Source: Ostreococcus lucimarinus (Eukaryota). From it: a DNA stretch of 64,000 bases. How positions within the stretch are numbered: the first letter of the stretch is position 1; each line of letters begins with the position of its first letter. Shown here one piece after another: positions 1 through 64,000 of this stretch. The stretch lies in NCBI GenBank assembly GCA_000092065.1, contig CP000598.1; one strand, given 5' to 3'. A program made the translations under genes and the position numbers. The notes beneath the pieces are model-generated. The model had not been told where the DNA came from. It ran no database searches and was given only the letters and a program-made list of their open reading frames with translations.

Positions 1-321
1 ATCGCAACATCGCTCGCCTTGAGTTCGGCGTTCGTGGCGTTGAGCGCGTCCAGTCTGCTCGTCATCACGGCACTCAACTCTACTTCCGTGGCGTTCAGAG
101 CGTTCACGCGCGATTCTAAAGCCGCATGCGTCGACTCCACGGTATCAACTCGACTCGAAATGCCCACGCTCGAAGACGCGCCGCAGTACACGTCGCCGTC
201 GACGCGCACCTTTTGTGTCTTCAAGACGATTTCGGCGTCCGTCCCAACGCTCTCCACGTACACGTCGCCGTCGTCGTTGGCGACCGTGACGCGCTTCAGC
301 GTTGAATCGTGCGCCACGGGC
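1..321 (-). CDS. Partial CDS running off the window start; protein fragment with DGDVY repeats and a heptad-like tail
   Basis: Reverse translation is open: ..QPVAHDSTLKRVTVANDDGDVYVESVGTDAEIVLKTQKVRVDGDVYCGASSSVGISSRVDTVESTHAALESRVNALNATEVELSAVMTSRLDALNATNAELKASDVA. A possible CAG acceptor lies near 322. Absent from the ORF track because no stop lies inside the window. Confidence 0.35.
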
Positions 322-800
322 TGCGCGGGGCGTCGAAAAGCAAAGAACGCGGTCAGTCGACTCGGGTCGGGCGGTCGGGGCGGGGAGCGAGAGATCGTTC
401 GTTCGTTTGACGACGGTCGGTGGCGCCACGCACCCAGCGTTGTGCGCGCACGACGATCATCGCCGCGGCGAAAACGCTCGCGAACGCGCGGATCGATCGC
501 GCCGCGCGCGGCGTTCGACGCGAGGGGCGTCGACGGCGTCGTCGGGCATCGTTCGCGGGGGGACGAAAGACGCTGTGAGGGTTTCGCCGCGCGATCCACG
601 TCGACGCGAAAGAAGCGCGCCGTGCGCGATCGCGCGGCGTCGAACGCATAGCGGACGTACGACGCGCGCTTCGGCGGCGCGCGCGATGATCAGAGACGTC
701 GCGCGCTTCGGCGACGCGCGTGCGGGCGCGGTGGCAGGAGCGGAGAAGAACGGCGCCACCGTCCGTCAGATTCGCAAAGACTGCGTACCGTGAACGCACG

Positions 801-875
801 TCGCGATTTCCCGCGCCGCGCGTCGCGCGTCGTCGGGTGCTGTGGACCGACCCCGCGGTTTTGTGCGAAATGAAA
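801..875. repeat. GC-rich ~75-bp repeat, second copy at 28351-28428
   Basis: tttcccgcgccgcgcgtcgcgcgtcgtcgggtgctg.gg.accgaccccgcggttttgtgcgaaatgaaa is shared almost exactly by both sites. Confidence 0.8.
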
Positions 876-1205
876 CGCGAATGAAATCGGCGCGGACGTG
901 ATTCGGATGCGGTGGCGTTACGTTCTGTTCCGATCCGCGTGCGCACGCACTTTTGTCACGTACTCACGCACATTTGTGTGGCATGTGATTACTCATGTGT
1001 GAAAAAAACGTTCCGAACCGTTCCGCACGGTTGTTCGAGGGTCGTCATCGGCGGAGAACGACGACAAAATTAAGGGGTATAAAGATTAGCGAATATGTAA
1101 ATGTAAGGAGTAACCATGGGCTCCAACGTTAATCGCCTCGAAATGCTTTCCGTTATCGATGACTTGCATGAAAAGTATCAACATTTACACCATAAATCGA
1201 AGCTC

Positions 1206-1362
1206 TAAACCCTAAACATAGTTTTCGTTTTTTTTGCTCAGGTTTCGCCAGGCACGTGTCAAAAATTGGCAAATTCTGAAACTCGTTTTTTGCTAGGGTT
1301 TAGCTTTAACGTCTCCGAACGCTCCGACGGGGAGGCGATGACGCCGCCGCCACTCGTCGACG
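1206..1362 (+). promoter_or_regulatory. Telo-box 5' module, copy A (upstream of the giant DUF285 gene)
   Basis: CCCTAAA repeats at 1206-1217. Core gtgtcaaaaa..ttctgaaactcg.tttttgctAGGGTTTAGc at 1256-1304. gccactcgtcgacg at 1349-1362. The same ordered blocks occur at 14937-15065, 18010-18176 and 19759-19946. Confidence 0.6.
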
Positions 1363-1838
1363 CCTCCGTCCGCGGTCGTTCGCGTCGACATAGTTCAAGT
1401 GGTACCCTTGGACGACGGGCCCACCCGTGCGCACCCACGGGTGGGTGAAGTGCGTTTCCGTGGCGCGCCGTCGCCGTTCGGTCCTTCGCGGGCGACCGTA
1501 GCGCAACCGGGCGATCTCCGTGCGGGCGGCGCGACGCGACGCCGGTGCACGCATCGCAAGGGGCACACGCCGGGGGCACGGCGCCATTCGCGGCGAACGG
1601 TACGCCACCACACACGTTCGCAGCGGCGGACGGCATGCGTGGGCGGGTTGGAGGCAACGTTGTATTGAAAATTGCGTACAGCACTGTTGGGCAGACCGGC
1701 TCGTTGAAGCAGCATACGGATCTACGAGCGAAAGCATTTTCTCCGTCGAATATCATAGGGAAACAGCATGATAGATCAGTTGCACGGTCGAATCACAGTG
1801 CTCGAGCATCCTTCAGTTATCATACGTTGAAGGTGAAA

Positions 1839-4800
1839 ATGATTTTAACACTCGTATCCATCGCTATATCCATGGGAAATACACTTGCGAGTGGTAGCAT
1901 AGCGCTCACCGACGCAACGTTTTCTACTGCGATCGCTAGTTGCCTCGAGGAGGCAGCGTCGGATGGCCTGTGTACTTCTTACGGCTTTGCAAGTGGGTTC
2001 GGAGCGATGCCTGATTGGGACACGGGCAATGTCACGAACATGGGTAGTGCATTTTCGTCTAAATACTACTTCAATGCATCCATCGGGAACTGGAACACGT
2101 CGCGAGTGACGTATATGGGTTCCATGTTTCAGTCTGCGTATTCGTTTAATCAGGACATCGGGAACTGGAACACGTCGCAGGTGACGAACATGTATTCCAT
2201 GTTTCAGTCTGCGAATTCGTTTAATCAGGACATCGGGAACTGGAACACGGCGCGAGTGACGTATATGGGTTCCATGTTTCAGTATGCATCTTCGTTTGAT
2301 CAGGACATCGGGGGCTGGAACACGTCGCAGGTGACGAACATGTATTCCATGTTTCAGTATGCGTCTTCGTTTGATCAGGATATCGGGAACTGGAACACGT
2401 CGCGAGTGACGTATATGTATTCCATGTTTCAGGGCGCATCTGCGTTTGATCAGGACATCGGGGGCTGGAACACGTCGCGAGTGACCAATATGGGTTCCAT
2501 GTTTCAGTATGCATCTTCGTTTGATCAGGACATCACAAACTGGAACACGTCGCGAGTGACCAATATGGGTTCCATGTTTCAGTATGCATCTTCGTTTGAT
2601 CAGGACATCACAAACTGGAACACGGCGCGAGTAACGTACATGACCAACATTTTCCAAAACGCGACGGCGTTTCAGGCGAAATATACATGTTCGACCGTTC
2701 AATCTGGACCCATCGCATCGTGTTCGCAGTGCGTTGCAAACTGTGCCGCTTGTAGTAACACTGCGTCGGGTGTTTGTAGTGTTTGCATGACTGGGTACAC
2801 ATTAGACGGAGGAATGTGTGCGGCACCCGCTGCGGCGCTCACCGACGCAACGTTTTCTACTGCGATCGCTAGTTGCCTCGAGGAGGCAGCGTCGGATGGC
2901 CTGTGTACTTCTTACGGCTTTGCAAGTGGGTTCGGAGCGATGCCTGATTGGGACACGGGCAATGTCACGAACATGGGTAGTGCATTTTCGTCTAAATACT
3001 ACTTCAATGCATCCATCGGGAACTGGAACACGTCGCGAGTGACGTATATGGGTTCCATGTTTCAGTCTGCGTATTCGTTTAATCAGGACATCGGGAACTG
3101 GAACACGTCGCAGGTGACGAACATGTATTCCATGTTTCAGTCTGCGAATTCGTTTAATCAGGACATCGGGAACTGGAACACGGCGCGAGTGACGTATATG
3201 GGTTCCATGTTTCAGTATGCATCTTCGTTTGATCAGGACATCGGGGGCTGGAACACGTCGCAGGTGACGAACATGTATTCCATGTTTCAGTATGCGTCTT
3301 CGTTTGATCAGGATATCGGGAACTGGAACACGTCGCGAGTGACGTATATGTATTCCATGTTTCAGGGCGCATCTGCGTTTGATCAGGACATCGGGGGCTG
3401 GAACACGTCGCGAGTGACCAATATGGGTTCCATGTTTCAGTATGCATCTTCGTTTGATCAGGACATCACAAACTGGAACACGTCGCGAGTGACCAATATG
3501 GGTTCCATGTTTCAGTATGCATCTTCGTTTGATCAGGACATCACAAACTGGAACACGGCGCGAGTAACGTACATGACCAACATTTTCCAAAACGCGACGG
3601 CGTTTCAGGCGAAATATACATGTTCGACCGTTCAATCTGGACCCATCGCATCGTGTCGATCGGGGTCACCATTTCAGAATTCGACCGAGTTGAAGCTTGC
3701 GGTCGACAGCTGTTTACTCGCGGATCCAACAGGAAATTGTGATTGCAGAAGTTCTCTGGTCGACTGCCGGGCGGCGAGCGGCGATTCAATATCGAAATGG
3801 GATACACGCTTCGTAACGAATATGAGCTCCTTGTTTGCAGGATCAGATCAATTTAACGCAGATTTAGGTGCTTGGAACACAAGTGCCGTTACTTCGATGT
3901 CGCACATGTTTCATGGAGCCGCTGCGTTCAACAAAGACATTAGTGGTACGTATAATGCGAATATCTTCGCGTGGGACGTGAGCGGCGTGACGGACATGAC
4001 TCGAATGTTCGAAGGCGCTAATAGTTTCGCTCAGGACATCAGCTCGTGGAACGTGGTGAACGTCGCGAGCATGGACAGTATGTTTTCGGGCGCAAACGCG
4101 TTCAACGCGCCCATCGGCAGTTGGAACACAGACGGCGTGACAAACATGTTTCAGATGTTCCACTCAGCACATGTGTTCGATCAACCAATCGGAAGCTGGA
4201 ACACGGAACGGGTGACGAGCATGCAGTGCATGTTCATGTATGCGCGTGAATTCAATCAGGATATCAGCTCCTGGAACACGGTCAACGTGGTAAATATGTG
4301 GGATATGTTTAATAGTGCGGATGCGTTCAACCAGAACATTGGGTTATGGAACACAGAGGAGGTGACGGATATGAGATACATGTTCTATAACGCGGGTGCG
4401 TTCAACCAGCCCATAGGGTCGTGGAACACCGCCAATGTCACGACCATGCGATCTATGTTTCAGGGCGCATCTGCGTTTAATCAGGACATCGGAAACTGGA
4501 ACACGACTTCTGTCACGGACATGTACAGCATGTTTGGTAGCGCGACGGCGTTCAATCAGAACATCACGGGATGGCACACGCCGAATACTGGTATTACTTG
4601 CGATTCATCGCAAACGGCGTGTGGTGATACAGGGTGTTTTGACATCGGTAATTGTGCTGCTGCGATGTTTTCCGGTGCGACAGCTTGGTTAGCGAGGTAT
4701 GCTCGCATGGATGGGAATGCGTCGAGCACCGATGGACCTCCGTCTCAGTGGGTCGGCCCGACACCATTTTTGAGTCGAGACGCTTTAGTCGCGGCGGTTG

Positions 4801-7800
4801 ATAATTGCTTGACCGAGGACGAGACGGGAAGTTGCGATTGCTCTGATTACGACGTCGATTGTGGCGCCGCCGTAAAGCTGCCGATCACGGAATGGGACGT
4901 GAGCCTCATCGTGGATATGAACGAGCTATTTAAGGCTCGAGCAGCTTTCAATCAACCGGTTGGTGTTTGGAACACTAGTAGCGTGACGGATATGAGCGGC
5001 ATGTTTGAGAGCGCATCCGCGTTTAACCAGCCCGTTGGTAACTGGAACACGGGTAGTGTGACGGACATGAGCGGCATGTTTGAGAGCGCATCCGCGTTTA
5101 ACCAGCCCATTGGTAACTGGGCCACGGGCAGTGTGGCGGATATGAGCGGGATGTTTGAGAGCGCATCTGAATTCAATCAGAATATTAGTAGCTGGTCAGT
5201 CGCTTCTGTGGTGAACATGCAATCCATGTTTTCCTCTGCTTCATCCTTCGAGCAAGACATCACTGGATGGATTTCAACTAGTGTCACGACGGACATGGCG
5301 ACGGACATGTTTCTCTCTGCGACAGCTTGGCTGCGAACATTCGCACGCACAGATGGCGAAGACACCCCCCATGGTCCACCATCCGATTGGGGCGAACCGT
5401 GTGGCAATGGGTGGTACGATGAGAAAGTTCAGGGGGAGAAGGAGGATGACTTTTGTGAGCCAAAAGTGAACGGGATTGAAGTGAAAGGATGTGCAGATGA
5501 CTGCAAAGTAAAAACGAACTGGAAGTGCGACAATGTCGACTTGCTACGCCCCGGTGATGACTTCGACAGCTACAATTGTACGTGCGACAACCCGGTGGGC
5601 ACGTATGCATCACCTAATCTTGATAATGATTGTGCTCGCACAGATTGCGTTTATGTCGAACGGTGTCTCGCTAACGGCCTAGGCTGTGCGCCCGGTGCCG
5701 GTGGAATGTGGGACGTGGGACGTGGAACGTGGGACGCGGTGAACGCATGCGGCAAGTGCTTGAGGGCCGCTGATATTGCCGAGCTCCCACTCAACGAACG
5801 AAGTAGGCACAACAAGGCTGGCTATTACAAGACTGGGCAGACGTGCACGGCTTGTCCTGCGACATCAGCCGCGGGACTTTTCGCTGCGGCTGCGGTTGTC
5901 GTCGTCCTCGCTTTTTGTGGTTTCAAAGCCTCTCAATTGATGGGCGCTCAAGCGACGAACAATTTGAAGAAAATTGTCGAGTCGCTGCAGTTCTTCTCTC
6001 TTTCGCTCAGTATGAGTATCAAGTGGCCTGGGCCCGTACTCAATCTCGGTAAATATTTGGAAGCTTTCACGTTCAGCATTGAGTTTCTACGACCCCAATG
6101 CGTCGCTGCGGGGCTGGATTGGCTCAATATATTTTTGTCCTCGGTGTTTGTCGTTCCCGCTCTCATCTTCATAATCATCGTCGTGAACAATAGACGGGCG
6201 AGGCACCGTTACAAAACAACGGTGCGCGCGATCGACAGTGAACGACACGAGGATGGCGAAACGGTCTACTGGATCGAGAAACCAGGGTTCCTGTGGGGTA
6301 CGCGGAGAGCTTACGAGTCCAAGGGCGGAGATAAGATTGTTCGTGAGTTGCAGCGCCAGTATCGGTTTCGAGCCGCGCTTCGATCTTTCGGCGTACTGTC
6401 ACTGACCATCCTGTACCTTCCCATCGTGCGTATGTGCCTTCAGTCATACGATTGCATAAAGATAGACGGCGTGGATGGGCTTCGATTGGAGCATGACATA
6501 GATATCCTCTGTGAAAGCGAAGGGCACGTGATCATCCAGGCCGCCGCCGCGGTGATGTTGGCCATTGTCGGTATCGGCATGCCAATTTACGTCGTTATGC
6601 AAGTTCGTAAGATCCGTTTGAGTGGTAAACTGGATGATCCGCAGACTATCGACTCGTATGGTCCGTTCTACGACGTCTACCGGCGCGAGGAGCTCACACA
6701 TGATCACAAATTGGAGATTGCGAGGATTCGACAAACCGCGGTCGAGTCGTCCTCATTTCGACGAGGCGAAGGCACGAGCGACGAACGTCCTTTCGATGCA
6801 GCAACTGATGATATTGCAGAAGAAATCGCAAATGAAGTCAGGGTCGACACGGAAGAAGATTCAAGCGACGTCGATCGTGTTGACGTCGAGGACGATAGTG
6901 GCACTCCACCACCTCAGAAAGTTTCATCCGGTCTCGGTAAGCTCGCTCGGGCGTTAACGATGACGAAGTCTGCTTTAGGCCGGACGACGTCAGCGAAAGC
7001 GCGCGAACGGGCACATCGAATGCACTGGAAGGACAGGTTCGCGCTTCACTACCTGGCCGTTGAACTAGTGCAGAAGAGTTGCGTCATTTTGACGACGTCT
7101 CCGATAGTGGCCGAAACCGCGGTGAGCGGTTGGGCTCTGGTTGTCGTACACTGGTTTACCGGCGCCTTCGTCTACGTGTGTCAGCCTTGGCGCATCATGA
7201 CGCTCGGCTTCGGCAAATACAAGGTGCGAAATTGCTTGAACAAAGTCGAGTCCTTGGCTGGATTTTTGCAGGGCGTGGGACCGTTCTTGGCAATGATCTT
7301 CCCTGTTCAGAGAAACGAGTTCGGTGAGGTGAAGCAAACTGTGACACTCTCAGCCATAACTGTCCTGCTGACCATCATAATCACCGGGCTGCTTTCTATT
7401 CGTATCATTGTTTTCGTCGGCGAACGCGTCGCCGTCAAACGAAAGAAGATGGATATCGACAAGGATCCCGAGAAATGCATGCAAAATGTTCACAAACAAC
7501 TGGTCAAGCTCGCAACCAACAGAGCGATTGTGAGCATGTTTGCTTTCAAGGCAGATTTCGACATTAAGCGCCGTAAAGCACGCGCGAGGCTGGAAGATAC
7601 TCGCCAAGCGATGTTATCGCGCATCGATATCTTGAAGTCACAACAGACCGACGAGGACCATTCCGATAAAATTACCGCGTTGTACGAAGTGGCGAATGAA
7701 ATGGCACACATCGTGAATACGATCGTACCCCAAGCACCGCCAACAGGTCCAAACGCAGAAGGGTGTATCGAATTGCTGGATGAACAACTGGCATCAATTC

Positions 7801-9368
7801 TCAAGGACGTCGACGTCCGAGCGCAGGCGAACGCGTTAGACGCTCCGAATTCTGCGGCGGTACATATCGTGATGAAGGTCCACGCGTTCGATACAATCAT
7901 ATGTCGACTTGACGAACATTTGCTCGAATTCGCGGCGGCAGAACGTGTGAGTGAGCTCGCCGAGCTGGGTCGAAGACACGCTGAATTACGACATACGCGA
8001 CGTTGTGTCGCGATAGGTTTCGGCGACGCAGAGCTTCGAGCTACTTTCGATGCGCTAAGATCGTGCATCGAGGCACTCCGCCATGCCGTTGAGAACGACG
8101 ACTTCGAAGCTGTATTCACAACTTTCAATGGTGGGAAGGAGATCATTGATTCTCACTTACGATGGTGTCGGGATCAATGTGAATTGTTCAAGAGCGCCGA
8201 GGACGAGCACCCCGATTTCCTCGAGGACGAGCCTCCACTGACGACCGAGTTTTTCAAGGCGACAGTCAAGGTGATACAATCCCATGAAAAGCAACTGTCT
8301 AAATTTAAATCGGAATGTATTCGTAACTGGCCCCCGCTTTTCAAGAACTTTGGCCGCGTCAAGTACATACAAGGCTTTGCTGAGCAACTTCAGAATCAAC
8401 TCCATCTCGATCTCAATGAAAGCACGCCGGAGGAGGCCAAGGCTGTTTTCGATCAGGTGTTGGCCTTCACAGATGGCTTCGCGCTTTGGTGCGGCGATTT
8501 AGTGGCACAGGTCGAAGGCTCAGATGTCTTCATCTTGTTTGAGCCAATCGCCCGCGCGATGGTGGAAAGCTTGAAAGCCATCAGAGCAGACGCTGAGTCG
8601 CAAAGTGCACTCGCGAGGCAAGCATTGAGTACGATAGATTATGTGGTGACGCAACGGGCGTTGGCCGCAACGACGCGGTCGGGCTTGCAGACAGCACTCG
8701 CGGATGGTACGTCTGCGCTTGAAGACCAGCTCGCCGCAGAAATTGCAGACATGGACGCTGCGAAGATTTCTCGAGAGACTACTTTCGAGACCGAAAAGAT
8801 GCGCACCGAGGAAGCTTTGAATACATTAGAGCAAGAGTTGGACGGTAGGCGAGCGGTTTTAGAGGACGACATTCGATCGCAACAGGACACTATCGCGCGG
8901 CTACAAAACTTGAAACGGGAAGAGGCCGCGGCATCGAGCTCTATAAACCCGTTGAAATGGGAGCGTTTCAGTCGAAGCACTGAGCTCGCCGAAGCTGTAA
9001 GTGCACTCCGTATGAGCAAACAAAACTTGAAGAATGAAGAGCTTGCAAATGAGAAGGCCCGCGGGGATGCGCGTAAGGCGGTTCATTCGTTGGAACGGGG
9101 CCTGAAAAAGGACCTGGTCGAATGTGACGTCCGAGCAAAGAAAATCCGAGACGATGTGGCAAAGGAGCTGAAGAAACAAACTATGGATGCTCAGAGGAAG
9201 ACACCCGAAGATGCTAAAGCCCATAAGGCTAGTCTGGCTTCCAGGCGCGCGGTGTTCCAGCAACAACGCGCCGCCGCTAAACTCATCGCGAGCGAAAGTA
9301 GAGAAGCTACGCGAATTCAAGCACAGCTTGCATACTACATGCGAAATTTAAAGGCGCGCGAATCGTGA
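1839..9368 (+). CDS. Giant surface-type protein: DUF285 (PF03382, BspA-type LRR) repeat ectodomain, Cys-rich stalk, multi-pass membrane region, long coiled-coil tail
   Basis: Uninterrupted ORF (track 1545..9368, non-ATG start). The in-frame ATG at 1839 precedes the signal-like peptide [19 protein letters not shown]. About 35 repeats of F..A..FNQDI..WNT..VT.M..MF fall in four blocks, each with a Cys cap (..AVDSCL..G.C..). Roughly six hydrophobic helices lie between 5860 and 7440, followed by an acidic linker and a heptad-rich tail. Confidence 0.85.
1902..3655 (+). repeat. Internal tandem duplication, period 933 bp (1902-2722 = 2835-3655)
   Basis: The two 821-bp arms read identically base for base wherever I compared them. 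Antisense ORFs at 1845..2702 and 2802..3635 have identical peptides. The arms are separated by a 112-bp Cys-rich linker ([25 protein letters not shown]). Confidence 0.9.
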
Positions 9369-9499
9369 TATAACGGTCGACTACGAGGAATACACGCATA
9401 GTCGAAACATGAGCACCCTGTCGCAGAAGGAGCTGAGTTTCCGCTTCGTTACGGATGAGATTGTGCGAGAAGACATGCCACATTCAAATTCGGGGCGAT

Positions 9500-9703
9500 G
9501 GCTCACAAATCAGGCAAGAGAAGACAGGTGCACGTGCAAACTCTCAGCGGAACGAGTTGGTCGTCTCGAAGATCTCGGTGTTTGGTGAGACCAAGCCGAC
9601 GCACAGGAGGAGCACTTCGATGCCTGGAGGTACAGAAGATGTAACTCATCTTAAGCGTACGACTATTCAGACCTTGGGGGTTCCGCTTAAGATTTCTTCG
9701 GAA
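9500..9703. repeat. Diverged 3'-flank module, paralogous to 21905-22140
   Basis: Alignable by eye at roughly three quarters identity: gacaggtgc..gcaaa..ggaagagcacttcg.tgcctg.gggtacagaagatgta..aagaccttgggg.ttc..gcttaagatttc. Confidence 0.7.
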
Positions 9704-10190
9704 TGGAATCTCTGAACGCAAGGCGTGGATGTACATTAAACCATGAACGAGGCGGGCCACGGTTCGATTTTTTGGATTACAAGTGTAGGTCTACTTTTAC
9801 GTTTCGTGGACTCTGCTTGAGTCGGCCGATGTCACCATGTCAGTCAGGTGCTTCGAGTGCACTAGAGACGTGACCGCCCATACACAGGACGTCGAGCTCG
9901 GCGTGCCTGATTTCACGACTCGGCGACCATGGTTTGAAACCGAAATGACCATCGGCTTCAGGCCCAGGCGCGGCCGCAATGCTACTTTAAACTTAATATT
10001 TTTTTTTTGAAAAAAGAGTAGTAAGAGTAATAAAAATAAACTTTTTTTTGTTTGAGTTGGGGCACCCCAACATGATAAAACCGCACATCGCGGCGAGCCG
10101 CGCGACGACGATCACTTCGGTCACATTTCCAGTCAGTGATTCTCGTCGTGTGATTCATCGTGTTTGACGTCGACGTTGATGTACCACATG
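9704..10190. mobile_element. 487-bp insertion flanked by 16-bp direct repeats (small non-autonomous element, type unknown)
   Basis: taagatttcttcggaa (9688-9703) and taagatctcttcagaa (10191-10206) flank it. The paralogous site at 22125-22140 has one copy and no insert. The first ~315 bp recur at 16396-16703. There is an internal T-run/A-run at 10008-10016. Confidence 0.6.
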
Positions 10191-10227
10191 TAAGATCTCT
10201 TCAGAACCAATCGTGTGAGTGAAGTGT

Positions 10228-10725
10228 TCAGGCCAAGTCGCGTAACTCATCTAGCGTAAATTGATACTTGTCGAGACTGCGCTTTGAAGGCAGCGTGCCA
10301 CGCGCTCGAGCATTCTTGAGGCACGTCTTACGCAGTATTCTTTTCGCGTGCTGCTTGTAATAATTGAGTTGTCTGTAGTTACCATCGCCGCCGTCACGCT
10401 TCGGCGTATATTGGGCTCTGCTGTAGGCTTGACTCTCGTCCACGTTCTCGTGACACGCGTGTTTCTGGCTGCGTCCAGCAGCTCGGGAGTTGAATAAGCC
10501 GTCGCGCTTCTCTCTCATGTATGCACTTTTACGTTGATGGAGCTCTCCAGCTGGAATGTCCTTTTCGAGAACTCTCACGTCCGCGTCGCCAAACGTGAAG
10601 ATTGGATGTCGTGCGTATTTATGCGAGGCAAGGCGCGCTCTGAGCGAACCTGTCGTCGATCCGATGTACGTTTTGTCACATTTCGCATTATCGCTAAACA
10701 TTTCGTACACGCACCCCGTAGGCAT
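10228..10725 (-). CDS. GIY-YIG family nuclease-like protein (copy 1)
   Basis: ATG verified. N-terminus MPTGCVYEMFSDNAKCDKTYIGSTTGSLRARLASHK fits the GIY-(10-11 aa)-YIG motif plus the conserved Arg, with downstream E and N residues (AYMREK, FNSR). Basic C-terminal tail. Confidence 0.6.
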   Translation of the reverse strand: MPTGCVYEMFSDNAKCDKTYIGSTTGSLRARLASHKYARHPIFTFGDADVRVLEKDIPAGELHQRKSAYMREKRDGLFNSRAAGRSQKHACHENVDESQAYSRAQYTPKRDGGDGNYRQLNYYKQHAKRILRKTCLKNARARGTLPSKRSLDKYQFTLDELRDLA

Positions 10726-10894
10726 TTGTCCTGGTTACCTATCCATCCCTAAGAAAATATTGTTGCCTCCTCCTGCGGTTTGCAGTCACATTCGAGAGAC
10801 CATAGGTACTCGTGTCGCTGCGTGGGGTGCAAGGTCCGGGGTGTAGATATCGAACCGCCTGATTTCACACCTGGACGTTCGTGATCCGACGAGA

Positions 10895-11085
10895 CCTGAC
10901 GAAATGACGAACTTGTTTTGTCGTCCCCAAATTCGTCAGCCCGTCGTTCGGTCACACTTTGTGTGTACCAATGATGAAAATGACGAAATGTTAAAATATT
11001 TTAATGTTTATTTTTATTTTAGATCTATGACAAGCAACAGTGTAGACCTTTATGAAAACAGTTCGTCATTCGTCATTTCGTCAGG
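10895..11085. repeat. Inverted repeat around an AT-rich spacer (also at 22837-23027)
   Basis: cctgacgaaatgacgaac (10895-10912) is the reverse complement of gttcgtcat(tcgtcat)ttcgtcagg (11061-11085). The arms resemble an internal piece of the 9704-10020 element (cctgatttcac, caaaccatggtc). Confidence 0.7.
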
Positions 11086-11150
11086 ATCCAAACCATGGTC
11101 TTTTCGGTGTCTTGTTGAGTCTTCATATTGCAAATGTACGAATCACAAAA

Positions 11151-11669
11151 TTAGTATGAACACCAGACGACCGCCGGCGCGAGCTCCGTCTCCCCCGTGT
11201 ACCCATTGTTCTTCAGCCACTCGAAGCACCCGTCGCGGTCAATTTCCCAATAGACGCCCTTCTCGTCCCTACCTTGCCTCAGGTGGTCCTCTTCCATTGG
11301 GATCCTGTGGCCCTTTTCCTTCTTGAAGAAGTCCTTGAGCTTATTGCCGACCTTCGTCGCGCTATCTTGTCCACGCGCAGCCGCTGGCAACCACGTCTGG
11401 TATTCGATGAAGATGTCACTGTTGCGGATTTTATTTCCAACCCACTTCTCAGGGAATTCAACAGTGACGCAATGCTCAAACCATCGAGTGAACTTGGGCA
11501 TGCAGCCACGCTTCATTTCCGAATACGCGTCGGTCGTAGGTCTCGTGCGCTCCACATGATAACCGGTACGGAGAAGTTTATATTTATTAATTAAAGACTC
11601 GCGCGTGTTGGCGCTAAATGATTTTATTGCTGCCGAGAGACTCAAGTTTGGCCGTCGTTTGAGTCGCAT
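11151..11669 (-). CDS. Hypothetical protein (copy 1); weak resemblance to the C-terminal region of D5/P4-type primase-helicases
   Basis: The track ORF 11151..11726 starts at TTG; the first ATG is at 11669 (MRLKRRPNLSL..). The segment FTRWFEHCV..IFIEYQTWL..KVGNKLKDFFKK..GVYWEIDRDGCFEWLKNNGY is the basis for the tentative similarity. Function is unverified. Confidence 0.45.
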   Translation of the reverse strand: MRLKRRPNLSLSAAIKSFSANTRESLINKYKLLRTGYHVERTRPTTDAYSEMKRGCMPKFTRWFEHCVTVEFPEKWVGNKIRNSDIFIEYQTWLPAAARGQDSATKVGNKLKDFFKKEKGHRIPMEEDHLRQGRDEKGVYWEIDRDGCFEWLKNNGYTGETELAPAVVWCSY

Positions 11670-11746
11670 CGATGGGTCGCGCCCGCCGATATAACGCCGG
11701 CGTTTCGGACACGATCTTGAAAACAAGCACTGGTTGACTTGATTGA

Positions 11747-14272
11747 TTAGGAAACCTTATCCGTGCCTTTTACGCTGAGCCCGGTCATGGACGGCTTCGT
11801 CGGCATGGTGAACGCGGTGTAGTCCGCCGCCGTGGGCACCGTGATGCTCGTGTCGTACGACATCCCGGAGCACGCCGACGCATCGGCGGGAGCAAGCATT
11901 TCGACACCACTTTCGAGTTTCAAGACGTACCGGTCGCCAGTCGATGGTTGTTTGAACGTGGTGCCATCGGGGATCAGGACATCCGGACGGCGATGGTAAC
12001 CATTGTTGTCGTCGCACTCCTCGTTGCCATACTGGTCGACCTCGGGCGCCGCGCGCGAACCAGTCATCGGATTGAAGCAAATGAACGGCGCGTCGCCCAA
12101 CCAACCGCCTTCGTAACGCACGTTGAGATTCACCCCGGAGTAGTCGGTACCGGATGGAGAGCGCAGCAACACGGCGTCCGTGGGTATCTTGCCTTGAAGC
12201 TGGAGAGGCGCATCCATGAACTTCTTTGACGCGGAGTCCGAAGGATCTTCGAGCCACGCCATGCCCTCCCAATTGCTTGAGCTCCACTCGTAGTGCACAT
12301 CCAATTTGTTGGGTTCCTCGCAAACGTCGGTAGTGGCGGTGCAACTCAAAGTGTCGAGGTTCGCAGGTGTAGCTTCGAAGAGAACCATATGAACTTCTCC
12401 CGAGTCAAAGAATGAGTTGGTTGGGTCCATTACGACTTCAGCGCCGAGGGTGCCGGAAACGTCTTCCTTCAACGAGCCGGTATCTTTGTCGAAGACGTAC
12501 TTTTTATAAGTGCTTCGAGCGTCGTTGTATCCGTTCGGCGAGCCGTAGAACTGGCTGTCGTGACTGCTCGCACTCGATAGCTTCGTCTGGTCGATACACC
12601 GCTCGCCGCACGTGAGTGCGAGGTGGCTGCTGAGCGACCCAGGGGGGACGGTTTGCGCGTCAGACACTTTGAAGTGCGTCAGGTTAAGCAAACTCGCAGA
12701 GCCTCGGCCGAAGATGCTTCCCCAGCAGCGTATGATTTGGTTGTCAATGTCAGCCATCGTGAGCGCACGCGGAGTCGTGATTGAGTTCGTGTTCAGCGAT
12801 CCACCGTTCCAAGTTCGCTTCGACGACAACACGAGTGCGTTCGCGTCGGAGTCATACCTGAACTTGACCTCAACTTCTGCAGCGTTAGTGTCATCCCAGA
12901 ACCAGCCTGTGATCGTCGCCCCTTGGTAGTCGCTTGCGCTTCGCACCGTCGCCGTGAACTTGTACAACACCCCGCGTGAGACTTTGAGCCTCTTGTTCAC
13001 GTTCAGTATCGGATCATCCCAATCGACAATTTCCTCTACTACGTTCCCGTCGGTGAACGCGGTTTGAGCGATAGTCTTCTCGGCGGTACTGAGCGCGGTG
13101 TCGGAAATGTAGTCGTAATCGGAAATGTAGAGATTGCCCGGATAGTGCAGATCAGCATTATACGTCTTGCCGTCGCTGCCTGTAGCCTGAAGATGCACGT
13201 AGCTTTGAAGGTTCACCTTCGCCCCGTTGCTGTCGTACGCGCCGTAGCGCTCACCGAAGAACGATCTGTTCTCGAGTTCATCGCAGAATGACTGCCCGTA
13301 CGCCTTCGTCTTGACGAGCGTAGCGGTAGTCACCAATTGACCCGCTTGTGTCGAACCATTATCAAAGTCGATGGTCTGGAAAGAGGCCTTCGTGATGTCG
13401 TTTTCTGCGCGCGATTTAGCACCCGCGGTGAATGAATTGCTGCCTCGTGTCACCTCTTCCCACCACGTGACCCCGGTCGCCGTGCAATCCGAATCCGCGT
13501 CGGTGGTTTCGCACTCGCGACGAACCACACCTTTGATGCGTTGGGACGCGGTCGAGCCAGTCGGCGATTGGTACGTAAAGGTAAAGTTTTTCACCAAGAT
13601 TTTGTCAGACTTGATGGCGACGTCATCGCGCTTGACGATCATTTCCGTGTCGATGTTCGGCATTTCTGGGGTATCGCTGAGGGCTACCCAGACGTTCGTC
13701 TTGAAATCACGGGTATCGCTCGCGTCGTCGATGTCTGGGCCCGTGGCGTTGACGACCCAACGGTACGTAACCTTACCCTTGATTCGGTCGCCGTCGCTGT
13801 TGTCACAGTGGAAAGGATCGATCTCAGCGATGTATGGGCCAGTGTTCAGGTTCGCCGTCCAGTTCACCGAGGCGACGTAGCAAAGAACCATGTTTGGTAT
13901 CTGGAAAATTTCGGTACTTACAGCGTCGACGAACGTCTCCGCCGGCGGCGCCGTGGCGTAGTCGGACGTCGAAGAGAACGAAGACACTTCGAGAGGCGTC
14001 ACCTCGACGAGCGAACGACCATCGATTCGAGACGAACCAGAAGACGTCGTCGAAACACCCTCTGACGGGATCATGGTGACTTTACGCGGCGTCAACGCCG
14101 CCTTGAGCGCGTTCGTCTTCGCCGCGCCCGACAGCCCGCTGACGGTGGTCGGGGTCGGGGCCGGGGCCGGGGTCGCGTCGTCATCCCTGAGCCCGATGCC
14201 GAGGCCGGTGCCAAGGGCGACCACCACGGCGGCGACACCAACGATCGCGATCGCAACGCCACGTCTCACCAT
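11747..14272 (-). CDS. 841-aa membrane-anchored protein with a large Cys-containing extracellular-type domain, unknown family (copy 1)
   Basis: ATG verified. N-terminal anchor MVRRGVAIAIVGVAAVVVALGTGLGIGL, a PAPAPTPTT linker, then a long uninterrupted ORF with a non-repetitive, protein-like sequence. Confidence 0.75.
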   Translation of the reverse strand: MVRRGVAIAIVGVAAVVVALGTGLGIGLRDDDATPAPAPTPTTVSGLSGAAKTNALKAALTPRKVTMIPSEGVSTTSSGSSRIDGRSLVEVTPLEVSSFSSTSDYATAPPAETFVDAVSTEIFQIPNMVLCYVASVNWTANLNTGPYIAEIDPFHCDNSDGDRIKGKVTYRWVVNATGPDIDDASDTRDFKTNVWVALSDTPEMPNIDTEMIVKRDDVAIKSDKILVKNFTFTYQSPTGSTASQRIKGVVRRECETTDADSDCTATGVTWWEEVTRGSNSFTAGAKSRAENDITKASFQTIDFDNGSTQAGQLVTTATLVKTKAYGQSFCDELENRSFFGERYGAYDSNGAKVNLQSYVHLQATGSDGKTYNADLHYPGNLYISDYDYISDTALSTAEKTIAQTAFTDGNVVEEIVDWDDPILNVNKRLKVSRGVLYKFTATVRSASDYQGATITGWFWDDTNAAEVEVKFRYDSDANALVLSSKRTWNGGSLNTNSITTPRALTMADIDNQIIRCWGSIFGRGSASLLNLTHFKVSDAQTVPPGSLSSHLALTCGERCIDQTKLSSASSHDSQFYGSPNGYNDARSTYKKYVFDKDTGSLKEDVSGTLGAEVVMDPTNSFFDSGEVHMVLFEATPANLDTLSCTATTDVCEEPNKLDVHYEWSSSNWEGMAWLEDPSDSASKKFMDAPLQLQGKIPTDAVLLRSPSGTDYSGVNLNVRYEGGWLGDAPFICFNPMTGSRAAPEVDQYGNEECDDNNGYHRRPDVLIPDGTTFKQPSTGDRYVLKLESGVEMLAPADASACSGMSYDTSITVPTAADYTAFTMPTKPSMTGLSVKGTDKVS

Positions 14273-14409
14273 CGTCGCGCGTTGAAATGCGGCGACGACA
14301 AGTGGCGACGGTGACGCGATCTGCCCGCACGCAATTCAATTCCTTCGGGTCACCTTATCTTTTGGAGCCCCCGGAAACGCGACTGTTTACCAATACGATG
14401 GTTCCCGGG

Positions 14410-14685
14410 TATTGATTACTGGGCCTGTTGGCGCCCCGCGGGTGTGTGTGTGCCAGCCCGTAGGGTTTAAGGTTTAGGATCCGAAATATGGAGCCTCGCT
14501 ATTAAGCCGGGGATCCTCCGCGGGCACGCGCCCCCGCGGGCGTGTGTGTTTTCGCGGTCGGTCGGACGGGAAGCCTGTTGGCGCCCCACGGGTTTGTGTG
14601 TCGGTCCTTAGCGTTTGGGGTTTAGTATCGGACATACGGAGCCTCACTATTTAGCGGTATGACCACATATATTAATTGATTTATA
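14410..14685. repeat. Degenerate telomere-like / subtelomere-like block (1.5 units); related block at 17466-17640
   Basis: Shared unit: ggggatcctccgc..ccgcgggcgtgtg..ttcgcggtcggtcggacg..ccgttggcgccccgcgggtttgtgtg..agggtttag.ggttaggatcggacatatggagcctcactatttagc. Confidence 0.8.
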
Positions 14686-14759
14686 CCATTCATCCCGCGC
14701 ATAAAATCGGGTAGATTACTGTACAGTAATCTACCCGACTTTATGCGCGGGATGAATGG
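14686..14759. repeat. 74-bp near-perfect palindrome (36 of 37 arm positions pair)
   Basis: ccattcatcccgcgcataaaatcgggtagattactgta|tacagtaatctacccgactttatgcgcgggatgaatgg; centre ctgtacag. Weaker arm similarity extends about 25 bp on each side. Confidence 0.9.
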
Positions 14760-14936
14760 CATAAATCCCATAGTATATGGGGACCGGACCGGCGGGACGT
14801 GTGATTTTTTACCGTAGGGGTCATGATTGGTCGTTCGGGGGTACTCGTATGAAATAATGAAACACCATACTTTTATTTACATTTTGGTTTATTAAAAAAA
14901 CCCGTACGTGCATTTACTACAGAATTGACCACTTTT

Positions 14937-15065
14937 CGCGCGGGTTTCACCAGAAAGCTTCAAAAATCGTGCCTTTTCTAAAACTCAATTTTCGCTAGGG
15001 TTTAGCGCCCCCGGTTTTCCGAGGATGCGGGCAGATCTCGCCGTCGGCGCCACTCGTCGACGACC
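14937..15065 (+). promoter_or_regulatory. Telo-box 5' module, copy B
   Basis: AGGGTTTAG at 14997-15005, gccactcgtcgacg at 15049-15062, upstream ATG at 15025, main ATG at 15066 in the context gaccATGG. Confidence 0.6.
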
Positions 15066-16181
15066 ATGGCCTCCCCGTCGCTCGATGCCGTGCGTTGGAG
15101 CGAATACCGGGCGCTCATGCAAGCGTGGGAAGCGTTTAACCCACACAGGGAGCTCCTGCGTCGGTTTTTACAGAAGCAATCGCACACGGAGCAGTGCCCA
15201 CCCGGCGTCCCGTACGTACCAGATCTGCCGGAGCCGGAGTACTTCGCCGTGAAGAGACGAATCGAGGCCGGGGAAACCGTTCCATGTCCTGGATTCTTAC
15301 GCGAACGCGACAACCGGCGCAATCAATGCCGCTGCGGGGCTCCACTCAGAGTTGATGACACTGGCAATATCTCCTGCACTTCCAAAATTCCCCGTCATGA
15401 GAACTATGGTCCTGTACCTCGTTGCTGTTGCTGGGCCGAAGAAGAGCACGCTCGTAACCAACGACATGACATGCCGCCGTATATTTTAAGGCCGCCACCC
15501 ATAGTGTCCCCCCCTCAAGTACCACCGTCGTCTCAAGTGCTCTTGAGCTTTTTGGAGGGGGTCAGGCCAAGCATGAACGCCAACTACCTGCGATGCGTTC
15601 AAGACATAGACGAAGAGCTCGCTCGTCTGAATGAGCAGCTTGCGGACAACAGCATTTCAACGACGAGGCGTGAAGCGATTCAACAGCATATAGTGAGCGA
15701 ACGCTCCAAACTTGAGGCCAAAGACACACAGTTACAAGATTTTTTTAACACGACGACCGCACTGGCAGAATCCGTGCACACGTTCGAGCACAGAGTGGCA
15801 GAGAAATACCAGAAAGCTGTGGATGCATACATTAAAGCGCAACTGGATGAAGTGGTCGTACCTCCGGATAGTAGAGGGAATCCAAAGTTTAAGGACTCAG
15901 TCGATGGCATCGACAGAGAGTTGGCCAAGTTAGAATCAGAAAATGGAGGCATCTCCAACGACAGCGCTCGCGCTCGCGTCGCCTCCAAACGTAAGAGCGT
16001 GGAAGAGTGTGAATCAGAGCACAAGCGCCTCAAAACCACTTCGGTTGAGTACAACTTGTCTATTTTGAAAGGGAGTTTGGAAAAAGACAAATCTATGTCT
16101 GCTGAAGACAAAAGACGCTGGGAATGCGTCATAAACGCCGTCGGGTTGTTACGAGCAAACGATGCACCAAGAACGCCGTAG
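15066..16181 (+). CDS. Coiled-coil protein of unknown function, paralogue of 18177..19220
   Basis: ATG verified. Shared block NYLRCVQDIDEELARLNEQLADNSISTTRREAIQQHIVSERSKLEAKDTQL versus NYLRTVERIDKNIQVLEAQLQDENISETRRSVIPQHIEDTRAKLKEQDNSL. Confidence 0.7.
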   Translation: MASPSLDAVRWSEYRALMQAWEAFNPHRELLRRFLQKQSHTEQCPPGVPYVPDLPEPEYFAVKRRIEAGETVPCPGFLRERDNRRNQCRCGAPLRVDDTGNISCTSKIPRHENYGPVPRCCCWAEEEHARNQRHDMPPYILRPPPIVSPPQVPPSSQVLLSFLEGVRPSMNANYLRCVQDIDEELARLNEQLADNSISTTRREAIQQHIVSERSKLEAKDTQLQDFFNTTTALAESVHTFEHRVAEKYQKAVDAYIKAQLDEVVVPPDSRGNPKFKDSVDGIDRELAKLESENGGISNDSARARVASKRKSVEECESEHKRLKTTSVEYNLSILKGSLEKDKSMSAEDKRRWECVINAVGLLRANDAPRTP

Positions 16182-16186
16182 CAACA

Positions 16187-16245
16187 GTATGGGCAAACAG
16201 TTAGGCGTTCTCCATGGCCTCCATTCGCGCGACCAGAGCGTTGAC
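16187..16245. repeat. 58-bp junction module, second copy at 20768-20825
   Basis: gtatgggcaaacagttag...ttctcca..gcctccattcgcgcgaccagagcgttga. It lies 5 nt after the TAG of 15066..16181 here, but inside the ORF at 20768. Confidence 0.8.
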
Positions 16246-16395
16246 GCGCTCTTCGAGTTCGTCGATGCGGCGTTGTTTAGCGTCGTTCGCGCTCTCTACA
16301 TCGGCGCGACATAGAATAACGATAATCTATATCTGCTATATCTGCTTAATATTCTGCTTAAGATTTCGGCACCCTCGCTTAAGATCTCTTCAGAA

Positions 16396-16703
16396 TGGAA
16401 TCTCTGAATGCAAGGCGTGGATGTACATTAAACCATGAACGGACCACGGTTCGATTTTTTTTATTACAAGTGTAGGTCTACTTTTACGTTTGGTGGACTC
16501 CGCTTGAGTCGGCCGATGTCACCGTGTCAGGTGTTCAGAGTGCACTAGAGACGTGACCGCCGATACACAGGGCGTCGAGCTCGGCGTGCCTGATTTCACG
16601 ACTCGGCGACCATGATTTGAAACCGAAATGACCATCGGCTTCAGGCCCAGGCGCGGCCGCAATGCTACTTTAAACTTAATATTTTTTTTTTGAAAAAAGA
16701 GTA
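16396..16703. mobile_element. Second copy of the 9704-10020 element core
   Basis: It starts immediately after cttaagatctcttcagaa (16378-16395), the same sequence as the flanking repeat at 9688-9703. It is collinear up to the T-run/A-run gaaaaaagagta, and no matching right-hand repeat is seen. Confidence 0.6.
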
Positions 16704-16756
16704 CTATAGTACTTTTGGTGTTTAAACGTGTTCGTGATATGATTGATAGTCCGTGA

Positions 16757-17407
16757 TTATACGTCGACTTTTGCGGGCGCCTGTTGGACGTAGATGACTT
16801 GCGGCTGCTGCGGCCGCGTCGCCACGGCGGTGGCGATGAGCTGGTCGCGTCGGTACGCGAAGCACCCGCACCGCCCACAGTAGCAGCACGAGACGATGAG
16901 CAACGTCAGGCCGACGACGGTACCAATGATGATGCCCGCGATCGCGCCACCGTCTGGTTTACAGCAGTCGTCACCGCAGCATACGTTTTGGCCGCCCGTG
17001 TACATACTGCACCATTTACCGCCTTTTTTGTGGAGTGGTGGGCACCCGTGGGCGCCGTCCCAGCATTTGGCTCCATTGGCAACTTCCGTGGCGATTTCTG
17101 TTCCACACGAGGTGTAACTGGAAATTGTGTCCGTACACTTGGACGGGCACGATTGGTCGATCGAGTTGCCATACGGTGGCGGTCCCGCGCTGCACCCGAA
17201 ACAGTCTGAGCACACACCGACCGTCACGCCGTTGTAGGTCCCGGTGTTGTAACAGAACTCTTCGCTCGATGCCCAGGGGTTCGCGCTCGCGTAGCCGCTC
17301 GAAACAACGCAGTCGGTGTGGGTTGAACACGTGTCGCCCGCGTCCGCGCGCGCGGTGTGCGCGACGGCGAGGCCGAAAACGAACGGTACGAGGAGGTTCT
17401 TAAACAT
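16757..17407 (-). CDS. Cys-rich type I membrane protein (signal peptide, Cys-rich ectodomain, one TM helix, short tail)
   Basis: ATG at 17407 gives MFKNLLVPFVFGLAVAHTARA. Many Cys residues (CCGDDCC). TM helix AIAGIIIGTVVGLTLLIVSCCYC. The track ORF extends to 17464 from a non-ATG start. Confidence 0.6.
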   Translation of the reverse strand: MFKNLLVPFVFGLAVAHTARADAGDTCSTHTDCVVSSGYASANPWASSEEFCYNTGTYNGVTVGVCSDCFGCSAGPPPYGNSIDQSCPSKCTDTISSYTSCGTEIATEVANGAKCWDGAHGCPPLHKKGGKWCSMYTGGQNVCCGDDCCKPDGGAIAGIIIGTVVGLTLLIVSCCYCGRCGCFAYRRDQLIATAVATRPQQPQVIYVQQAPAKVDV

Positions 17408-17465
17408 CTTTGGCGTGGGTTTATCTCGCAAAAGGATTTCAGCGAGGCTTGAGGTGCGCCGCAAA

Positions 17466-17640
17466 GTGAGGCCCGGAGATCCGGGGATCCTCCGCAGCCC
17501 CGCGGGCGTGTGCCTGGCGTGTGCCCTTCGCGGTCGGTCGGACGAGGGGCCCGTTGGCGCCCCGCGGGTTTGTGTGCCAGCCCCAGGGTTTAGGGGTTAG
17601 GATCGGACATATGGAACCTCACTAATTAGCCGCATGACCT
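17466..17640. repeat. Degenerate telomere-like block, homologous to 14515-14685
   Basis: See 14410-14685. Contains cagccccagggtttaggggttaggatcggacatatggaacctcactaattagc. Confidence 0.8.
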
Positions 17641-17838
17641 CATACATTAAGTTATTTATATCTAGTCATCGCGCGAAATGGCGTGGGTAAATTACCGTAC
17701 TAGGGTTTCCGTAAATAAAATACGTACCGAAAATAATGAATTAATTTACACGGGCGTGCCACGACGTCGTCGCACGCGCTCGTGAAAATTTGGTTGACGG
17801 CTTGGATTCGAGATTTTGGGGAGGTAAAATTCGGCCAA

Positions 17839-17880
17839 ATCCCGCGCATATATTACTGTACAGTAATCAAAGCGCGGGAT
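17839..17880. repeat. 42-bp palindrome related to 14686-14759
   Basis: atcccgcgcatatattactgta|cagtaatcaaagcgcgggat; same ctgtacag centre and same atcccgcgc/gcgcgggat arm ends. Confidence 0.85.
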
Positions 17881-18009
17881 GTGGCCAAAGTCTTTGGGTC
17901 ACAGCCCCTCACTTTGGGGGCTGCAGTGACGGGATGTGGGAATTTTACCGTATGGGTCGTGACTCGTCGTTGGGGGTACTACTATGAAATCCCATAATTC
18001 TATTGTACA

Positions 18010-18176
18010 TAGGGTTTAGAAATTAGGGTTTAGACGTCAAAAATCGCTCGGGTTCCATCAGAAACGTGTCAAAAACGGGCCTTTTCTGAAACTCGATTTT
18101 TGCTAGGGTTTAGCGCCCCCGGTTTTCCGAGGATGCGGGCAGAGCTCGCCGTCGGAGCCACTCGTCGCCGCACACG
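18010..18176 (+). promoter_or_regulatory. Telo-box 5' module, copy C
   Basis: tagggtttagaaattagggtttagac at 18010-18035, core with AGGGTTTAG at 18105-18113, and a 15-codon uORF (18133-18180) whose TGA overlaps the main ATG (ATGA). Confidence 0.6.
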
Positions 18177-19220
18177 ATGACCGATTCAGTCGCGCACGCC
18201 TCACCGACATGGAGAACGTACTCATTAAACCCGTCGCTGCAACCGGACTGGATGAACGGCACGGCGGAGGTAGAGGCGGTCAAAACAGCGGAGGATGATC
18301 TCGAGCGCTCGTACAAGAACAAGCCGTTCTTCAAGGACGCAAGCTACGAGGCATTCGCCAGACAACGAGACGAGTATGACAAACCGACGCCCGACGGCCT
18401 CGAGGAGTTCAAGCGCATCTTACGGTCGAATTATCTTCGCACCGTAGAGCGCATCGATAAAAATATCCAAGTTCTGGAAGCCCAGCTACAAGACGAGAAT
18501 ATCTCTGAAACGCGACGGTCGGTTATCCCGCAGCACATCGAGGACACTCGTGCGAAATTAAAAGAGCAAGACAATTCATTGAACGCGCTGTGCGCCGATG
18601 TGGATGCGGTTATCGCAGATTTGAAAGGCTTGCCCGATAAAATTGCCGACATTAAAGAGCGCGCCTCTGAACAACTTCAGCGACACAAAAGAAAAAGGAC
18701 TAATGCATCTTTGGAACGCAACCTCGAGGAGTTGAGCGATGCGTTGCGCAGCTACGAGGCGAAAAAAGAACAGGAGAGGCTCACCCTTTGTGAACACCAA
18801 ATTCGCCAACAGAATCTGCCATTGTCCCAGTATGTTCGCTACTCAGGGGGAGGAGTTATCGACGTTGTTCATCCTGTGGGTGTCATCGGCTGCGATGGTA
18901 GTAACCTCAGCGTTGATGGTCGTGGTGGTCGTGGTGGTCGTGGTGGTCGTGGTGGTCGTGGTGATCGTGTTCTTTCGGTTAATCGTCAACGTTACTTTGA
19001 AGTGCCACAATGGCGGCCTGAATGGGGACCTGAGAAGCAATTTTGTGCGTGCAAGAGCTTCCAAGAATGGTACAAAGTCGACGCCGGAGACCTTCTTTAC
19101 AGCGCGCTTCGTGGCGTAGAGGGCGCGCTAAAGGCGCTCAGTGGTTCGGGAGATGACACCTCTTCGCTTCGACGGCGCTTGGGCGATGCCAATTTGGACG
19201 AGGCAAGCACAGGGAGTTAA
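18177..19220 (+). CDS. Coiled-coil protein with an RGG repeat, paralogue of 15066..16181
   Basis: ATG verified. Shares the NYLR..ID...L..QL.D..IS.TRR block. DGRGGRGGRGGRGGRGDR is encoded by a GGTCGT-type microsatellite. Confidence 0.7.
   Translation: MTDSVAHASPTWRTYSLNPSLQPDWMNGTAEVEAVKTAEDDLERSYKNKPFFKDASYEAFARQRDEYDKPTPDGLEEFKRILRSNYLRTVERIDKNIQVLEAQLQDENISETRRSVIPQHIEDTRAKLKEQDNSLNALCADVDAVIADLKGLPDKIADIKERASEQLQRHKRKRTNASLERNLEELSDALRSYEAKKEQERLTLCEHQIRQQNLPLSQYVRYSGGGVIDVVHPVGVIGCDGSNLSVDGRGGRGGRGGRGGRGDRVLSVNRQRYFEVPQWRPEWGPEKQFCACKSFQEWYKVDAGDLLYSALRGVEGALKALSGSGDDTSSLRRRLGDANLDEASTGS
18918..18968 (+). repeat. In-frame hexanucleotide microsatellite (ggtcgt/ggtggt) encoding the RGG box
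   Basis: ggtcgtggtggtcgtggtggtcgtggtggtcgtggtggtcgtggtgatcgt read directly. Confidence 0.9.
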
Positions 19221-19276
19221 TATATGTGGACGTATATTTTGTTGTCCACGAATGGCGCGATATAGAATAACGATAT

Positions 19277-19504
19277 CTAGCCGCTCTCCACCGCCTCCAG
19301 TCTCGACACAATGTCACTGAGCTCACTGCGGAGTTCGTCGATTTGCTGATCTCTCGATGCAACGGCGGCCTCTAAATCGGCGATTTGAGCGTCGTGCTGT
19401 TGCTGTATGCGGTCAACTTCCTGTAATGCTGCGGTTGAGAGCGTTGAAATTGCCGATTCTTGGAGGTGCTTGAAATCGGTAACAACCTCACCGTAGACGA
19501 ACAA
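19277..19504 (-). CDS. Coiled-coil ORF fragment without an ATG (possible exon or relic)
   Basis: ..LQEVDRIQQQHDAQIADLEAAVASRDQQIDELRSELSDIVSRLEAVESG*. The track start is TTG and the frame stays open upstream into repeat 19507-19740. Confidence 0.3.
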   Translation of the reverse strand: MFVYGEVVTDFKHLQESAISTLSTAALQEVDRIQQQHDAQIADLEAAVASRDQQIDELRSELSDIVSRLEAVESG

Positions 19505-19506
19505 TC

Positions 19507-19740
19507 CGCGCCGCGCGCGCGCCAGTCCGGTGCGGGGTCGACCGAACTAGCCGTTGGTCGTAGTTTCCGACCGTTTGAATTTGAATTCGCTGCGCGCGCG
19601 GCGCTTGAAGACGACCGTTGGGGCCCAACGAGCATGTAAATCTTTGAGGCAGTTTTCGCCGCGCATGACGCGACGTGGTGTGCGTCGGAGTACGTCTCCG
19701 GCCGTCTCGACGGCGCGGAAAGGTTGCAAGAAGTCTCCTC
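19507..19740. repeat. Repeat Y, copy 1 (copy 2 at 62007-62240, same orientation)
   Basis: Shared: cgcgccgcgcgcgcg, ccgaccgttt.aatttgaattc, gtctccg.ccgt.tcgacggc.cggaaaggttg.aagaag.ct.ctc. Confidence 0.75.
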
Positions 19741-19758
19741 GACGCATTACATTAAATC

Positions 19759-19946
19759 TAGGGTTTAGAAATTAGGGTTTAGACATCAAAAATCGCCGAG
19801 GTTCCATCAGAAAGTTGTCAAAAACGTGGCTTTTCTAAAACTCGATTTTTACTAGGGTTTAGCGACCTCCGGTTTTTCGGCGGAGGAATTGCGTGCGGGC
19901 AGATCTCGTCGTTGTCGCCACTCGTCGACGCGGCGATGCTCTCAAC
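19759..19946 (+). promoter_or_regulatory. Telo-box 5' module, copy D
   Basis: tagggtttagaaattagggtttagac at 19759-19784, core AGGGTTTAG at 19853-19861, gccactcgtcgacg at 19917-19930. The upstream ATG of copies B and C is GTG here. Confidence 0.6.
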
Positions 19947-20767
19947 ATGGCAAAGGTGAAGATAATGCTAATATTGTCGATGGTGTTGATACTGCGCATG
20001 CCGAGCGCACTCGCAGGCGCACTCACACACGCACTCCTCCGTGTGGGTGGTCCACGTGTAAGGCAAGCTGTCGAAAAAGGGATGAAACAAGGCATTATGG
20101 ATTCGTTTCCAGGAGGCGTCCAGGACCTCCTCGCATACTTGCACCGCCACAGAGAGGACGAAATCAAACAGGAGTTTGGGTGCATGGCGCTCATGATCAT
20201 GTGCCGGGAAAACACTGAGAACAGACGCATCGCCGGAGAGCAGGGCGCGATCCAGGCCGTCGTGAACGCCTTGAACCGCCACAGAGAGAACAAGGAAGTG
20301 CAGAGGGACGGACACATGGCGCTCGTGATCATGTGCGAGGACAACACCGAGAACAGACGCATCGCCGGAGAGCAGGGCGCGATCCAGGCCGTCGTGGACG
20401 CCTTGAACCGCCACAGAGGGAACAGGGAAGTGCAGAGGGACGGACAACTGGCGCTCGCGATCATGTGCAAGGACAACACTGAGAACAGACGCATCGCCGG
20501 AGAGCAGGGCGCGATCCAGACCGTCGTGGACGCCTTGAACCGCCACAGAGGGAACAGGGAAGTGCAGAGGGACGGACAACTGGCGCTCGCGATCATGTGC
20601 AAGGACAACACTGAGAACAGACGCATCGCCGGAGAGCAGGGCGCGATCCAGACCGTCGTGGACGCCTTGAACCGCCACAGAGGGAACAAGGAAGTCCAGG
20701 CGAACGGGCACATGGCGCTCGCGAGCATGTGCATTAACAACACTGAGAACAGACGCATCGTAGACGC
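19947..20767 (+). CDS. ARM/HEAT-like repeat protein, probable exon 1 (the ORF itself continues to the stop at 20825)
   Basis: ATG at 19947 (MAKVKIMLILSMVLILRMPSALAG). About 4.5 tandem 44-aa units NTENRRIAGEQGAIQAVVDALNRHRGNREVQRDGQLALAIMCKD, which match the armadillo-repeat pattern. Confidence 0.6.
20110..20760 (+). repeat. 132-bp (44-codon) tandem repeat array inside the ARM-like gene
   Basis: Unit starts (aacac.gagaac) are at 20211, 20343, 20475, 20607 and 20739. Units 20343-20474 and 20475-20606 differ at 2 nt. Confidence 0.9.
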
Positions 20768-20817
20768 GTATGGGCAAACAGTTAGTTATTCTCCACAGCC
20801 TCCATTCGCGCGACCAG
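20768..20817 (+). other. Candidate 50-nt GT-AG intron joining the ARM ORF to the downstream ORF
   Basis: GTATGG donor at 20768 and CAG acceptor at 20815-20817. Removing it restores the frame (..RRIVDA|ALKDSGRSDDAQINALY..). Hypothesis only. Confidence 0.3.
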
Positions 20818-21832
20818 AGCGTTGAAGGACAGCGGGCGCAGTGATGATGCGCAAATAAACGCACTGTACGCGATTGCAAACGAGATGGCGCACGCTGTGA
20901 ACATGATCTCGATTCAAGGTGTCGCTGAAGGCCCGGGCGTTGAAGAACGAGTAAAACACACACAAGATTTCCTACAGCAACTTTTGTCGGACGTCGACAT
21001 CAAACTTGAGATCGAAGAAAAGCAAAACGCCGAGGCTCTGCGTGTGGTATTGCGAGTGCACGCGTATGGTCGTGCCATGAAAATTATCGAGGATCACATG
21101 CTAGAATATGCGCGCGCTGAACAAGTGGAGGAGCTGGCCGTGCTCGGACAAGAATCTGCGGCACTGTTAGAAGAACAAAACCTCCTTTCCATGGGTTTTG
21201 GCGTCAAGGAGCTGAATATGTCGATACTGGCAATCGACGCGGAGCATTTCACTGTGCACCTAGAGAAAGCTACTTCCCTGGACGAAGTCGGCAGTGCTGT
21301 GGCCATTCTCAACGCCGTCAATTCCATTGCAGTCCGTCATCTCGAGTGGAGAGATGCGAGCGTTGCAACTTTTAGCCACCTTGAAACCGAAGAGTCCATT
21401 GGTATTGAAGTCAAAATCAACAGGGACGTACTATATTCTGCTGCGATGCTTCTGAAAGATCACGAATCCCAGCTGAACCAAGAACTGGCGAGGCGCGCGC
21501 GCGAATGGAAGCTTCTGTTTAAGAATTTTGGAAAAGTGAAATTCAACCAGACGCTTGAAGAAATGGTTCAGGTGGAGCTCACCTCGCCTGAAGGCGCGGA
21601 CGCTGATTTAACACGCCGTGCTAAAAAATTTGTGGATTGGTGCGTGGAATCTTCACAGCAGCTGAGCCGAGGGGAGTTTAACCAGCGTCTTCCTGGGATT
21701 ACGGAAACGGCATATATCAGCCTAAAATCCCTCGCACAGAAGTCTGCCAGTTCGCTCGTTAAGATCGCACAAAAAACAGCTGCATCGAGGCGTAGCAAAA
21801 CAAAGACGTCAATATTCGGGTTTGCGCGCTAA
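20818..21832 (+). CDS. Domain paralogous to residues encoded at ~7640-8520 of the giant gene; probable exon 2 of the ARM gene, or a 5'-truncated relic
   Basis: INALYAIANEMAHAVNMI vs [53 protein letters not shown] vs [46 protein letters not shown] vs [11 protein letters not shown]. There is no ATG at its 5' end. Confidence 0.5.
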
Positions 21833-21904
21833 ATCCGCCAACCGAACGCCAGAATTGTTATGTTACGCTCGATGATAACATGGTTGGGTTGGGGCAAATG
21901 CCCA

Positions 21905-22124
21905 CAAATCAGCGTCAGGCGAAGGAAGACAGGTGCGTCTGCAAATTCCAAATTCTCGGCAGAACAAGTTCGTCGACTGGAAGAGCTCGGCCGGTTTGGA
22001 GACAAACCCGCCATATTGGAAGAGCACTTCGCTGCCTGAGGGTACAGAAGATGTAGCTAATCAGAAGCGTGCGACCGTTAAGACCTTGGGGATTCGACTC
22101 GCTTAAGATTTCGGCACCCTCGCT
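21905..22124. repeat. 3'-flank module, copy 2 (see 9500-9703)
   Basis: Collinear with 9500-9703 and carries the uninterrupted target sequence cttaagatttctccagaa at its right end. Confidence 0.7.
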
Positions 22125-22161
22125 TAAGATTTCTCCAGAACGAATCGTGTGAGTGAAGTGG

Positions 22162-22659
22162 TCAAGCCAAGCCACGCAACTCATCTACCGTAAATTGATA
22201 CTTGTCGAGACTGCGCTTCGAAGGCAGCGTGCCGCGCGCTCGAGCATTCTTGAGGCACGTCTTACGCAGTATTCTTTTCGCTTGCTGCTTGTAATAACTG
22301 AGTTGTCTGTAGTTACCATCGCCGCCGACCCGCTTCGGCGTATATTGAGCTCTGCTGTAGGCCGGACTCCCGTCCACGTTCTCGTGGCACGCGTGTTTCT
22401 GGCTGCGTCCAGCAACTCGGGAGTTGAATAAGCCGTCGCGCTTCTCTCTCATGTAGGCACTTTTACGTTGATGGAGCTCTCCAGCTGGAATGTCCTTTTC
22501 GAGAACTCTCACGTCCGCGTCGCCAAACTTGAAGATTGGATGTCGTGCGTATTTATGCGAGGCAAGGCGCGCTCTGAGCGAACCTGTCGTCGATCCGATG
22601 TACGTCTTGTTACATTTCGCATTATCGCTAAACATTTCGTACACGCATCCCGACGGCAT
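22162..22659 (-). CDS. GIY-YIG family nuclease-like protein (copy 2)
   Basis: Same 165-aa ORF as copy 1 with about 9 aa substitutions (for example CDK/CNK, FTF/FKF, DES/DGS). The frame is intact. Confidence 0.6.
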   Translation of the reverse strand: MPSGCVYEMFSDNAKCNKTYIGSTTGSLRARLASHKYARHPIFKFGDADVRVLEKDIPAGELHQRKSAYMREKRDGLFNSRVAGRSQKHACHENVDGSPAYSRAQYTPKRVGGDGNYRQLSYYKQQAKRILRKTCLKNARARGTLPSKRSLDKYQFTVDELRGLA

Positions 22660-23092
22660 TTGTCCTGATTACCTATCCATCCCTAAGAAAATATTGTTGC
22701 CAAAAGTGCTCCTCCTGTGGTTTGCAGTCACATTCGAGAGACCATAGGTACTCGTGTCGCTGCGTGGGGTGCAAGGTCCGGGGTGTAGATATCGAACCGC
22801 CTGATTTCACACCTGGACGTTCGTGATCCGACGAGACCTGACGAAATGACGAACTTGTTTTGTCGTCCCCAAATTCGTCAGCCCGTCGTTCGGTCACACT
22901 TTGTGTGTACCAATGATGAAAATGACGAAATGTTAAAATATTTTAATGTTTATTTTTATTTTAGATCTATGACAAGCAACAGTGTAGACCTTTATGAAAA
23001 CAGTTCGTCATTCGTCATTTCGTCAGGATCCAAACCATGGTCTTTTCGGTGTCTTGTTGAGTCTTCATATTGCAAATGTACGAATCACAAAA

Positions 23093-23611
23093 TTAGTATG
23101 AACACCAGACGACCGCCGGCGCGAGCTCCGTCTCCCCCGTGTACCCATTGTTCTTCAGCCACTCGAAGCACCCGTCGCGGTCAATTTCCCAATAGACGCC
23201 CTTCTCGTCCCTACCTTGCCTCAGGTGGTCCTCTTCCATTGGGATCCTGTGGCCCTTTTCCTTCTTGAAGAAGTCCTTGAGCTTATTGCCGACCTTCGTC
23301 GCGCTATCTTGGCCACGCGCAGCCGCTGGCAACCACGCCTGGTATTCGATGAAGATGTCACTGTTGCGGATTTTATTTCCAACCCACTTCTCAGGGAATT
23401 CAACAGTGACGCAATGCTCAAACCATCGAGTGAACTTGGGCATGCATCCACGCTTCATTTCCGAATACGCGTCGGTCGTAGGTCTCGTGCGCTCCACATG
23501 ATAACCGGTACGGAGAAGTTTATATTTATTAATTAAAGACTCGCGCGTGTTGGCGCTAAATGATTTTATTGCTGCCGAGAGACTCAAGTTTGGCCGTCGT
23601 TTGAGTCGCAT
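23093..23611 (-). CDS. Hypothetical protein (copy 2 of 11151..11669)
   Basis: Identical to copy 1 except for one substitution (EYQTWL to EYQAWL). Confidence 0.45.
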   Translation of the reverse strand: MRLKRRPNLSLSAAIKSFSANTRESLINKYKLLRTGYHVERTRPTTDAYSEMKRGCMPKFTRWFEHCVTVEFPEKWVGNKIRNSDIFIEYQAWLPAAARGQDSATKVGNKLKDFFKKEKGHRIPMEEDHLRQGRDEKGVYWEIDRDGCFEWLKNNGYTGETELAPAVVWCSY

Positions 23612-23688
23612 CGATGGGTCGCGCCCGCCGATATAACGCCGGCGTTTCGGACACGATCTTGAAAACAAGCACTGGTTGACTTGATTGA

Positions 23689-26220
23689 TTAGGAAACCTT
23701 ATCCGTGCCTTTTACGCTGAGCCCGGTCATGGACGGCTTCGTCGGCATGGTGAACGCGGTGTAGTCCGCCGCCGTGGGCACCGTGATGCTCGTGTCGTAC
23801 GACATCCCGGAGCACGCCGACGCATCGGCGGGAGCAAGCATTTCGACACCACTTTCGAGTTTCAAGACGTACCGGTCGCCAGTCGATGGTTGTTTGAACG
23901 TGGTGCCATCGGGGATCAGGACATCCGGACGGCGATGGTAACCATTGTTGTCGTCGCACTCCTCGTTGCCATACTGGTCGACCTCGGGCGCCGCGCGCGA
24001 ACCAGTCATCGGATTGAAGCAAATGAACGGCGCGTCGCCCAACCAACCGCCTTCGTAACGCACGTTGAGATTCACCCCGGAGTAGTCGGTACCGGATGGA
24101 GAGCGCAGCAACACGGCGTCCGTGGGTATCTTGCCTTGAAGCTGGAGAGGCGCATCCATGAACTTCTTTGACGCGGAGTCCGAAGGATCTTCGAGCCACG
24201 CCATGCCCTCCCAATTGCTTGAGCTCCACTCGTAGTGCACATCCAATTTGTTGGGTTCCTCGCAAACGTCGGTAGTGGCGGTGCAACTCAAAGTGTCGAG
24301 GTTCGCAGGTGTAGCTTCGAAGAGAACCATATGAACTTCTCCCGAGTCAAAGAATGAGTTGGTTGGGTCCATTACGACTTCAGCGCCGAGGGTGCCGGAA
24401 ACGTCTTCCTTCAACGAGCCGGTATCTTTGTCGAAGACGTACTTTTTATAAGTGCTTCGAGCGTCGTTGTATCCGTTCGGCGAGCCGTAGAACTGGCTGT
24501 CGTGACTGCTCGCACTCGATAGCTTCGTCTGGTCGATACACCGCTCGCCGCACGTGAGTGCGAGGTGGCTGCTGAGCGACCCAGGGGGGACGGTTTGCGC
24601 GTCAGACACTTTGAAGTGCGTCAGGTTAAGCAAACTCGCAGAGCCTCGGCCGAAGATGCTTCCCCAGCAGCGTATGATTTGGTTGTCAATGTCAGCCATC
24701 GTGAGCGCACGCGGAGTCGTGATTGAGTTCGTGTTCAGCGATCCACCGTTCCAAGTTCGCTTCGACGACAACACGAGTGCGTTCGCGTCGGAGTCATACC
24801 TGAACTTGACCTCAACTTCTGCAGCGTTAGTGTCATCCCAGAACCAGCCTGTGATCGTCGCCCCTTGGTAGTCGCTTGCGCTTCGCACCGTCGCCGTGAA
24901 CTTGTACAACACCCCGCGTGAGACTTTGAGCCTCTTGTTCACGTTCAGTATCGGATCATCCCAATCGACAATTTCCTCTACTACGTTCCCGTCGGTGAAC
25001 GCGGTTTGAGCGATAGTCTTCTCGGCGGTACTGAGCGCGGTGTCGGAAATGTAGTCGTAATCGGAAATGTAGAGATTGCCCGGATAGTGCAGATCAGCAT
25101 TATACGTCTTGCCGTCGCTGCCTGTAGCCTGAAGATGCACGTAGCTTTGAAGGTTCACCTTCGCCCCGTTGCTGTCGTACGCGCCGTAGCGCTCACCGAA
25201 GAACGATCTGTTCTCGAGTTCATCGCAGAATGACTGCCCGTACGCCTTCGTCTTGACGAGCGTAGCGGTAGTCACCAATTGACCCGCTTGTGTCGAACCA
25301 TTATCAAAGTCGATGGTCTGGAAAGAGGCCTTCGTGATGTCGTTTTCTGCGCGCGATTTAGCACCCGCGGTGAATGAATTGCTGCCTCGTGTCACCTCTT
25401 CCCACCACGTGACCCCGGTCGCCGTGCAATCCGAATCCGCGTCGGTGGTTTCGCACTCGCGACGAACCACACCTTTGATGCGTTGGGACGCGGTCGAGCC
25501 AGTCGGCGATTGGTACGTAAAGGTAAAGTTTTTCACCAAGATTTTGTCAGACTTGATGGCGACGTCATCGCGCTTGACGATCATTTCCGTGTCGATGTTC
25601 GGCATTTCTGGGGTATCGCTGAGGGCTACCCAGACGTTCGTCTTGAAATCACGGGTATCGCTCGCGTCGTCGATGTCTGGGCCCGTGGCGTTGACGACCC
25701 AACGGTACGTAACCTTACCCTTGATTCGGTCGCCGTCGCTGTTGTCACAGTGGAAAGGATCGATCTCAGCGATGTATGGGCCAGTGTTCAGGTTCGCCGT
25801 CCAGTTCACCGAGGCGACGTAGCAAAGAACCATGTTTGGTATCTGGAAAATTTCGGTACTTACAGCGTCGACGAACGTCTCCGCCGGCGGCGCCGTGGCG
25901 TAGTCGGACGTCGAAGAGAACGAAGACACTTCGAGAGGCGTCACCTCGACGAGCGAACGACCATCGATTCGAGACGAACCAGAAGACGTCGTCGAAACAC
26001 CCTCTGACGGGATCATGGTGACTTTACGCGGCGTCAACGCCGCCTTGAGCGCGTTCGTCTTCGCCGCGCCCGACAGCCCGCTGACGGTGGTCGGGGTCGG
26101 GGCCGGGGCCGGGGCCGGGGTCGCGTCGTCATCCCTGAGCCCGATGCCGAGGCCGGTGCCAAGGGCGACCACCACGGCGGCGACACCAACGATCGCGATC
26201 GCAACGCCACGTCTCACCAT
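23689..26220 (-). CDS. 843-aa membrane-anchored protein (copy 2 of 11747..14272)
   Basis: Identical peptide apart from one extra PA dipeptide in the linker (APAPAPTPTT). Confidence 0.75.
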   Translation of the reverse strand: MVRRGVAIAIVGVAAVVVALGTGLGIGLRDDDATPAPAPAPTPTTVSGLSGAAKTNALKAALTPRKVTMIPSEGVSTTSSGSSRIDGRSLVEVTPLEVSSFSSTSDYATAPPAETFVDAVSTEIFQIPNMVLCYVASVNWTANLNTGPYIAEIDPFHCDNSDGDRIKGKVTYRWVVNATGPDIDDASDTRDFKTNVWVALSDTPEMPNIDTEMIVKRDDVAIKSDKILVKNFTFTYQSPTGSTASQRIKGVVRRECETTDADSDCTATGVTWWEEVTRGSNSFTAGAKSRAENDITKASFQTIDFDNGSTQAGQLVTTATLVKTKAYGQSFCDELENRSFFGERYGAYDSNGAKVNLQSYVHLQATGSDGKTYNADLHYPGNLYISDYDYISDTALSTAEKTIAQTAFTDGNVVEEIVDWDDPILNVNKRLKVSRGVLYKFTATVRSASDYQGATITGWFWDDTNAAEVEVKFRYDSDANALVLSSKRTWNGGSLNTNSITTPRALTMADIDNQIIRCWGSIFGRGSASLLNLTHFKVSDAQTVPPGSLSSHLALTCGERCIDQTKLSSASSHDSQFYGSPNGYNDARSTYKKYVFDKDTGSLKEDVSGTLGAEVVMDPTNSFFDSGEVHMVLFEATPANLDTLSCTATTDVCEEPNKLDVHYEWSSSNWEGMAWLEDPSDSASKKFMDAPLQLQGKIPTDAVLLRSPSGTDYSGVNLNVRYEGGWLGDAPFICFNPMTGSRAAPEVDQYGNEECDDNNGYHRRPDVLIPDGTTFKQPSTGDRYVLKLESGVEMLAPADASACSGMSYDTSITVPTAADYTAFTMPTKPSMTGLSVKGTDKVS

Positions 26221-27354
26221 CGTCGCGCGTTGAAATGCGGCGACGACAAGTGGCGACGGTGACGCGATCTGCCCGCACGCAATTCAATTCCTTCGGGTCA
26301 CCTTATCTTTTGGAGCCCCGGAGATGCGACTGTTTACCAATACGATGGTTCCCTTTTTTCGGTCGCGAAAGCGCGCGGTCGCCGGGTCAACCAACACCTT
26401 CATCTCCGGGGGGGATCGGAGATTGTTTTTTACGGTCGCGCGCGCGGTCGCCGCGGACGCCCCCGCCCTCGTCGACGCCGCGCTGACTGTCGCGCGCTGA
26501 CTGACACGCGCTGACCGACGCGCGCGCGATCGAACGCCGCGAGTGGGGAAAGGCGAACGCGCGACGTCGTCGCGCGCGCCCCCGCGCGTCCCGGACCGAA
26601 CCGCGCGTCGTCGTCGTCGCCGTCGCCGTCGCGCGCGTACGCTTCGGACCGCGAAAATCGTTTTTCGTCGCGGGGGGACTGCGGTGCGGGTCGTCTCACA
26701 CTTCGGGACGCCGACGATGGTGTCGTCCGGCGACGCCGACGTCGACGACGCGGTCGAACGACGCCATCGGCGCGGTCGCGGTCGCGCCGTTCGCGATCTT
26801 CTGCCGTCGTCCTCGGCGGCGCGCGCGAACACCGTCCCGCCGTTTGAAGCAACCGGTCGAGGCGCGCTCCCGAGGTGGTTTTGCAAGAGCTGTCGGAAAG
26901 CGCTCGACGTGTTTCGTGATTTCGACGGGGAGCTGAAGACGTGTCGACTGTGTTTGCGCGCGCGCAAGAAAGACGCGAAACGCAAACGCGCGCTACGGCG
27001 GGCGGACGCGAAAAGGTCGGGCGACGGCGACGGTAAAAAAGGCGCGGCTTCGTAGAGAAGCCGAACGCAGGGAACGACGACGAGTCGCGGATGCGCGCGA
27101 AACGATCGATCTTTGATTCGACACGCCTTCGGTATAGTAGTGTGTTTTGCTCTGTAGCCTCGCGTGTTGTAACTACCGTTGTACATTTACATCAATGCGT
27201 CGTCGCGTTCGCGGCGATTTTACGTCGTCGTTCGTTCGCGACGCTTCGTTGGACATGGCGCTTCGACACAGAAGAATCCGACGCGCGCACAGTCCGTGGT
27301 GTCGCGCGCACGTCATCGCACACGTCTCATTTCTTATTTCTCCGCTCCAACTCG

Positions 27355-28270
27355 CTATCCTTCTGTCATAAAGCACACCCGGTCCGCGTCCGGGACGACG
27401 TCCTTCTCGTACTCGACGTTCGCGCAGTACATGTGTATTCGAAACAGCGCGCACCCCGTGCCGCACATGCCCGCGTGCACGTGATCGCCTCGAAAAAATA
27501 CGACGGCGCCGTTCGGCACGGGCACGAAGTCCGTTGCCTTGGTCGCGTTCATGGGTATCGGCTTCGACACGATCATCGAGATCTGCTTATGGTCGGAACA
27601 CTTTCGACCGTCGAGATCCGTGTGCCAGTCTTGGCGCTTCGTCTTGCTCTCGCCCTTCGGGGAGTGGCAATAGATGACGCTCGCGCCGCGTCGGTCGCCG
27701 CTCTCCTTCAACCCGCTCAAGAGCCACCCCTTGCGCGACGCCCGCGCGCTTCAGCGCGGCGCCGCAGTACGGATGGAACCGACGCGAGGTCTCGGGCGCT
27801 TCCCCGCGCGCGTTCACGACGTGCGTCCAGCGACTCTTCGTCCACGCCCCGCCCTTCGCTTCGCGCGCGTCGGTCGAGGGTTGGCGTCGATGATTTCTCG
27901 ACGGATCGTCTTCATCCGTGCGTCCGTGAGGCACCGCTCGAACACGGCGTAGCGCTCTTTGGACGGATCGAACATGGCCGCGCCGTGTGAGGTGCACTGT
28001 TTCCCCTTGATCTCCGCCGCGCTCGCTCCCGCCGCGCGCGCGTGTCCAGACCCACGGCGTACGCGAGACGGCGCGTCGTCGCCGCGCTCGTCGGCTTCCA
28101 CGCGTTCGGGAACCTGACGTGTTTGGGTAACCCACGAACGGCGCGCGCGGCGAGCGCCTCCAGGCGCGCGCGCCGCGCGGGAACTCTTCACCGTGCGCGC
28201 GTTTCCACTCGGCGAACACGCCGAGGGCGAGCGCGACTACGCGTCGACGGTGCGTTCCGCGAGTTCGCAC
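27355..28270 (-). pseudogene. Possible Fe(II)/2OG-dioxygenase or cupin-like gene whose reading frame changes at least twice
   Basis: Protein-like pieces lie in three frames. In order: FDPSKERYAVFERCLTDARMKTIRREIIDANP; then WTKSRWTHVVNARGEAPETSRRFHPYCGAALKRAG; then WLLSGLKESGDRRGASVIYCHSPKGESKTKRQDWHTDLDG..FFRGDHVHAG. The family call is weak. Confidence 0.25.
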
Positions 28271-28350
28271 CCGCGCCGGCGACGCCTGATCGTCTCGGCG
28301 CGCGATCGTCGCGGCATGGGACGCGTTGGAGGGCGGGGGTCGGGACGCGT

Positions 28351-28428
28351 CGCGGTTTCCCGCGCCGCGCGTCGCGCGTCGTCGGGTGCTGCGGGGACCG
28401 ACCCCGCGGTTTTGTGCGAAATGAAATC
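28351..28428. repeat. Second copy of the 801-875 GC-rich repeat
   Basis: See 801-875. Confidence 0.8.
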
Positions 28429-29262
28429 GTTCGTCTAACCGTACTGCTGCGAGTAGTCTCGGTCGTTCAAGTAAAGGTGGCGCGCCCAGTGCTGGTCGGC
28501 CGGAAACACCACGCGCGAGGGGAGGGGCGGCTGAAAATTCGGTTTCTGAGGTATTCTCGAGCGCGTGGTTGTCCCTCCCGAGCGCGCGTTTCGCCGTGGA
28601 ATCGTCCTTCGTCGAGTGCTCGTCGAAGCGTGACTCACCGTCGTCCGCTGACGTGGCGTCACGAGTCGATACGCGATTTCGCGGGTCACTCTCCCCGATT
28701 CGTGAACCGCCAAACGTAAATTAATATCTTTGCGCGCGAAAAAAGATCTTTTGACAGCTGTCAAAAAGCCGTTCGAATGCGCGAACGCTCGAATGGCGCC
28801 GCGCCAGCAGTTCGCCGCGCGCGCGACGAGGCGACGAGTCGATCGACCCGATTCATTGATTTCCAAACATCTTTGATTCGCGATAAAACGCTCGCTCGCT
28901 CGCTCGCTCGCGCCATGAGTGAACCTACGGAAACGAAAACGGCGGACCCGTTGAATTGGAAGAATGAGGAAAACGTCAAGCGCTTCGTTCGACCGAGTCG
29001 CTGGTTGTCTCTCGATATCGCGGGCTACCCGGTGCGTGACACATTTCTGTCGATCGAATTTCGCTCGCGCGTCCTGCGCGAAGCGCGCGCGTAGGACGCG
29101 TTTGGGTCGAATGCACCGCGGCCCGATTTTCGAAATTATTTCGCGCGCGATGACACCTTCGTCACGAGTATCGTCGCTTCTGGCGACGTGCGCGCGCAAA
29201 GACAACGAACTGGCAAATACAAAATCCATCATCGACTGACTCGCGAATCCCGCGCGACGTAG

Positions 29263-31488
29263 ATGTTGCGCATCAACTGGGTCTCCGCCGCGCTCGCGTC
29301 CTCCCTGCTCTGGGGCTTCATCATCTGGGTGCTCGTCGACGAGACGGGATCGTCAAGCGAAGTGACGCGTTGGACGAAGTGGATCACGAGTAACTTTACG
29401 TGGCTGTACGTCGTCACGCAGGATGTCTGGTTTATCTTCATCTTGTATCTTTTGGGTACAAAGTACAAAGACGTGAAACTCGGTCGCGACGACGAAGAAC
29501 CCGCCTTTGACTATTACGAATGGTTTTCCATGATGTTTGCGTGCGGTATCGGCGTTGGTCTGTACACTTTCAGCGTCATGGAACCCATCAGCTACTACCG
29601 CGGCGTCGTGTCAAAGCTTCCGATCGTCAACGACGATCAGCGCGCGCAGCAGGCGATCACGCTCACGCTCTTCCACTGGGGCCTTCACGGTTGGATTCCG
29701 TACGTCCTCGTCGCGATGACTTTGGGCGTCGTGTGCTACCGTCACGGACGTCCGATGACTATCCGCTCCGCGTTTTATCCGCTCTTCGGCGAAAATATCA
29801 ACGGTCTCTTCGGCGACGCGATCGACGCGTTGTCCATCGCGACGACGACGTTCGGCGTGTGCACGTCCCTCGGGCTCGGCGTCACGACGATCGCGTCTAC
29901 GATGAACCGCTTGAACAGCGATGTGGATCCAAACGATGACGCCACCAAGATCCTAATCATCTGGTTGATCACTGCCGTCGCATGTACGTCGGTCATTTTG
30001 GGTTTGAAGAACGGCATCAGAAGGCTTTCCAAGATTACGTTCTCCATCGGTCTCATCTTGCTCTTTGGAATCATCGTCGCGGACAACCCTTGGTTCTTAC
30101 TCAACTCTTTCGTGCAATCGATGGGTCATTACGTGCAATGGGTCACGCAGCTCGGCTGGGACACGGACACGTGGCCCGCGTCCGAAGCCATCATGCGCGA
30201 CACGGGCGCTTGGCACTACCTCGCTTGGGGCGCCAAGGGTGAGAGCGATGCGATCGCGCGGACGCTTTCGACGCGTGGCGCCACCGCCCTGACCGACACT
30301 GAGCTTAACACCATGTGGGGCGTGCGAACCGACGACGGTTTCATGAACACGTGGACCCTCTTCTATTGGGGGTGGTGGATTTCGTGGGCCCCGTTCGTCG
30401 GCATGTTCATCGCCAGGATCTCGCGTGGTAGAACCGTCGGTGAAGTCATCAAGGGTGCATTCATCGCGCCTATTTTGTTTGGTTTCTTTTACCTCACCGT
30501 TTTGGGCTCCCTCGGAATCAAAATGGAGCGCATCGCCGAGCTCGCGTTGACGACGGCGCCGGCGGACGTCGACTGGCGAAGCGGCGACGTCAAGTGCACC
30601 ACCCTCGGGTACGCCGCTGACGGGACGCCGACCACCGCCGGATCGATTCAGCTCGCGAAAGAGGGCTACTACGCTCTGTCGTGCCGTCCGACATCGTCGC
30701 ACATCCTTGACATCGTTGAGCCTTACGGCAAATTATCGACGCTCTTTCAAGCGATGATTCTCATCGCCATCATCCTGTACTTTATCACGTCGTCGGATTC
30801 TGGATCGTACGTCGACGACTTGATCTCCGCCATGGGCTACGAAAATCCGCCAGTGTTGCAAAAGGTTTACTGGGCGTGCACCGAAGGCGCGCTCGCGCAA
30901 GCTTTGGTGACTTCCGGCGGCTTGAAAGTGGTGCAAGGCGTCTCCATCGTCTGCGGTTTGCCGTTTACGTTTGCTCTCAACTTTATGGTCGTCTCTCTCT
31001 GGCGCGCGCTGAAGGATGAATTCAACGACGAGGCGCAACAAAAAACTCGCAAGGGGTTCAATACGTGCATGCTGGACGTCCTCGAAGGGTACGAGCCGGA
31101 AACCGCAGGCGCGAACGCGCCGGATCGCAAAACGCGCGTCGTCGCCGCATTGAAAAATTTCATCTACCCGTTCGACGCGATTCGCAAGGCGAAGATCGCC
31201 GTGGGGACGGATGAAAAATTTGCCTCCATCAACGCCGCCGTGGTCACTGGCGTGCTGTGGACTGCGATCGGTCTCCTCGCGTCCACGAAAGCCGGCGCGG
31301 GCGCGCACTCCGTGGCGTGGCTCTTCTACCTCATCTTGATTTTCTGCATCGCGAACATTCGCCGAGAAGTTCGCGCGTCCAGAAACATTCTCGGTAACAT
31401 CATGGAGGATTACACCGCCGCTGCTTTGTATCCGCTCGCGCTCGCGCAGATGGAACACGAGGCTGAATCCGACCCGAAGCTGGCGTAG
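29263..31488 (+). CDS. BCCT-family transporter (betaine/carnitine/choline type)
   Basis: ATG verified. 741-aa multi-pass protein with FHWGLHGWIPYVLVAMTLGVVCYRHGRPMTIRSAFYPLFG and the signature-like WTLFYWGWWISWAPFVGMFIARISRGRTVGEVI. Confidence 0.9.
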   Translation: MLRINWVSAALASSLLWGFIIWVLVDETGSSSEVTRWTKWITSNFTWLYVVTQDVWFIFILYLLGTKYKDVKLGRDDEEPAFDYYEWFSMMFACGIGVGLYTFSVMEPISYYRGVVSKLPIVNDDQRAQQAITLTLFHWGLHGWIPYVLVAMTLGVVCYRHGRPMTIRSAFYPLFGENINGLFGDAIDALSIATTTFGVCTSLGLGVTTIASTMNRLNSDVDPNDDATKILIIWLITAVACTSVILGLKNGIRRLSKITFSIGLILLFGIIVADNPWFLLNSFVQSMGHYVQWVTQLGWDTDTWPASEAIMRDTGAWHYLAWGAKGESDAIARTLSTRGATALTDTELNTMWGVRTDDGFMNTWTLFYWGWWISWAPFVGMFIARISRGRTVGEVIKGAFIAPILFGFFYLTVLGSLGIKMERIAELALTTAPADVDWRSGDVKCTTLGYAADGTPTTAGSIQLAKEGYYALSCRPTSSHILDIVEPYGKLSTLFQAMILIAIILYFITSSDSGSYVDDLISAMGYENPPVLQKVYWACTEGALAQALVTSGGLKVVQGVSIVCGLPFTFALNFMVVSLWRALKDEFNDEAQQKTRKGFNTCMLDVLEGYEPETAGANAPDRKTRVVAALKNFIYPFDAIRKAKIAVGTDEKFASINAAVVTGVLWTAIGLLASTKAGAGAHSVAWLFYLILIFCIANIRREVRASRNILGNIMEDYTAAALYPLALAQMEHEAESDPKLA

Positions 31489-31844
31489 TAACGTCGACGC
31501 CGTCCAAGACTTCTTTTTTCCAAACCGTCCTTTTATTAATCGAGCTCGATGACGACGAGTCGCAGACTTTTCGTTCATCAAGAGCAATCAAATCACGTTG
31601 GGTGAGCGATCACCGTTCACGGGCCCGCGAGGCCGGTGAGCTTTTACCATCGGTTGACCTGCGTCGTCGTCACCCGTACGCGTTGGAACAAATCATACGT
31701 GTTGTGCGTGTTGTCCACCGTCGCCGCTCGAACTGCATCCAGCGTCGACGGTGCTCGTTGTTGTGTTTGACTTTATTACATTTCTCTCATCGGTCCTACG
31801 TAATACTTTGGCTGACATGAATTAATTTAATAACCACAAGAAAT

Positions 31845-32471
31845 TTACTTTACGAAACCGTCGTCGTCCGCGCGCCGCGTCCGCGCGTTCGCGTCGTTCA
31901 TCTTGAAAACACCCGCGAGATACCGATAGATGAATCCAGAGTACGGTACCACCGCTCGCCGGTCTCTCGCTCGCGACGCGTCGCCGACGGCGGTGGACGT
32001 CGTGCGACGTTCTGCGTCGGGAACGCGCATGGCCTCCGACGCGCCCGGGACGTAGTTTTCGTCGCGCGTCGTCTTCGTGTCACCGCCACGTCCGACCGAT
32101 TTCTTTGACGCCTTCACCGACTTGAGGAAATGCTTTTGCGCGTGCGATCTGATTTGCGCCGCCGTCCTCGTCCCGACGTGTGTTTCGATCCGTTTCCAGT
32201 CGCGATCGTACAACTCGAGCGCGCGTAAAAACTTGTCGTGTTCGATCCTCGTCCACGGCGCGCGCGTCTTCGTTCGCACGTACGGTTTTCGCGGTTTCTT
32301 TGAACGCATCAGCGGCGCGCGCGCCGTGGTGGCTCTCGCCCGCGCGGCTTCGTTCTCGCTCGCGATTTTTCGTACGGCGGCGTCGACGAGCGCCCGCACC
32401 GAGAGCGACGACGACGACGACGGCGACGTCGTCGCGTGTTTTTCGCTGTTTGGGCGGTCGTCGTTCGTCAT
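31845..32471 (-). CDS. Single-repeat MYB transcription factor, SHAQKYF class (CCA1/RVE-like)
   Basis: ATG verified. [45 protein letters not shown]. Confidence 0.8.
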
Positions 32472-33773
32472 CGGCGACGGCGCGTCGGCGTCTGCCGCGT
32501 GACGAACTACAAACGCCCGATGAGACTCCGAGAAGACGACGACGCGCGCGGACGCGCGTCCAATCTCCAGGGCGCGTCGTCATACAACCACTTTATATAG
32601 AATAATTCGAATTATTATACTGCCTCAAAATCAATATAATGACGACACGCATACCAGTTTACCGTAGAAATGGTAATAGCCCTTTCGCCAATCGAAGCTC
32701 GCGGGTAAGGTCGGTCGATACACACACGTCACGTTTCCTCAGGCTGAGAGCGCCACGCCTTTTGACGCGAGCGATACTGCCTTGAGCCTTTCTTCACGAG
32801 TTTCACCGTAGCGCATCGCACAAGAAAACACAAAAACTCAGCCCTGCGTAGACAGACGAGGGTGGCGCCGGAGTATGACGGCGAAACGCGCCGCACGAGT
32901 TCAACGGGTTTCTCTCCAGAGCACTGGAACGGCGCGTTTTTTGTCGCGAATCCACGCAGCCCTTCTCTACCGCCGTAAAAGGTAAGTGCTTGTTGAAAAG
33001 CCGTGATTGCTTGCTGCTGCGTTGTCGCGTCAGCCGCTTCGCGCACGTATAAGCCCGCCGCGAGCCGTGAAAGTAAACGGGTACTCCGTGATGAGCGCTG
33101 TTTTTGGAAATCGGGATCCTCGTGGCTCCCAACGTTGTTAGCGAAAGGATGGAACGTGCATTCAGACCGTCGCCGTGTTCGGCTCCCGTATATTTGCCAC
33201 GCACTCGTCGTGCGTATACTTCACCTTGTAGTAGGGGTCGTTTTGCTTGCGCTGGTTCGCAACGAAACCCCGGCCGCGACCACGTCGAGCACACGATCGT
33301 TGCCGTGATAACCTGCGATGGTTGCGCGTAAAATGCGAGCAGCGCACCGCAGCGAAGGCAGCACCGCTCAACGCGTACCGGAGAAAGGTATACGAAGCGA
33401 TCGCCGCGGGCGTCGCGAGATACGTTTGGTATCCTAGTTTGAGCGGTCTATCGGCGTCGTAGAAAACTTCCGGGGCGGGGAGTATGGAGTTCATTCAGCC
33501 AATGCTTACTCGCCGTAGTCGGTTCATCTGTCGACATGCGTGCTGTGACTCAGGATGCGCGGCAGTGGCGCGTATCGTTAGACTTGCGACGGTGTGTCTC
33601 GCCAGAAATCAAAAGCACACATTTATTGAGTCGGGATGGCGTGGTGTTGTAAGTATTTACGTGGATTTAGCTCATGGCTATTAAATGCACGCCGAGGAAG
33701 TATGCCACACATACGACGCATCGTGAGTGCGACAAATCTAACATTGCTACCGCGAGAACGTTCGAGTGTGTCT

Positions 33774-34700
33774 TCAAATCAGCGCGACGCCAGGAGACCA
33801 CGGAAAGCGTCCCGCGAATCGTCGCCGAGGACACGCGTCTAAATACGTCCAAAACGATTTGAGTGATTTCACCGTTGAGCTATATGACGCGCGTTCGTTG
33901 AACGGATCCAGTGCTTGCCCCGTCGACCCGACGTCGTTTCGACACCCGTACGGATCGCGCGCGAACGCATCGCACGCTTTCGCTTCGCGCGTCGCCAGTT
34001 CGTTTTCGTTCACCGCCGCGGTACCGATGTAGGTCATATTGCTCCAGGAATACCCCATCGCGTCGAGATGAAGCTTTTCGAACCGCGCGCGCTCGACGTG
34101 AAACCCGACGACGGTGATCTTTGAAGGAAACTTTCGAGCGAGTTGAAAGAACCGACACACGCTGAATAACGCGTGCTCGAACCCGTCGTTCGCGTGTTCT
34201 TCCGTGAACGTCCTAGACTCGACCTTCGCGTCGACGCCGAACCAATCGTTCGCCCTGGCGACTTGCCAATACGAGCTCGCCCGAGTCATCACCGCGCCGG
34301 CGTCGATTGATTTTCCTCCACTGAAAACGAGCACTGCGTGTGGGTTCCTCGCTGCCTCGCGAACACCGATCTCGATGTGTTCGACCAGCGACCGTACGTA
34401 TCCTTCCGACGACGTTTGATCGCGCTCTAAAGCCCAGTCGCCCGGGTCTTCCGCGGCTTTCGCGAAATCGCTACCCAAGTAAACCGCGCGCGCGGGAACG
34501 ACGACGAGCTCGTCCACGTCCGTCACCGCGGGCACTATCTTCTTCTCCTGTGCGCTCAGTCGCATCACCGTGTGCGTGATCGCTGCTCGCGGCGCATGAT
34601 TCGTCCTCCTGAGCGCTTCTATCGTGACGCAACACACGCACAGAAGAAACCAGAGCGAACGTTCGAGGTTAAGAATCCTCGTCGCGCGCTTCGCCCACAT
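33774..34700 (-). CDS. DUF218 (YdcF/ElyC-like) domain protein
   Basis: The first ATG is at 34700 (the track start at 34730 is GTG). AVLVFSGGKS..SSYWQVARANDWFGVDAKVESRTFTEEHANDGFEHALFSV..KITVVGFHVERARF fits the DUF218 pattern. Confidence 0.55.
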   Translation of the reverse strand: MWAKRATRILNLERSLWFLLCVCCVTIEALRRTNHAPRAAITHTVMRLSAQEKKIVPAVTDVDELVVVPARAVYLGSDFAKAAEDPGDWALERDQTSSEGYVRSLVEHIEIGVREAARNPHAVLVFSGGKSIDAGAVMTRASSYWQVARANDWFGVDAKVESRTFTEEHANDGFEHALFSVCRFFQLARKFPSKITVVGFHVERARFEKLHLDAMGYSWSNMTYIGTAAVNENELATREAKACDAFARDPYGCRNDVGSTGQALDPFNERASYSSTVKSLKSFWTYLDACPRRRFAGRFPWSPGVALI

Positions 34701-34929
34701 CCGAGCGTATCGAGTGAACGCATACGTCACGCGATCGCGGACTCGCGATGCGTACGTCGACGCGTTCGGCGCCGCGACGTCGTCGACTCGTCGGCGGACG
34801 CGCGCGCGTGTCCTTCGTCGCGCGCTGTGCAGGGCCGGAGTTTTTCACGCCCTCGGCTGCGTCAAACAAAAACCCGTCCTCCGAAACACACCGGCGTCCT
34901 CACACCGCCGCGCTCGCGGCGTCGCCTCG

Positions 34930-37266
34930 ATGCGTCTGCGCGTCGCGTCGCTCTTCTCCGGCATCGGCGGTCTCGATCTCGGGCTCGAGCGCGCCGGACA
35001 CGACGTGGTGTTGCGCGTCGAGCGCGACGCGCACTGTCGCGAGTTGCTTCGACGGCAATACCCCGACGGCGCGCTCATGGACGACGTCGCCGCCGTCATG
35101 CCGCGCGATCTCGACGGCGTCGATCTGCTCGCCGCCGGGTTCCCGTGCAACGATTGCTCGTTCGAAAACGCGGCGCGACCGGGTTTGGAACACGGCCGCG
35201 ACACGCGTCTCGTGCGACACGTCTTTCGCCTGCTTCGCGAGAGACGCGTGGAGTGGGTGCTCCTGGAGAACGTCGTCGGGCTTTTGCGTTGGCACAGGCG
35301 GCGTCGTCGGAACGAGCGCCAGGGAGAGAACACGTCGCGGTCGCGCGATGCGCGTGCGCGGCCGCCGGCGATCGATCACATCGTCACCGAATTCGAAAAA
35401 CTCGGCTACCGCTGGGCGTATCGCGTGGTCGATTTGCTCGCCTTTGGCGTGCCGCACAAGCGCCGACGCGTCTTCATCGTCGCGAGCGCGCACGGCGACC
35501 CGCGAGACGTGCTTCTGAGTCAAGACTCGCAGTGTCAAGGCCGGTGCGAGACTTTCGCGGCGCACGCGCGCGTCCACCGCCGTCGGTGTTACGACTGCTT
35601 CAACGCGCCGCCGCGCGACGCCGCGACGGTCGAAGCCGTGTCCATCGACGTCGGCGAGAACAGACGACCGCCTCTGCGCGACATTTGCCAGTGCTTGACG
35701 ACGTCGAACGGGCGGCGGACGTGCGTGGTGACGCGCGCGGCGAACGACGCGCGCGAGACGTCGACGACGCGCGCGCTCGCCGTCGAGGACGCCGAACGCC
35801 TGATGGGATTCGAGCCGGGGTACACCGCGTCGTGCTACCCGATCGCCGACGCCAACGGGCGCGCGCCGATGAGTTTCAACGTCGACGCGCAAACGCGCAA
35901 ACGGTTCGCGTTGTTGGGGCTCGCGTGCGCGGTGCCTCAGAGTGCGTGGCTCGGCGAGCGCCTGCGAAACCCGTACGCCGTCAAGTTTCCGTACGCCGCG
36001 CTGTGCGCGCCGTTCCGCCGCGCGTGTCCGGGCGGGGACGACGACGACCAGGAAGGCGCGTGGCCGCTCGCAGCGTACAACGTATTCGAGCTCGACGACG
36101 CGGACGAGCCGAGATGGAAAAGCCGCCGACGCGCGCCGAAGACGCTCTCGGAATCCCCCGTCGTGCGCGCGTTCGTGCCGCTGGGTGAGTTTTTGAAGTT
36201 TCAACGTCGCGCGCGGGACGTCGATCCCGAAACTTTGCGCACGTACGCGCGGCGACTCCGCGCGAGCGGCCACGACGACGTCGACGAGCTCGTGCGTCTC
36301 GCGTTGCTCGGCGACGAGCGACGCGATGGCAAGCGTCGGCGGATCGCGGCGCCGCACGTCGGTACTACCGTTCGTCGCGCCGAATCCGTCTGGTCGTCGA
36401 GCGACGACGAACGCGATGATTCCCGAGACGACGATGCGATGCCGACGTTCGGCGCGCGCGCGTGGGTGCGGTGGCGAGGCAAACGCGGCGACGTGGCGAC
36501 GCGTTGGCCGTGTCTCGTGCTCGACGCGGGCGAAGATGGGGTGCGAGGCGTGACGACGCATCGCCACGTGGTATTTTTCGACGCCGCGCGTTCGCACGCG
36601 CGCGTCAGATCGACGGATATCGTCGGCCGATTTGGTGGAGACGACGACGACGGCGACAATATATCAGAACGCGCGGACATCGTCGGCGCGATCGAGCGCG
36701 CGAGGGTGTGGAAACGCGACGATCGAAATCACGAGTACGACCCGATCGCGTGGTCGTTTCGCGAACCGACGGCGTGTCTCGAGTGCGCAACGTGTCGCGA
36801 AGACGCGCCGCCCGCGGTGTCGACGCCCGATCGCAGTCGCGGCGGCAACGACGGTGTGTTGTCGCGAAGTCTTCGATCGAGCTTTGCGTCGGATTCAAAA
36901 ACATCATCATCATCGAAGTGTCCGCAAGCGACGGAAATAATTCCTCGCGCGCGCCTCGGGCACGTCGGCGCGACGCTCGCGTTGCGCCGCGGCGACGCCG
37001 TCGGACGAAGACTGCGCGTGTTTTGGCCCATCGAAAACGCGTTTTTCGCGGGCACGATCGCGGCGTTCGACAAACAAACGTACACGTTTCGCGTCGATTA
37101 CGACGACGGCGACGTCGAGGTGGCGTTCAAGCCGTGGATGGAGTCGGTGTGGCCGCTGAGGGGTGAAGATGAGTTCGCGACGTGTGGGGTGAAAACCCCT
37201 CGTGCGATCACACCATTCAATCAAAACACGCCAGAAATCTGCGAAGCACCAAAGACTCACTTTTAA
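34930..37266 (+). CDS. DNA (cytosine-5) methyltransferase with C-terminal PWWP-like and Tudor-like modules
   Basis: ATG at 34930 (MRLRVASLFSGIGGLDLG, motif I). Motif IV GFPCNDCS, motif VI LLENVVGLL, motif VIII PHKRRRVFIVAS, motif X-like GLACAVPQS. PWWP-like AWVRWRGKRGDVATRWPCLVLD..VVFFD. Tudor-like RVFWPIENAFFAGTIAAFD..FRVDYDDGDVE. Confidence 0.85.
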   Translation: MRLRVASLFSGIGGLDLGLERAGHDVVLRVERDAHCRELLRRQYPDGALMDDVAAVMPRDLDGVDLLAAGFPCNDCSFENAARPGLEHGRDTRLVRHVFRLLRERRVEWVLLENVVGLLRWHRRRRRNERQGENTSRSRDARARPPAIDHIVTEFEKLGYRWAYRVVDLLAFGVPHKRRRVFIVASAHGDPRDVLLSQDSQCQGRCETFAAHARVHRRRCYDCFNAPPRDAATVEAVSIDVGENRRPPLRDICQCLTTSNGRRTCVVTRAANDARETSTTRALAVEDAERLMGFEPGYTASCYPIADANGRAPMSFNVDAQTRKRFALLGLACAVPQSAWLGERLRNPYAVKFPYAALCAPFRRACPGGDDDDQEGAWPLAAYNVFELDDADEPRWKSRRRAPKTLSESPVVRAFVPLGEFLKFQRRARDVDPETLRTYARRLRASGHDDVDELVRLALLGDERRDGKRRRIAAPHVGTTVRRAESVWSSSDDERDDSRDDDAMPTFGARAWVRWRGKRGDVATRWPCLVLDAGEDGVRGVTTHRHVVFFDAARSHARVRSTDIVGRFGGDDDDGDNISERADIVGAIERARVWKRDDRNHEYDPIAWSFREPTACLECATCREDAPPAVSTPDRSRGGNDGVLSRSLRSSFASDSKTSSSSKCPQATEIIPRARLGHVGATLALRRGDAVGRRLRVFWPIENAFFAGTIAAFDKQTYTFRVDYDDGDVEVAFKPWMESVWPLRGEDEFATCGVKTPRAITPFNQNTPEICEAPKTHF

Positions 37267-37382
37267 ACGCTTTGGTTGTGGCGTATAACCAACGATGGAG
37301 GAAACTTCAACAACACGTCAACTCTGCTCGCGCGTTGTTTTCTCAAAGCGCTTTGACGAAGACTATCTCAATGCGAAACTTG

Positions 37383-38300
37383 TCAGCAGTTGACAAAAAA
37401 TAGTTTACAAAGATTTCGCGCGCGCTCGATGACTTCCATTTCGTCGTGCGTAGCGGCGAACTCCAATTCAGGCCACGTCACTAGAGGCGCGCGCTTTCCC
37501 GCGTGCGCGTTATGATTCTTTCGTCGTTCGATGGCGCCTTTGAAATCCAAGTCTTCACACCCGATGAAATGAGAACGCGCGCATAACATTTCGAACAGTT
37601 TTGAATCGTTCGCGTCCTCAATTTTGAACCAACATTCCGCCGCTTCGTATCCAAGATTTGTGTATGTCGTCCACCACTCTAAACATTGCACGTCGTGTCG
37701 CAAAGAGTTGAAAACGCTTATGTTGACCTCAAAATCGCGACGAATGTCCTTACCAGCCATTTCAGAGTTGAAATTTGTATCAAATTGCCACTTCGTTCCT
37801 CTGCAGCTGCGTATCACTTGGAGCGGATGTCGAACGATGAGGAAAGTATTCGTGAATACTTCGATTGATCTAATGGGAAATTGTGGTGAACTCGCCAGCC
37901 AGTTTGAGCTTCCGTTCACTCCGAATGTCTCGTGACCTATGTCTACGCCAACATCGCGAAATACTTGAGATACAAAGCCGGTTCCTGAATAGCCGGCTCC
38001 GGTTATGAGAGCTGCGGACGCGATTGCGGATTTGTCGCCCACCCGTACCGGTTTTGAACGACGTCGGAACGACGTCTCGCTGAGAGCATCTTCTGAGAGA
38101 CATTGGTCTAGGCATGCGGCACAAACCGTTTCTGATGCAGTAACAAAGAACGAATCGTTCAAATTAACGTACCCCGTTAGCAATAAGGCGAGAATAGTCG
38201 ACAGAAATCCACCGACCCTGGTAAAGCGCTCTCTGACTTTGACGAGCGAATACTCGTCACGAGTGACTCGAACTTCACACGCCAGCGGCGATTCGATCAT
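37383..38300 (-). CDS. Type II membrane protein, sulfotransferase-like (tentative)
   Basis: ATG verified. Anchor FLSTILALLLTGYV. GAGYSGTGFVSQVF resembles the 5'-PSB loop and IVRHPLQVIRS resembles the 3'-PB motif of sulfotransferases. Confidence 0.4.
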   Translation of the reverse strand: MIESPLACEVRVTRDEYSLVKVRERFTRVGGFLSTILALLLTGYVNLNDSFFVTASETVCAACLDQCLSEDALSETSFRRRSKPVRVGDKSAIASAALITGAGYSGTGFVSQVFRDVGVDIGHETFGVNGSSNWLASSPQFPIRSIEVFTNTFLIVRHPLQVIRSCRGTKWQFDTNFNSEMAGKDIRRDFEVNISVFNSLRHDVQCLEWWTTYTNLGYEAAECWFKIEDANDSKLFEMLCARSHFIGCEDLDFKGAIERRKNHNAHAGKRAPLVTWPELEFAATHDEMEVIERARNLCKLFFVNC

Positions 38301-38818
38301 TTGAGATCACCACACATTGCCATAGCCATAAAATCGTCAGTGAATGACGCACACGAACGGTTCTGTGTGACTTGCACGGCTGCACGGCCCAACAGGGGCG
38401 ACGGTTCGATTGTTTTTACAGCTTCATTTATTACATACGAAAAGAGGCAGCTTTGCGTTGAGGCGACTTGAACCTAAGCTTTTCATCTCCACTAGGCCAC
38501 ACCAATGTTCGCGTCGCAGTAGACGTGCAGGACAGACATTCGAATCGGTGCAACGTCGCGCTGTGAGTGGAAAGAACGACGCGGAGTGGTACGCCTCGAT
38601 GAATCGTCACACTCTGTCTTATGATGCGCGGATTCACGCGCTGTCGGCGTTCATCGCACGAGTTCTGCTCGCACGCAAATGCGAAGGCGTACCAAAAGCT
38701 ATTTCGTGTAGCCCTTTGACAACGACTGGAGGATGGCTGTGCGACCGTTTGGCGCTCGACGCGATTTCCAATTCTGTGTCGATCACCCTAAGTAAATCGT
38801 AATCTTCTTGTGGGAACG

Positions 38819-39928
38819 TCAGGAATACGTGCTGCACAATTCTGTGACTTGTGCTTTTGCAGACGCGTCGTGAAGTGGATTCACCTTTAACCAATGCTTG
38901 CAGCGAGTACAGTAAATGTCGGTTTGGTTGTCGGTTGTTTTGGCGTTCCAATCTCGTTCCAATCTCGCGCCGATGTCCAGTTCTTCTGTATCTGAAATCG
39001 ATTCAACGAAATCTAAGAGTAAATAACATTTGTACCCTTGAAGTCGGATGATTTCCTCCATTAACTCAATCGCTCTGTGAAGACTAAAGCTCGTGCGCTC
39101 GCGATACCACACCGCGGTGTACTCAAAAAACACATTTTTCACCGTTTTCGTTCTGAAGATGCGCATGCCGGACGACAAGACGCTCAGTTCATTACCTTCC
39201 GTATCTATGGCCAATATTTCAACGTCGTCATCATTCAAAGGGATGTCATCGAGCGCGATTGACGACACGATTTTGTGTCCAGCGCCGACGCCTTCGGCGT
39301 GTGTGTGAAACGTGCCAGAGCAAGTGTTGATCGGGGTGTCGATCGCGATCGGCACATCGCTGACGTAGTTGTTATACAACGAAACCCGTCTGACGAACTG
39401 CCGTGGGTACAAGGAAAACGTTTCCTGAATGCCAGAAACACAGAGAGGCAGAGGTTCTACGGCGTACACTCGGTACCCGCTGAGCATGAAAATCACGCAG
39501 AAAAAGCATTCATGCGCTCCGATGTTTATTGTTGCACCTCTACCACGGGACACACTAGAAATCGCATTAGATTTGTATTCGACTGGCGTCGAAGCCAATA
39601 GATTGCGCAGAATTTGTTGAATTTTCAATTCGCCTCCGTTCACTGGTAACCACTCAAACGTGTCTTCCCTCTTCAGCACGATAGGGAGATTTACGTAACC
39701 GTACACTTCAGTTTTTACGTCCGCCTTGTCTTTGACGAGGGTATGCGTGTCTTCGACGCCGTTTAAGGTGATTTCGCTGATGTTGGTGTGGCGAGGCGTG
39801 AAAACGACCTCTTGTTCGGGGCTCGCTGACACGCTGTAGTTGACACCACGTCGGAGCAGCGTAGGAATAATAAAGAGCGAAAGGAGAAGCGTATGTTTCG
39901 CACGCACTGAAACTTGCAGACTCTGCAT
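38819..39928 (-). CDS. FkbM-family methyltransferase (Methyltransf_21-like) with N-terminal anchor
   Basis: ATG verified. INIGAHECFFCVIFMLSGYRVYAVEPLP and ILAIDTEGNELSVL match the FkbM motifs. Confidence 0.7.
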   Translation of the reverse strand: MQSLQVSVRAKHTLLLSLFIIPTLLRRGVNYSVSASPEQEVVFTPRHTNISEITLNGVEDTHTLVKDKADVKTEVYGYVNLPIVLKREDTFEWLPVNGGELKIQQILRNLLASTPVEYKSNAISSVSRGRGATINIGAHECFFCVIFMLSGYRVYAVEPLPLCVSGIQETFSLYPRQFVRRVSLYNNYVSDVPIAIDTPINTCSGTFHTHAEGVGAGHKIVSSIALDDIPLNDDDVEILAIDTEGNELSVLSSGMRIFRTKTVKNVFFEYTAVWYRERTSFSLHRAIELMEEIIRLQGYKCYLLLDFVESISDTEELDIGARLERDWNAKTTDNQTDIYCTRCKHWLKVNPLHDASAKAQVTELCSTYS

Positions 39929-40225
39929 GACCCAAGCGTCGTTCCGGTGAGTGACGTTCGCTGTATGTCGAGCTGTTCTATGTTAAGTCAAACTGATATG
40001 AAGCTCATCAGTTATCGCGTCCTTGAAGAAAAATCTAATAATACGTCGAATAAACCAGTCACGGCTCGTTGCGTATCGGTACTTGAAAGTGCGCGCATAT
40101 ACAAGTGTACTTTACACTTCAAAATGTTTTCAACGCCTGGAGTGATATTGCTACAAAATTCACCTACTAGATCAGCCACTCGCCTCGTTTGCGAAGCGAG
40201 AGCTTTCGCCGGTGTCTGCGAGCAT

Positions 40226-41548
40226 CTAACGCTCTCCTGGTAGTATCGTTGCGCGTTGATCTATCGCTTGCCCTGTTGGATCCCAGGAAGGGTATCTCGT
40301 CATATTCGATAAGCGCAACGCCAAGGGCGTGTAAAATTGCTCGGCGTTCTCACCGGCTTTGACGAGCTCGTCGACCCTTCTCATGCGCGCGCCATACGCG
40401 CGTACTGGATCGTTCAAACAAAACAATCGCAATTCTTGCATCGTTTGTTCACAAGTCTTATTTGTACCGCTCTTAATGTTTCCTATGAAGTCATCGAATC
40501 CACCGTATTCCGTCGCCGTCATCATTTTTAGGATATACTGAGGCGGGAAACAATAATTCGTCGCGTGGAATCCTCGACCGAGAACGTGTTCCATGCGCCC
40601 TCGAGGAAGGAGCATTTGGTCGAGGCGATTCGCTACGGTCACACCGGGATCACCGAGCGTCCACGGCATGTTACGCGCCGGAAAGTCGGATCGAAATGCG
40701 AAATTTAGGTTTCCGTACGGAAACCAAATGCCGAAATTACCCGGCAACGCCGTTTCGCAGCGCGCTGCTTTCCAAACGTCTTCCCTCGCCGGTATCTCGT
40801 CCACGTGACCAAAAATAACGAGCGTTTTCTCGTCGTAGCGTTTGGCGAGTTCCCGCGCTATGGCGCTCTCTTTCTCTGCTTCGAATTGGAAATTGACCCC
40901 GTTCGGCGCCGCGGCGCCGGCTTGCGCGTGTTTGAAAATTTCCACCTTGTCGCGAATCGATTCAAACCTCGCCGTCTGTAATAATGATTCAAGCGCGTCA
41001 AAAGTGGCTTCGCCTTTGTGCGTGACGTTCGACGTCACGGCGATAAACTTATCGACGACAGGGTGTAATTCGTACAGACGAATCTCCAACGTATCGACTT
41101 CGCCGCCGCCGAAGAGGAAAACATCCACAATATTCCTAGGTTCGTCTAAAGTTTTGCCAGCGTCGCACTCGAATTGAACGCTTGATGCGGGTTGTAATGC
41201 TATGGAGGAATCGTCATAATCTGTGGGACTCAGAGCCGACGGAAACTGCGCGCGCGTGAGCAGTTCGATCACCCGACGGTGATCGCTCGATATGCGAACC
41301 AACTCTTCACACAGATCACTCGATGGCGCTAACGGTTCATTGAACGCACGAGGCGTGTTCTCATCTGCCGTTTCGCTCACGCTCGCGTCGATCGATTCAC
41401 TCTGGTCACCTACTGTGCCGTTCACCGTGACTCCTGTGATGCGAACCAACTCTCGTGGAAAGTCGAAATCGACGTAGAGGTGCACGTACGCGTAAGTCAG
41501 CGTGACGACGACGAAAGCGACGATCTGAAACGCGCGCAGCTGTCTCAT
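40226..41548 (-). CDS. Glycosyltransferase family 17-like (GnT-III-like) type II membrane protein
   Basis: ATG verified. IVDVFLFGGGEVDTLEIRLYELHPVVDKFIAVTSNVTHKGE and VIFGHVDEIP match GT17 hallmarks. Confidence 0.7.
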   Translation of the reverse strand: MRQLRAFQIVAFVVVTLTYAYVHLYVDFDFPRELVRITGVTVNGTVGDQSESIDASVSETADENTPRAFNEPLAPSSDLCEELVRISSDHRRVIELLTRAQFPSALSPTDYDDSSIALQPASSVQFECDAGKTLDEPRNIVDVFLFGGGEVDTLEIRLYELHPVVDKFIAVTSNVTHKGEATFDALESLLQTARFESIRDKVEIFKHAQAGAAAPNGVNFQFEAEKESAIARELAKRYDEKTLVIFGHVDEIPAREDVWKAARCETALPGNFGIWFPYGNLNFAFRSDFPARNMPWTLGDPGVTVANRLDQMLLPRGRMEHVLGRGFHATNYCFPPQYILKMMTATEYGGFDDFIGNIKSGTNKTCEQTMQELRLFCLNDPVRAYGARMRRVDELVKAGENAEQFYTPLALRLSNMTRYPSWDPTGQAIDQRATILPGER

Positions 41549-41764
41549 GGTGCATGTATGTGACTTGAACCACTTAAATCGAGGACGTTACCTTCGTCGA
41601 CGGTGCGTCCTCGATCGAGCCCCCGAGTGCGGCAACGCGACCGCAGGTCCGCCACTTCGCGGCGTCAACTTGACGCGCGAGAGTCGAAGAATAAGCGCTT
41701 CACGCGTATCGATCGTTGTGTGAGGTAGTGGCTTAAACAGAAGACCAGGTGCGCTGGCAACTGA

Positions 41765-42787
41765 ATGGCTGAACTATCCACGGGGAAAGTCGAAACCGGC
41801 TTGGTGAGCCCAACGATGGGCGTTCGAACCGCCTCGCTGGCGTCGCGAAAGCATCAAGCGCTGGCGCTTTTCATCTTGACGATCCAAAACACCGCCTTGG
41901 TGCTCGTGACGAAGTTTTCGTATAGAAAATCTGCGACGCCTTACGTCGTGTCCACAGTCATCGCGAGCGCCGAGCTCGTCAAACTCGCTTTGAGCTATAT
42001 TTTGTTGGTCGCGTCCGACGGACAAAGCGCCGCCCGGGACGCGCTCCGCGAGGTGCCGTCCAACGCGACGCGGCTCGCGGTCCCATCCGTGCTGTACGTA
42101 ATACAAAACAACCTCCTTTTCGAGGGCGTGCGGTTGCTGAGCCCGACCGCATACATGGTGTGTTCGCAGAGCAAAATTCTCACGAGCACGATTTGTAGCG
42201 TCTTGCTCCTAGGAACGCGAATCACGCGTAAACAATATGTAGCGTTGTTGGTCCTCGCGTGTGGGATGATCATGGTACAGAACGAAGAAGGACGTGGACG
42301 CGATTTGCCGTCGGATAGAGCGCAGGTGAGACAAACTGTGCGAGGTATGGTCGTCGTGCTCACCGCCGCGTTTACGTCTGGCTTCGCGGGGGCGTATTTA
42401 GAGAAAATGTACAAAGAAGTGGGCGCTCAAAAGCGATCGGTATGGTTCCGCAACGCACAACTGGCGTGCTTTTCACTTCCAGTGGCGTTGATCGGATCAG
42501 TGTGGCGCGATGGAGAGCGCTTGCGCGCGAACGAAAGCGTGTTTCAAGGATACGACGGCGTCGTGTTGCTCGTCATCGCGCTACAAGCCGCCGGTGGTTT
42601 AGTCGTCGCGGCGGTGTTGCGATACGCGGGAAACGTGCTCAAGTGCTTCGCCGTGTCTATTTCTATATGTAATTGCGCCCTCGCGACGACGGTGTTTGCC
42701 AACGACGGACACAACCTGAGCGTTACGGCATCTCTCGGCATAGCGCTCGTCATCGGGTCGACGTTTCTTTATTCAAACGTAGTGTAG
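41765..42787 (+). CDS. Nucleotide-sugar transporter (CMP-sialate/UDP-galactose transporter family)
   Basis: ATG verified. About 10 hydrophobic helices; AVPSVLYVIQNNLLF and the overall layout are typical of the family. Confidence 0.8.
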   Translation: MAELSTGKVETGLVSPTMGVRTASLASRKHQALALFILTIQNTALVLVTKFSYRKSATPYVVSTVIASAELVKLALSYILLVASDGQSAARDALREVPSNATRLAVPSVLYVIQNNLLFEGVRLLSPTAYMVCSQSKILTSTICSVLLLGTRITRKQYVALLVLACGMIMVQNEEGRGRDLPSDRAQVRQTVRGMVVVLTAAFTSGFAGAYLEKMYKEVGAQKRSVWFRNAQLACFSLPVALIGSVWRDGERLRANESVFQGYDGVVLLVIALQAAGGLVVAAVLRYAGNVLKCFAVSISICNCALATTVFANDGHNLSVTASLGIALVIGSTFLYSNVV

Positions 42788-42924
42788 TGATTATATCATT
42801 CTGTGCGTTTAAACAAGAAAGATCAGGTATTTTCAAACGAGTGTAGCGGCGCGTTTTTATGCCTTCTATCTTCAAACGCGGAGCTAGAAATACCAAATCT
42901 CATCGACGCTACTAGAGTTCCTCA

Positions 42925-43761
42925 TCAGACTGATCGATATTCATCCGTAAATTCGATTTGACTACCGACTAAACTCGATGCTAGAGACCGCCGTGCTACA
43001 TCGCACGGTTCCGTTTGGCAGTAATCGCGTCGAATTGACAAACACGCCGAGTCTTCACATCGAAATATGGTACCTCGATAAACTTCGCCCGCTGCAGTGC
43101 TCAGTTTACCGACTTGGTAACTCGCAGACGCCATCTGTATTCTACACTCCGACCACGACCAACGATCGCCGCATGTATTCTCGCTCGGTGGGTGGGTACT
43201 GATACAATTTTCGTATGCATTTGCCATCGTAGCGAAACTATCCAAGGCTTCTCTCGGTATGATGGTGAACGTGTCCGTCATAAAAGAAACTTCTCGACCT
43301 GATCCAACACTATTCCCGTCCACTTCGTCGCGATAGATCACCATTCCATTGAGAACAAGATTTCTTTTAAGCCCATACCACGTCTCTCCAGGCGGCAGTC
43401 TAGCGTAATATTCTATGTCTGTCCTCGTCAGGATGAAGTGATCGAACTCAACGTCACTTCGATTTCCGTACGCTTGTACGTCTCGCAAACACTCGCGCTG
43501 TCGATAAACTTGGGGATACCCTGCAGAAACGCACCCTACCTCGCCTACGCGCCCGTGTGGTTCCACGTCGTAGACGCGCAGAGATTCTAGCGAGAACCAA
43601 GAACGTAGCTCGGTTTCGACGTCGACGTTCACGCCCTTCTTATCAAGATGTAGAAATACGTGGACTTTTCCGCCGATCAAAAGTGGAGCAAGTACGGCGT
43701 CGTATATATGATCTTGGATATCCTTGCGCACGAGAGTGCGCACCTGACCAACGATGCACAC
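42925..43761 (-). CDS. Hypothetical protein; ORF lacks an in-frame ATG near its 5' end (missing exon or 5'-truncated)
   Basis: The track start is GTG. The frame is open upstream only as KNHGRRGSSHLRVDQPGDRTADDAPKAHAPTFAV after a TGA, and the first in-frame ATG is about 130 codons in. Confidence 0.4.
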   Translation of the reverse strand: MCIVGQVRTLVRKDIQDHIYDAVLAPLLIGGKVHVFLHLDKKGVNVDVETELRSWFSLESLRVYDVEPHGRVGEVGCVSAGYPQVYRQRECLRDVQAYGNRSDVEFDHFILTRTDIEYYARLPPGETWYGLKRNLVLNGMVIYRDEVDGNSVGSGREVSFMTDTFTIIPREALDSFATMANAYENCISTHPPSENTCGDRWSWSECRIQMASASYQVGKLSTAAGEVYRGTIFRCEDSACLSIRRDYCQTEPCDVARRSLASSLVGSQIEFTDEYRSV

Positions 43762-44137
43762 CGCGAAAGTCGGCGCGTGTGCTTTCGGCGCGTCGTCTGC
43801 TGTTCGATCGCCCGGTTGGTCAACGCGCAGGTGTGAAGAACCGCGACGTCCATGGTTTTTTCACCCGAGCGGCGAGCGTTAACGCTCAGCTTCCGATCAT
43901 GAGCATTAATCCGTCGTGCGCATGCGAATGCCGTCTCAAAGTGGAGGCGTGGTATCTACATTCCGACTGGTTAAACGTGCCGCCGACTCGTAATTCGAGT
44001 CACGTATCATCGGCCTTTTTTTCTTCTCTCAGCAAGGGCGTGCAAGGCACGTCAGTCGACGACGATCGTTTTAAAAAACCGCACACTGCGCACGCGTGCA
44101 TGCCACTAAATCTCTATCTTCGAAGCCGCGCGCGCGC

Positions 44138-45181
44138 ATGGGATCGCGTAAGCAACGCGTCGCCGTTGTCCTGGCGCTCGTTGCCCTCGTCGCTGGAGGT
44201 GGACTAGTGAAACAGCTGGACACGCGCGGGTGTTCGAAAGATACTTCAGCCGCGACGGTAAGTGGCGCTTCGTCATCAGCTCAACCACGCTCGACGGGAG
44301 CTGAATCGCGAGACAATAAACGCGAGACGCCACCTATCGATGCTGTCTCCGCGACGAAGATTGATGATCGAGCTGAAAAGTACGCTATAATCGTCCCTAT
44401 GCACGCCGTCACGCAGCTCGAAGTCATGAAAACCACGTGGAAAATATTTCCACCTTGCGCTGCCGATGCGCGAGCCGCACAAATAATTGATTTGATTTTC
44501 TTATCCGACGTAGACCTCTCGTCGCTCGACGTCACAGGGGGTCACTGCTTTCAGCGAGTGTATCGCCTGCGACCGTTCATCCCGAGCTGCTACAACGTAT
44601 ACGCACAAGCACCACCGTATTGCTTCTTCACGATGATACTTCATCTCGACTTAGACCGTACGTACGACGCCATACTTCAAGTAGAAGCTGATTCCGTGCC
44701 CGTGAAATCCAATTGGTTGGACGCCGCCGTGGAAAACATATTAAAGCCGACATCGGGCGAAGTGTGGATACACGCAGCGAAAAATGAACGCGGTGGAAAC
44801 AATTTCAACGGTAATGGCGCGTACAACTTGCAAAATGACGAATTTCGTCAATTCATAATAGGTTACAGGGAATGGTTTTACACAAAGGCGGTCAACTCTG
44901 GCGACACGGCGTTCGATACAAACATGATTACGTTTGCAAAAGAAGTGGGGTCTTTCGGAAATTTCTCCAACACGCATCTGCGTGCGTCGAAAAGTCTTCG
45001 GAACTGCGATCTCATGTCCCTGACAGCGTGTCGGTCGGCGGTGGATGCGTCCACGTGGGGCGGCGCGACGCCTGAAGCTCTTTTCGTTCACAGTCACGAT
45101 CTGAAAGATCCTTCGCGAGTGAGGAGTCAAATCTTGGTGGAAATGCTTGGTAGAGACGATGGTATACGGCAATTCAAATGA
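44138..45181 (+). CDS. Type II membrane protein of unknown function (glycan-island context)
   Basis: ATG at 44138 gives MGSRKQRVAVVLALVALVAGGGLV (anchor), a Ser/Ala-rich stem, then a globular domain. No family recognised. Confidence 0.5.
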   Translation: MGSRKQRVAVVLALVALVAGGGLVKQLDTRGCSKDTSAATVSGASSSAQPRSTGAESRDNKRETPPIDAVSATKIDDRAEKYAIIVPMHAVTQLEVMKTTWKIFPPCAADARAAQIIDLIFLSDVDLSSLDVTGGHCFQRVYRLRPFIPSCYNVYAQAPPYCFFTMILHLDLDRTYDAILQVEADSVPVKSNWLDAAVENILKPTSGEVWIHAAKNERGGNNFNGNGAYNLQNDEFRQFIIGYREWFYTKAVNSGDTAFDTNMITFAKEVGSFGNFSNTHLRASKSLRNCDLMSLTACRSAVDASTWGGATPEALFVHSHDLKDPSRVRSQILVEMLGRDDGIRQFK

Positions 45182-45697
45182 GTATGCTTGCGACTATTGA
45201 GTTTTCGACATGCTGATGATTTCTTCGTACAGGGCGTCCCACGCCGCCGGAAGCGCTCGCCCGCACTTATCGAGAAGAGTGTACGGACAGCGGACACCCA
45301 TGGCAACATTATTCACGCGTATCGGACGCAGATCTGCATCAAACAAATCTTTATTCAACGCATAACGATTTACTTGCCGCTGCTGCATGGTCACTTCTAA
45401 TTGACCGATGCGTAGGACCTCCTTGAAGTTTGGAGTCTCTGTATGCAAGAACATCGTGTCGCCGCAGTCGCCCAAAACGCCAACTTCCACATAACTCTGC
45501 GCTCTCAAAATCGAGCGGACGTCCTCCTTCGGTCGCGCGATGGTGAAAATGTGAACCTATAAAACCGCGCGTGTGCGTCGTACGACGCCGAAGTGCTAGT
45601 AAATGTTGCCCACTCCGACTGCACCGGTCGTTCTCACGCGTCCATCGACGCCGATACGCGCCGCGTCGCGGTATGCGTTTATCGAAAAAGTCTGAAT

Positions 45698-45976
45698 GAC
45701 CCCCTGAAATTTCAGGGGGTCTATGAGTCACTAGACCCCCTGAAATGTCAGATACTTTCTAGACCGTCTAGAAAGTGTCTGCGAGCTATACCTTATAAAT
45801 TGTGATCAATCGGGCCTAGTGCGTCGATAAGTGATGATGATTACAAGGAGCTATCATTGATTAGTTCATTAATGAGTGTTAACTCGTCAATTAGTCATCC
45901 TAGGTTAACTAGGGGAAGCTATACTTCATATTTTACTCTTCAGATTTCTAACAGTGTCTGACATTTCCAGGGGGTC
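45698..45976. mobile_element. MITE-like element with ~21-bp terminal inverted repeats plus an abutting 24-bp perfect palindrome made of two TIR halves
   Basis: Palindrome gaccccctgaaatttcagggggtc at 45698-45721. Left TIR gaccccctgaaatgtcagata at 45734-45754. Right TIR tgtctgacatttccagggggtc at 45955-45976. GAAT lies on both outer flanks. Internal hairpin at 45749-45781. Confidence 0.6.
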
Positions 45977-46127
45977 GAATCAGTAAGATCCGTGTTCATG
46001 CCTAGAGATTTGAGCGCTCGGTGACAGCGGCAGCTTCCTGAAACGCTCCTCCAGACCCGGACGAGAGCGAGCCGTGAAGCCGTGCGCAAAAGTTCGGCGG
46101 TCGTCGATAGGTCTGGCAACGTCGGTC

Positions 46128-47060
46128 ATGCGTTGGTTGAGGGGACGTGGTGTCAAGGCGATAATGTGCGTCGCCCTTGTCGCAGGTTTCGCCAAGGTAC
46201 CAGATCTGCACGTCAATAAGTATACTATGACACAGACACTGCAAGGCGACGGCTTTGGTTCACAGTTTCAAAATATCACATCTACCGCGGCTGCTCTGCA
46301 CGTCAATAAGTGTACTATGACACAGACACTGCAAGGCGACGGCTTTGGTTCACAGTTTCAAAATATCATATCTACCGCGGTTTTCGCTCAAACCTTGAAC
46401 AAACACTTTTGCGTGACCCCTATCGAAAGCATGGAGCACAACTACGACAATCGCTCAACGTTCCTTCGAGAAGTCAGCGAACTGATTAATTTACCAGTAC
46501 TTTCAAGTCAAGAGGACATGGACATTGAAAAGTGCGAGGTTAAAAAAGGCTGGCTGGATAGCTACATAGTTCAGGAAGCAAATCAGTTGGACGTTCGTAC
46601 AAAATTGGGTAACATTCGAAAGCAGTTCTTGGGTAACAAGCGCTCGTTGTCGGAACTTCGTAAACACGCTGCCGTGCACATCAGGAGGCAGAATTCTTTT
46701 GATAATCGAAACACTGTTTCTCATGATGAAGTCGTGTGCTTTGTGATGAGGGAAATTCTCACTCAAAACAGCAATATTCAGTTTCATGTATTTAGCCAGG
46801 GCGATATTTCGGAGTTTTGGCGCTACCAGAACGATTCAAGAATCGTCCTACGTCTCGACGAACCCATCAACGTGACGTTCACTGAAATGGTTGTCGCCAA
46901 AATTTTGGTCACAGCCACGTCGTCATTTAGCTATGCAGCAGCACTTCTCTCAGAGGGTGAGATATGGGCCCCAAGACCGTTCTGGCACAACTACCCTTCC
47001 TTCTGGAAGACATATCAGCTTTCTCGTACATTGTCTAACTTTGAGACATGCCTACCATGA
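46128..47060 (+). CDS. Fucosyltransferase-like glycosyltransferase (GT11/GT23-like motifs), tentative
   Basis: ATG at 46128 (MRWLRGRGVKAIMCVALVAGFA). GDGFGSQFQNI resembles the G-x-G-N-Q-x-F-Q motif and AAVHIRRQNSFD resembles the HxRRxD motif of alpha-1,2-/NodZ-type fucosyltransferases. Confidence 0.4.
   Translation: MRWLRGRGVKAIMCVALVAGFAKVPDLHVNKYTMTQTLQGDGFGSQFQNITSTAAALHVNKCTMTQTLQGDGFGSQFQNIISTAVFAQTLNKHFCVTPIESMEHNYDNRSTFLREVSELINLPVLSSQEDMDIEKCEVKKGWLDSYIVQEANQLDVRTKLGNIRKQFLGNKRSLSELRKHAAVHIRRQNSFDNRNTVSHDEVVCFVMREILTQNSNIQFHVFSQGDISEFWRYQNDSRIVLRLDEPINVTFTEMVVAKILVTATSSFSYAAALLSEGEIWAPRPFWHNYPSFWKTYQLSRTLSNFETCLP
46206..46380 (+). repeat. In-frame 90-bp tandem duplication (2 units)
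   Basis: ctgcacgtcaataag.atactatgacacagacactgcaaggcgacggctttggttcacagtttcaaaatatca.atctaccgcgg occurs twice (starts 46206 and 46296), encoding LHVNK(Y/C)TMTQTLQGDGFGSQFQNI(T/I)STA. Confidence 0.9.
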
Positions 47061-48372
47061 TACCAGTTTTAATTGTGGGGTGTTAATGCTATCGTTTGTG
47101 AGACACACTCGAGCGCCCTGTAGACTACTCGACTCTATCGCAGTACAAGTTCAGACAACACCAGGCAGAGGGCGTAGGCTAAGCCCCTTTTGCCCGTTCC
47201 CTCTGCCGCACTCTAAGAGCCTACTGCTGTCACAATGGTGCACGCGCTAGTAAGTATATTTTTCCTTCGGGGGTAACCTAGGCGAGTTTTTCTTATTCTA
47301 AAGCTAGTTAGTCAGAGTACTTTTTTATTTTGTGATGGTGACCGAATACAGCGAACACGGTGAAGTCGTCACGTGTGCAAGTCAGTGGCAGTGGCGGGTT
47401 AATGACTTTTCTAGATGAATTCTTTAGTTTGTACAATTCATTGGACATCGATGACCATGTTGATTGGCAGATGTTTAGCACTGCATTACACGAGTACGTG
47501 TTGCTGCTTTGAAAACAATCGGTGGTGACGATTTGTGAGACGAAACAAGGAGCGTATATCTGTGACGTCAGAATACGACGATGCACGGCATAACATCTTG
47601 GAAATTGAGCGCACGTGAACTCTCTGACATAGCACTGCATCGCAAGAATCTCTTAGTCGTCGTTGAGCGTTGTAAAACACCACACGCGCGTCAGCGTACA
47701 TTGTCTGTACAAACTGTCAAATTGTGATTGCGTGAGTACTTTGACGCTCAAGTGAAATCGAAGAAAAAATCCAGGTCCAACATGTTATTCAAAACAACTT
47801 ATTCATGCGTGTAAGTGCATGCAATGGCCGAAAGAGTCAGCGTTGCGGAATCCAGTCAAAGCAAGTTCAGGCTTCCTCAAAACGTTTAACATAATTTTTT
47901 GAATTCTATTCCCGGGTCCATTGGGCGTGAGGGTCGGCGCCACGTTTGCGAAACAGTCAAAATCACGCATGTCGACGAATCATGACTCATCACGCAGTCC
48001 CTCCGCCCCAGCATGATGTTCTGAAATCTGTGACGATCTTTGACGACCGAGTGCGCCGTCGACACGTGCTGCACACCGCTGGAAATCGGTGAACGATGTT
48101 AAAACGAGTGTTGAACGCGTGATCGTCGTTTCACAAGCGCGTGCACGGGTCGTGTGCGATCGCTCGCTCATCAGATGACGCATTTCTGAAAATGGGCGAA
48201 ATAATGTGCGTGTATGTAACCAGTCACTAAAGTGCCTACCTAGGTTACGATTTTGTCAGTTTCGGATCAAAACCGATTGCTGATGGTGATCTTGATTATG
48301 AGCGCGCACAGAGCTGATTCTACCATCATAACGAATCATCCTGACACTTTCTTCACCACGAACTGTCTGTCT

Positions 48373-49581
48373 CTACAACCCCTGGCAGAGCACTTGAGCA
48401 ACATGCCGCATGTGGCGAAATCGCATGTTCAAGAATAAATCGTCGGCGCAATCATGATTCAAACCTCTTGGGAGGTATTCAAAGCCCAACGAGGTGATAA
48501 AGTCGCGAAGTTCATGCTCGCCATGCTGATCAGCGTAGCCGGTAACCACTAGCTCCGGTTGAATCCAGACAACTCGTTTCGATAGCCAATGCCGAGCCCC
48601 TTTGATAATCTCTAAGTCATGGCCCTGTGCGTCAATCTTCAACATGTCGATATATTGGACGCGGCCACCTTGAACACCTAGAGACTCTGACTTTGGAACT
48701 GACACGGACCAAGGCAGAAGGGTAAAGAAATCATGAAGATTCCAAACAGGGACCTGAATTTCATTCTGCACGTCAAACTTGACCGGTTTGTGTAAGCTTG
48801 ATGTCCCTGGATCACCAGCGGTCGCGTAAAATGTCTGCAAGTGTAGAGGAGAAGAGCCCATCGCCACACAAGATAAAAAGTAGCGTTTGCCAACTAAGTC
48901 CAACGGCACACAGAGGTCTCCTGTGGAGCAAGCACAACCCTTCAGTATGTTCTTGCAACTTGTCGGATTAGGCTCAAACGCAAAAACTGTCAGCTGATCC
49001 GGATCGGAAGTGCTGCTGAACCATAAGGCGGAGTTTGGAGCGTTGTAAGACTCACCAATAGATATTTTCACACGCCGCGTATGCCTCGGCAGTGCAATTT
49101 TTCCACGCCGCAGGTGCACTGGAAGTAAGGCACGCGTGGCGTGACGAGTGCGCGAGATATCTTTGATACGTTCGGCCCCTACGAGTGGATCACTTTTTGG
49201 TTCTTCACAGCTACTCCCAAGTGAGTCGCTGTACGATTCAGTCACAGGAAGTCCGCGTGCTGACGCAAACGCAAGGAGTACGAGCGAACCCAGCGAACCG
49301 AGCAAACAGCCCGCAACCAACCTAAATTTCATACTGAATTTCATTCTGACAGGGACTCGCACGTTCTCGTGTCGCTTAAAGCCCGTATTTTGCTCCATCT
49401 CTTCGCGGTCTAAATACTGTATAAAGTGGGTGTGTAGTACGCTCTTTTCCGTTCTTCGGCCTGGGTGTTCAGTATGCTGTTTCCGGTCTTCAGTTTCTTC
49501 ATCTCGACGGCTTCGGGGCGACCACTTTGGCCGGCGACGAGTTTGCCCTGTACCATAGGACATCGTGGCCGCACACAGCAT
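48373..49581 (-). CDS. FkbM-family methyltransferase, second member
   Basis: ATG at 49581 verified; an alternative ATG at 49344 precedes the anchor MKFSMKFRLVAGCLLGSLGSLVLLAFA. VFAFEPNP and MLKIDAQGHDLEIIKGA are FkbM motifs. Confidence 0.7.
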   Translation of the reverse strand: MLCAATMSYGTGQTRRRPKWSPRSRRDEETEDRKQHTEHPGRRTEKSVLHTHFIQYLDREEMEQNTGFKRHENVRVPVRMKFSMKFRLVAGCLLGSLGSLVLLAFASARGLPVTESYSDSLGSSCEEPKSDPLVGAERIKDISRTRHATRALLPVHLRRGKIALPRHTRRVKISIGESYNAPNSALWFSSTSDPDQLTVFAFEPNPTSCKNILKGCACSTGDLCVPLDLVGKRYFLSCVAMGSSPLHLQTFYATAGDPGTSSLHKPVKFDVQNEIQVPVWNLHDFFTLLPWSVSVPKSESLGVQGGRVQYIDMLKIDAQGHDLEIIKGARHWLSKRVVWIQPELVVTGYADQHGEHELRDFITSLGFEYLPRGLNHDCADDLFLNMRFRHMRHVAQVLCQGL

Positions 49582-49788
49582 TTCGAGGCCTATATATTAT
49601 AATATCTCTTGTTTTTGTCAGAGGCCTATTTCTCAGAAACATCGTGTCCTTATGCGAAAATGAGGTGGATTAAGAGATGCGAAATTCGAAAATAGAATCG
49701 GCGATTTATTCCGATAAGGGCCGTTTTTTCCCACATCGGAATGAATCGGGCCTTTGTATTCCGAAAAGATACTTGTCAAAATAGCGCG

Positions 49789-49806
49789 ACTCGTCACGTG
49801 ACGAGT
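49789..49806. promoter_or_regulatory. Perfect 18-bp palindrome centred on a G-box (CACGTG) in a divergent intergenic region
   Basis: actcgtcacgtgacgagt lies between the 5' ends of 48373..49581 (-) and 50081..52366 (+). Several tattccg/cggaat motifs are nearby. Confidence 0.5.
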
Positions 49807-50080
49807 TAATTTTAGGGGGTCCTATTCCGACAACGCTATTCCGGCTATCTCTTTTGAAAAACTAGCGACGCGAAATGAAGACGCGCAGTCGCCCCACTAG
49901 TGCGCGTCACTTGTTGAACTCGTTCTTCACCGAACGGGGTTTTAAAGACGTACATGTGTCCTCAGGGAACCGCATGCGGATTGTCGTCGATCTCCTTTGA
50001 CCTCGGACGCTGAGGCCTCGGACCTTAAAGTCCCCGCTTCCGACGTAAAAAGTTCTGTCAGTGCGAGTTTTAGCCACGCT

Positions 50081-52366
50081 ATGAACTGGAGACTGAGTAT
50101 GTCGGAGTCGAAGTCGTTGTTGATTCTTCTCGTTGCATATGCATTTTGCAGCTCGACTCTCTTGATTCTCAATAAAGTTGCGTTGCAGACCATAAACTCG
50201 GGTACATTTTTGCTCCTACTACAGTGCGTGTTCACTTGTATGGCTCTTGGGACTCTCGACCATTTTGGATTTACTTCGGCTATTTCGCCTCTGGAGGCAG
50301 CCGAGCGCGAGCGATTTACTGTGGTGGTTGCCCTGTTCGTGACAACTCTATTTGCCAACATGAAATGTCTACAACTCGCAAACGTCGATACCGTTATCTG
50401 TATCCGCATGACGTGTCCTTTGTTAGTGAGTTTGCTCGATTATCTCTTTCTTGGAAGGGAGCTGCCCACTCGCACTTCAACCCTAGCATTGGTTGCAACT
50501 TGTGTGAGCTTTGCCTCATTTTTACTCGTTGAACAGAACTCTTCATGGATCACAATATTTTGGCTATCATTTTGGTACTGTGCTATGGTATTTGAGACCG
50601 TATTCGTCAAGTTTGTTGTCAGTGACTCGTCGCTTTCAACAGCGGCACAGTCCTTCTATCAAAATTTACTTGCGATCCCGGTGTTGACAGTGATATGGTT
50701 TTCCACAGAGATCCCAACTAGTGTTTTTGAACAAATTTCTTTGTCTACTTCGGAATTCTCCTTGGTTCTGTCCACTTGTATTCTCGGGTTAGGGATGAGC
50801 TACTTGTCGTTTGCTGTGCGTGAACGGGTATCGGCGACGAGCTTTTCAATGCTTGGTAATACGTGCAAGTTGATAACAATTCTAACGAATTATTTACTAT
50901 GGGAAAAACATGCTACAGGTGTTGGAACTTTTGCAGTCCTTTTCTGTCTTGCATCCAGTACCTTTTATCGCCAGGCGCCGTTGCGACATCCTATTAATCA
51001 TAAGGCGCAGTCATGGTTTCCCGCCCCTTGTACCATCAAGGCTACTGAAGAAGTCAATATGAGGATCATTGCAGCTGGGTTACTCGGTATCCTGGCGCTT
51101 GGCTTGCACTTTACTTCATATTTTCGTAGTTCTGTGAACTGGAACCTTGAAGAACAAACAGGTGTTTCTGGCGTTTCAGGAAAATTATTTACTGGTGCAC
51201 AAGTGCGGCAGTATTTTCCTTCGCATGACGATCGTCCTTCCAAGAAAAATCGTTCGACCTCTTCTCCCTTCTTTTCTGATCATATGTCTTGCGAAAATTG
51301 GGCCGTTTGTACCACCATCTTCGTCGAGTCAGACGCAGTGCGTGACGTTTGTAAAATACTACCGTCGTACTGCCTACTTGTCGTCGCAGATAAGAAAGGT
51401 CCACTAGAATACTTCATCGACGGGAACTGCACGTTCGCATACTTATCTGTAGAGCAACAAGAAGACATGTTAACAGACTCAGACTTCATCACAGAAACGC
51501 CGTGGAATCACTTTGGGCGGAAAAATCTAGGGTACTTGTTTGCAATAGCGAATGGTGCGAAGATGATATGGGATTTTGATGATGACAATCAAATAATCAG
51601 TTCAAAATTTTTTCTCGATCAGGCAGGAGAGCACCAACTAGTTACAGTCGAACCAATTACTTCGATGCTGAATCCTTACCCCTTACTTGGTGCCGAAAAG
51701 TTTTCCTGGCCTCGTGGTTTTCCACTCGACGGTATAAAAAACGAGGCATCACAACCAAGCGTTGACGATCTACGAGTTTCTGTCGTCGACTTCGAACGTG
51801 TCGGAGTACTGCAATCACTGGCGAATAATGATCCAGATGTTGATGCTATTTACAGGCTTCAGAGAGACCTGCCTTTCAGCTTCAAAGGCTGGTCGAGTCC
51901 TGCAAGTGTTTTCGTTTTGCCAGGCGCTTCTTTTGCTCCCTGGAATGCTCAAGCCACCCTTTTCAGGATGCGGGATGCACTCTGGGTTTCGTATTTACCT
52001 ATCTCTATTCATGGTAGGGTATCTGATATATGGAGATCATACATAGCGCAGCGACTTTTGCGGAACGTGTGTATTCACATCGCCTTCGCTGTGGAGCCAC
52101 TTGTTGTGCAACATCGAAATCAGCATTCCTACCTTGCCGATTTCGATGCGGAGCAAGATTTGTATTACAAATCAGGTAAACTGATCGAGCTTCTTGGAGA
52201 GTGGACCGCAAAATCTTCCTTTCCTCAAGAGCAGATTGTGGAGCTCTTCAGGATTCTGTATGAACATGATTATGTTGGAATCAAAGATGTTCGAATGATC
52301 GAACTCTGGATTTCAGAGCTCAACCGAGCGGGATACATCTTTCCAAAGAGCTGCAGTGTCCGCTAG
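50081..52366 (+). CDS. Single ORF fusing a TPT/GDP-sugar-transporter-like domain to a STELLO/DUF288-like glycosyltransferase domain
   Basis: ATG at 50081 (the track start at 49997 is TTG). The N-terminal half has ~9-10 helices (LLILLVAYAFCSSTLLILNKVAL, CIRMTCPLLVSLLDYLFLGRELP). The C-terminal half has NWAVCTTIF..LLVVADKKGP..NHFGRKNLGYLFAIANGAKMIWDFDDDN. An internal ATG at 51059 precedes a second anchor (MRIIAAGLLGILALGLHF). Confidence 0.7.
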   Translation: MNWRLSMSESKSLLILLVAYAFCSSTLLILNKVALQTINSGTFLLLLQCVFTCMALGTLDHFGFTSAISPLEAAERERFTVVVALFVTTLFANMKCLQLANVDTVICIRMTCPLLVSLLDYLFLGRELPTRTSTLALVATCVSFASFLLVEQNSSWITIFWLSFWYCAMVFETVFVKFVVSDSSLSTAAQSFYQNLLAIPVLTVIWFSTEIPTSVFEQISLSTSEFSLVLSTCILGLGMSYLSFAVRERVSATSFSMLGNTCKLITILTNYLLWEKHATGVGTFAVLFCLASSTFYRQAPLRHPINHKAQSWFPAPCTIKATEEVNMRIIAAGLLGILALGLHFTSYFRSSVNWNLEEQTGVSGVSGKLFTGAQVRQYFPSHDDRPSKKNRSTSSPFFSDHMSCENWAVCTTIFVESDAVRDVCKILPSYCLLVVADKKGPLEYFIDGNCTFAYLSVEQQEDMLTDSDFITETPWNHFGRKNLGYLFAIANGAKMIWDFDDDNQIISSKFFLDQAGEHQLVTVEPITSMLNPYPLLGAEKFSWPRGFPLDGIKNEASQPSVDDLRVSVVDFERVGVLQSLANNDPDVDAIYRLQRDLPFSFKGWSSPASVFVLPGASFAPWNAQATLFRMRDALWVSYLPISIHGRVSDIWRSYIAQRLLRNVCIHIAFAVEPLVVQHRNQHSYLADFDAEQDLYYKSGKLIELLGEWTAKSSFPQEQIVELFRILYEHDYVGIKDVRMIELWISELNRAGYIFPKSCSVR

Positions 52367-52743
52367 CAAGGTTTAGGATCGGTAAAAATAAAATTACACG
52401 CGTGTCGGTATTCGTTTCGTCGCTTCCGTCGGTTGCGCGCCACCGCTGGGCATTTGAAGTTAGCACTTCTCGATCGCCACGCGCGCGTTGTGGCGTCGTC
52501 GCGACTTATTAGCACTTCCGACGGCGCGCACGTATTAGGGACGTGGAGTGGAATACATACGTAGTTTTCTAATAACGAAAGAAGGAATTCGACTCACAAA
52601 TAAAACAAGTCATGAACACAAACACTTGGACGCGATGCGATGAACCGCAACGACCGTGGACGCCGTGTGGCTCACGCGTCGTATATAGCACTTCGCTTCT
52701 CTCAACGACGACAATGAGAACCGCGGGAGCATCTACTTGTTTT

Positions 52744-53988
52744 TCACTCTGGAAACAAGGTACGCGTTTTTCTTCTCCAGTGCTTCAAGATATCGGCAAT
52801 TGTGTTTGTGATGTTTGGGTCAGGAATCCACCCCGTCAGCTCTCGTATTTTCCTATTATCTGACAAAAGTATCTTCTCATCGTAAAGCCGCTCACGTGCA
52901 CCATCAAACAGCGTCGTGATGTCTGGTCTTGTTGACAGTGAAATCGCTGTGTCTAGGATGTCCTTCATTGAAAGTGCGATGCCACTACCGATGTTGTACG
53001 ACTCTCCAGGCTCTCCAAGGTCTACAAGTTTCGTTACCACTCGTGCAGAATCGCGGAGGTCAGTTATGTCCCTTTTTGTGGTAATGCGCCCATGTCTCAC
53101 CACTGGGCTTTGCAATCCGAGCTCGATCATTGCTATCTGCCGACAAAACTCTTGAGGTGCGAGACTCTCAGTCCCACCCGCTGAAACTTGGATAAAAAAT
53201 CGAGCGGTGACGACGTGCATGCCGTGGCTGTGCACATATTGCTGAGCAAGTAGGTCTGCTGCAACCTTGCTTACTCCATAAGGAGACACGGGCGCCAATG
53301 GTGCTTCTTCAGGTATGGCCCCTTCCCACGTATCAGCAGTTTTTCCATATTCTGTGCTTGAACCAGCCAGCAGAAAGCGCGTTTTGTTGGAGAGTCCTGC
53401 AAATCGCACTGCTTCTAGCATGTTGAAGGTGCCTTTGATGTTGGTATCTAAAGTCAGCTCAGCGGAGTCATATGAAACCCCGTTGATTGCTTGTGCAGCA
53501 AAATGGAAAATAACTGTTGGGCAGATTTCTGCGACCACCTGTTTGACACGAGTTCCGTCCAGAATGTCTCCACGAACGAGCTGTATGTTGTTCAATTCGC
53601 CTGCCAAATTTGACAGGTCAGATCGGTATCGCACAAGACCGTGAACCTCATACTTTCCTTCCTGTATCAACTGTTTCACAACGTAGCTGCCTATCATTCC
53701 AGACACACCTGTCACGAGAGCTCTTGGTCTTGCAGATAGAGCACTCAAGCAAGGCGTGTAATCTTTACTCTTTGCATTAAGATTTGTAGCAAAAGAGGAT
53801 TCCTCACGGTACATATGAGTTTTTGAAGGTTGAACATTGTATCGTGAAGTAACCGGGCTTGAAAGTCCTGATTTGAATTGCACAGCCTGATATGACGGAT
53901 GTAACACAACAGCTGCTAAAACAAACGATGAAACAGCCAATATTCGTGCAGTCTTTCCCAGCGTGTGCTTGAAGCGACTGTCGCGCAT
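52744..53988 (-). CDS. Membrane-anchored NAD-dependent sugar epimerase/dehydratase (extended SDR)
   Basis: ATG verified. Anchor ILAVSSFVLAAVVLH. ALVTGVSGMIGSYVV (GxxGxxG). SPYGVSKVAADLL (YxxxK). GSSTEYG. Confidence 0.8.
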   Translation of the reverse strand: MRDSRFKHTLGKTARILAVSSFVLAAVVLHPSYQAVQFKSGLSSPVTSRYNVQPSKTHMYREESSFATNLNAKSKDYTPCLSALSARPRALVTGVSGMIGSYVVKQLIQEGKYEVHGLVRYRSDLSNLAGELNNIQLVRGDILDGTRVKQVVAEICPTVIFHFAAQAINGVSYDSAELTLDTNIKGTFNMLEAVRFAGLSNKTRFLLAGSSTEYGKTADTWEGAIPEEAPLAPVSPYGVSKVAADLLAQQYVHSHGMHVVTARFFIQVSAGGTESLAPQEFCRQIAMIELGLQSPVVRHGRITTKRDITDLRDSARVVTKLVDLGEPGESYNIGSGIALSMKDILDTAISLSTRPDITTLFDGARERLYDEKILLSDNRKIRELTGWIPDPNITNTIADILKHWRRKTRTLFPE

Positions 53989-54210
53989 AGATAGCTGTCC
54001 TTAGCAAGTGATGACTATGTTATACTTCGAAGGTGTGCGGGACAAAATTCGCGACTGCCCTTGAGCGGCACGGAATGAGTTCAACAAGTGAGGCGCGCTG
54101 GCAGGGCGACGGCGCGCGTATACGTGTCGCGTCTCTTCATTTGCCATCATTTTTTATGTACAGTACAAGGGGGCTAGTAGTACTTTAGTAAAGTAATTGT
54201 ACTAATTGTA

Positions 54211-54254
54211 GTCATGATTGGTCGTTGTGCAGCATTGAGTCATGATTCGTCGTT
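54211..54254 (+). promoter_or_regulatory. Two copies of the motif GTCATGATT(G/C)GTCGTT, also found upstream of genes at 15066 and 18177
   Basis: 54211-54226 and 54239-54254. Related copies at 14820-14835 (gtcatgattggtcgtt) and 17956-17971 (gtcgtgactcgtcgtt). All lie 206-259 bp upstream of an ATG. Confidence 0.4.
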
Positions 54255-54469
54255 TTACCCCTCCCAAACGTTGGCGGTATTTAGCCAGATCCGAATGTAC
54301 ACAGTCAGACGGTCGCTCTTGGGTCATGACTTGTCAAATGGGCTCAAAAACTCGCCCCGGCCGTGATCACCACAATGCCCTGACGCTCACTTTTTCGCTC
54401 AAAACGCTATCCTATGCCAAACGATGCCCGCACAACGGAGGACGCAGTCAAACGACTACAAACACTAGC

Positions 54470-55663
54470 ATGGCGTCCGTAGCGTCCGTTATCGCCGCCA
54501 AGCGCGCTGGCTTCATCGGTATGGGTCGTCTGGGATTGTGTACCGCCCTCAAGTTTGAGCAAGCGGGTTGGGATGTCTGTGGGTCTGACGTCTTTCCGTC
54601 GTACGTTGAAAGTATCAACGACAAGAGTCTTCGAAGCAAAGAGCCCGGAGTCGAAGAGGCTTTGCGAAAGAGCACGCGTTTGCGAGCGACTCTGAATCTC
54701 CTTGATGTCCTAGAGCATGCCGATATCGTTTTCATTCTCGTCGCGACTCCAACCAGCGCGGGCGAAGAGGCCTACGACACGACAACTCTGAGCAGGGTCT
54801 TGAGTGATATCGCTAAATTAAGGCCGACAAACAAACACATCGTGATTTGCTGCACAGTGTTGCCTGGTTACATCTCGAACATCGGTAGTTACCTTATCGA
54901 AAGTTGCACTGGATGTAGTTTGAGTTACAATCCAGAGTTCATCGCCCAGGGTGAGATCATGAAGGGCCTCAGTGAACCCGACGTGGTGCTCATAGGGGAA
55001 GGAAGCGAAGAAGCCGGTGATATTCTACAGTTTTTATACGAGACCGCGACGTCCAATGAGCCTCGGATCTGTCGCATGTCTCCGCAAAGCGCTGAGATAA
55101 TGAAACTAAGCGTAAACTGCTTTGTTACCACGAAGATCAGCTTCGCCAATATGATTGGTGACATTGCTGACGCGACGCCTGGTGCAGACAAATTCGACAT
55201 CCTTAGAGCCGTTGGTCAGGATACACGTGTCGGCCACCGGTGCATCCTTCCAGGTTACGGCTTCGGAGGTCCTTGCTTTCCACGTGATAATAGAGCACTC
55301 GGAATGTACGCACGCAAGGTTGGAATCACTCCTTCAATTTGCGACGCGACGGATGAATACAACCGACTTCACGCGGACGCCATGGTAAAGGCTCTTTTGG
55401 AACAAAAACTAGAGCATTATACCATCAGTGATGTTGCTTACAAGCCACAGTGTCCGGTGGATATTATTGAAGAGTCGCAACCACTCGAAGTGGCCAAGAG
55501 ACTTGTTCAAGCAGGCAAGCGAGTCGTTATACGCGATCGACCCGCCATCATCGAGCTCGTACGCCGCGCTTACGGGCGTATGTTTACCTACGGAGCATAC
55601 AAAGTACCTAACGAAGAACCAAATACTTCTGCTGGCAACCCGTTATCAAGCTACGCGAGGTAA
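54470..55663 (+). CDS. Nucleotide-sugar 6-dehydrogenase (UDP-glucose / UDP-ManNAc dehydrogenase family)
   Basis: ATG at 54470 verified (MASVASVIAAKRAGFIGMGRLG, Rossmann GxGxxG). NPEFIAQG. Catalytic-Cys motif GFGGPCFPRDN. Confidence 0.85.
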   Translation: MASVASVIAAKRAGFIGMGRLGLCTALKFEQAGWDVCGSDVFPSYVESINDKSLRSKEPGVEEALRKSTRLRATLNLLDVLEHADIVFILVATPTSAGEEAYDTTTLSRVLSDIAKLRPTNKHIVICCTVLPGYISNIGSYLIESCTGCSLSYNPEFIAQGEIMKGLSEPDVVLIGEGSEEAGDILQFLYETATSNEPRICRMSPQSAEIMKLSVNCFVTTKISFANMIGDIADATPGADKFDILRAVGQDTRVGHRCILPGYGFGGPCFPRDNRALGMYARKVGITPSICDATDEYNRLHADAMVKALLEQKLEHYTISDVAYKPQCPVDIIEESQPLEVAKRLVQAGKRVVIRDRPAIIELVRRAYGRMFTYGAYKVPNEEPNTSAGNPLSSYAR

Positions 55664-56440
55664 GCTCAACCATGTTCACGTTTCAACGCTGTCACCAACT
55701 CACCGCGTGTCTGATGCGCTGGTGGCCAGATCTTTTGATTTAATATCTATCCATGATATAATCACAGATCTTTCACATCTTAGCCACCGTGCTCGTCGTT
55801 TCCTCGGATCTCGCACGAAGTTGAGATAAATTTCATGTATAAATTACTCACCCTAATATCATACTGCATACACTTTAAGTGCGTCGATAAAGAGCTTTGA
55901 GGTCGTGACAACGGCTGGAATCTACGAACCTGTTTCACGCATCAAAGTCCACCATGCTTTGAACCCTGCGGTTTGTGGCGCGTGATGAGCAAGTAGCAAG
56001 TGCCACCCAAACCTGCGTTCTATGGTGCGCACGAGAGCATCCGGCATAGCCGCGAACCACGGCTCTTTTTTGTATGTGTACGATGTATATGATTTGTATG
56101 TGTATGATTTGTTCGGGCGTTTTTTCCTTCGACTAATTTTGTCATCATCATCGAAACGGAACGTTTAATTCGAGCTCTCCACATTTTAGGGCTAATTTTG
56201 GGAAAAGTGTGACTGTCCATGTATAGACACAACACCAAACTCGATTAAAAAGCTCCTCAAAAAATGTGCGGGAATTGTCTCGAGTGTGTGGCGCTTGCGA
56301 TTGTGGCACGCGTTGAAGCGACTCGCGGTACGGCACGTACGTAGTCTTGAACACGAATATATGTGAATACGATTCACGTTCGAACGCTCTTGGAGTTGCG
56401 CTTCGACATGCTACTGAAAGTAGCTTGCGATTCCGGTACT

Positions 56441-57961
56441 ATGGCTCGCCGAACGGTCATTCTGTTTGCGGTTGTGGCCGTGTTGCTTTGGAGACTGTTC
56501 TTGTTCGATATTGGTGACAGCAGATTTAAAAGTATCACACCACATCCATCACCGGAGCAAAGACGACAACAAAATCACCGAGCAAGATTTTTAGAGCTCA
56601 CACATAACGAAACCTACAAAACCGCAAATGTCGAAGAGAGGAACGATGAACATTTCAAGATGGAACGATATGAAGAATCACCTGCAAGATTACAAGCGTC
56701 AGCTAATTTGGATACACAGAGCACCCGCGTCTTGGTTTTAAGTTGGCATGGTGGTACCGCGAAAGACACAGCGATGCAACTTCATAACGCTGGAGTTCGT
56801 CGCGAAAATATCGTGTGTGGAGGCATTATTTGGTACGAGAAAGTCCTCGATTCTGCTCCTTGCGTAAGAGATCATGCATTATCTGAGGCTTTGAATCGAT
56901 TGACACAGCGTGTAAGAGGTTTTCCCATGGCTATCGATCCAGCAGACGAGAAATGGTTGGATGATTTCGCAGCTGAGGCTAGCGAGATGCTATCTACGTT
57001 CCATGTGCTCTGGGCGGACTTTCCTACCGCCCTTTGTCTTCTATTAAACAAGATTGCCCCACATAAATTGATAGTACGCACAACGCATCGTTTTGATCAC
57101 CAGGTGGCTCATTCGAAGATAAATCACACGTCATTTGTACGTAAAAGCCTCATGCGCGTTCTACGCGAGGCGCCAATACTTCTTGCTGGGAGCGAGTACG
57201 ATCGGGCATACATGAAGTTCTACACATGTCGTGAACCTGAACGTCTATTCATAACATGGCCAACACAGTATTTGGAGAGTTTGGGCGCATCGCGTACACT
57301 TACGAACGAGTCATGCTTCATCTTGTGGGGGGGGTCGAACAACGAAGGTAGTTCAAGCATATCGATTACATTTGATAGAATACGAGTCCTCGGGCGCACT
57401 ATGGAGTCACAAGTTCCCATGAAAAGTCGCCCAACGAGTTTTGCTCACGCTTCGGAATTTGCAACAGAGCAAGCCGTAGTATATTTCCCATACAGTATGC
57501 CGAGTTCCGCATTTCATGAACTTTACGCGAGTGGTGTCCCCCTTTTCGTGCCATCGTTGACTTTCATGCTCGATGAGTTTTCAAAAAACCGTGGCTATCC
57601 TCACAAAGTAGCTGGTAATGTCCCTTGTGCTTCACCATCTTTTTACGAAAACGCTGAGGCAGTGGAGTTCTGCTGTCTTGACGATACTGGGGTATGTCAT
57701 GATCCAAATTCATGCGATCCTGAAGCGCTGAAACAATGGGTATCATTAGGTGACCTTTACACCACCCCGCATGTGACGTATTTCGACAGTGCCGAGCATG
57801 CTGTGGAACTCATGAGCAACTGGATGAAGCATCCAGACCAACGGGATCGAACGATCGAGGACATGGAGTCACACAACGTTGCTAACCTTCGATGGAATGC
57901 TCGTGTCGTTCAAGCCGCAATTCGTCATGTCAAACAAAGCAGCGCGCTTGAACTGGATTGA
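56441..57961 (+). CDS. Type II membrane protein, putative GT-B-fold glycosyltransferase
   Basis: ATG at 56441 (MARRTVILFAVVAVLLWRLFLF). The C-terminal AVVYFPYSMPSSAFHELYASGVPLFVPS resembles the GT1/GT4 E-x7-E region. The assignment is weak. Confidence 0.45.
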   Translation: MARRTVILFAVVAVLLWRLFLFDIGDSRFKSITPHPSPEQRRQQNHRARFLELTHNETYKTANVEERNDEHFKMERYEESPARLQASANLDTQSTRVLVLSWHGGTAKDTAMQLHNAGVRRENIVCGGIIWYEKVLDSAPCVRDHALSEALNRLTQRVRGFPMAIDPADEKWLDDFAAEASEMLSTFHVLWADFPTALCLLLNKIAPHKLIVRTTHRFDHQVAHSKINHTSFVRKSLMRVLREAPILLAGSEYDRAYMKFYTCREPERLFITWPTQYLESLGASRTLTNESCFILWGGSNNEGSSSISITFDRIRVLGRTMESQVPMKSRPTSFAHASEFATEQAVVYFPYSMPSSAFHELYASGVPLFVPSLTFMLDEFSKNRGYPHKVAGNVPCASPSFYENAEAVEFCCLDDTGVCHDPNSCDPEALKQWVSLGDLYTTPHVTYFDSAEHAVELMSNWMKHPDQRDRTIEDMESHNVANLRWNARVVQAAIRHVKQSSALELD

Positions 57962-58094
57962 AAATGCTGGTCGATACAAAGAAGCTGTGGGGGCGATACT
58001 TTGGACATCGTATTCAATATCTTACTTGGCGTACCTCGCCATGTAGAGTCTCACGCCTAGCGTATGTACGCGAAGTGAAAATAGATTTGAGTTT

Positions 58095-58766
58095 TCATTT
58101 AGTGTAACTCGATAGCGGGTTTTCCATGGTGGTGTTCGGGATGGGCGCTACTCCCCCTGCCGTAGTATCGCATATTTCGTAATCGAACAACTGCCCGTAC
58201 GTTCCTCGCACTAAGTGAACAATCGCCACCCGGTCGAAAACTGTCACTTTCTTCCCCCGTCGCACGAGTCGTTTCGCGATTTCGAGCAGCTGGGACTCTT
58301 CGATGATATCCACAGGACAATTCGATTCATATGCGACGTAGGATACCTTACACCTATCGAGATCTAGCCAGGTAACACCGTGCCTCAAATCATCAAGTGT
58401 TTGTTCTCGGGGTTCAAGTCGCTAATATCACTCAAAAAACCGACTGAGCGCGCTTGTGTCGTACGCTTGATCTCCAGAGTCAGTGGGCGTGGCGACGAGG
58501 ATGAAGACCATATCGACGCGATCGATCACTTCACGCAGCTTTAAAGTTGCGCGCAGATGTTTGCTCGATCGAAGCGCTTCCTCGACTCTTGGCTCAGTCA
58601 AACGAAGCGTGATTTCGTTGATGCTGTCCACGTGCGCCGGAAAGACATCCGAACCAACGATATCCCAATCAGCTTGTTCACACTTGAGAGCCGTACATAG
58701 TCCGAGTCGGCCCAGACCGACGAATCTGGCGCGCGTTGTTTGCAAGATCGATCGAGTGGTAGCCAT
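58095..58766 (-). pseudogene. Internally deleted copy of the 54470..55663 dehydrogenase, inverted orientation
   Basis: N-terminal part: MATTRSILQTTRARFVGLGRLGLCTALKCEQADWDIVGSDVFP..ILVATPTDSGDQAYDTSALSR, then a stop. C-terminal part (58095-58388): VAYESNCPVDIIEESQLLEIAKRLV..NPLSSYTK. The central ~240 codons, including the catalytic Cys, are absent. Confidence 0.8.
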
Positions 58767-59010
58767 CTTCGCTCTGCGACGTTGCAACGTCAGAGACGGC
58801 GACTGGCCCAAGATCACTCCACTCTCTTAAAGCATGTCTCTTTCTGGACTTTATTATCCCTGGTACTTTGTTAGGTATATGTCGTAGGAACGCAACCGCG
58901 GACCACAGCCTCGGTGTTGACTCACCACTGCTTTCCTCTGCGTCGAAACTACCGCAACAACGCTCTTGACACGCGCACTAACATTAAGTACACCGGTCGT
59001 GAGCGACGCC

Positions 59011-59600
59011 ATGCGCGAGTCGAATGAGTTCGTGAAAACGTTTTACGATGATCGCCCTTGTAACATTCGGCTCGAAGGAATACTTTGAAGAAGTGACGCG
59101 GCGTAAATATTTCGTCGAGAACCACACTTTGGCATTCGCAAGTCTCGACGCGTACGAAAACAATCTGTTCTCGAGGTTGGTTGCGGTATAGGGACCGCGA
59201 CACAAAGTTTTACTGAAGCTGGCGCGGTTTACACAGGCATCGACGTTTCCTTGCGAAGTGTAGAACTCGCTGAGAAGCGACTCAAACTGTTCAAACTCAA
59301 TGGTGAGGTGCGCGTTGCAGATATACAGACCGATGAATTCATGCACGACCATTTTGATCCTCTTTTTAGTTTCGGAGTTCTGCATCACATCGCCGATGTA
59401 CAACCCGCCGTGAAGGATATTTCATGACTCTCAAACCGGGAGGCGAGTGCAAGCTGATGATGTACGCAAATAATTCTTGGAAAAAAACTTGGAAAAAGAC
59501 TTTCGTCGACTCGGGATTGGACCAATTTGAACCACAATCTGGAGTTCCAATCACTCACACTTACAAAGCCAGTGTCGTGCAATCATCAAGCTCGTTTGTG
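59011..59600 (+). pseudogene. Class I SAM-dependent methyltransferase (type 11-like) with several frameshifts and a truncated 3' end
   Basis: The pieces lie in four frames. In order: MRESNEFVKTFYDDRP; SKEYFEEVTRRKYFVENHTLAFASLDAYENN; SVLEVGCGIGTATQSF..SFGVLHHIADVQPAVKDIS; FMTLKPGGECKLMMYANNSWKK. It runs into the 3' end of the convergent dehydratase gene. Confidence 0.6.
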
Positions 59601-60559
59601 AAATCAAACTCGAGCGATCGTCGTCGACCGTCCGCGCTCGCCGAAGGGTGCGGGCGCAACGCAGGTGAGAATTCGCCCCAGTAGGCGCTCAAGTCGTTAT
59701 TCGAGTACCAACGCACGGTTTCCGCGAGACCGACGTCCCAGGACTTTTCTTGTCGCCATCCGAGCGCTAAAAGCTTTGAGCAATCGATGAAATATCTTCG
59801 GTCGTTGAAGGCTCGATCGCTCACGTGCTCGATGGTCGTTTCCGGGTCGCGATCGAGGAGCTTACAGACATCCCGAGCGACGGACAAGATCGTCCGCTCT
59901 TCGCGCGAGCCGATGTTATAAATCTGCGCCGTCGTCCCGCGGTGGAGAATGACATCGAACGCCGAAGACGCATCGTCAACGTGCATGTACGAACGCGTCG
60001 CGTCGCCGTCGCCGTGTATCGAAATCTTTTCCCCGCGTTTCGCGAGGATTGAAAACTTTGGAATCGCCTTCTCTGGATACTGATTCGGCCCATACACGTT
60101 GTTTCCGCGAGTGATGATGTACGGTAGTCCGTACGAGCGTCCATACGCCATGACGAGCATCTCCGCGCCCGCCTTGGTCGCGGCGTACGGGTTGGTGGGC
60201 GTCAGGAGCGACGCGTGCTCGGTGTTTGAATCCATGAGATTTTCCCCGTATACCTCATCCGTGGACACGTGCAGGAATCGTCGAATTTCGGTCTTCTGCG
60301 CTCGCACGCACGCCTCGAGTAACGCGTGCGTGCCCTCGATGTTATTCTTCGTGAACTCGTACGAGTTCCCGAAAGAGTTGTCCACGTGACTCTGCGCGGC
60401 GAAGTGCATGACGGTGTCGATGCGCTCGCTTTGCAAGACGTAACTCAATAAATCGAACGAACGCACATCGCCCTTGACGAACCGCACGTTCGCGCATTCT
60501 TTCGCGCGCTCGAGATTTTTCAAGCTCGAGCAATAGTCGAGCTTGTCCAGGATGACAAT
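59561..60559 (-). CDS. UDP/dTDP-glucose 4,6-dehydratase (RHM/RfbB-like), exon 2
   Basis: IVILDKLDYCSSLKNL..HFAAQSHVDNSF..VSTDEVYGE..PTNPYAATKAGAEMLV..GDGDATRSYMHVDD. The frame is continuous with the track ORF 59561..60523. Confidence 0.9.
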   Translation of the reverse strand: MVILDKLDYCSSLKNLERAKECANVRFVKGDVRSFDLLSYVLQSERIDTVMHFAAQSHVDNSFGNSYEFTKNNIEGTHALLEACVRAQKTEIRRFLHVSTDEVYGENLMDSNTEHASLLTPTNPYAATKAGAEMLVMAYGRSYGLPYIITRGNNVYGPNQYPEKAIPKFSILAKRGEKISIHGDGDATRSYMHVDDASSAFDVILHRGTTAQIYNIGSREERTILSVARDVCKLLDRDPETTIEHVSDRAFNDRRYFIDCSKLLALGWRQEKSWDVGLAETVRWYSNNDLSAYWGEFSPALRPHPSASADGRRRSLEFDFTNELDDCTTLAL

Positions 60560-60666
60560 CTGTCGAGCGCGACGAGTCGTTCGCGGTCAGTCGTTCGCGC
60601 GAGAGATGGGTGCAAAGTCCGTGCGTTGTTCGACGCACGCGCACGGGGTCGAAATCGTGCGCGCAC
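60560..60666 (-). other. Spliceosomal intron (107 nt, GTGCGC...CAG)
   Basis: Exon 1 ends ..HPEYT at 60667. The donor gt is at 60666-60665 and the acceptor cag at 60562-60560. Splicing gives HPEYT|IVILDKLDYC, the expected contiguous Rossmann-fold sequence. Confidence 0.85.
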
Positions 60667-60750
60667 CGTGTACTCGGGATGCCTCGACGCGAGGCGCTCG
60701 GCGACGTGCGAGCCGATGAAGCCGGCGCCACCGGTGAGAAGGATGCGCAT
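60667..60750 (-). CDS. UDP/dTDP-glucose 4,6-dehydratase, exon 1
   Basis: ATG at 60750; MRILLTGGAGFIGSHVAERLASRHPEYT (GxxGxxG). Confidence 0.85.
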
Positions 60751-61242
60751 GCGGGCGGACGGGCGTCTCGGTCGAGCGCGTCTAGATTTTCGCAGATTAT
60801 CTCGACGACATGCTCGCGAATACCGCGCGCGCCTCGAGGGCGTTCGCGAGTGCTGCGCGCGATGTCCACGCGACGCCGCGCCTTTTGACGCCACTCGCAC
60901 CGGCGCGCAGAAAACGAACGGCGGTTCGGCGGGGCGCGAAAGTGATTACTCCTTCGGGGGTAACCTAGGCGAGCTTCCCGTATTCATGTACAAATTACTC
61001 ACCCATATATCATACCTGGTATTGATCCGACACGCGTCAGAGATAACGGGGAGAATAAAACCACAGAAATTCATGTACACGCGGCACTTCGACAAAGTCT
61101 TTCGATCGTTAAAGCACTGGTGACCCCTCTACCCTCCACGTTCTGTCAGAGGCTAGTTCTGTGAGTCTCTCAGTCTGTATTCTTTTACACCGAAGGTCGC
61201 TCCGAGGACGAAACTATCTTGTGTTTATTTTTGGATCTGGTC

Positions 61243-61825
61243 TACTGCATACACTTTAAGTGCGCCGATAAAGAGCTTTGACTTCGTGACAACGGCTGTC
61301 ATCTACGAACCTGTTTCACGCATCAAAGTCCACCATGCTTTGAATCCTGTGGCTTGTGGCACGTGATGAGCAAGTGCCACCCGAACCTGCGTTCTATGGT
61401 GCGCACGAGAGCGTCCGCACGAGAGCATCCGGCATGGCCGCGAACCACGGCTCTTTTCTGGATGAAGCATCCAGACCAACGGGATCGAACGATCGAGGAC
61501 ATGGAGTCACACAACGTCGCTAACCTTCGATGGAATGTTCGTGTCGTTCAAGCCGCAATTCGTCACGTCAAACAAAGCAGCGCGCTTGAACTGGATTGAA
61601 AATGCTGGTCGATACAAAGAAGCTGTGGGGACGATACTTTGGACATCGTATTCAATATCTTACTTAGCGTACCTCGCCGTGTAGAGTCTCACGCCTAGCG
61701 TACGTACGCGAAGTGAAAATAGATTTGAGTTTTCATTTAGTGTAACTCGATAGCGGGTTTCCCATGGTGGTGTTCGGGATGGGCGCTACTCCCCCTGCCG
61801 TAGCATCGCATATTTCGTAATCGAA
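61243..61825 (+). pseudogene. Deletion derivative of 55866-58187: upstream region joined directly to the last 45 codons of the 56441..57961 gene plus its 3' flank
   Basis: 61243-61458 matches 55866-56066. 61459-61825 matches 57823-58187 (MKHPDQRDRTIEDMESHNVANLRWN.RVVQAAIRH VKQSSALELD). About 1.75 kb is missing at the junction ggctcttttc|tggatgaag. Confidence 0.85.
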
Positions 61826-61847
61826 AAGTTAACGTGCCCATCGAGTA

Positions 61848-61929
61848 CTAATCAATGATAGCTACTTGTAATCATCATCACTTATTGACGCAGGCCCGAT
61901 TGATCGCATAGTATTAGGTATAGCTCGCA
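61848..61929 (-). mobile_element. Fragment of the 45734-45976 element, inverted orientation
   Basis: ctaatcaatgatagct.cttgtaatcatcatcacttat.gacgca..ggcccgattgatc.ca is the reverse complement of 45781-45864, with a few changes. Confidence 0.7.
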
Positions 61930-62006
61930 TTTCGAAAATAATGTATGAGGGTAAAATAATGAATTTAATTAACGTCGACGTTTGTCGCGCCGTCGCGCGC
62001 CACTTC

Positions 62007-62240
62007 GCGCCGCGCGCGCGTCCGGGCGGCGCGGAGTCAACCGATGTTTCCGCGTATCGTGATATCCGACCGTTTAAGTTTGAATTCTGTGCGTGGGTGT
62101 TGACGGAACACGACCGTTGGAGCTCGATGGGCACGTTAACTTTTGGGCCAGATTCTGTCGCGTATGACGCACCCTCGCGCGCGCCGAAGCGCGTCTCCGA
62201 CCGTGTCGACGGCACGGAAAGGTTGTAAGAAGGCTTCTCA
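62007..62240. repeat. Repeat Y, copy 2
   Basis: See 19507-19740. Confidence 0.75.
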
Positions 62241-62812
62241 GCGATCTTCAGCCTCGCTGGGAGGAGCAGAGGCAACGACGGCTCCCGCTTGCGACGACGA
62301 AGACTGGCGCGCTCAAGTGGCCAAAGATGCTCGTGAGGTTGCCGTTTCTTTGCTCGCGAACAAACGTCGCCGGGAGGTTTCTGTTTCTGATACTATACTA
62401 TACTTAGGGCTAGCTCATTCAGGCGATGTGAAACGTCCGTGACGACGCGCTCATACGTAAATTCTTGCATGAATGCGCGAGCATTTGCTGTGATTTCACG
62501 CAACCTCGTTAGCGATTCGCCATCGGTGTTCGCCACAATCTTCGTTTTCTCAGCCAAATCGTGCAAATCTTCGGATATTCCGATGAAGTGTATCACATCT
62601 ACTAGCTTGTCGCTGTAAGTGATCGATTTCTAAAAAAGTTGCACGAGGTAAAAACACCCCGGCGGAGTCCTCACCCTTTACCCATACTCTTGAGTCATGA
62701 ACGGCCAAAACCGAGCTAAATTTAGCGAAGCCCGGGCGAACCACGATTCATTCCTCCGTGAAGGACGTCCGCGTGCCCGAAGATTCCGACGCCAGCATAC
62801 ATCGCGGAGTTG

Positions 62813-64000
62813 ATGGGACGGTTAAAAAGTATCCTCGTCCTCGATCGCCGAAGAGCGAGAACTCTGATCTCGTTAGTCTCGTTAGTCTCGCTAGTCTCGT
62901 TGTGTTTCGCCGCCCTGCTATCGGTGAACAAACATGCCGGTTGGCCGCGAAAAGGCGATCCTCCCACGCCCTCGTTGGACTCGATGAAAGATATCGAGTC
63001 AGAACGTTTCGACAGAACGGCCTATTCTGCTGAAATCAAAATCGCGATTGTCTTCGGTACGCGACCAGAGGCTGTGAAAATGGCTCCGGTGATTCAAGCG
63101 GTGGCCAGATCGTCGACTCTGAGTGCGATACTGATCTCCACGGGTCAACACAAACAGATGCTTGAGCAAGTTCTGCGCCAGTTCAGCTTGCAAGATAAAA
63201 TTCAACACGAGCTAGCGCTGATGAAGCCAAATCAACAGCTCGCAGAGCTCACATCGAGCGCGGTGCGCGCGGTAGACGGCGTGCTACGTTCGTCAAAACC
63301 AGACGCGGTGCTCGTGCAGGGCGATACAACGACAGCGTTTATCACGTCTTTGGCGGCGTTTTACTTGAAAATACCAGTTGGACACATCGAAGCGGGTCTT
63401 CGTACGCGTGATATCTACTCACCCTTTCCCGAAGAAGTCAATAGACAGTGTATCTCAGTTATGGCGACGTATCACTTCGCACCCACCGAACACGCGGCAA
63501 AAAATCTGTACGACGAGGGTAGACGCACGAATGTGTTTACAACCGGTAACACTGTTGTCGATGCCCTATATGCAATTTTAAAGACTGAACCGAGTGATCG
63601 AGTGATTGAGCTATCCAAAGTCGTGAAGACTGTATCCACTCTGCGCGACGTGAGGCTGTTACTTCTCACCGCTCATCGACGTGAAAACCTTGGCGAACCC
63701 ATACTCAACATCTTCACAAGCATAGAGAAGCTTCTGCAAGAATACCCTGACGTCGTCGTGATTTATCCCATTCACTTGAACCCTATGGTGAAGCACTTAG
63801 CAGAACAGCACTTCGGCGTTGATACATTCCACAGCCTTGTACAGTCGGACCACGCGCCGCCAACGACTACGCACTTACGGCGATTGCTGATAGTACCACC
63901 TCTAGACCATGCAGATTTATTATTCATGATGAAAGAGAGTTTTTTCGTCATGACAGATTCGGGAGGTATCCAAGAGGAAGCGGTCACTCTAGGAAAACCG
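62813..64000 (+). CDS. UDP-N-acetylglucosamine 2-epimerase (WecB/MnaA family), partial; runs off the window end
   Basis: The frame is open from 62762 to the window end (not in the track because there is no stop). ATG at 62813 gives the anchor ISLVSLVSLVSLLCFAALLSV; an alternative ATG is at 62984. KIAIVFGTRPEAVKMAPV, VQGDTTTAF, GHIEAGLRT, FPEE, LLTAHRREN, TDSGGIQEEA. Confidence 0.85.
   Translation, partial: MGRLKSILVLDRRRARTLISLVSLVSLVSLCFAALLSVNKHAGWPRKGDPPTPSLDSMKDIESERFDRTAYSAEIKIAIVFGTRPEAVKMAPVIQAVARSSTLSAILISTGQHKQMLEQVLRQFSLQDKIQHELALMKPNQQLAELTSSAVRAVDGVLRSSKPDAVLVQGDTTTAFITSLAAFYLKIPVGHIEAGLRTRDIYSPFPEEVNRQCISVMATYHFAPTEHAAKNLYDEGRRTNVFTTGNTVVDALYAILKTEPSDRVIELSKVVKTVSTLRDVRLLLLTAHRRENLGEPILNIFTSIEKLLQEYPDVVVIYPIHLNPMVKHLAEQHFGVDTFHSLVQSDHAPPTTTHLRRLLIVPPLDHADLLFMMKESFFVMTDSGGIQEEAVTLGKP

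Follow-up and report, generated by a model that had tools for sequence, protein, structure and literature searches.

In plants, telo-boxes are enriched at genes of the translation apparatus. In Arabidopsis, the motifs have been scored from -60 to +140 relative to transcription starts (PMC2576244), and PRC2 is brought to them by TRB proteins (PMC8788455). The green alga Ostreococcus lucimarinus also encodes telobox Myb proteins, of both the TRFL and the Smh/TRB type (PMC4700174). According to Chaux-Jukic et al. 2021 (PMC8287924), 36 of the 42 chromosome ends of O. lucimarinus have shared sequences directly behind the telomere. Type-I sequences extend up to 411 nt and Type-II sequences up to 844 nt, with 5' truncations and a telomere junction 'in various phases' (PMC8287924). 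In Chlamydomonas, the subtelomeric Spacer is a promoter whose transcripts run centromere-ward; it bears H3K4me3, and its transcripts look non-coding (PMC8287924).

The small outlier chromosome of the Mamiellales is tied to rapid, reversible resistance to the giant viruses that are most abundant in the sea. For O. tauri and O. mediterraneus, transcriptional switching in blocks and large rearrangements are on record (PMC5082852, PMC13390643). Outlier chromosomes of a sister species suffer large terminal deletions and nevertheless regain telomeres (PMC13390643). In O. lucimarinus the small outlier chromosome is chromosome 18, with 149 kb, 53% GC and 78 ORFs (PMC3491373). The literature we searched contains no cis element that accounts for outlier-chromosome switching or rearrangement. 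A telo-box cassette or promoter motifs of the outlier chromosome were likewise not found described there, the nearest account being the subtelomere remark in PMC8287924. The sequence-only reading from which this analysis started had been unable to tie its cassette to a described system, a statement to be qualified in view of the possibly related shared sequences reported in PMC8287924.

The window, a stretch of 64,000 nt of O. lucimarinus DNA, matches chromosome 18 of strain CCE9901 by the proteins of genes B and E. [quoted passage not shown] The window does not start with a telomere array, and its initial 1.2 kb is common to none of the metagenome loci compared. A 4.2-kb segmental duplication (10191-14406 and 22125-26353, 98.8% identical) is accompanied by further recent duplicated blocks in the region.

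Copies of one non-coding cassette precede genes of the window on both strands (Table 1). The four plus-strand copies, A to D, are present where the sequence-only reading had placed them, and the multiple alignment it called for shows them to be mutually alignable. A profile HMM made from 18 full-length metagenomic copies recovers all four with E-values of 7.5e-17 to 5.3e-59. Two partial minus-strand copies (E and F), which had been missed, precede paralogues of 841 and 843 aa, and the HMM search of the window reveals no degenerate copies besides these six at E below 1e-3. The 10-mer TAGGGTTTAG is present nine times in the window, where 0.01 occurrences are expected, and each of the nine falls inside a copy; AAACCCTA is found 11 times against 0.7 expected. 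As first described, TAGGGTTTAGAAATTAGGGTTTAGAC opens copies C and D, and copy A has CTAAACCCTAAAC at 1205-1216, in the opposite orientation. The gaps from telo-box to ATG also agree closely with the initial estimates (60 nt in B, 63 nt in C, 84 nt in D and 535 nt in A), and the downstream genes indeed encode a giant DUF285 protein, two coiled-coil proteins that are distant paralogues, and an ARM-repeat protein.

Table 1. Cassette copies, associated repeats and genes in the window.
Feature	Position	Strand	HMM placement	Telo-box	Description
Copy A	1205-1363	+	1236-1363	1294-1303	C-strand telomere-like 13-mer (1205-1216), then 5'-truncated cassette
Long leader of copy A	1364-1838	+			GC-rich
Gene behind copy A	1839-9368	+			ATG 1839; giant DUF285 (PARCEL) repeat protein; PF03382, 12 stretches; signal-peptide-like start
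Gene E	11747-14272	-			841 aa; N-terminal hydrophobic segment; no Pfam family; XP_001422333
Partial copy E	14273-14348	-			Matched part 14291-14348; GC-rich leader only (gaattgcgtgcgggcagatcgcg..gccacttgtcg), without telo-box; abuts ATG 14272
Repeated unit before copy B	14421-14935	+			Recurs before copy C (17481-17994) and at 10-28 metagenome loci
Copy B	14936-15065	+	14936-15062	14996-15005	Core and leader, without upstream telo-box doublet; ATG 15066
Gene B	15066-16181	+			371 aa; coiled-coil; no Pfam family; XP_001422295 (O. lucimarinus CCE9901)
Copy C	17995-18176	+	17995-18173	18104-18113 (core)	Full length; doublet 18010-18033; ATG 18177
Gene C	18177-19220	+			347 aa; distant paralogue of gene B
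Copy D	19745-19946	+	19745-19932	19853-19862 (core)	Full length; doublet 19759-19782; ATG 19947
Gene D	19947-20825	+			ARM-repeat protein; signal-peptide-like N-terminus; 44-aa tandem repeats
Gene F	23689-26220	-			843 aa; paralogue of gene E
Partial copy F	26221-26296	-			Matched part 26239-26296; leader only; precedes the 843-aa paralogue; within the 98.8% identical 4.2-kb duplication

Copy A differs from the others in its long leader. The stretch 1279-1706 is 79% identical to metagenome locus L073, in which a single ORF runs from 22 nt past the telo-box on into the DUF285 body; compared with L073, copy A contains a 5-nt indel. The gene behind copy A is presumably XP_001422294, since this accession adjoins that of gene B, and XP_001422294 is an O. 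lucimarinus DUF285/PARCEL protein (PMC2996958). The leader-only arrangement of copy E recurs at ten metagenome loci (L098-L107). A repeated unit of ~500-550 nt, also missed at first, lies farther upstream of B and C. The unit of B holds two telomere-repeat-bearing 'X' units (14421-14509 and 14573-14655) and a 120-nt palindrome (14663-14782).

The cassette is a conserved block of 130-190 nt around a telomere-like motif and consists of three sub-modules. The first is optional and comprises a distal telo-box pair (TAGGGTTTAG, spaced 14 nt) with TCAAAAA(T/C)CG boxes. It is followed by a nearly invariant core, TTTTCTRAAACTCGATTTTTGCTAGGGTTTAGCG, and by a GC-rich leader (..GCGGGCAGATC.CG.CGTCG.CGCCACTCGTCG..), which reaches the start codon and is also found alone. 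The cassette is non-coding; stop codons can be read off in two frames inside the conserved telo-box. The plant-type motif AAACCCTA(A/G), corresponding to ~1.3 telomere repeat units, is present. Among 17 copies outside the search-pattern selection described below, GAAACTCGATTTTTGCTAGGGTTTAGCG is 80-99% conserved against ~40-70% in the flanks, and the telo-box is intact in 13. Divergent gene B orthologues (76-78% aa identity) retain TTAGGGTTTAGCG, and the DNA upstream of it is unrelated. Judged by this pattern of conservation, the core is the constrained part of the cassette. Telo-box 8-mers number 183 inside cassettes against 21 in the remaining 458 kb; by this count, neighbouring genes do not use the motif. 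Inspected by eye as a Site II / TCP-type partner motif, the GGGCC beside the core differs among copies.

A marine metagenome search with a 26-nt core pattern returned 90 contigs. The core matches (104 in 95 sequences, 83 of them unique) are not independent counts, because the set was selected by this pattern and includes population variants of identical loci. With 155 HMM matches among 108 sequences, the cassette behaves as a dispersed repeat. It precedes ~30 unrelated ORF families, some of which are probably spurious GC-rich ORFs, and on some high-GC contigs it adjoins housekeeping genes. The suggestion that the cassette is the property of a local gene family is therefore too narrow. Downstream genes encode DUF285, ARM, coiled-coil, LHC-like, ankyrin, tectonin/F5-8C and orphan proteins, and N-terminal signal or anchor segments are more frequent in the cassette-gene families (10 of 30) than in ORFs of the neighbourhood (7 of 68; Fisher p = 0.009).

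The first ATG of an ORF of at least 100 aa lies 15-135 nt downstream of 45 of the 72 unique copies (62.5%), against a background rate of 9.3% (binomial p about 1e-28 in this pattern-selected set). The remaining 27 copies have no such ORF starting within that range, and the corresponding figure for the opposite strand upstream of the cassette is 7 of 36. In most copies the telo-box is on the sense strand, 54-107 nt before the ATG, a distance that would be compatible with the range scored around Arabidopsis transcription starts. The number of loci aligning to the gene B region drops from ~50-95 to 9 exactly at the gene B ATG, and homology breaks off at the start codon, give or take a few bases. 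Position and orientation are thus strongly non-random relative to ORF starts. The original picture of a separate non-coding 5' block set before coding bodies that are unrelated to one another is supported. The gene B orthologue at L096 looks intact despite a decayed telo-box, and that at L097 looks intact with just the final 25 nt of the leader; therefore, the cassette is not indispensable for gene B.

The copies are also mosaic. In the half downstream of the telo-box, B and C of the window are 97% identical to each other and 66-67% identical to D; in the upstream half, which includes the doublet, C groups with D. The full cassettes of B and C are 89% identical, though the two proteins share 34% identity over 89 aa. 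The leaders of gene B orthologues (76-78% aa identity) are just 81% identical. Across contigs, gene B is found with three or four differing upstream halves, and the blocks around the core fall into 30 upstream and 10 downstream classes. A four-combination test of these blocks, using coarse clustering, gave no complete case. Reciprocal recombination is not proven, because no block pair shows all four combinations. The mosaic pattern nonetheless suggests that the copies have been homogenised by recombination within a hypervariable compartment.

We consider it probable that the cassette is a shared cis-regulatory promoter and 5' leader, centred on the telo-box and spread by recombination among genes of the outlier chromosome. 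This is the most likely explanation because the block lies directly before unrelated genes both in the window and in the metagenomes, and it is from this position that we infer promoter and leader function. The cassette would serve a changeable gene set on the small outlier chromosome and, in related populations, would stand beside core-like genes too; possibly, the cassette-bearing genes are subtelomeric as well. Transcription would begin within or close to the core. By analogy with plants, the telo-box would be bound by a telomere-repeat-binding Myb protein of the TRB/TRFL type, for which the TRFL and Smh/TRB proteins of O. lucimarinus are candidate trans-acting factors. Such binding would place the genes under common control, either by activation or by Polycomb-type silencing. 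Ectopic recombination or gene conversion among the copies would preserve their likeness and set new coding bodies behind them. Genes E and F, which have the leader but no telo-box, count against this explanation, and the motif could be present for a telomere-related rather than a transcriptional reason.

It is possible, although we lean against it, that the cassette is all or part of the Type-I/Type-II shared subtelomeric sequence and that its copies are former chromosome ends, internalised after breakage, telomere healing and fusion. The motifs would then be repair relics or telomere-addition seeds, and if the cassette has promoter activity, it would act as a subtelomeric 'spacer' of the Chlamydomonas kind. 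The shared sequences of Chaux-Jukic et al. may be the same element as the cassette, and the subtelomeric and promoter explanations overlap without being mutually exclusive. Copy A has C-strand telomere repeats ~20 nt before a 5'-truncated cassette, many other copies are also 5'-truncated, and at L053 (CCCTAAA)3 abuts the core, with telomere, cassette and gene following one another. The ~30 downstream families are of the same order as the 36 chromosome ends, several copies sit at the ends of high-GC contigs that bear housekeeping genes, and the regained telomeres of sister-species outlier chromosomes fit healing after terminal deletion. The sizes are compatible but non-diagnostic, with 403 nt from the left end of the B palindrome to the ATG and ~650-700 nt for the repeated unit upstream of B and C. 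However, C-strand telomere repeats are found upstream of just 2-3 of 80 unique copies, compared with a G-strand doublet in 25 of 80. Among the searched contigs, none ends in a telomere array and no core telo-box continues into telomere repeats, and the four window copies are chromosome-internal, 1.7-13 kb apart. Finally, in over 100 copies the motif points the same way as its gene, and contig L086 has copies in both orientations; this is predicted by the promoter model and not by the healing-seed model.

A more ambitious version of the regulatory explanation, which we regard as doubtful, treats the cassette as the common switchable unit of a hypervariable, mostly surface-exposed repertoire. 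Proteins that bind telomere repeats would switch the entire set, whether or not Polycomb-type silencing takes part. The block would at the same time provide a homology tract, possibly a telomere-healing seed, for gene swap, duplication and loss by terminal truncation. If true, the cassette would be an algal counterpart of antigenic-variation expression cassettes and would underlie rapid prasinovirus resistance.

The cassette is unlikely to be one end of a non-autonomous transposable element, such as a solo LTR, a MITE or a gene-capturing element carrying a promoter. As expected of a dispersed repeat that breaks assemblies, many metagenome contigs begin or end within the cassette. Single genes lie between direct repeats (B-C-D in the window; L003, L004 and L075), and a palindromic element is found 236-270 nt before the core in 11 of 65 copies. 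However, the cassette lacks a constant 5' boundary, terminal inverted repeats and a target-site duplication, the sequence before it sorts into 30 classes, and its 3' boundary is where unrelated, host-like genes have their start codons. No transposon domains are encoded by genes that lie between or behind copies, and a viral collection gave no match. The variable upstream boundary, the start-codon boundary downstream and the missing terminal inverted repeat indicate that this is not a conventional transposon end.

Two further explanations carry very little weight. Short inverted repeats such as CTCCGGTTTTCCGACGGAG in some leader variants could suggest a structured RNA (a 5' UTR structure, a small RNA gene or a spliced leader), which is highly improbable: the inverted repeat is missing from the B/C variant, five leaders did not outperform dinucleotide shuffles in folding (z-scores of -1.3 to +0.6), and every gene has its own cis-encoded copy, which sets the sequence apart from a spliced leader. 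Rfam (E-value mode, positions 1-27000) gives no match on any copy, with sub-threshold miRNA-like matches on the ~14700 palindrome. A functionless remnant of local segmental duplication of one gene family, to which the recent duplications of the region and the paralogy of B and C might point, is just as remote and already contradicted by the data: genes B and C have no relationship to genes A, D and E/F, the coding DNA of B and C is unalignable while their cassettes are 89-97% identical, ~30 families stand behind the cassette elsewhere, and the core is selectively conserved.

Other candidates were rejected. Viral origin was discarded after three differing cassette patterns found no match in the viral contig collection. 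Contig ends derived from transcripts were dismissed as well; there are no poly(A) tails, and the ends inside cassettes resemble assembly breaks at a repeat. Nor are the cassette motifs true telomere arrays, as perfect repeats occur just in L053 (three) and L080 (two).

A portable gene-start cassette with a telomere-repeat core offers a testable handle on co-regulation by a TRB protein or PRC2. It is equally a handle on rearrangement, where the question is whether breakpoints or new telomeres fall inside the cassette, and on how foreign or translocated genes gain expression signals in a highly compact eukaryotic genome. The cassette would also supply a ready-made promoter for Ostreococcus genetics. 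Should it prove to be the subtelomeric sequence of 2021, its abutment on gene starts and its constrained telo-box core would still be new, as would its copying into the interior of the outlier chromosome.

In spliced-leader trans-splicing, as in kinetoplastids and dinoflagellates, many mRNAs acquire a common 5' sequence. The cassette differs in being encoded in cis before each gene, and the features of a spliced-leader RNA gene are not seen. The plant telo-box (AAACCCTAA) is closer, with an Arabidopsis-type telomere repeat near gene starts and TRB/TRFL-type proteins encoded in the species. In plants, however, it is a short isolated motif in unrelated promoters, whereas the cassette places it in the middle of a 130-190-nt near-identical block with an optional doublet, has TAGGGTTTAG on the sense strand, and precedes mostly orphan, surface-type or repeat-protein genes. 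The Type-I/II sequences of O. lucimarinus are similar in being species-specific, common to most chromosome ends, furnished with telomere-like motifs and 5'-truncated (PMC8287924). The cassette copies differ from these and from the Spacer in that they are internal to the outlier chromosome, placed on the ATGs of protein genes, and mosaic.

The 'ups' types of Plasmodium var genes and the upstream conserved sequence of Pneumocystis MSG genes, with its junction element, are conserved 5' flanks in a hypervariable or subtelomeric compartment. These flanks are kept alike by recombination in a compartment tied to an arms race between host and parasite, and many of the downstream proteins are surface-located. 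They serve one downstream family, whose members are documented to be expressed in a mutually exclusive way or to recombine into an expression site. In contrast, the ~30 ORF families behind the cassette are unrelated. The cassette nevertheless resembles the var and MSG flanks in lying on a hypervariable chromosome, with mosaic, incongruent copies from which we infer recombination.

The four cassette copies proposed by the sequence-only reading (A, B, C and D, upstream of a DUF285 giant, two coiled-coil paralogues and an ARM-repeat gene) are present where it placed them and align with one another. The word TAGGGTTTAG occurs nine times in the 64 kb, against 0.01 expected, and all nine occurrences lie within cassette copies. 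Scanned with a profile made from 18 full-length metagenomic copies, the window gives exactly six matches: the four known copies, with E-values from 7.5e-17 to 5.3e-59, plus two partial copies, E and F. In self-comparison, the similarity between B, C and D ends at 15062, 18170 and 19930, a few bases from each start codon. The proteins downstream of A (DUF285) and D (ARM repeats) are unrelated to those of B and C, which are only distant paralogues of each other (34% identity over 89 aa).

Positions of the cassette copies, genes and repeats in the window
Feature	Position	Strand	Remarks
Copy A	1206-1362	+	upstream of DUF285 giant gene
Copy B	14937-15065	+	upstream of gene B
Copy C	18010-18176	+	upstream of gene C
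Copy D	19759-19946	+	upstream of gene D
Partial copy E	14291-14348	minus	GC-rich leader only; just 5' of 841-aa gene ATG
Partial copy F	26239-26296	minus	GC-rich leader only; just 5' of 843-aa paralogue ATG
Gene B	15066-16181	+	XP_001422295, O. lucimarinus CCE9901
841-aa gene	11747-14272	minus	XP_001422333, O. lucimarinus CCE9901
Long leader of copy A	1279-1706		79% identity to L073
Palindrome	14663-14782; also 17830-17889, 45704-45751		first: 60-nt arms, 88% complementary, no spacer
X unit	14421-14509; 14573-14655; 17547-17632	minus	dispersed repeat
58-nt segment	16187-16244; 20768-20825		91% identical
Segmental duplication	10191-14406; 22125-26353		4.2 kb, 98.8% identity
Common block	9684-10023; 16376-16706		92.6%
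Common block	9510-9696; 21915-22112		75%
DUF285 giant, internal duplication	1902-2690; 2835-3623		~790 nt, 100% identical
DUF285 giant, repeat runs	1941-5192		75 nt (25 aa), long runs
Gene D, ARM-like tandem repeats	20053-20844		132 nt (44 aa), 91-95% mutual identity
High-GC block	26000-37000		GC 0.57-0.65; remaining window ~50%
BCCT betaine/choline transporter	29263-31488		within high-GC block
Other repeats, dispersed or tandem	55862-56076 with 61243-61464; 57820-58187 with 61458-61825; 46205-46380; 799-875 with 28348-28426		85-98% identity; no relation to cassette

The full-length consensus reads TAGGGTTTAGAAATTAGGGTTTAGAC - ATCAAAAATCGCCGAGGTTCCAYTRYAAACGTGTCAAAAACGGGCCTTTTCTR - AAACTCGATTTTTGCTAGGGTTTAGCG - CTCCGGTTTTCCGACGGAGGAATTGCGTGCGGGCAGATCGCGTCGTCGGCGCCACTYGTCG - (5-25 nt) - ATG, and its parts act as separable blocks. 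Thirty sequence classes are found upstream of the core and 10 downstream; the upstream classes include tandem ACACGTGTCAAAAACGTGG repeats and a piece of another gene's 3' end, and in the metagenomic locus L053 (CCCTAAA)3 adjoins the core directly. In the 17 copies that lie outside the search-pattern selection, conservation is highest at GAAACTCGATTTTTGCTAGGGTTTAGCG (80-99%); 13 of these copies have an intact telo-box. Over all sequences examined, 183 of 204 telo-box 8-mers fall inside cassettes. The remaining 458 kb hold 21, near chance and mostly within an associated upstream repeat, indicating that the telo-box does not serve neighbouring genes as a general promoter motif. These sequences hold hardly any true telomere arrays, and the motif stands as a discrete 10-mer rather than as the decayed remains of an array.

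Marine metagenome contigs were searched with a 26-nt pattern across the core, AAACTCNNTTTTNNCTAGGGTTTAGC, which matched 90 stretches. Together with the gene-B loci these give 104 cassette instances, 83 of them unique, in a set chosen by the core pattern and including population variants of the same loci; the profile search finds 155 copies in 108 sequences. Downstream lie about 30 ORF families with no detectable mutual similarity, among them DUF285, ARM and ankyrin repeat, and coiled-coil proteins, an LHC-like protein, a rhomboid, a 2136-aa tectonin/F5-8C protein and many orphans, though some of these "families" are probably spurious ORFs from GC-rich DNA. The first ATG of an ORF of at least 100 aa follows the telo-box by 15-135 nt in 45 of the 72 unique copies whose downstream sequence is long enough, compared with 9.3% of all positions in the same sequences (p ~1e-28) and 7/36 on the opposite strand upstream. 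The modal distance from telo-box to ATG is 54-107 nt. Furthermore, 50-95 loci align to the gene-B region up to the ATG, where the number falls to nine. Many contigs start or end in the cassette interior, as expected from the effect of a dispersed repeat on short-read assemblies. Position and comparative evidence support the idea of a portable 5' cassette, but its assignment to a local gene family was too narrow, the cassette being far more widespread.

Relations among the copies differ on the two sides of the telo-box. Over 65 nt starting at the telo-box, B and C are 97% identical and each matches D at 66-67%, whereas in the 60 nt upstream C and D are most alike (85%); these two alone among the window copies carry a telo-box doublet. 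Such conflicting groupings suggest that sequence was exchanged, the breakpoint lying at the telo-box or close to it. Gene B itself stands behind three different upstream junctions, in the window and in metagenomic loci L001 and L002. Its orthologues form a graded series: L108 (90% aa identity) has a full cassette of a different upstream type; L110 and L111 (76-78% aa) keep TTAGGGTTTAGCG and the leader (81% identity), preceded by unrelated DNA upstream of the telo-box; L096 (79% aa; neighbours of housekeeping type) has a telo-box decayed to CTAGGGCTCAGC; L097 (74% aa) has only the last 25 nt; and L109 lacks the cassette and the first codons of gene B altogether. Orthologous leaders therefore diverge at about the pace of coding sequence. 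The paralogues B and C, in contrast, have cassettes 89-97% identical and coding DNA diverged beyond alignment, a pattern expected if the copies of one genome had recently been homogenised or had passed sequence to one another. Selection appears to be concentrated on the core.

We note that the first 75 nt of gene B (15066-15140) are 95-96% identical in L096, L097, L110 and L111, against 67-73% for the next 300 nt and 56-81% for the leader; this 5' coding end seems either constrained at the nucleotide level or part of the exchanged tract. In other populations gene B or a homologue also has housekeeping-type neighbours, lying between TatD and bestrophin genes (L001, 1641-2871) and, with a decayed cassette, among PPR, Na/H antiporter and aspartyl protease genes (L096, 9657-11083). 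Either the gene moved between outlier and standard chromosomes, or the repeat gave rise to an assembly chimera.

The 535-nt gap reported between copy A and its gene is accounted for by a long leader common to the metagenomic locus L073, whose alignment indicates that the DUF285 subfamily has a longer common unit (cassette plus ~430-nt leader). In L073 one unbroken ORF begins 22 nt after the telo-box and runs through a GC-rich stretch into a signal-anchor and DUF285 repeats; in copy A a 5-nt indel breaks this frame. The leader either serves as a long 5' UTR or is what remains of an N-terminal extension that decayed. C-strand telomere repeats (CTAAACCCTAAAC) lie ~20 nt upstream of the cassette in copy A, which is 5'-truncated.

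Other repeats occur near the cassette. The near-perfect palindrome is centred on TTACTGTACAGTAA, and in 11 of 65 metagenome copies its core recurs 236-270 nt 5' of the cassette core. It gives sub-threshold miRNA-like Rfam matches; a foldback element and a breakage-fusion relic are among the candidates for its nature. The X unit contains telomere-like repeats (..GGATCCTAAACCYTAAACCCTAYGGGCTGGCACACACACCCGCGGGGCGCCAAC...), and one lies ~190 nt upstream of the 841-aa gene ATG, where it is conserved in L098-L107. The 58-nt segment directly follows the gene B stop codon and also forms the 3' end of the gene D ORF; on the minus strand it codes for the last residues of a coiled-coil peptide (..NALVARMEAMENA*), and several metagenome copies have it joined directly to the upstream side of the cassette.

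Exact sequence matches of gene B and the 841-aa gene, both to a single 149,386-bp record, assign the window to O. lucimarinus CCE9901, and its other content fits the small outlier chromosome (chromosome 18). The window encodes FkbM methyltransferases, glycosyltransferases, nucleotide-sugar enzymes and a giant DUF285/PARCEL protein, a type described from O. lucimarinus (PMC2996958). It has no telomere repeats at its start. Recent internal duplications are numerous; the 4.2-kb duplication has three ORFs on the minus strand, among them the 841/843-aa paralogues with their leader-only cassette copies, and the mutual identity of the gene D repeats indicates very recent expansion. The high-GC block looks like a piece of a standard chromosome that was translocated, as is known from the outlier chromosomes of sister species.

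Several other explanations of the cassette are unlikely. A viral origin finds no match in three scans of a viral collection, including one with the 26-nt core pattern, and for a structured RNA there is neither an Rfam match on any copy nor, in five leaders, folding better than shuffles. A transposon end would not explain a 3' boundary at the start codon, and fixed termini, target duplications and transposition genes are lacking. Neutral duplication relics are contradicted by unrelated coding bodies and a selectively conserved core.

The cassette is non-coding, as the conserved telo-box contains stop codons in two frames. It is best explained as a putative shared promoter-proximal region and 5' leader, given its position, orientation, ATG boundary, non-coding character, constrained core and mosaic, homogenised copies. 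If a protein binds the cassette, the telomere-repeat motif would be its most evident candidate site; telobox Myb proteins of both the TRFL and the Smh/TRB type are encoded by O. lucimarinus (PMC4700174). In Arabidopsis the telo-box acts near the transcription start (PMC2576244), and PRC2 can be recruited to it via TRB proteins (PMC8788455). Transcription from the cassette, protein binding and co-regulation of its genes are steps we infer, and the effect could conceivably be activating or silencing. N-terminal signal or anchor segments are commoner in cassette-gene families than in the ORFs beside them (10 of 30 against 7 of 68; p = 0.009 by a crude hydropathy test), which fits the surface-variation theme of outlier chromosomes.

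In the literature searched, the cassette is described nowhere, and papers on outlier chromosomes report neither telomere motifs nor promoter elements. It may, however, coincide with the shared subtelomeric sequence mentioned briefly in 2021 by Chaux-Jukic et al., who found it next to the telomere at 36 of 42 O. lucimarinus chromosome ends, with 5' truncations and with telomere junctions that differ in phase (PMC8287924). The junctions with telomere repeats in copy A and L053 are consistent with this, as are compatible unit sizes, the ~30 downstream families against 36 chromosome ends, and copies at the ends of high-GC contigs beside housekeeping genes (GCV_T, RecA, LSD1-like oxidase, PEX1). 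Nevertheless, C-strand repeats lie upstream in only 2-3 of 80 copies, none of the contigs examined has a telomere array at its end, copies in the window lie internally, and motif orientation tracks the gene. The promoter and subtelomeric readings can both hold: a subtelomeric element, with the cassette as its part nearest the gene, may also have been copied into the outlier chromosome. These findings are relevant to work on Mamiellales outlier chromosomes and virus resistance. Among known systems, the cassette is akin to telo-box promoters and to the shared sequences of subtelomeres or those upstream of variant genes; the Chlamydomonas Spacer, the analogue of the shared O. lucimarinus subtelomeric sequences, is an active promoter with transcription toward the centromere (PMC8287924).

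Follow-up and report, generated by a model that had tools for sequence, protein, structure and literature searches.

The window analysed here comprises 64,000 nucleotides of Ostreococcus lucimarinus CCE9901 and belongs to its chromosome 18, known as the small outlier chromosome (SOC). Proteins of the window give exact matches to this strain, on a record of 149,386 bp; the published description of the chromosome gives 149 kb and 53% GC (PMC3491373). SOCs are described as small and hypervariable, and O. lucimarinus is a marine alga. A block that occurs twice in the window is assembled from four parts: a GIY-YIG cassette of 590 bp, a spacer, the 393-bp end of a primase-helicase (DUF5906) gene and an orphan gene of 841 aa. 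Older modules, a tail domain and a flank F, lie on its left.

8229–8492 (+), tail domain, copy-1 side: C-terminal region of a 2607-aa DUF285 protein gene (1545–9368), with a DUF285 Pfam match
9537–9696, flank module F, copy-1 side: 77.8% identical to 21949–22112 and 68.8% to 11005–11148 of contig L012
10191–10776 (−), GIY-YIG cassette, copy 1: ORF 10228–10725 (165 aa, ABP00649), with 51 bp upstream and 37 bp downstream
10777–11150 (−), spacer, copy 1, between helicase remnant and cassette: collinear with L012 9576–9949; copy-2 counterpart 22720–23092
11151–11543 (−), helicase-gene 3′ remnant, copy 1: last 131 codons of a primase-polymerase/SF3-helicase (DUF5906) gene, with the substitutions 11370, 11396 and 11505
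11747–14272 (−), 841-aa orphan gene, copy 1 (ABP00650): N-terminal membrane anchor at residues 5–28, 13 Cys, predicted to be β-rich
14273–14406 (−), duplicated 134 bp upstream of the 841-aa gene: copy-2 counterpart 26221–26353
14407–14509, native upstream flank of the 841-aa gene: in copy 1 only, and common to at least 15 environmental contigs as well as L017 and L026
21407–21643 (+), tail domain, copy-2 side: within a 336-aa ORF (20822–21832) upstream of copy 2
21949–22124, flank module F, copy-2 side: 82.5% identical to L012 11037–11151; adjoins the cassette
22125–22719 (−), GIY-YIG cassette, copy 2: ORF 22162–22659 (165 aa, ABP00653)
23093–23485 (−), helicase-gene 3′ remnant, copy 2: counterpart of the copy-1 remnant
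23689–26220 (−), 843-aa allele, copy 2 (ABP00655): differs from copy 1 only by one more Ala-Pro-coding hexamer
26092–26120, CGGGGC microsatellite: copy 2 has 4.8 units and copy 1 (14149–14172) one fewer; source of the 6-bp indel
26354–26708, GC-rich (72%) right-junction sequence of copy 2: a non-homologous junction

Self-blastn aligns 10191–14406 with 22125–26353 at 98.8% identity over 4230 columns, with 35 mismatches and 3 gaps (E = 0), so that the two copies are collinear base for base, as the initial annotation had it. The substitutions are clustered: 30 of them fall in the 586 bp of 10191–10776 (94.9% identity), against five in the other 3629 bp (Fisher p = 1.7e-21). Within the 498-bp GIY-YIG ORF there are 24 (95.2%). 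An 8-bp indel follows position 10766 (copy-2 bases 22701–22708), and to its right, up to 14367, substitutions occur only at 11370, 11396 and 11505. Over 11506–14367 (2862 bp) there is none, and the sole change is one more CGGGGC unit in copy 2 (26098–26103), located in the hexanucleotide microsatellite. The final 40 bp hold a 1-bp indel (14368) and substitutions at 14376 and 14378. Homology ends abruptly at 14406/26353; beyond this point similarity is at the random level (57 mismatches in 89 positions), without a diverged fringe. From left to right, identity between the copies rises in steps, from about 78% in the flank to 94.9%, 99.6% and 100%.

These figures agree with the initial annotation, which had announced about 95% identity across the GIY-YIG gene, the 8-bp indel, two or three substitutions at 11.3–11.5 kb, some 2.9 kb free of differences bar one hexamer unit, small changes in the last 40 bp and a non-uniform distribution overall. 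It had also described the flank as about three quarters identical, as the 77.8% listed above confirms, and the upstream genes as related only as proteins. Indeed, the C-terminal region of the DUF285 protein and the 336-aa ORF share 30% identity over 89 aa (blastp, E = 4e-8), at the protein level only.

Module borders and the cassette family

Module borders were defined from sequences outside this strain, L012 and the "b"-type cassettes. Positions 11543–10170 match L012 9183–10556 at 97.1%, over the 3′ end of a 733-aa DUF5906 gene, the spacer and the GIY-YIG gene, and conserved core genes adjoin this match. At this source locus the GIY-YIG gene lies 425 nt downstream of the Prim-Pol/DUF5906 (SF3 helicase) gene, and in six long contigs the pair is found at a fixed place beside core genes. 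The counterpart of flank F (L012 11005–11148) belongs to the same helicase-linked locus, about 480 bp downstream of the GIY-YIG gene. The copy-1 helicase remnant is 97.1% identical to L012 9183–9575, with 130 of 131 aa conserved and a dN/dS of 0.048; by these values it has not decayed.

The copy-1 cassette is of the helicase-linked "a" lineage, identical to L012 over 10701–10776, with L011 and L020 as nearest relatives. The copy-2 cassette shows "b"-lineage states at its two ends only, and its middle matches no sampled sequence: over 10261–10700 it has at least 15 differences from everything sampled. It carries seven private variants, as opposed to none in the spacer and helicase remnant, and five of the six that fall in coding sequence are nonsynonymous. 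b-type cassettes (L013 2643–3232) match copy 2 only over 22130–22719. The last difference between the copies in the cassette zone is at 22718, and the homology with the second lineage ends one base further, at 22719. The three later substitutions all lie within helicase-derived homology (up to 11543); all those of 10777–14367 fall in the 767 bp that are homologous to the helicase locus (p = 0.0097). Each identity step coincides with a module border set independently from other loci.

It might be imagined that the 95% zone is simply older sequence that drifted in place. This possibility was rejected. About one third of the cassette differences between the copies, together with the 8-bp indel, are states shared with the second cassette lineage elsewhere; wild haplotypes with identical 841-aa genes show the same step between them; and the step lies a single base away from where cassette-family homology ends. 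The steps are therefore module borders of a dispersed repeat family rather than ends of conversion tracts between two old blocks.

Nucleotide diversity falls from 4.7% in the cassette to 2.5% in the spacer and 2.0% across the helicase remnant. The four-gamete test is failed by 213 of 903 site pairs (Rmin 10). L018 and L020 have identical 841-aa genes and cassettes that differ by 5.6%. These patterns show that the cassette family recombines. The environmental contigs were chosen by exact 841-aa protein identity, which biases the apparent invariance of the gene, and short-read metagenome contigs may be chimeric. As in gene conversion within dispersed families, the cassette displays mosaic sites, four-gamete failures and nearest-neighbour switching. 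As in interlocus gene conversion and concerted evolution, the truncated helicase remnant varies almost purely synonymously, as if imported from functional genes. Unlike gene conversion, the long identical tract has no diverged homology on its right; therefore the main event is a copy or insertion and not a conversion between pre-existing blocks.

Junctions and the origin of copy 2

In L018, L020, L021, L026, L017 and more than ten short contigs, the flanks of copy 1 extend leftward as far as 10170 and rightward as far as 14509. The right junction of copy 2 was absent from the approximately 30 environmental contigs fetched, where that of copy 1 is common. From these contexts, copy 1 (10170–14509) is the native arrangement. 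On the left of copy 2, flank F meets the cassette where about 500 bp have been deleted between two direct repeats of about 17 bp (AAGATTTCTTCAGAA). Because this junction recurs in other marine contigs, L045 and L051, the copy-2 cassette and its left flank form an older resident unit; in L051 it occurs without the rest of the block. Tail domain, flank and GIY-YIG cassette are old paralogous units. Where the initial annotation proposed an old unit followed by a recent event, the age of these three modules and the recent sharing of the right part stand; nothing indicates that the old duplication took in the whole block, 841-aa gene included, homology having no diverged fringe at the right end. 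Its second proposal, a recent re-duplication nested in an old one, was roughly right and is close to what the evidence supports.

At 14368–14406, as at 11370–11543, copy 2 carries the commonest wild allele of the copy-1 locus, so that its right end is a copy and not an old fringe. Between 10777 and 11369 the two copies are identical (0/593), and both are at least 11 substitutions and one indel away from every other sampled haplotype. Since the copies share this private haplotype right of the cassette, copying is less than about 1 million generations old; the lack of differences over 3417 bp (the 593 bp above, and no substitution in 11544–14367) gives a bound of 0.45–1.0 million generations.

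The best model, in which we place slightly better than even confidence, is a one-ended, homology-primed copying from copy 1 into the copy-2 site. The anatomy of the block, its module borders, the recency of its right part, the older origin of the copy-2 left side and the recombination of the family are observed in the sequences; what we infer is that a break occurred, which way synthesis ran and which pathway made the repair. In copy 1, a fragment captured from a standard chromosome (393-bp helicase end, 374-bp spacer, 165-aa GIY-YIG gene) is fused downstream of the 841-aa gene. The copy-2 site would already have held an older independent unit, flank F with a cassette of the other lineage. A break at the right edge of this resident cassette would then have been mended with copy 1 as template, less than about 1 million generations ago, the cassette being the only homology for repair. 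Synthesis would have started exactly at the end of cassette homology (10777 in copy 1, 22720 in copy 2) and covered 3.63 kb, taking in the spacer, the helicase remnant and the 841-aa gene with 134 bp of its upstream sequence, and the new end would have been joined without homology at 26353/26354. Such copying would be of the break-induced replication or synthesis-dependent type. The step at about 78% would represent the old flank, and that at 95% the old cassette, made mosaic by exchange among many dispersed cassette copies; the 99.6% step would mark the stretch still open to conversion from helicase-locus copies, and the 100% step the one for which no other donor exists.

Break-induced replication and synthesis-dependent strand annealing may leave one homologous and one end-joined junction. 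As in these pathways, the switch from divergent to identical sequence is sharp and lies at the limit of shared homology, and a long unidirectional copied tract ends in a non-homologous far junction; the pathway is read here from sequence alone. Right of the cassette, copy 2 differs from the copy 1 of this strain at six sites (11370, 11396, 11505, 14368, 14376 and 14378), so that the copying model needs a supplement: either small conversions or allelic recombination that altered copy 1 afterwards, or a donor on a homologous chromosome. An empty copy-2 site, with the resident cassette directly abutting 26354, was not found; the pre-event state is therefore a reconstruction. Finally, L019 has a third right junction at 14397, only 9 bp away, which hints at a preferred breakpoint, beyond what the copying model explains.

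Other scenarios may be envisaged. In a first one, rather unlikely in our opinion, the whole 4.2-kb block (10191–14406) would have been duplicated recently, the copy-2 cassette and small copy-1 patches being overwritten afterwards by ectopic conversion from the cassette family. The abundant recombination in the family (213/903 failures, Rmin 10), the third of the differences shared with b-type cassettes, the very different cassettes of wild haplotypes with identical 841-aa genes and the restriction of differences right of the cassette to places where helicase-locus donors exist would all fit. However, the copy-2 left junction and flank F pre-exist in L045 and L051; therefore the left end was not made by fresh duplication from 10191. 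Moreover, the b-like state at 22718 lies one base inside the end of b-homology, and a tract needing two-sided homology could hardly include it. The private variants of the copy-2 cassette, mostly nonsynonymous, also imply either a long independent history or an unsampled donor.

The conversion reading of the initial annotation, an old duplication of flank, cassette and whole block with the right 3.6 kb kept identical by recent interlocus gene conversion, is not favoured and seems to us improbable. It would account for a flank (78%) and a cassette (95%) clearly older than the rest, and the last 39 bp, with two substitutions and one indel, could resemble a diverged fringe. But this copy-2 fringe is the majority wild copy-1 allele, so it reflects allelic variation and not old paralog divergence, and no diverged homology is found beyond 14406/26353 (57/89 mismatches). 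In addition, the left end of the identical tract lies within one base of the end of cassette homology, which is not expected between fully homologous blocks, and the copy-2 right junction is missing from the roughly 30 environmental contigs that commonly show the copy-1 junction.

It is very improbable that the block is a transposable element or another self-mobile unit inserted twice, even though related pieces occur in many genomic contexts, the block adjoins standard-chromosome genes in L026 and carries a GIY-YIG nuclease with a replicon-type helicase remnant, and a weakly integrase-like 392-aa ORF lies beside it in some wild haplotypes. The block has no terminal inverted or direct repeats and no target-site duplication, encodes neither transposase nor reverse transcriptase and gave no Rfam ribozyme match; its helicase gene is truncated, its ends vary with context (right 14397, 14406, 14509 and 14729; left 10170 and 10191), and the copy-2 left junction occurs without the rest of the block in L051. 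An assembly artefact, a single locus entered twice in the reference, is hardly credible: the breaking of short-read metagenome contigs at the edges of the identical tract does point to a repeat that is hard to assemble, but breaks at paralog-specific sites are expected of two co-existing copies, the copies have different unique flanks on both sides as well as private markers and differ by 30 substitutions and three indels, and an independent assembly (Logan SRR23274481, L052) reproduces copy 2 at 100% identity across 23456–26319 (2864 bp), 6-bp insertion included.

Relation to known systems

The predicted fold of the GIY-YIG protein is closest to the catalytic domain of I-TevI (1ln0, probability 0.99, TM 0.58); sequence support is weak, with a Pfam E-value of 0.008, below threshold, and the catalytic-glutamate motif REGEFI of distant relatives would read RKSAYM in this clade. 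Like the genes of free-standing GIY-YIG homing endonucleases (I-TevI, the Seg genes of phage T4), its gene is small and free-standing, with an I-TevI-like predicted fold, in a discrete cassette of about 590 bp present in several contexts. Homing leaves the nuclease gene itself as the freshly copied, identical segment; in this block the gene belongs to the diverged segment.

The combination of a primase-helicase with a GIY-YIG domain is known in virophages and polinton-like elements, as in Sputnik V13, OLV25 and the Tlr1 helicase-GIY-YIG fusion (PMC3671162), and the source locus similarly pairs a Prim-Pol/DUF5906 protein with a GIY-YIG gene. Unlike in those elements, this pair sits at a fixed place beside core genes, and of the helicase gene the window retains just a remnant of 131 codons. 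The surroundings of the pair showed no sign of a capsid, packaging ATPase, protease or integrase, nor of terminal repeats, and the viral contig collection yielded no relatives.

The SOCs of Mamiellales are structurally hypervariable through internal duplications and translocations from standard chromosomes, as for chromosome 19 of O. tauri (PMC5498103, PMC5082852) and in O. mediterraneus (PMC13390643). Like published SOCs, the window has a neighbourhood of glycosyltransferases, FkbM methyltransferases and sugar-nucleotide enzymes, an intrachromosomal duplication and a segment nearly identical to a standard-chromosome locus; its copy-2 right junction is non-homologous, like those of published SOC fusions. 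Published cases consist mainly of tandem arrays of about 2 kb, large inverted repeats or events of at least 10 kb, in contrast to the single 3.6-kb copy found here, which a dispersed nuclease-gene cassette of 590 bp anchors on one side. A keyword search of four SOC papers returned no mention of such a cassette serving as a portable homology patch. Duplications and translocations on the SOC being already documented, the 3.6-kb copying represents a clear case of a known type of rearrangement rather than a new system.

Anatomy of the duplicated block

Copy 1 (10191-14406) and copy 2 (22125-26353) lie on one chromosome as near-identical, collinear segments, each with distinct flanks. The collinearity noted in the initial annotation is borne out by self-comparison of the window, which gives 98.8% identity over 4230 columns. 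The stepwise rise in identity that it described from left to right is recovered in the base-level alignment: 30 substitutions fall within the 586 bp of 10191-10776, the 8-bp indel placed near 10770 lies after position 10766, the two or three substitutions reported near 11.3-11.5 kb are exactly three (11370, 11396 and 11505), and none follows over 11506-14367, where the sole change is an extra CGGGGC unit of copy 2 inside a hexamer microsatellite. The final 40 bp of the block hold two substitutions and a 1-bp indel, so that the ~2.9 kb said to be free of differences, apart from one hexamer unit and changes in the last 40 bp, is as described. Homology then ends abruptly at 14406/26353 (57/89 mismatches past that point). 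Evenly spread differences, which the initial annotation held would speak against its reading, are far from what is observed (30/586 versus 5/3629 substitutions, Fisher p = 1.7e-21). To the left, the flank said to be about three quarters identical is 78% identical (9537-9696 versus 21949-22112), and the upstream genes, described as related at the protein level only, match at 30% over 89 aa (E = 4e-8).

All block genes are on the minus strand. The parts, in copy 1 coordinates, are as follows.

11747-14272, minus strand: 841-aa gene (843 aa in copy 2); membrane anchor at the N-terminus, 13 cysteines, without recognised domain
11151-11726, minus strand: 191-aa "ORF", not a separate gene
11543-10170, minus strand: helicase-derived fragment, 97.1% identical to 9183-10556 of L012, a helicase-linked locus of the source type

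The 841-aa protein belongs to a family of only 16 clusters, made of marine metagenome proteins; its AlphaFold model, with 14 homologues, has a mean pLDDT of 41.8 and is unfit for fold search. The origin of the remainder is indicated by six long marine contigs: there, conserved core genes come after the terminal 393 bp of a gene for a 733-aa protein, the spacer and a 165-aa GIY-YIG gene located 425 nt downstream. DUF5906 is present in the 733-aa protein, which matches the phage "DNA primase" family PHROG 1156 (E = 1e-30) as well as the PDB "Primase" chain 6k9c (E = 2e-12), and whose relatives combine Prim-Pol and DUF5906, some also with VirE domains. It is thus a primase-polymerase/SF3-helicase of the selfish-replicon type. 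Such helicases are paired with GIY-YIG nucleases in virophages and in the Tlr1 element (PMC3671162). From sequence comparison, the block is then the 841-aa gene fused to a captured piece of a standard-chromosome locus. The helicase remnant shares 130 of 131 amino acids with L012, its differences being almost purely synonymous (dN/dS 0.048); its variation may have come from genes that are still functional, or its truncation may be recent.

Other loci carry further pieces of this gene. In L035 (5987-6182), L036 (3316-3511) and L037 (5987-6529), fragments of it lie inverted downstream of the GIY-YIG cassette, at a distance of ~1.4 kb, and in L034 and L037 the helicase tail is truncated elsewhere, at the window equivalent of 11293, which would reflect repeated breakage of the primase-helicase gene. 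A 423-aa protein of its 90%-identity cluster (P0136) is recorded on a 104,430,999-bp contig, far exceeding any Ostreococcus chromosome, which points to a contaminated large eukaryotic assembly or else to transfer. Relatives of the GIY-YIG and helicase proteins were absent from scans of viral contigs with each of them. The block had no match in the phage DNA collection, a tRNA scan found none, and no Rfam family, ribozymes included, was detected on it.

Pfam and PHROG searches of all block ORFs returned nothing beyond a GIY-YIG match (E = 0.008, 16.9 bits) below the cut-off of 22.6. The 165-aa protein is nevertheless predicted to adopt the GIY-YIG alpha/beta fold with its GIY and YIG strands: the AlphaFold model (pLDDT 70.5) has as best Foldseek matches the I-TevI catalytic domain (probability 0.99, E = 0.035), UvrC and Slx1. 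The VYE and YIG motifs are kept, and Y7, Y20, R31, H35 and N79 are conserved. A profile search of the family against PDB sequences gave no meaningful match. Motif comparison indicates that distant homologues have a Glu in REGEFI where Lys occupies the same position in RKSAYM in the clade of this protein. The position would be that of I-TevI E75; the catalytic glutamate may therefore be missing from this clade. The two cassette genes differ with a dN/dS of 0.22, and diversifying selection on the nuclease gene is rejected on values of 0.22-0.53.

Cassette lineages and module borders

The nuclease gene is part of a ~590-bp cassette (10191-10776 in copy 1, 22125-22719 in copy 2) with two lineages, one helicase-linked and a second, here called b. 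In L013, L015 and L016, b cassettes adjoin a 364-aa gene, and they match copy 2 over 22130-22719 only. In direct alignment, the final difference between the copies on this side is at 22718 and b homology ends at 22719. Homology to the helicase locus ends at 11543, and the three remaining substitutions all fall inside this limit, as against 0 in the following 2824 bp (p = 0.0097). The identity steps coincide with module borders defined at other loci. On the left, the junction of copy 2 with the old flanking module corresponds to a ~500-bp deletion between two ~17-bp direct repeats, both found in L012; the environmental contigs L045 and L051 share this junction. No cassette-free allele was found at any of several contexts where the cassette has discrete ends.

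Within the cassette, copy 2 has b-lineage states and copy 1 helicase-linked states at 10201-10243 and at 10714-10776, the 8-bp indel included. Seven variants in the middle of the copy 2 cassette occur nowhere else, and five of the six coding ones are nonsynonymous. Across the family, the cassette has a nucleotide diversity of 4.7%, compared with 2.5% for the spacer and 2.0% for the helicase remnant. The four-gamete test is failed by 213 of the cassette's 903 informative site pairs (Rmin 10), and the nearest neighbour changes five times along the block. From these patterns, the zone of 95% identity is a mosaic rather than the result of simple drift. The wild haplotypes L018 and L020 have 841-aa genes with 0/2729 differences, a value to be read with the caveat that they were chosen for exact identity of the 841-aa protein, and cassettes that are 5.6% different and also differ by the 8-bp indel. 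Strong purifying selection behind the identity of the 841-aa gene is rejected, since the lack of differences extends to synonymous and non-coding sites.

A ~400-bp module with an AT-rich tract is present at 9684-10090, between the old flanking module and copy 1, and again at 16352-16706 (93-94% identical). It also follows the GIY-YIG cassette in L030, L031, L033 and L042, even beside a full helicase gene, so that the left flank of copy 1 was probably captured together with the cassette.

Age and origin of the second copy

The two copies do not differ anywhere in 10777-11369 (0/593), and in the nearest-neighbour analysis every other sampled haplotype is separated from both by no fewer than 11 substitutions and an indel, which argues that one was copied from the other within the CCE9901 lineage. 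At 11370-11543 and 14368-14406, copy 2 has the commonest wild allele of the copy 1 locus and copy 1 has minority states. With Mamiellophyceae mutation rates of 4.4-9.8e-10 per site per generation (PMC5455958), 0 differences in 3417 bp would place the event less than 0.45-1.0 million generations ago; by point mutation alone, the 5.1% difference of the cassette would take 26-58 million generations. The flanks of copy 1 continue in many environmental contigs, left to 10170 and right to 14509; the right junction of copy 2, where ...GATGGTTCCC meets TTTTTTCGG, is absent from these contigs. Sequence comparison thus shows the right part to be truly recent, with copy 1 as its likely source.

Beyond the right end of the block are ~85-bp units (14421-14509, 14573-14655 and 17547-17632) and a palindrome at 14663-14782, a 105-bp near-perfect inverted repeat. 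Such units also lie beside cassette fragments in L041, L051 and L034/L037, and could represent either miniature mobile elements or modules prone to recombination. In several wild haplotypes (L018 446-1624; also L021, L022 and L023), a 392-aa ORF, which belongs to a 90% cluster of 174 members, is situated ~2.5 kb from the block. It weakly matches phage integrase families around an HLLRHT motif (PHROG 1, E = 0.006) and may encode a tyrosine recombinase; in CCE9901, only a 26-codon remnant is present, between the copies (17754-17831).

The mechanism that fits best, favoured with moderate confidence, is the following. An older cassette unit would have already been resident at the copy 2 site, where its right edge was broken. 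The broken end, ...CTCCTCCTGTG in the resident cassette, would have invaded copy 1 with the cassette as the sole homology. Copying would have started at the limit of homology and extended over 3.63 kb, and the new end would have been captured by non-homologous joining to the sequence that begins with TTTTTTCGGTCGCG at 26354. Such homology-primed copying would explain why identity switches at the cassette edge, why the left junction existed beforehand, why the copy 2 cassette has a private history and why the right end is non-homologous. It needs later small conversions, allelic recombination or a donor homologue to account for the six differences right of the cassette. Copying alone does not explain L019, which has a third right junction only 9 bp earlier; the idea that its right flank is that of copy 2 was rejected, the local score of 44, versus a shuffle maximum of 32, corresponding to no real homology.

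A possible alternative is that the whole block was duplicated and that the cassette was replaced afterwards. One of the two readings proposed initially was that the right part of an old block was kept identical by recent conversion, the other being a recent re-duplication nested in an old one. The mosaicism, with its five nearest-neighbour switches and its four-gamete failures in the cassette, speaks for interlocus conversion, but this history is disfavoured because the diverged homology that it would leave beyond 14406 is absent: the identical tract has a diverged homologous border on its left only and ends abruptly on the right. In addition, the last 39 bp of copy 2 are a common wild allele of the copy 1 locus. 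A transposable element is likewise disfavoured, as terminal repeats are absent, the junctions have no target-site duplication, the ends vary among contexts, and the block ORFs encode no transposase, integrase or reverse transcriptase according to Pfam and PHROG. An assembly artefact is disfavoured by the distinct flanks, by private markers and by an independent assembly (L052, Logan SRR23274481) identical to copy 2 over 2864 bp.

Unequal crossing-over within the cassette as the sole event is rejected, because copy 2 is b-like to within one base of the end of homology and because the region between the copies is not repeated after copy 2. A Penelope-like retroelement (GIY-YIG plus a long ORF) is rejected as well, the 841-aa protein having no reverse transcriptase and Rfam finding no hammerhead. 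As for a polinton-like or virophage-like element, only the primase-helicase and GIY-YIG genes were found, the called genes around them having no capsid, packaging ATPase or protease Pfam families.

Finally, a bolder view would consider the primase-helicase and GIY-YIG pair as an uncharacterised, still active selfish module of Ostreococcus nuclear genomes, whose nuclease breaks the edges of its own dispersed cassettes; these would be programmed seeds from which adjacent genes are copied, translocated and duplicated, both to the small outlier chromosome (SOC) and inside it. Taken jointly, these two proposals are very improbable. The identity step exactly at the cassette edge and the three differing right-hand junctions at most 9 bp apart are compatible with targeted breakage.

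Chromosomal setting and significance

Chromosome 18 of O. lucimarinus CCE9901, a 149,386-bp record to which exact protein matches assign the window, is the SOC of this species (149 kb, 53% GC; PMC3491373). SOCs are hypervariable, being built by duplications inside them and by segments translocated from standard chromosomes, and are linked to virus resistance (PMC5498103; PMC5082852; PMC13390643). The window has 49-56% GC along most of its length, and its genes are eukaryotic: a nucleotide-sugar transporter, a CXXC/Tudor DNA methylase, GT17 and STELLO glycosyltransferases, FkbM methyltransferases and a 2607-aa DUF285 protein. Window 10170-11543 is 97% identical to a DUF5906/GIY-YIG locus adjoining core genes (contigs of 0.09-1.24 Mb), and a chromosome of 708,927 bp carries the third GIY-YIG paralog of CCE9901 (P0020). 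NSF-like and TCP1-epsilon genes are found ~1 kb away from the block in L026; as the CCE9901 orthologue of this TCP1-epsilon is on a 982,987-bp chromosome, the unit has moved between chromosomes. With its SOC location, its two collinear copies and its standard-chromosome-like sequence, the locus fits segmental duplication and translocation on a Mamiellales SOC.

Other parts of the window are also repetitive. Dispersed repeats with 90-98% identity (57820-58187 and 61458-61825; 55862-56076 and 61243-61464; 799-875 and 28348-28426) show patchwork duplication to be general on the SOC. Within the DUF285 gene (1545-9368), an 822-bp segment made of 75-bp periodic repeats (85-89% identity) is repeated at 100%, 933 bp apart (1902-2723 and 2835-3656), and looks like the product of a very recent duplication inside this giant surface-repeat gene. 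A ~125-bp module recurs at 14936-15059, 18044-18167 and 19793-19930, each time directly upstream of one of three successive genes on the plus strand (371 aa, 347 aa and 310/336-aa ORFs), and resembles a promoter or 5' leader common to them. Next to it is a 14-nt tandem repeat, AAATCTAGGGTTTAG x2.3 (19754-19787), containing the plant-type telomere/telo-box-like GGGTTTA. The 310-aa ORF has armadillo-like repeats encoded by a 132-bp tandem repeat (20183-20760; 4.4 copies, 94% identity) and abuts the 336-aa ORF in a different frame (20822-20825), which suggests one gene with an intron or a frameshift. The cytosine-5 DNA methylase, fused with mono-CXXC and Tudor-like domains (34624-37266), sits in a 62-68% GC island set in an SOC of otherwise roughly 50% GC.

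It is established that SOCs undergo duplications and translocations from standard chromosomes, and both gene copies are publicly annotated. The new details are the base-level anatomy, the dispersed nuclease-gene cassette as a homology patch and the helicase-gene remnant; the locus does not amount to a system of a new type. It provides a base-resolution example of SOC rearrangement, with one homologous and one non-homologous junction, in which a short dispersed cassette, common to standard chromosomes, can supply the homology. It also calls for caution, because an identity gradient between paralogs need not mean age or a conversion tract and can trace the borders of nested repeat families. These algae are abundant at sea, and the SOC is thought to underlie their rapid resistance to giant viruses. 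If the improbable selfish module did exist, it would be an endogenous driver of the SOC hypervariability linked to this resistance. Whatever the mechanism, the duplicated cargo is a membrane-anchored, Cys-rich orphan protein, a surface component of the kind that could matter for virus contact.

Follow-up and report, generated by a model that had tools for sequence, protein, structure and literature searches.

The three open reading frames (ORFs) at positions 10228 to 14272 of the window, which is the whole 64,000-nt stretch of Ostreococcus lucimarinus DNA analysed here, are best explained as a composite. One is a host gene for an 841-aa protein, and the other two belong to an adjoining dead-end fragment of a multicopy selfish element; they do not form a working three-gene cassette, and the block has been copied once. 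We give this reading a probability of roughly 0.7. The proteins of the window genes are exact matches to proteins of O. lucimarinus CCE9901, and no tRNA genes were found in the window. The features are as follows.

11747..14272, minus strand: gene for the 841-aa protein (GenBank ABP00650 / XP_001422333)
11544..11746, minus strand: junction of 203 nt, the 3' flank of the 841-aa gene; element homology begins only at 11543
11151..11543, minus strand: remnant of a PrimPol + D5-like (DUF5906) SF3 helicase gene, placed by tblastn to the intact L015 protein
10768..11150, minus strand: element spacer from helicase stop to GIY-YIG cassette, with an A/T-rich centre, colinear with L015 9576-9958
10198..10767, minus strand: GIY-YIG cassette of about 570 nt, holding the ORF at 10228-10725
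10091..10169, no strand assigned: 79-nt insertion private to this copy, missing from all other loci in an eight-copy alignment
9684..10090, minus strand: element 3' tail, holding a 340-nt repeat and joined to the GIY cassette in other loci
16356..16706, minus strand: solo second copy of the element 3' tail, between the block copies, 94% to L034 5232-5579
22048..22140, minus strand: distal element-tail piece adjoining copy 2, 82.8% to L034 5540-5628
22125..26353, minus strand: copy 2 of the block, a direct-repeat match to 10191-14406
22162-22659, minus strand: copy-2 GIY-YIG ORF (ABP00653)
23096-23491, minus strand: copy-2 helicase remnant
23689-26220, minus strand: copy-2 gene for an 843-aa protein (ABP00655)

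The ORFs are 10228-10725 (165 aa), 11151-11726 (191 aa when read from a TTG, with the first ATG at 11669) and 11747-14272 (841 aa), and their coordinates bear out the claim of an earlier note on this DNA that all three lie on the minus strand. That note also drew attention to tight spacing. Its figures are correct, the middle ORF having its open frame 20 nt, and its first ATG 78 nt, from the stop of the 841-aa gene, but the meaning given to them is not, because the open frame is merely read upstream into the 3' flank of the 841-aa gene. This 203-nt junction is unrelated to the element and is the source of 59 leading codons in the middle ORF, which have no homology to anything; true homology begins at 11549/11543, about 200 nt past the stop. 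The product of the 841-aa gene is a type-II membrane-anchored all-beta protein, with a single hydrophobic anchor near its N-terminus (residues about 6-28) and, after it, a large all-beta domain that contains Cys residues. The gene itself is a host gene outside the selfish element. It occurs with helicase/GIY sequences only in the chromosome-18 block and its close copies, and in other assemblies the GIY-YIG gene has an intact helicase as its neighbour but no 841-aa gene.

What the middle ORF represents is the promoterless 3' end of a gene and not the small DNA-binding-like protein that had been proposed, although the likeness to the C-terminus of D5/P4 primases noticed at the same time was real. 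The fragment is made up of a stop and the 132 codons before it (11549-11154), with the start codon, primase domain and Walker motifs all missing, and in tblastn it is 97.7% identical in amino acids over 132 residues to residues 602-733 of the intact 733-aa L015 protein. At the nucleotide level, homology between the window and the intact element (11543-10170, 97%) runs unbroken through the spacer into the GIY gene. By itself the middle ORF matches the DNA primase C-terminus of phrog_1156 weakly (E=0.026), the one match that Pfam and PHROG gave for any of the three window ORFs, and its homologue P0029 carries PF19263. The intact 733-aa protein matches DUF5906 at 2e-14 (residues 442-551) and has an N-terminal PrimPol domain, both lacking from the window; Prim-Pol PF09250 occurs in relatives of the intact protein. 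Descent of the middle ORF from the C-terminus of a D5/P4-type primase-helicase is supported by these sequence comparisons.

On other Ostreococcus chromosomes the intact element is made up of the gene for the 733-aa PrimPol/D5-like helicase, 425 nt, the gene for the 165-aa GIY-YIG protein and then some 400 nt of tail. Of eight long Ostreococcus contigs, six have the 165-aa GIY gene immediately preceded by a DUF5906 helicase of 711-733 aa; of the other two, L021 has its helicase broken by a frameshift, and in L022 the end of the contig truncates it. The helicase and GIY-YIG sequences are multicopy and found in varied contexts, and their origin in a multicopy selfish element of many genomic contexts is supported. 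The selfish part of the earlier idea of a selfish or virus-derived three-gene cassette thus stands for these two ORFs; the three-gene unit does not, since the 841-aa gene is unlinked elsewhere. Element debris in the window amounts to about 1.4-1.9 kb, in which 132 helicase codons, the spacer and an intact GIY-YIG ORF with tail survive. The 5' end of the element is not sharply defined and varies between loci. Position 7231 of L015 was considered as this end and rejected, as it is peculiar to that reference and other loci end elsewhere, and no sharp termini or target-site duplications were found across the loci searched.

The 165-aa protein (ABP00649 / XP_001422332) begins with a GIY-YIG domain and ends with a conserved helical domain that is basic. 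The N-terminal fold, about 90 residues, sets a three-stranded sheet against helices and is closest to the catalytic domain of I-TevI. Membership of the GIY-YIG superfamily is supported by homologues and predicted structure, as the earlier note had it, while the window protein itself had no Pfam match even at E<=10. Eight of 11 homologues match PF01541 at E<=1 (best 6.5e-7), with the L025 homologue scoring 37.4 bits against a cut-off of 22.6, and UniProt names A4SA74 a 'GIY-YIG domain-containing protein'. The motifs CVY (5-7) and YIG (20-22), Arg31 and Asn79 are invariant or nearly so in the family alignment, with a motif spacing two residues longer than in distant members. The column of the invariant Glu holds Glu in 25 of 25 distant members, but Lys66 in both window copies and all O. 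lucimarinus-type copies. With hhalign, Lys66 falls opposite I-TevI E75, the metal-binding catalytic Glu, at low probability and against an approximate I-TevI sequence. The nuclease is probably catalytically dead or much weakened, as far as its sequence can tell. Another acidic residue could stand in for the lost Glu.

The ORF is nevertheless intact in more than 20 copies, with pN/pS of 0.24-0.35 between allele types and 0.6-0.9 among the closest copies; its intactness and the lower of these ratios suggest that some function has been kept, which argues against simple decay. At least three copies are annotated in CCE9901, and clustering at 90% identity groups 898 sequences together; for the third CCE9901 copy (P0095), an exact-sequence look-up gave no contig. 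This abundance, the ORF preserved despite the lost Glu, the low pN/pS between allele types and the strong conservation of the basic C-terminal domain could all indicate that the alga has domesticated the protein as a non-cutting DNA-binding or regulatory protein, which might control recombination or defend against viruses, say, on the outlier chromosome. However, such a gene would normally be single-copy and syntenic, whereas these copies lie in variable, rearranged contexts, some are frameshifted (e.g. L001), and the ratio is high among the closest of them, and we consider domestication unlikely.

The block was said to have been copied as a unit, and this is confirmed by a direct repeat in which 10191-14406 matches 22125-26353 with 98.8% identity over 4230 nt. 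Repeats bound the block as claimed, the 340-nt repeat at 9684-10023 on one side and local and palindromic repeats at 14421-14782, with a relative at 17481-17700, on the other. Beyond 10191 the two copies are still alike, more weakly (9510-9696 vs 21915-22112, 75%), and the proteins of the neighbouring genes share 32-41% identity in their C-terminal regions. The sharp edge at 10191 is an indel of about 400 nt, not a real duplication boundary. Substitutions between the copies number 0/2526 in the 841-aa ORF, 0/203 in the junction, 3/393 in the helicase remnant and 1/383 in the spacer, and then rise to 28/570 (4.9%) in the GIY unit (Fisher p=1.6e-19 for the step), with an 8-nt indel exactly at 10766/10767. 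With no differences in the 2526 nt of the 841-aa gene, either the duplication of the 4.2-kb block or its homogenisation by gene conversion is very recent. The step at the cassette reflects either replacement of the cassette or a conversion tract that halted there.

The 340-nt repeat recurs at 16376-16706 with 92.6% identity. The GIY cassette and 3' tail are contiguous in L034 (5164-5559, 94%) and also in L003, L032-L039 and L058, and copy 2 lacks about 400 nt of tail on the proximal side. The start of the solo tail copy is shared with copy 2 (16356-16395 vs 22101-22140, 95%).

The cassette may move as a discrete unit, as the cassette-sized step in divergence between the two window copies would also suggest. 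A solo, inverted copy of 572 nt with the same edges as in the window lies among unrelated flanks in L016, L018 and L019, and L023, whose helicase is 81% identical, lacks a GIY segment of about 960 nt, its flanks rejoining between window positions 10897 and 9933, so that homology stops inside the spacer at 10897. Other GIY copies differ in their truncation points, which fits decay by deletion too, and GIY allele types A and B are common to different loci. Such a compact unit of about 570 nt, present or absent beside closely similar helicases, is what might be expected if the 165-aa gene were an active free-standing homing endonuclease of the T4 seg or I-TevI kind, cutting element- or cassette-free alleles so that repair copies the cassette and its flanks, with duplication of the 841-aa gene as a by-product. 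The I-TevI-like fold, the ORF intact in most copies with pN/pS <1, and a divergence from another strain that climbs toward the cassette (0.16%, 1.8%, 3.2%, 5.3%) and resembles co-conversion tracts would agree with this. Against it, every copy of the clade has Lys for the family's invariant Glu, an alignment of eight copies revealed no conserved target sequence at the different cassette junctions, and the gene keeps a fixed place between a recombinase-like gene and a methylase in the wider family, unlike nomadic homing genes. Moreover, the 841-aa gene about 1 kb away is identical while the cassette differs, the opposite of cassette-driven copying. We judge active homing improbable, and neither the earlier idea of a mobile homing gene nor the suggestion that the nuclease promotes copying of the surface-protein gene is favoured.

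In distant marine relatives the gene order is helicase, candidate tyrosine recombinase, GIY-YIG and small N6-adenine methylase, as read with tblastn probes in L026, L027, most of L043-L068, and L071. The candidate recombinase has an R..K..R..H..Y pattern and is assigned by motifs alone; no match was found in Pfam, and its profile matched no recombinase among PDB sequences. The methylase (PF13651 at 1.7e-7, phrog_799 at 2.6e-22) abuts or overlaps the GIY-YIG gene and is next to it in L027 and L045-L060. No methylase, whole or remnant, was found in the window or beside copies of the O. lucimarinus type. The suggestion that the nuclease had to be inactivated once the methylase was lost is weakened by L029 and L044, which keep the Glu without an adjacent methylase.

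Capsid, penton, packaging ATPase and other hallmark genes were not found near L023, L024, L025, L054 or L060 with Pfam and PHROG, libraries that may miss relevant models. Tail-fibre-assembly genes of the sort that tailed phages have are present in L025, and in L054 and L060 the tested flanking ORFs had no phage-family matches, the methylase gene excepted. A scan of 185,579 bacterial and archaeal genomes with the GIY alignment, and tblastn of a GIY relative against GenBank phages, found no relative of the GIY protein. Viral homologues of the trio had been anticipated, but in scans limited to short patterns a viral contig collection yielded nothing related to the GIY protein, to the helicase (scanned both as one protein and as an alignment) or to the 841-aa protein. 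It is thus very hard to credit that the trio is one virus-derived cassette, from a prasinovirus or giant virus, with the large anchored protein as cargo or envelope protein: the ORFs are co-oriented, close together, copied jointly and found again in metagenome contigs L009-L011 and L035, but those contigs are the same chromosome block of other strains (98-99.8% identical), the helicase part is a truncated fragment, the helicase/GIY pair is found elsewhere without the 841-aa gene, an 841-like gene in L020 lies 5.5 kb off in opposite orientation, and neither a capsid-like nor a known viral fold was found in the 841-aa model.

A PrimPol + D5-like (SF3) helicase 'selfish element' in O. lucimarinus was mentioned in one sentence by Iyer, Abhiman and Aravind 2008 (PMC2579912), without a linked GIY-YIG gene, small-chromosome copies or the wider four-gene block. 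An AEP PrimPol N-terminus, a Zn-binding Cys cluster and a DUF5906/D5 P-loop helicase are common to it and the intact counterpart of the middle ORF, whereas the window has only the last 132 codons and no catalytic domain. Distant phage relatives of the intact helicase, annotated as P4-specific DNA primase, are 23-27% identical. The window clade departs from I-TevI and T4 seg-type homing endonucleases in the Lys that replaces the metal-binding Glu, while in the wider family the gene's position is fixed rather than sporadic, and no target site was found; it departs from R.Eco29kI-type GIY-YIG restriction-modification systems and algal-virus nuclease/methylase pairs in having no methylase in the window, two relatives keeping Glu without an adjacent one. 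The relatives, on gene-dense marine contigs of 14-18 kb, share a primase-helicase, GIY-YIG and possibly a tyrosine recombinase with virophage and polinton-like virus sets (Yutin, Raoult and Koonin 2013, PMC3671162), but differ in having no identified capsid, penton or packaging ATPase and no counterpart in the viral contig collection. No paper on the element was found in a full-text literature search for Ostreococcus and GIY-YIG, and a paper on the hypervariable outlier chromosome of Mamiellales (PMC13390643) mentions no helicase, primase or endonuclease.

The locus lies on the small, low-GC chromosome of CCE9901, its smallest. Likeness to the small outlier chromosome of Mamiellales, which is reportedly hypervariable, extends to low GC, many glycosyltransferase and methyltransferase genes, repeats, duplications and strain-specific rearrangements. 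The small chromosome has been implicated in virus resistance in related Ostreococcus species.

Returning to the composite of host gene and element debris, the ancestral GIY-YIG gene was probably the nuclease of an integrative, self-replicating element and not a nomadic homing gene, because GIY-YIG is a fixed core gene of the block in distant marine relatives. In the O. lucimarinus lineage the element no longer has the recombinase and methylase, and Lys stands in place of the metal-binding Glu, with activity probably lost or much weakened. The 570-nt cassette has probably swapped sequence separately with other element copies, giving the 4.9% divergence, the sharp edges and the two allele types. 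The window fragment most plausibly has no enzymatic role and would serve as scattered homologous sequence, a substrate for ectopic recombination and gene conversion on a hypervariable chromosome. For the block duplication, ectopic recombination between repeated element copies would suffice, with no need of the nuclease, and nuclease-driven duplication is unlikely because the metal-binding Glu, invariant elsewhere in the family, is missing from the nuclease.

The four-gene block conserved across marine metagenomes offers a lead to an integrative element that is so far uncharacterised. It may represent a hitherto undescribed family of virus-like integrative elements from marine picoeukaryotes, with nuclease and methylase acting in a restriction-modification-like manner, whose Ostreococcus copies would have decayed to helicase and dead-nuclease fragments that would be a main substrate of the ectopic recombination behind the hypervariability of the antiviral outlier chromosome, a proposal that we hold as speculative and rather doubtful. 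At the locus itself, the tempting reading of a viral three-gene cassette whose nuclease copies a surface-protein gene is removed, and documented selfish-element debris inside a recent duplication takes its place. The contrast between 0 differences in 2.5 kb of host gene and 4.9% in a 570-nt cassette is a clean natural marker that shows ectopic exchange between dispersed element copies, and it bears on the rapid rearrangement of this chromosome.

The three-ORF block, which the earlier note had proposed as a selfish or virus-derived cassette, is a host gene and the debris of a multicopy selfish element, duplicated together. The element comprises a PrimPol/D5-like helicase gene, a spacer, a GIY-YIG cassette and a 3′ tail. 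The minus-strand arrangement of the trio, the copying of the block as a unit and the repeats flanking it on both sides were all confirmed, with copy 1 a direct repeat of copy 2 (98.8% identity over 4230 nt).

Positions of the trio and of the block copies in the window
10228-10725, minus strand: 165-aa ORF, GIY-YIG
11151-11726, minus strand: middle ORF
11747-14272, minus strand: 841-aa ORF
10191-14406: block, copy 1
22125-26353: block, copy 2

The middle ORF gave a single family signal, a weak one, to the C-terminal part of a phage DNA primase model. A homologue (P0029) that reaches further N-terminally has DUF5906, and in ENA assemblies eight long Ostreococcus contigs have a 733-aa gene 425 nt upstream of the same GIY-YIG gene. 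Its product combines a PrimPol N-terminus and a Cys cluster with a Walker-A/B D5-like helicase (DUF5906 at 2e-14) and ends in the C-terminal region that the window retains. The middle ORF corresponds to residues 602-733 only of this protein, with 97.7% identity, which bears out the previously noted likeness to D5/P4 primase C-termini; distant phage relatives of the helicase are annotated as P4-type primases. Nucleotide homology to the intact module runs from 11543 to 10170 (97%), and the ORF's opening 59 codons are 3′ flank of the 841-aa gene. Because only these residues are kept and the leading codons come from the neighbor's flank, the middle ORF is a gene fragment. The tight spacing to the 841-aa stop stood as far as the open frame goes, but is an artefact of the frame reading upstream into that 3′ flank. 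In copy 2, ABP00653 (GIY) and ABP00655 (843-aa) leave space for one gene model, ABP00654, at 22660-23688, and in copy 1 (10726-11746) ABP00649 and ABP00650 are numbered consecutively. Judging by accession numbering, only one of the two helicase remnants may carry an annotation.

Taken alone, the 165-aa ORF had no match in Pfam or PHROG, even with the cut-off relaxed to E<=10. PF01541 was found in three of its 28 homologues, GIY-YIG was matched by 8 of the 11 members of a homologue alignment (best E 6.5e-7), and a 33% identical homologue on contig L025 cleared the Pfam threshold (37.4 bits vs a cut-off of 22.6). Conserved GIY, YIG, Arg and Asn motifs across the family, together with the homologue matches, support the GIY-YIG identity first assigned to the ORF. 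An AlphaFold model had a mean pLDDT of 76.6, with about 85-91 for residues 1-70. A column that is Glu in each of the 25 distant members is Lys66 in the two window copies and in all copies with 90% identity or more to these. A profile alignment places Lys66 opposite Glu75, the metal ligand of I-TevI, at low probability. Because Lys66 replaces Glu at this column, the protein is a GIY-YIG family member that is probably no active nuclease. Residues 100-165 make up a strongly conserved domain, basic and helical, that plausibly binds DNA. The ORF is intact in many copies despite the missing Glu; one copy, on contig L001, is frameshifted.

The 841-aa protein has one N-terminal hydrophobic segment, six N-glycosylation sequons and 13 Cys, of which several are invariant, and belongs to no Pfam family. 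Only 71 related representative clusters were found in 1.84 billion proteins, and a viral contig scan gave no viral relative. The gene's link to the element is confined to this block and to 98-99.8% identical copies from other strains. A viral cassette of three ORFs is made unlikely by the helicase/GIY pair, which elsewhere occurs without the 841-aa gene, and by the failure of short-pattern scans of the viral contig collection to find relatives.

The cassette unit spans 572 nt, starting 50 nt ahead of the ATG and ending 37 nt beyond the stop, and a solo inverted unit lies ~7 kb from a full module in three assemblies. On contig L023, whose helicase is 81% identical, a ~960-nt segment with the GIY gene is absent, with the flanks meeting again between positions 10897 and 9933 of the window. 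Substitutions between the two block copies were distributed very unevenly (Fisher's exact test, p=1.6e-19), and an 8-nt indel falls exactly at the 5′ edge of the GIY unit.

Substitutions between copy 1 and copy 2, by segment
841-aa ORF: 0/2526
Junction: 0/203
Helicase remnant: 3/393
Spacer: 1/383
GIY unit: 28/570

Two cassette allele types, A and B, are common to different loci, with pN/pS of the GIY ORF at 0.24-0.35 between types and 0.6-0.9 within type B. The orthologous locus is type B in other strains (L009, L010), while copy 1 of strain CCE9901 is type A. The spread of both types over loci, together with this strain difference, argues for sequence exchange between the cassette and other copies that did not depend on its surroundings. 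A nuclease that drives copying of the neighboring gene, the mechanism previously suggested for the duplication, finds no support, as the metal ligand is absent and the host gene is identical between copies while the cassette differs. Recombination between dispersed element copies would be a sufficient account of the data, in agreement with the documented instability of this chromosome.

A 340-nt repeat (9684-10023) recurs alone at 16356-16706. Because it adjoins the GIY cassette contiguously in most other loci, we read it from its placement as the 3′ tail of the element. About 400 nt of the tail are missing in copy 2, where it resumes at 22048-22140, and copy 1 has a private 79-nt insertion (10091-10169). 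Weaker homology continues past the block edge: 9510-9696 matches 21915-22112 (75%), and the neighboring ORF at 20852-21580 has 32-41% protein identity to the C-terminal region of the giant DUF285 protein. The pattern points to either an older, larger duplication with a recently homogenized core or a recent copy placed in a paralogous context. Upstream, three different contexts join the 841-aa 5′ flank within about 10 nt of one another; two independent junctions lie this close together ~130 nt ahead of the ATG.

Upstream junctions of the 841-aa 5′ flank
Window 14397-14509
Window 26344-26353
Contig L010, 6913

Just past the upstream junction, 14455-14478 holds a telomere-like motif (CCTAAACCTTAAACCCTA) of 2-3 units only, which may be chance. 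Another repeat, roughly 100-200 nt long and with a 120-nt palindrome (14663-14782), occurs at 14421-14782, 17481-17700 and L034 126-225; outside the window it lies on the upstream side of the helicase in several assemblies, and it might represent a small non-autonomous repeat.

The source record is the smallest O. lucimarinus chromosome, known as the low-GC 'small outlier chromosome', an identity that agrees with the window's genes (FkbM methyltransferases, glycosyltransferases, sugar-nucleotide enzymes and a giant DUF285-repeat protein) and with its GC of mostly 45-55%. High-GC islands (61-68%) lie at 26001-29000 and 34001-37000, with the rest of the window at 45-58%. Six ORF products exactly matched the public protein collection. 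The 165-aa and 841-aa products and one more are GenBank proteins of O. lucimarinus CCE9901, all placed on a single record of 149,386 bp, and for a fourth the O. lucimarinus cluster member is a shorter, partial protein of this record. The 2607-aa DUF285 ORF (1545-9368) has repeats with a 75-nt period, an exact internal duplication (1902-2201 = 2835-3134, 933 nt apart) and a multi-pass membrane and coiled-coil C-terminal part. Between the block copies, tandem 132-nt units (20053-20844; 5-6 copies, up to 95% identical) sit within overlapping ORFs of both strands. Dispersed direct repeats occur in the glycosylation-gene region (57820-58187/61458-61825, 97.5%; 55862-56076/61243-61464, 85%). In the L010 strain yet another arrangement surrounds a single block, and the chromosome arrangement thus appears to be strain-specific. 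There, the copy-1 neighbor lies downstream, and the upstream part (L010 1-6912) resembles the far side of copy 2 (window 26826-28125) and contains a paralogue of the DUF285 gene tail (71% identical, vs window 5811-7717).

A metagenome scan with the GIY alignment gave 42 loci, whose neighbors were mapped by tblastn. Around relatives of 30-69% identity the gene order was constant on nearly every contig of sufficient extent.

Gene order in distant relatives
Gene 1, either strand: PrimPol/D5 helicase
Gene 2: gene X, 290-450 aa
Gene 3: GIY-YIG gene
Gene 4: N6-adenine methylase, 160-177 aa, NPPF motif

This block is present on metagenome contigs of up to 18.5 kb (L026, L027, L045-L060, L063-L068), with the methylase start abutting or overlapping the GIY-YIG stop; exceptions are L029 and L044, with no methylase downstream of the GIY-YIG gene. 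Gene X has an invariant R..K..R..H..Y pattern and, at the C-terminus, a 'MKHS..TQ..Y' motif, typical tyrosine recombinase features, and stays a candidate tyrosine recombinase because it had no confirming match in Pfam or among PDB sequences. By its near-constant position, the GIY-YIG gene belongs to the core of an integrative, self-replicating element and is no sporadic insert. A free-standing mobile homing gene, the type that the earlier note brought up, is at odds with this fixed position. Relatives were sought in a viral contig collection, prokaryote genomes and GenBank phages, and none was found. No capsid gene was recognized among the neighboring ORFs scanned; the L025 relative has tail-fibre-assembly genes, and on L054 and L060 the flanking ORFs tested, the methylase gene aside, matched no known family other than HHH_8 (helix-hairpin-helix), in one ORF of each contig. 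Gene X and the methylase are absent from the window and from O. lucimarinus-type copies. On the Ostreococcus-like contig L001, a methylase fragment (11708-12001) follows a degraded helicase/GIY copy and is 89% identical to that of the distant element L054, while identity between the GIY genes is only about 50%, which gives the element a mosaic look. A rearranged layout recurs on L003, L037, L038 and L039, where a second, inverted stretch of the helicase gene, its N-terminal part, lies ~1.4 kb downstream of the GIY gene, always ending at coordinate 8395 of the intact-module reference (L015).

The feature is thus real and for the most part ordinary: a recent duplication holds a decayed member of a selfish element, and the element was already mentioned in passing in 2008 (Iyer, Abhiman and Aravind; PMC2579912). 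The most promising lead is the conserved four-gene block in metagenomes.

Follow-up and report, generated by a model that had tools for sequence, protein, structure and literature searches.

Are the degenerate telomere-like blocks inside a small chromosome of Ostreococcus lucimarinus the traces of displaced subtelomeres and healed chromosome ends, or do they belong to a repeat with a history of its own? The question arises within the 64,000-nucleotide stretch of DNA analysed here (the window), for which the original prediction was that subtelomeric sequence had been moved into the region or telomeres had healed within it, in keeping with a past of chromosome breakage and rearrangement. The window comes from a 149,386-bp contig that we take to be chromosome 18, the small outlier chromosome of O. 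lucimarinus CCE9901; among six open reading frames (ORFs) checked for exact sequence, two are identical to CCE9901 proteins (ABP00612/XP_001422295 and ABP00661/XP_001422344). Its GC content of 47-65%, its nucleotide-sugar and glycosyltransferase genes, its giant DUF285 repeat gene and its many internal duplications are typical of a small outlier chromosome, and neither edge of the window is telomeric. In Mamiellales, the small outlier chromosome shifts in size and structure within days of exposure to virus, and strains differ strongly in it (PMC5082852, PMC5498103, PMC13390643).

Three copies of a repeat arm in the window

The telomere-like blocks lie in three copies of one sequence, which we call arms A, B and C. 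The elements discussed in this section are the following:

14403..14420, + strand: terminus-like motif cccgggtattgattactg, between the end of a segmental duplication (14405) and arm A
14421..14508, + strand: arm A, partial copy (profile E = 4e-26)
14509..14721, + strand: arm B, full copy (profile E = 2e-49)
17483..17697, + strand: arm C, full copy (profile E = 9e-52)
52369..52382, + strand: claimed remnant aGGTTTAGGATCGG, right after the stop of a STELLO-type glycosyltransferase ORF

By alignment, the three arms are about 80% identical to one another, and the window copies match independent metagenome copies with E values of 1e-40 to 1e-53 (74-87% identity for arm B). Their core 16-mer, TTGGCGCCCCRCGGGT, occurs three times in the window against 0.05 expected. 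Arm A contains the core TTGGCGCCCCGCGGGT, a GT tract, the telomere-like slot at 14461-14478 (TAGGGTTTAAGGTTTAGG) and GGAGCCTCGCTATTAAGCC; in the window strain its tail has been swapped for arm B, and this A/B junction is confirmed by contig L005. Read from the gene side, arm B comprises a GC-rich subrepeat (ccccgcgggcgtgtgtgttttcgcggtcggtcggac), the core 16-mer, the slot at 14608-14625 (TTAGCGTTTGGGGTTTAG), GGAGCCTCACTATTTAGC and an AT-rich tail with the terminus ...GGGTAGATTACTG. The slot of arm C lies at 17585-17601 (AGGGTTTAGGGGTTAGG), and the arm runs to ...GGGTAAATTACCG, beyond which stand a TA at 17698-17699 and a flank unlike the arm. The true arm ends are thereby set at ...ATTACTG, position 14721, with the TA at 14722-14723 and CAGTAAT from 14724 on (arm B), and at ...ATTACCG, position 17697, before its TA (arm C). 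A unit present 1.5 times at 14410-14685 and once at 17466-17640 had been proposed; the copies are real, but the ends at 14685 and 17640 fall too early, because homology carries on through the AT-rich tail to a sharp end at the dyad. The proposed remnant behind the gene ending at 52366 did not hold up: it amounts to 13 nt of identity without extension (blastn E = 0.32, profile E = 8). In our own reading, the motif cccgggtattgattactg ahead of arm A resembles the family terminus, GGGGGTAAATTACTG.

No RNA gene was found in the window by Rfam at gathering thresholds, and no tRNA. An RNA gene at the repeat was considered and set aside as unsupported, a permissive scan having returned only sub-threshold microRNA-model matches on the perfect hairpin.

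A dispersed and modular repeat family

JGI metagenome contigs were scanned once for a pattern running from the core through the GGNNCCTCRCTA block, which gave 24 metagenome loci. Together with contigs fetched via proteins of the window, these loci yielded 54 core-motif sites in register, from which 22 distinct arms were aligned. Marine metagenomes hold at least 13 further distinct copies; compared pairwise, 13 arms taken from plainly separate loci share 68-91% identity (median 77%). The genes beside them are ordinary, unrelated to one another, and include those for a light-harvesting protein, ABCF, HECT, MIF4G/MA3, a mitochondrial carrier, RbfA and DUF285, among others. A viral origin was rejected, three scans of viral contigs (with the arm, with the dyad, and with a telomere array plus the core motif) having found nothing.

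The arms measure about 170-215 nt and share one anatomy. From the gene side outward, each starts with GC-rich subrepeats (CCCCGCGGGTGTGTG…TCGGTCGGAC), between one and three in number, and continues with a variable slot and a conserved block, GGAGCCTCACTATTT. The distal part is an AT-rich tail (CATATATTAAT…ATTTAT…) with an invariant CATATATTAA and ATTTAT stretches, and it closes with a sharp end, GGGGGTAAATTAC(A/T)G-TA; the arm consensus includes …CGCGGTCGGTCGGACGAGGGGCCCGTTGGCGCCCCGCGGGTGTGTGTGCCAGCCCTTAGGGTTTAGGGTTTAGGATCGGACATATGGAGCCTCACTATTTAGCCGTATGACCACATATATTAATTGATTTATGGCTATCATCCCGCGACATCCCGGGGGTAAATTACAG. Past the terminal TA follows either unrelated DNA or a second, inverted arm, which may be full length or reduced to as little as 7-64 nt. 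This second arm frequently comes from another subfamily, and the resulting palindromes are therefore composite. We found no description of the arm family in the literature on Ostreococcus subtelomeres, telo-boxes, MITEs and foldback elements, and it is apparently undescribed so far.

The telomere-like block as one filler of a variable slot

The telomere unit of Ostreococcus is TTTAGGG (PMC3318450). In 16 of the 22 aligned arms, the slot carries the consensus GTGTGTGCCAGCCCTTAGGGTTTAGGGTTTAGGATCGGACATAT in the context GTGTGTGCCAGCCC-TTAGGGTTTAGGGTTTAGG-ATCGGACATAT, in which TTAGGGTTTAGGGTTTAGG, 19 nt long, follows (TTTAGGG)n without a mismatch and corresponds to 2.7 units; in the other six, the slot holds 4-9 nt. 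Each copy is telomere-like in this one block of 17-19 nt and nowhere else: 2.7 units is the maximum, and Tandem Repeats Finder detected no telomeric tandem array in the window. From the sequence of the consensus, it is very probable that the block is derived from the real telomeric repeat or imitates it.

The flanks of the slot bear directly on how the block came to lie where it does. In further copies, the same two flanks enclose a 60-80-nt module, so that identical left and right flanks are found around the telomere-like block, around this module or around 4-9 nt (alignment A3). As judged from the aligned copies, the block is one alternative filler of a variable slot within a conserved repeat, and it is older than the divergence of the copies. 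Because the same flanks surround different fillers, the block was inherited with the repeat and is no mark of local telomere healing. A locus-specific breakpoint would have family sequence on one side only; here such sequence lies to either side of the block in 16 distinct arms, and the block sits at a fixed slot in at least 13 copies outside the window. Since the block predates copy divergence, telomere healing at 14.4 kb or 17.5 kb of the window, one part of the original prediction, is excluded. That the blocks do not mark healed telomeres corrects a tempting misreading, and would do so even if the repeat were no more than a decayed dispersed one.

A subtelomeric source further back in time is a separate matter. 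The GC-rich, gene-side part of the arm and its 2.7 units could represent a truncated copy of a chromosome end, namely a 5'-truncated O. lucimarinus Type-I or Type-II element with its telomere stub, captured internally and then duplicated. Shared telomere-adjacent sequences of Type-I (at most 411 nt) or Type-II (at most 844 nt) are present at 36 of the 42 chromosome ends of O. lucimarinus (PMC8287924); some of these elements are truncated, and their junctions with the telomere occur in various phases (Chaux-Jukic et al. 2021, PMC8287924), all of which would suit such a capture. The G-rich strand of every arm, moreover, runs 5' to 3' from the GC-rich modules towards the dyad, which is the polarity of [subtelomere]-(TTTAGGG)n, so that derivation of the GC-rich part from a Type-I/II element is possible. 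Past ...CAGCCCTT, other copies turn unrelated exactly where the block begins, as truncation followed by telomere addition would have it. Against this stands the far side of the slot, where the same TCGGACATATGGAGCC... follows the block and the alternative fillers alike: the block is flanked by family sequence on both sides and is not the end of a chromosome fragment. In addition, the combination of a telomere array and the core motif was not found in the viral or bacterial/archaeal genome contigs scanned. No telomeric array lay within about 5 kb of the 24 metagenome loci, which does not count as evidence against a subtelomeric origin, because the search pattern required the tail after the block and would miss true chromosome ends. 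In a 595-kb long-read contig of a related strain, a homologue is located 18 kb from the contig start, which consists of ordinary coding sequence and not of telomere. On this evidence, we consider a captured and multiplied chromosome end, whether described broadly or as a truncated Type-I or Type-II element with its stub, a doubtful source of the arms.

Palindromes and apparent exchange of flanking DNA at their centres

Beyond the slot, the arms end at centres of dyad symmetry. Three elements of the window are relevant here:

14663..14782, no strand: palindrome around the TA at 14722-14723, with 60-nt arms that are 88% complementary
14724..14784, - strand: short partner arm (CAGTAATCTACCCGAC...), the family's terminal 61-64 nt in inverted orientation (E = 1e-9 to 3e-11)
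17830..17889, no strand: small dyad-only palindrome (…CCCGCGCATATATTACTG TA CAGTAATCAAAGCGCGGGATG…), resembling the family centre, with a weak profile match (E = 0.15-0.5)

Across the family, pairs of arms commonly abut head to head to form palindromes of 120-330 nt, with palindrome arms of 56-97 nt ungapped that are 80-88% complementary. The DNA fold of 14663..14782 has an energy of -52.9 kcal/mol (z = -11.0), with none of 200 shuffled sequences equally stable, and a hairpin or cruciform is predicted to form there. After the short partner arm lies a module (14790-14854) that is common to contigs L020, L024 and L037, and in the paralogous contig L021 the partner arm of 17830..17889 immediately adjoins the dyad.

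Comparison with related strains reveals breaks at these same points. Window alignments of L024, L028 and L029 (short-read, 98.8-99.4% identity) and of L037 (polished long-read, 93%) all break off at 17699/17700, and beyond the arm C dyad three different sequences are found among the contigs aligned to the window, although contigs that differ at a dyad may represent paralogous loci and not alleles. Arm A likewise has three continuations: arm B, in the window and in L005; its own tail, a dyad and an inverted arm of another subfamily, in L001, L002, L004, L013 and L025 (98-99.8%); and, in a single contig, the flank to the right of arm C. Short-read metagenome assemblies may be mis-joined at repeats and palindromes, and junctions present in a single contig (L006, L031 and L034) are accordingly weak evidence. 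Centres differ in length by complete C(A/T)GTA pentamers, with one in L037, two in most copies and three in L031. Larger changes are found nearby: a 4.2-kb segmental duplication (10170-14405 and 22125-26353) has its boundary about 15 nt short of arm A, and a 15.5-kb indel distinguishes strains in the region of the window. The general expectation of a rearranged region is thereby borne out, through the duplication beside arm A, the indel and the halting of related-strain alignments at the repeat. The check for synteny breaks in related strains, once run, showed those alignments halting at dyads with differing partner arms, a pattern that, as read from assembled sequences, points to palindrome-associated rearrangement.

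Sharp ends and one arm found beside different sequences would also be expected of a mobile element. In such a scenario, the family would be a non-autonomous cut-and-paste DNA transposon of the MITE or foldback kind, with the arms as long terminal inverted repeats, a Tc1/mariner-like 5'-CAGT terminus and a TA target; the palindromes would be two abutting ends, and extra bases at their centres would be excision footprints. TA-CAGT is the typical terminus of the Tc1 family, and the conserved ends with TA between abutting arms match it, as do the tandem subrepeats inside the arms those of foldback inverted repeats. A 1001-bp element of O. mediterraneus with 225-bp inverted repeats has been proposed to be a non-autonomous transposon (PMC13390643). 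However, the conserved ends of the arms face each other and do not bracket anything: no convincing outward-facing pair was found, nor a bracketing pair of inverted ends in the window, and the central TA belongs to the C(A/T)GTA pentamer repeat. None of 47 loci offered a precise empty site, and near-identical copies at different loci were absent, the maximum being 91% and the median 77%. Among the neighbouring ORFs (Pfam scan, n=34), the sole transposase belongs to a complete and independent hAT element in L019, bounded by ends of its own with an 8-bp duplication. Nor would random insertion be expected to place the arms at a constant orientation and distance relative to gene starts, as they are at about 11 loci (see below). 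Centre variants of ±5 nt consist of whole C(A/T)GTA units, as slippage predicts; Tc1-type excision footprints (an extra CTGTA in L031 and a 17-nt mini-palindrome in L034) were considered and dropped, since L037 has lost one unit, which fits slippage of the pentamer repeat. We regard transposition, together with its reading of the palindromes and their centres, as quite improbable.

Arms in the 5' flanks of unrelated genes

The position of the arms relative to genes is constant. In the window, the genes concerned, and a second module to be distinguished from the arms, are as follows:

11747..14272, - strand: gene for an 841-aa membrane-anchored protein without Pfam match, with its ATG about 150 nt from arm A
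16757..17407, - strand: gene for a 216-aa Cys-rich secreted/membrane protein, with its ATG 76 nt from arm C
14938..15006, + strand: D12 telo-box module, one of four copies (the others at 1236-1304, 18046-18114 and 19795-19863)

Both genes are transcribed away from the dyad. The same arrangement holds for the window and about 11 independent loci: on its GC-rich side, the arm has the start of the nearest ORF at a distance of 55-250 nt, and this ORF reads away from the dyad. The ORFs adjacent to arms belong to at least nine unrelated families. The 216-aa gene and its arm have stayed together at 93% (L037) and 78% (L021) DNA identity. On the sense strand of the gene, the block reads CCTAAACCCTAAACCCTAA, that is, two canonical telo-boxes, with the AT-rich TTAATATATG about 50 nt further upstream; both in the window and at the roughly 11 independent loci, two overlapping AAACCCTAA motifs thus lie on the sense strand, 130-330 nt ahead of the ATG. 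To judge by this placement, the arms probably supply or overlap promoter or 5'-UTR sequence. They are not essential to the genes beside them, since no arm accompanies the duplicate of the 841-aa gene (23689-26220) or, in the case of the 216-aa gene, its P0081 paralogues.

The window has 11 AAACCCTA cores, every one of which lies between genes and ahead of a start codon, within 1.2-19.9 kb; no such core was found in two core-gene contigs (L012 and L032). This distribution ties the motif to repeat modules and argues against a general promoter signal. The D12 module is distinct from the arm family, and each of its copies ends in ...TTTTGCTAGGGTTTAGC, 70-340 nt upstream of a + strand ATG. The D12 copies are the elements listed as telo-box modules in the original prediction.

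The sequence TAGGGTTTA is found at 10 sites in the window against 0.06 expected in total; the unit holds just one of them (arm A, 14461), and the others belong to the D12 module and its neighbours. The strand bias claimed for telomere-like motifs in the window is real, with nine of the 10 sites on the + strand, but it does not amount to a single telomere polarity, because two module families contribute, with opposite sense relative to their neighbouring genes. The idea that the likeness is a matter of chance, and the block a GT-rich piece of a commonplace repeat unrelated to telomeres or telo-boxes, could appeal to the degeneracy of the window copies (exact TTTAGGG is not enriched in the window, with four sites against 2.8 expected, one of them within the three copies), but it is scarcely credible given that 16 distinct copies, taken together, yield a consensus with 19 nt of flawless telomeric sequence and that TAGGGTTTA is so far above expectation.

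A model for the origin and role of the arms

On balance, we think it rather likely that the unit forms one arm of a non-coding, modular repeat dispersed through O. lucimarinus-type genomes, with an inherited telomeric slot, a location in the 5' flanks of genes and exchange of flanking sequence at its dyads. Under this model, the telomeric stretch would have arisen once, in an ancestral arm, most likely when a double-strand break was patched with telomeric filler, and would then have spread by copying, for which segmental duplication, ectopic recombination and transposition are candidate routes. The arms would have come to occupy the 5' flanks of unrelated genes in one fixed orientation, where they probably contribute promoter or 5'-UTR sequence. 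The hairpin-prone dyads would be the places at which flanking DNA is exchanged, a pattern visible in the aligned contigs, either by cruciform breakage and rejoining or by recombination between arms. Such exchange would help to make the small outlier chromosome as mosaic and hypervariable as it is.

A bolder version, which we put forward tentatively and hold to be unlikely as it stands, is that the dyads are fragile or recombinogenic sites for cutting and rejoining modules of a gene plus its flank on the outlier ('viral immunity') chromosome, the block being a scar of break repair assisted by telomerase or a telo-box for co-regulation of the shuffled genes. If true, the dyads would be a driver, at the level of sequence, of the hypervariability of that chromosome. 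The arm family is a concrete, mappable candidate for the sequences at which the outlier chromosome breaks and rejoins, because it combines palindromes, the 5' flanks of many genes, the ends of strain alignments and a telomeric stretch. This possible role in breakage and rejoining on a hypervariable chromosome is the part worth testing.

Comparison with known systems

[quoted passage not shown] In those cases, as here, a few exact units lie in otherwise colinear sequence, and related copies lack the stretch but keep the same flanks. Unlike the mammalian cases, the stretch was multiplied here as part of a repeat family, and the copies compared are paralogous and not orthologous loci, so that insertion and replacement by other fillers are indistinguishable.

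The dyads recall the human palindromic AT-rich repeats (PATRRs), which are 190-600 bp in size and mediate recurrent translocations (PMC1851657, PMC4940405). Palindrome size is similar, the centre is AT-rich, a strong hairpin is predicted and partner arms appear to be exchanged at the centre or within a few bases of it. By contrast with PATRRs, the arms are just 80-88% complementary, often belong to different subfamilies and have GC-rich outer parts; there are many dispersed copies in gene 5' flanks, and the exchange is read from assemblies and not from an observed de novo event.

Type-I and Type-II subtelomeric elements share with the arms the species and a multi-copy nature; they are joined directly to the telomeric repeat and carry truncations suggestive of deletion and repair. 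Compared by description, the arms differ in being internal, at least 14 kb from the ends of the window, and in continuing with more family sequence after 2.7 units. Foldback elements and MITEs, and the 1001-bp spacer element of O. mediterraneus, are similarly non-coding and dispersed, have long inverted arms with short tandem subrepeats and occur in rearranging regions. Their sharp ends lie on the outside, whereas those of the arms meet at the palindrome centre, and neither target-site duplication, empty site nor recent copy was found here.

In Arabidopsis and rice, the telo-box, a promoter and 5'-UTR element of plants, prefers positions from about -60 to +180 relative to the start of transcription (PMC2576244). 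The overlapping AAACCCTAA pair, on the gene sense strand 130-330 nt upstream of the ATG, resembles it. In Ostreococcus, the motif is a candidate element of this sort; its absence from L012 and L032 indicates that it is not a general promoter element there. Set among these systems, the arm family is of a recognizable kind, a dispersed palindromic repeat with a telo-box or short interstitial telomeric stretch built into it.

Telo-box modules and a discrete gene cassette

Besides the palindrome-forming repeat arms with their telomere-like slot, the window holds a second telo-box-bearing family, D12, whose module ends in TTTTGCTAGGGTTTAGC and whose four copies each lie upstream of a plus-strand start codon, at a distance of 70-340 nt.

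Copies of the D12 module in the window
1236-1304, upstream of a + strand start codon
14938-15006, upstream of a + strand start codon
18046-18114, upstream of a + strand start codon
19795-19863, upstream of a + strand start codon

Beyond these copies, pairs of TAGGGTTTA occur at 18010/18024 and 19759/19773, and all telo-box cores of the window are confined to its first 20 kb. The genes downstream of the modules include paralogous coiled-coil protein genes and a giant DUF285 gene. The latter is a 2607-codon ORF (1545-9368) built of DUF285-type 25-residue repeats with a 75-nt period, and contains an exact 933-nt internal duplication (2016-2315 = 2949-3248).

A 371-aa gene and its upstream telo-box module form a discrete 1.29-kb cassette (window 14963-16254), which recurs in the 64-kb metagenome contig L007 (1653-2944) between a TatD gene and a bestrophin gene, in core-gene surroundings. 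There, a copy of the D12 module's ~40-nt core lies on each side of the cassette, an arrangement which suggests that genes are shuffled through recombination between promoter-type repeats.

Duplication and strain differences

Window segments 10170-14405 and 22125-26353 constitute a 4.2-kb segmental duplication (93-100% identity) carrying an 841/843-aa gene; the first copy is followed by the repeat arms, and the second, which has no arm, leads into a different ORF at its 3' end. In other strains, represented by metagenome contigs L024 (1-1705) and L029 (1-2279) and compared with window 244-1181 and 16705-17700, about 340 nt link window position 1181 to 16705. These strains lack the 15.5 kb in between or carry it elsewhere; among the contents of that segment are the giant DUF285 gene and copy 1 of the 841-aa gene.

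Transposon, neighbouring genes and other repeats

Metagenome contig L019 carries a complete 3.3-kb hAT-superfamily transposon (532-3823), which has inserted where an arm borders on its gene side and which encodes a 911-aa transposase with DUF659 and hAT dimerisation domains; its ends are TAGGGGTGCT.../...AGCAGGCCTA, GATAC repeats lie subterminally, and the duplication is the 8-bp sequence CATAAACC. Short telomere-like motifs 3' of stop codons, at L019 4433-4446 (73 nt downstream) and window 52369-52382 (3 nt downstream), are, at two cases, too few to interpret. In a related strain, the 595-kb contig L037 carries the homologue of the 216-aa gene that adjoins window arm C and, 2 kb away from it, an ORF (12420-14186) encoding a D5_N primase-type domain, which usually comes from viruses.

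A tandem array of about six 132-nt units (window 20053-20844), the central ones 91-95% identical to each other, sits inside overlapping ORFs on both strands. Finally, a cluster of nucleotide-sugar dehydrogenase, epimerase and glycosyltransferase genes lies between inverted repeats (45780-45865 and 61847-61929) that are 16 kb apart, measure 38-46 nt and are 87-96% complementary; these repeats could be the borders of an invertible or mobile segment.
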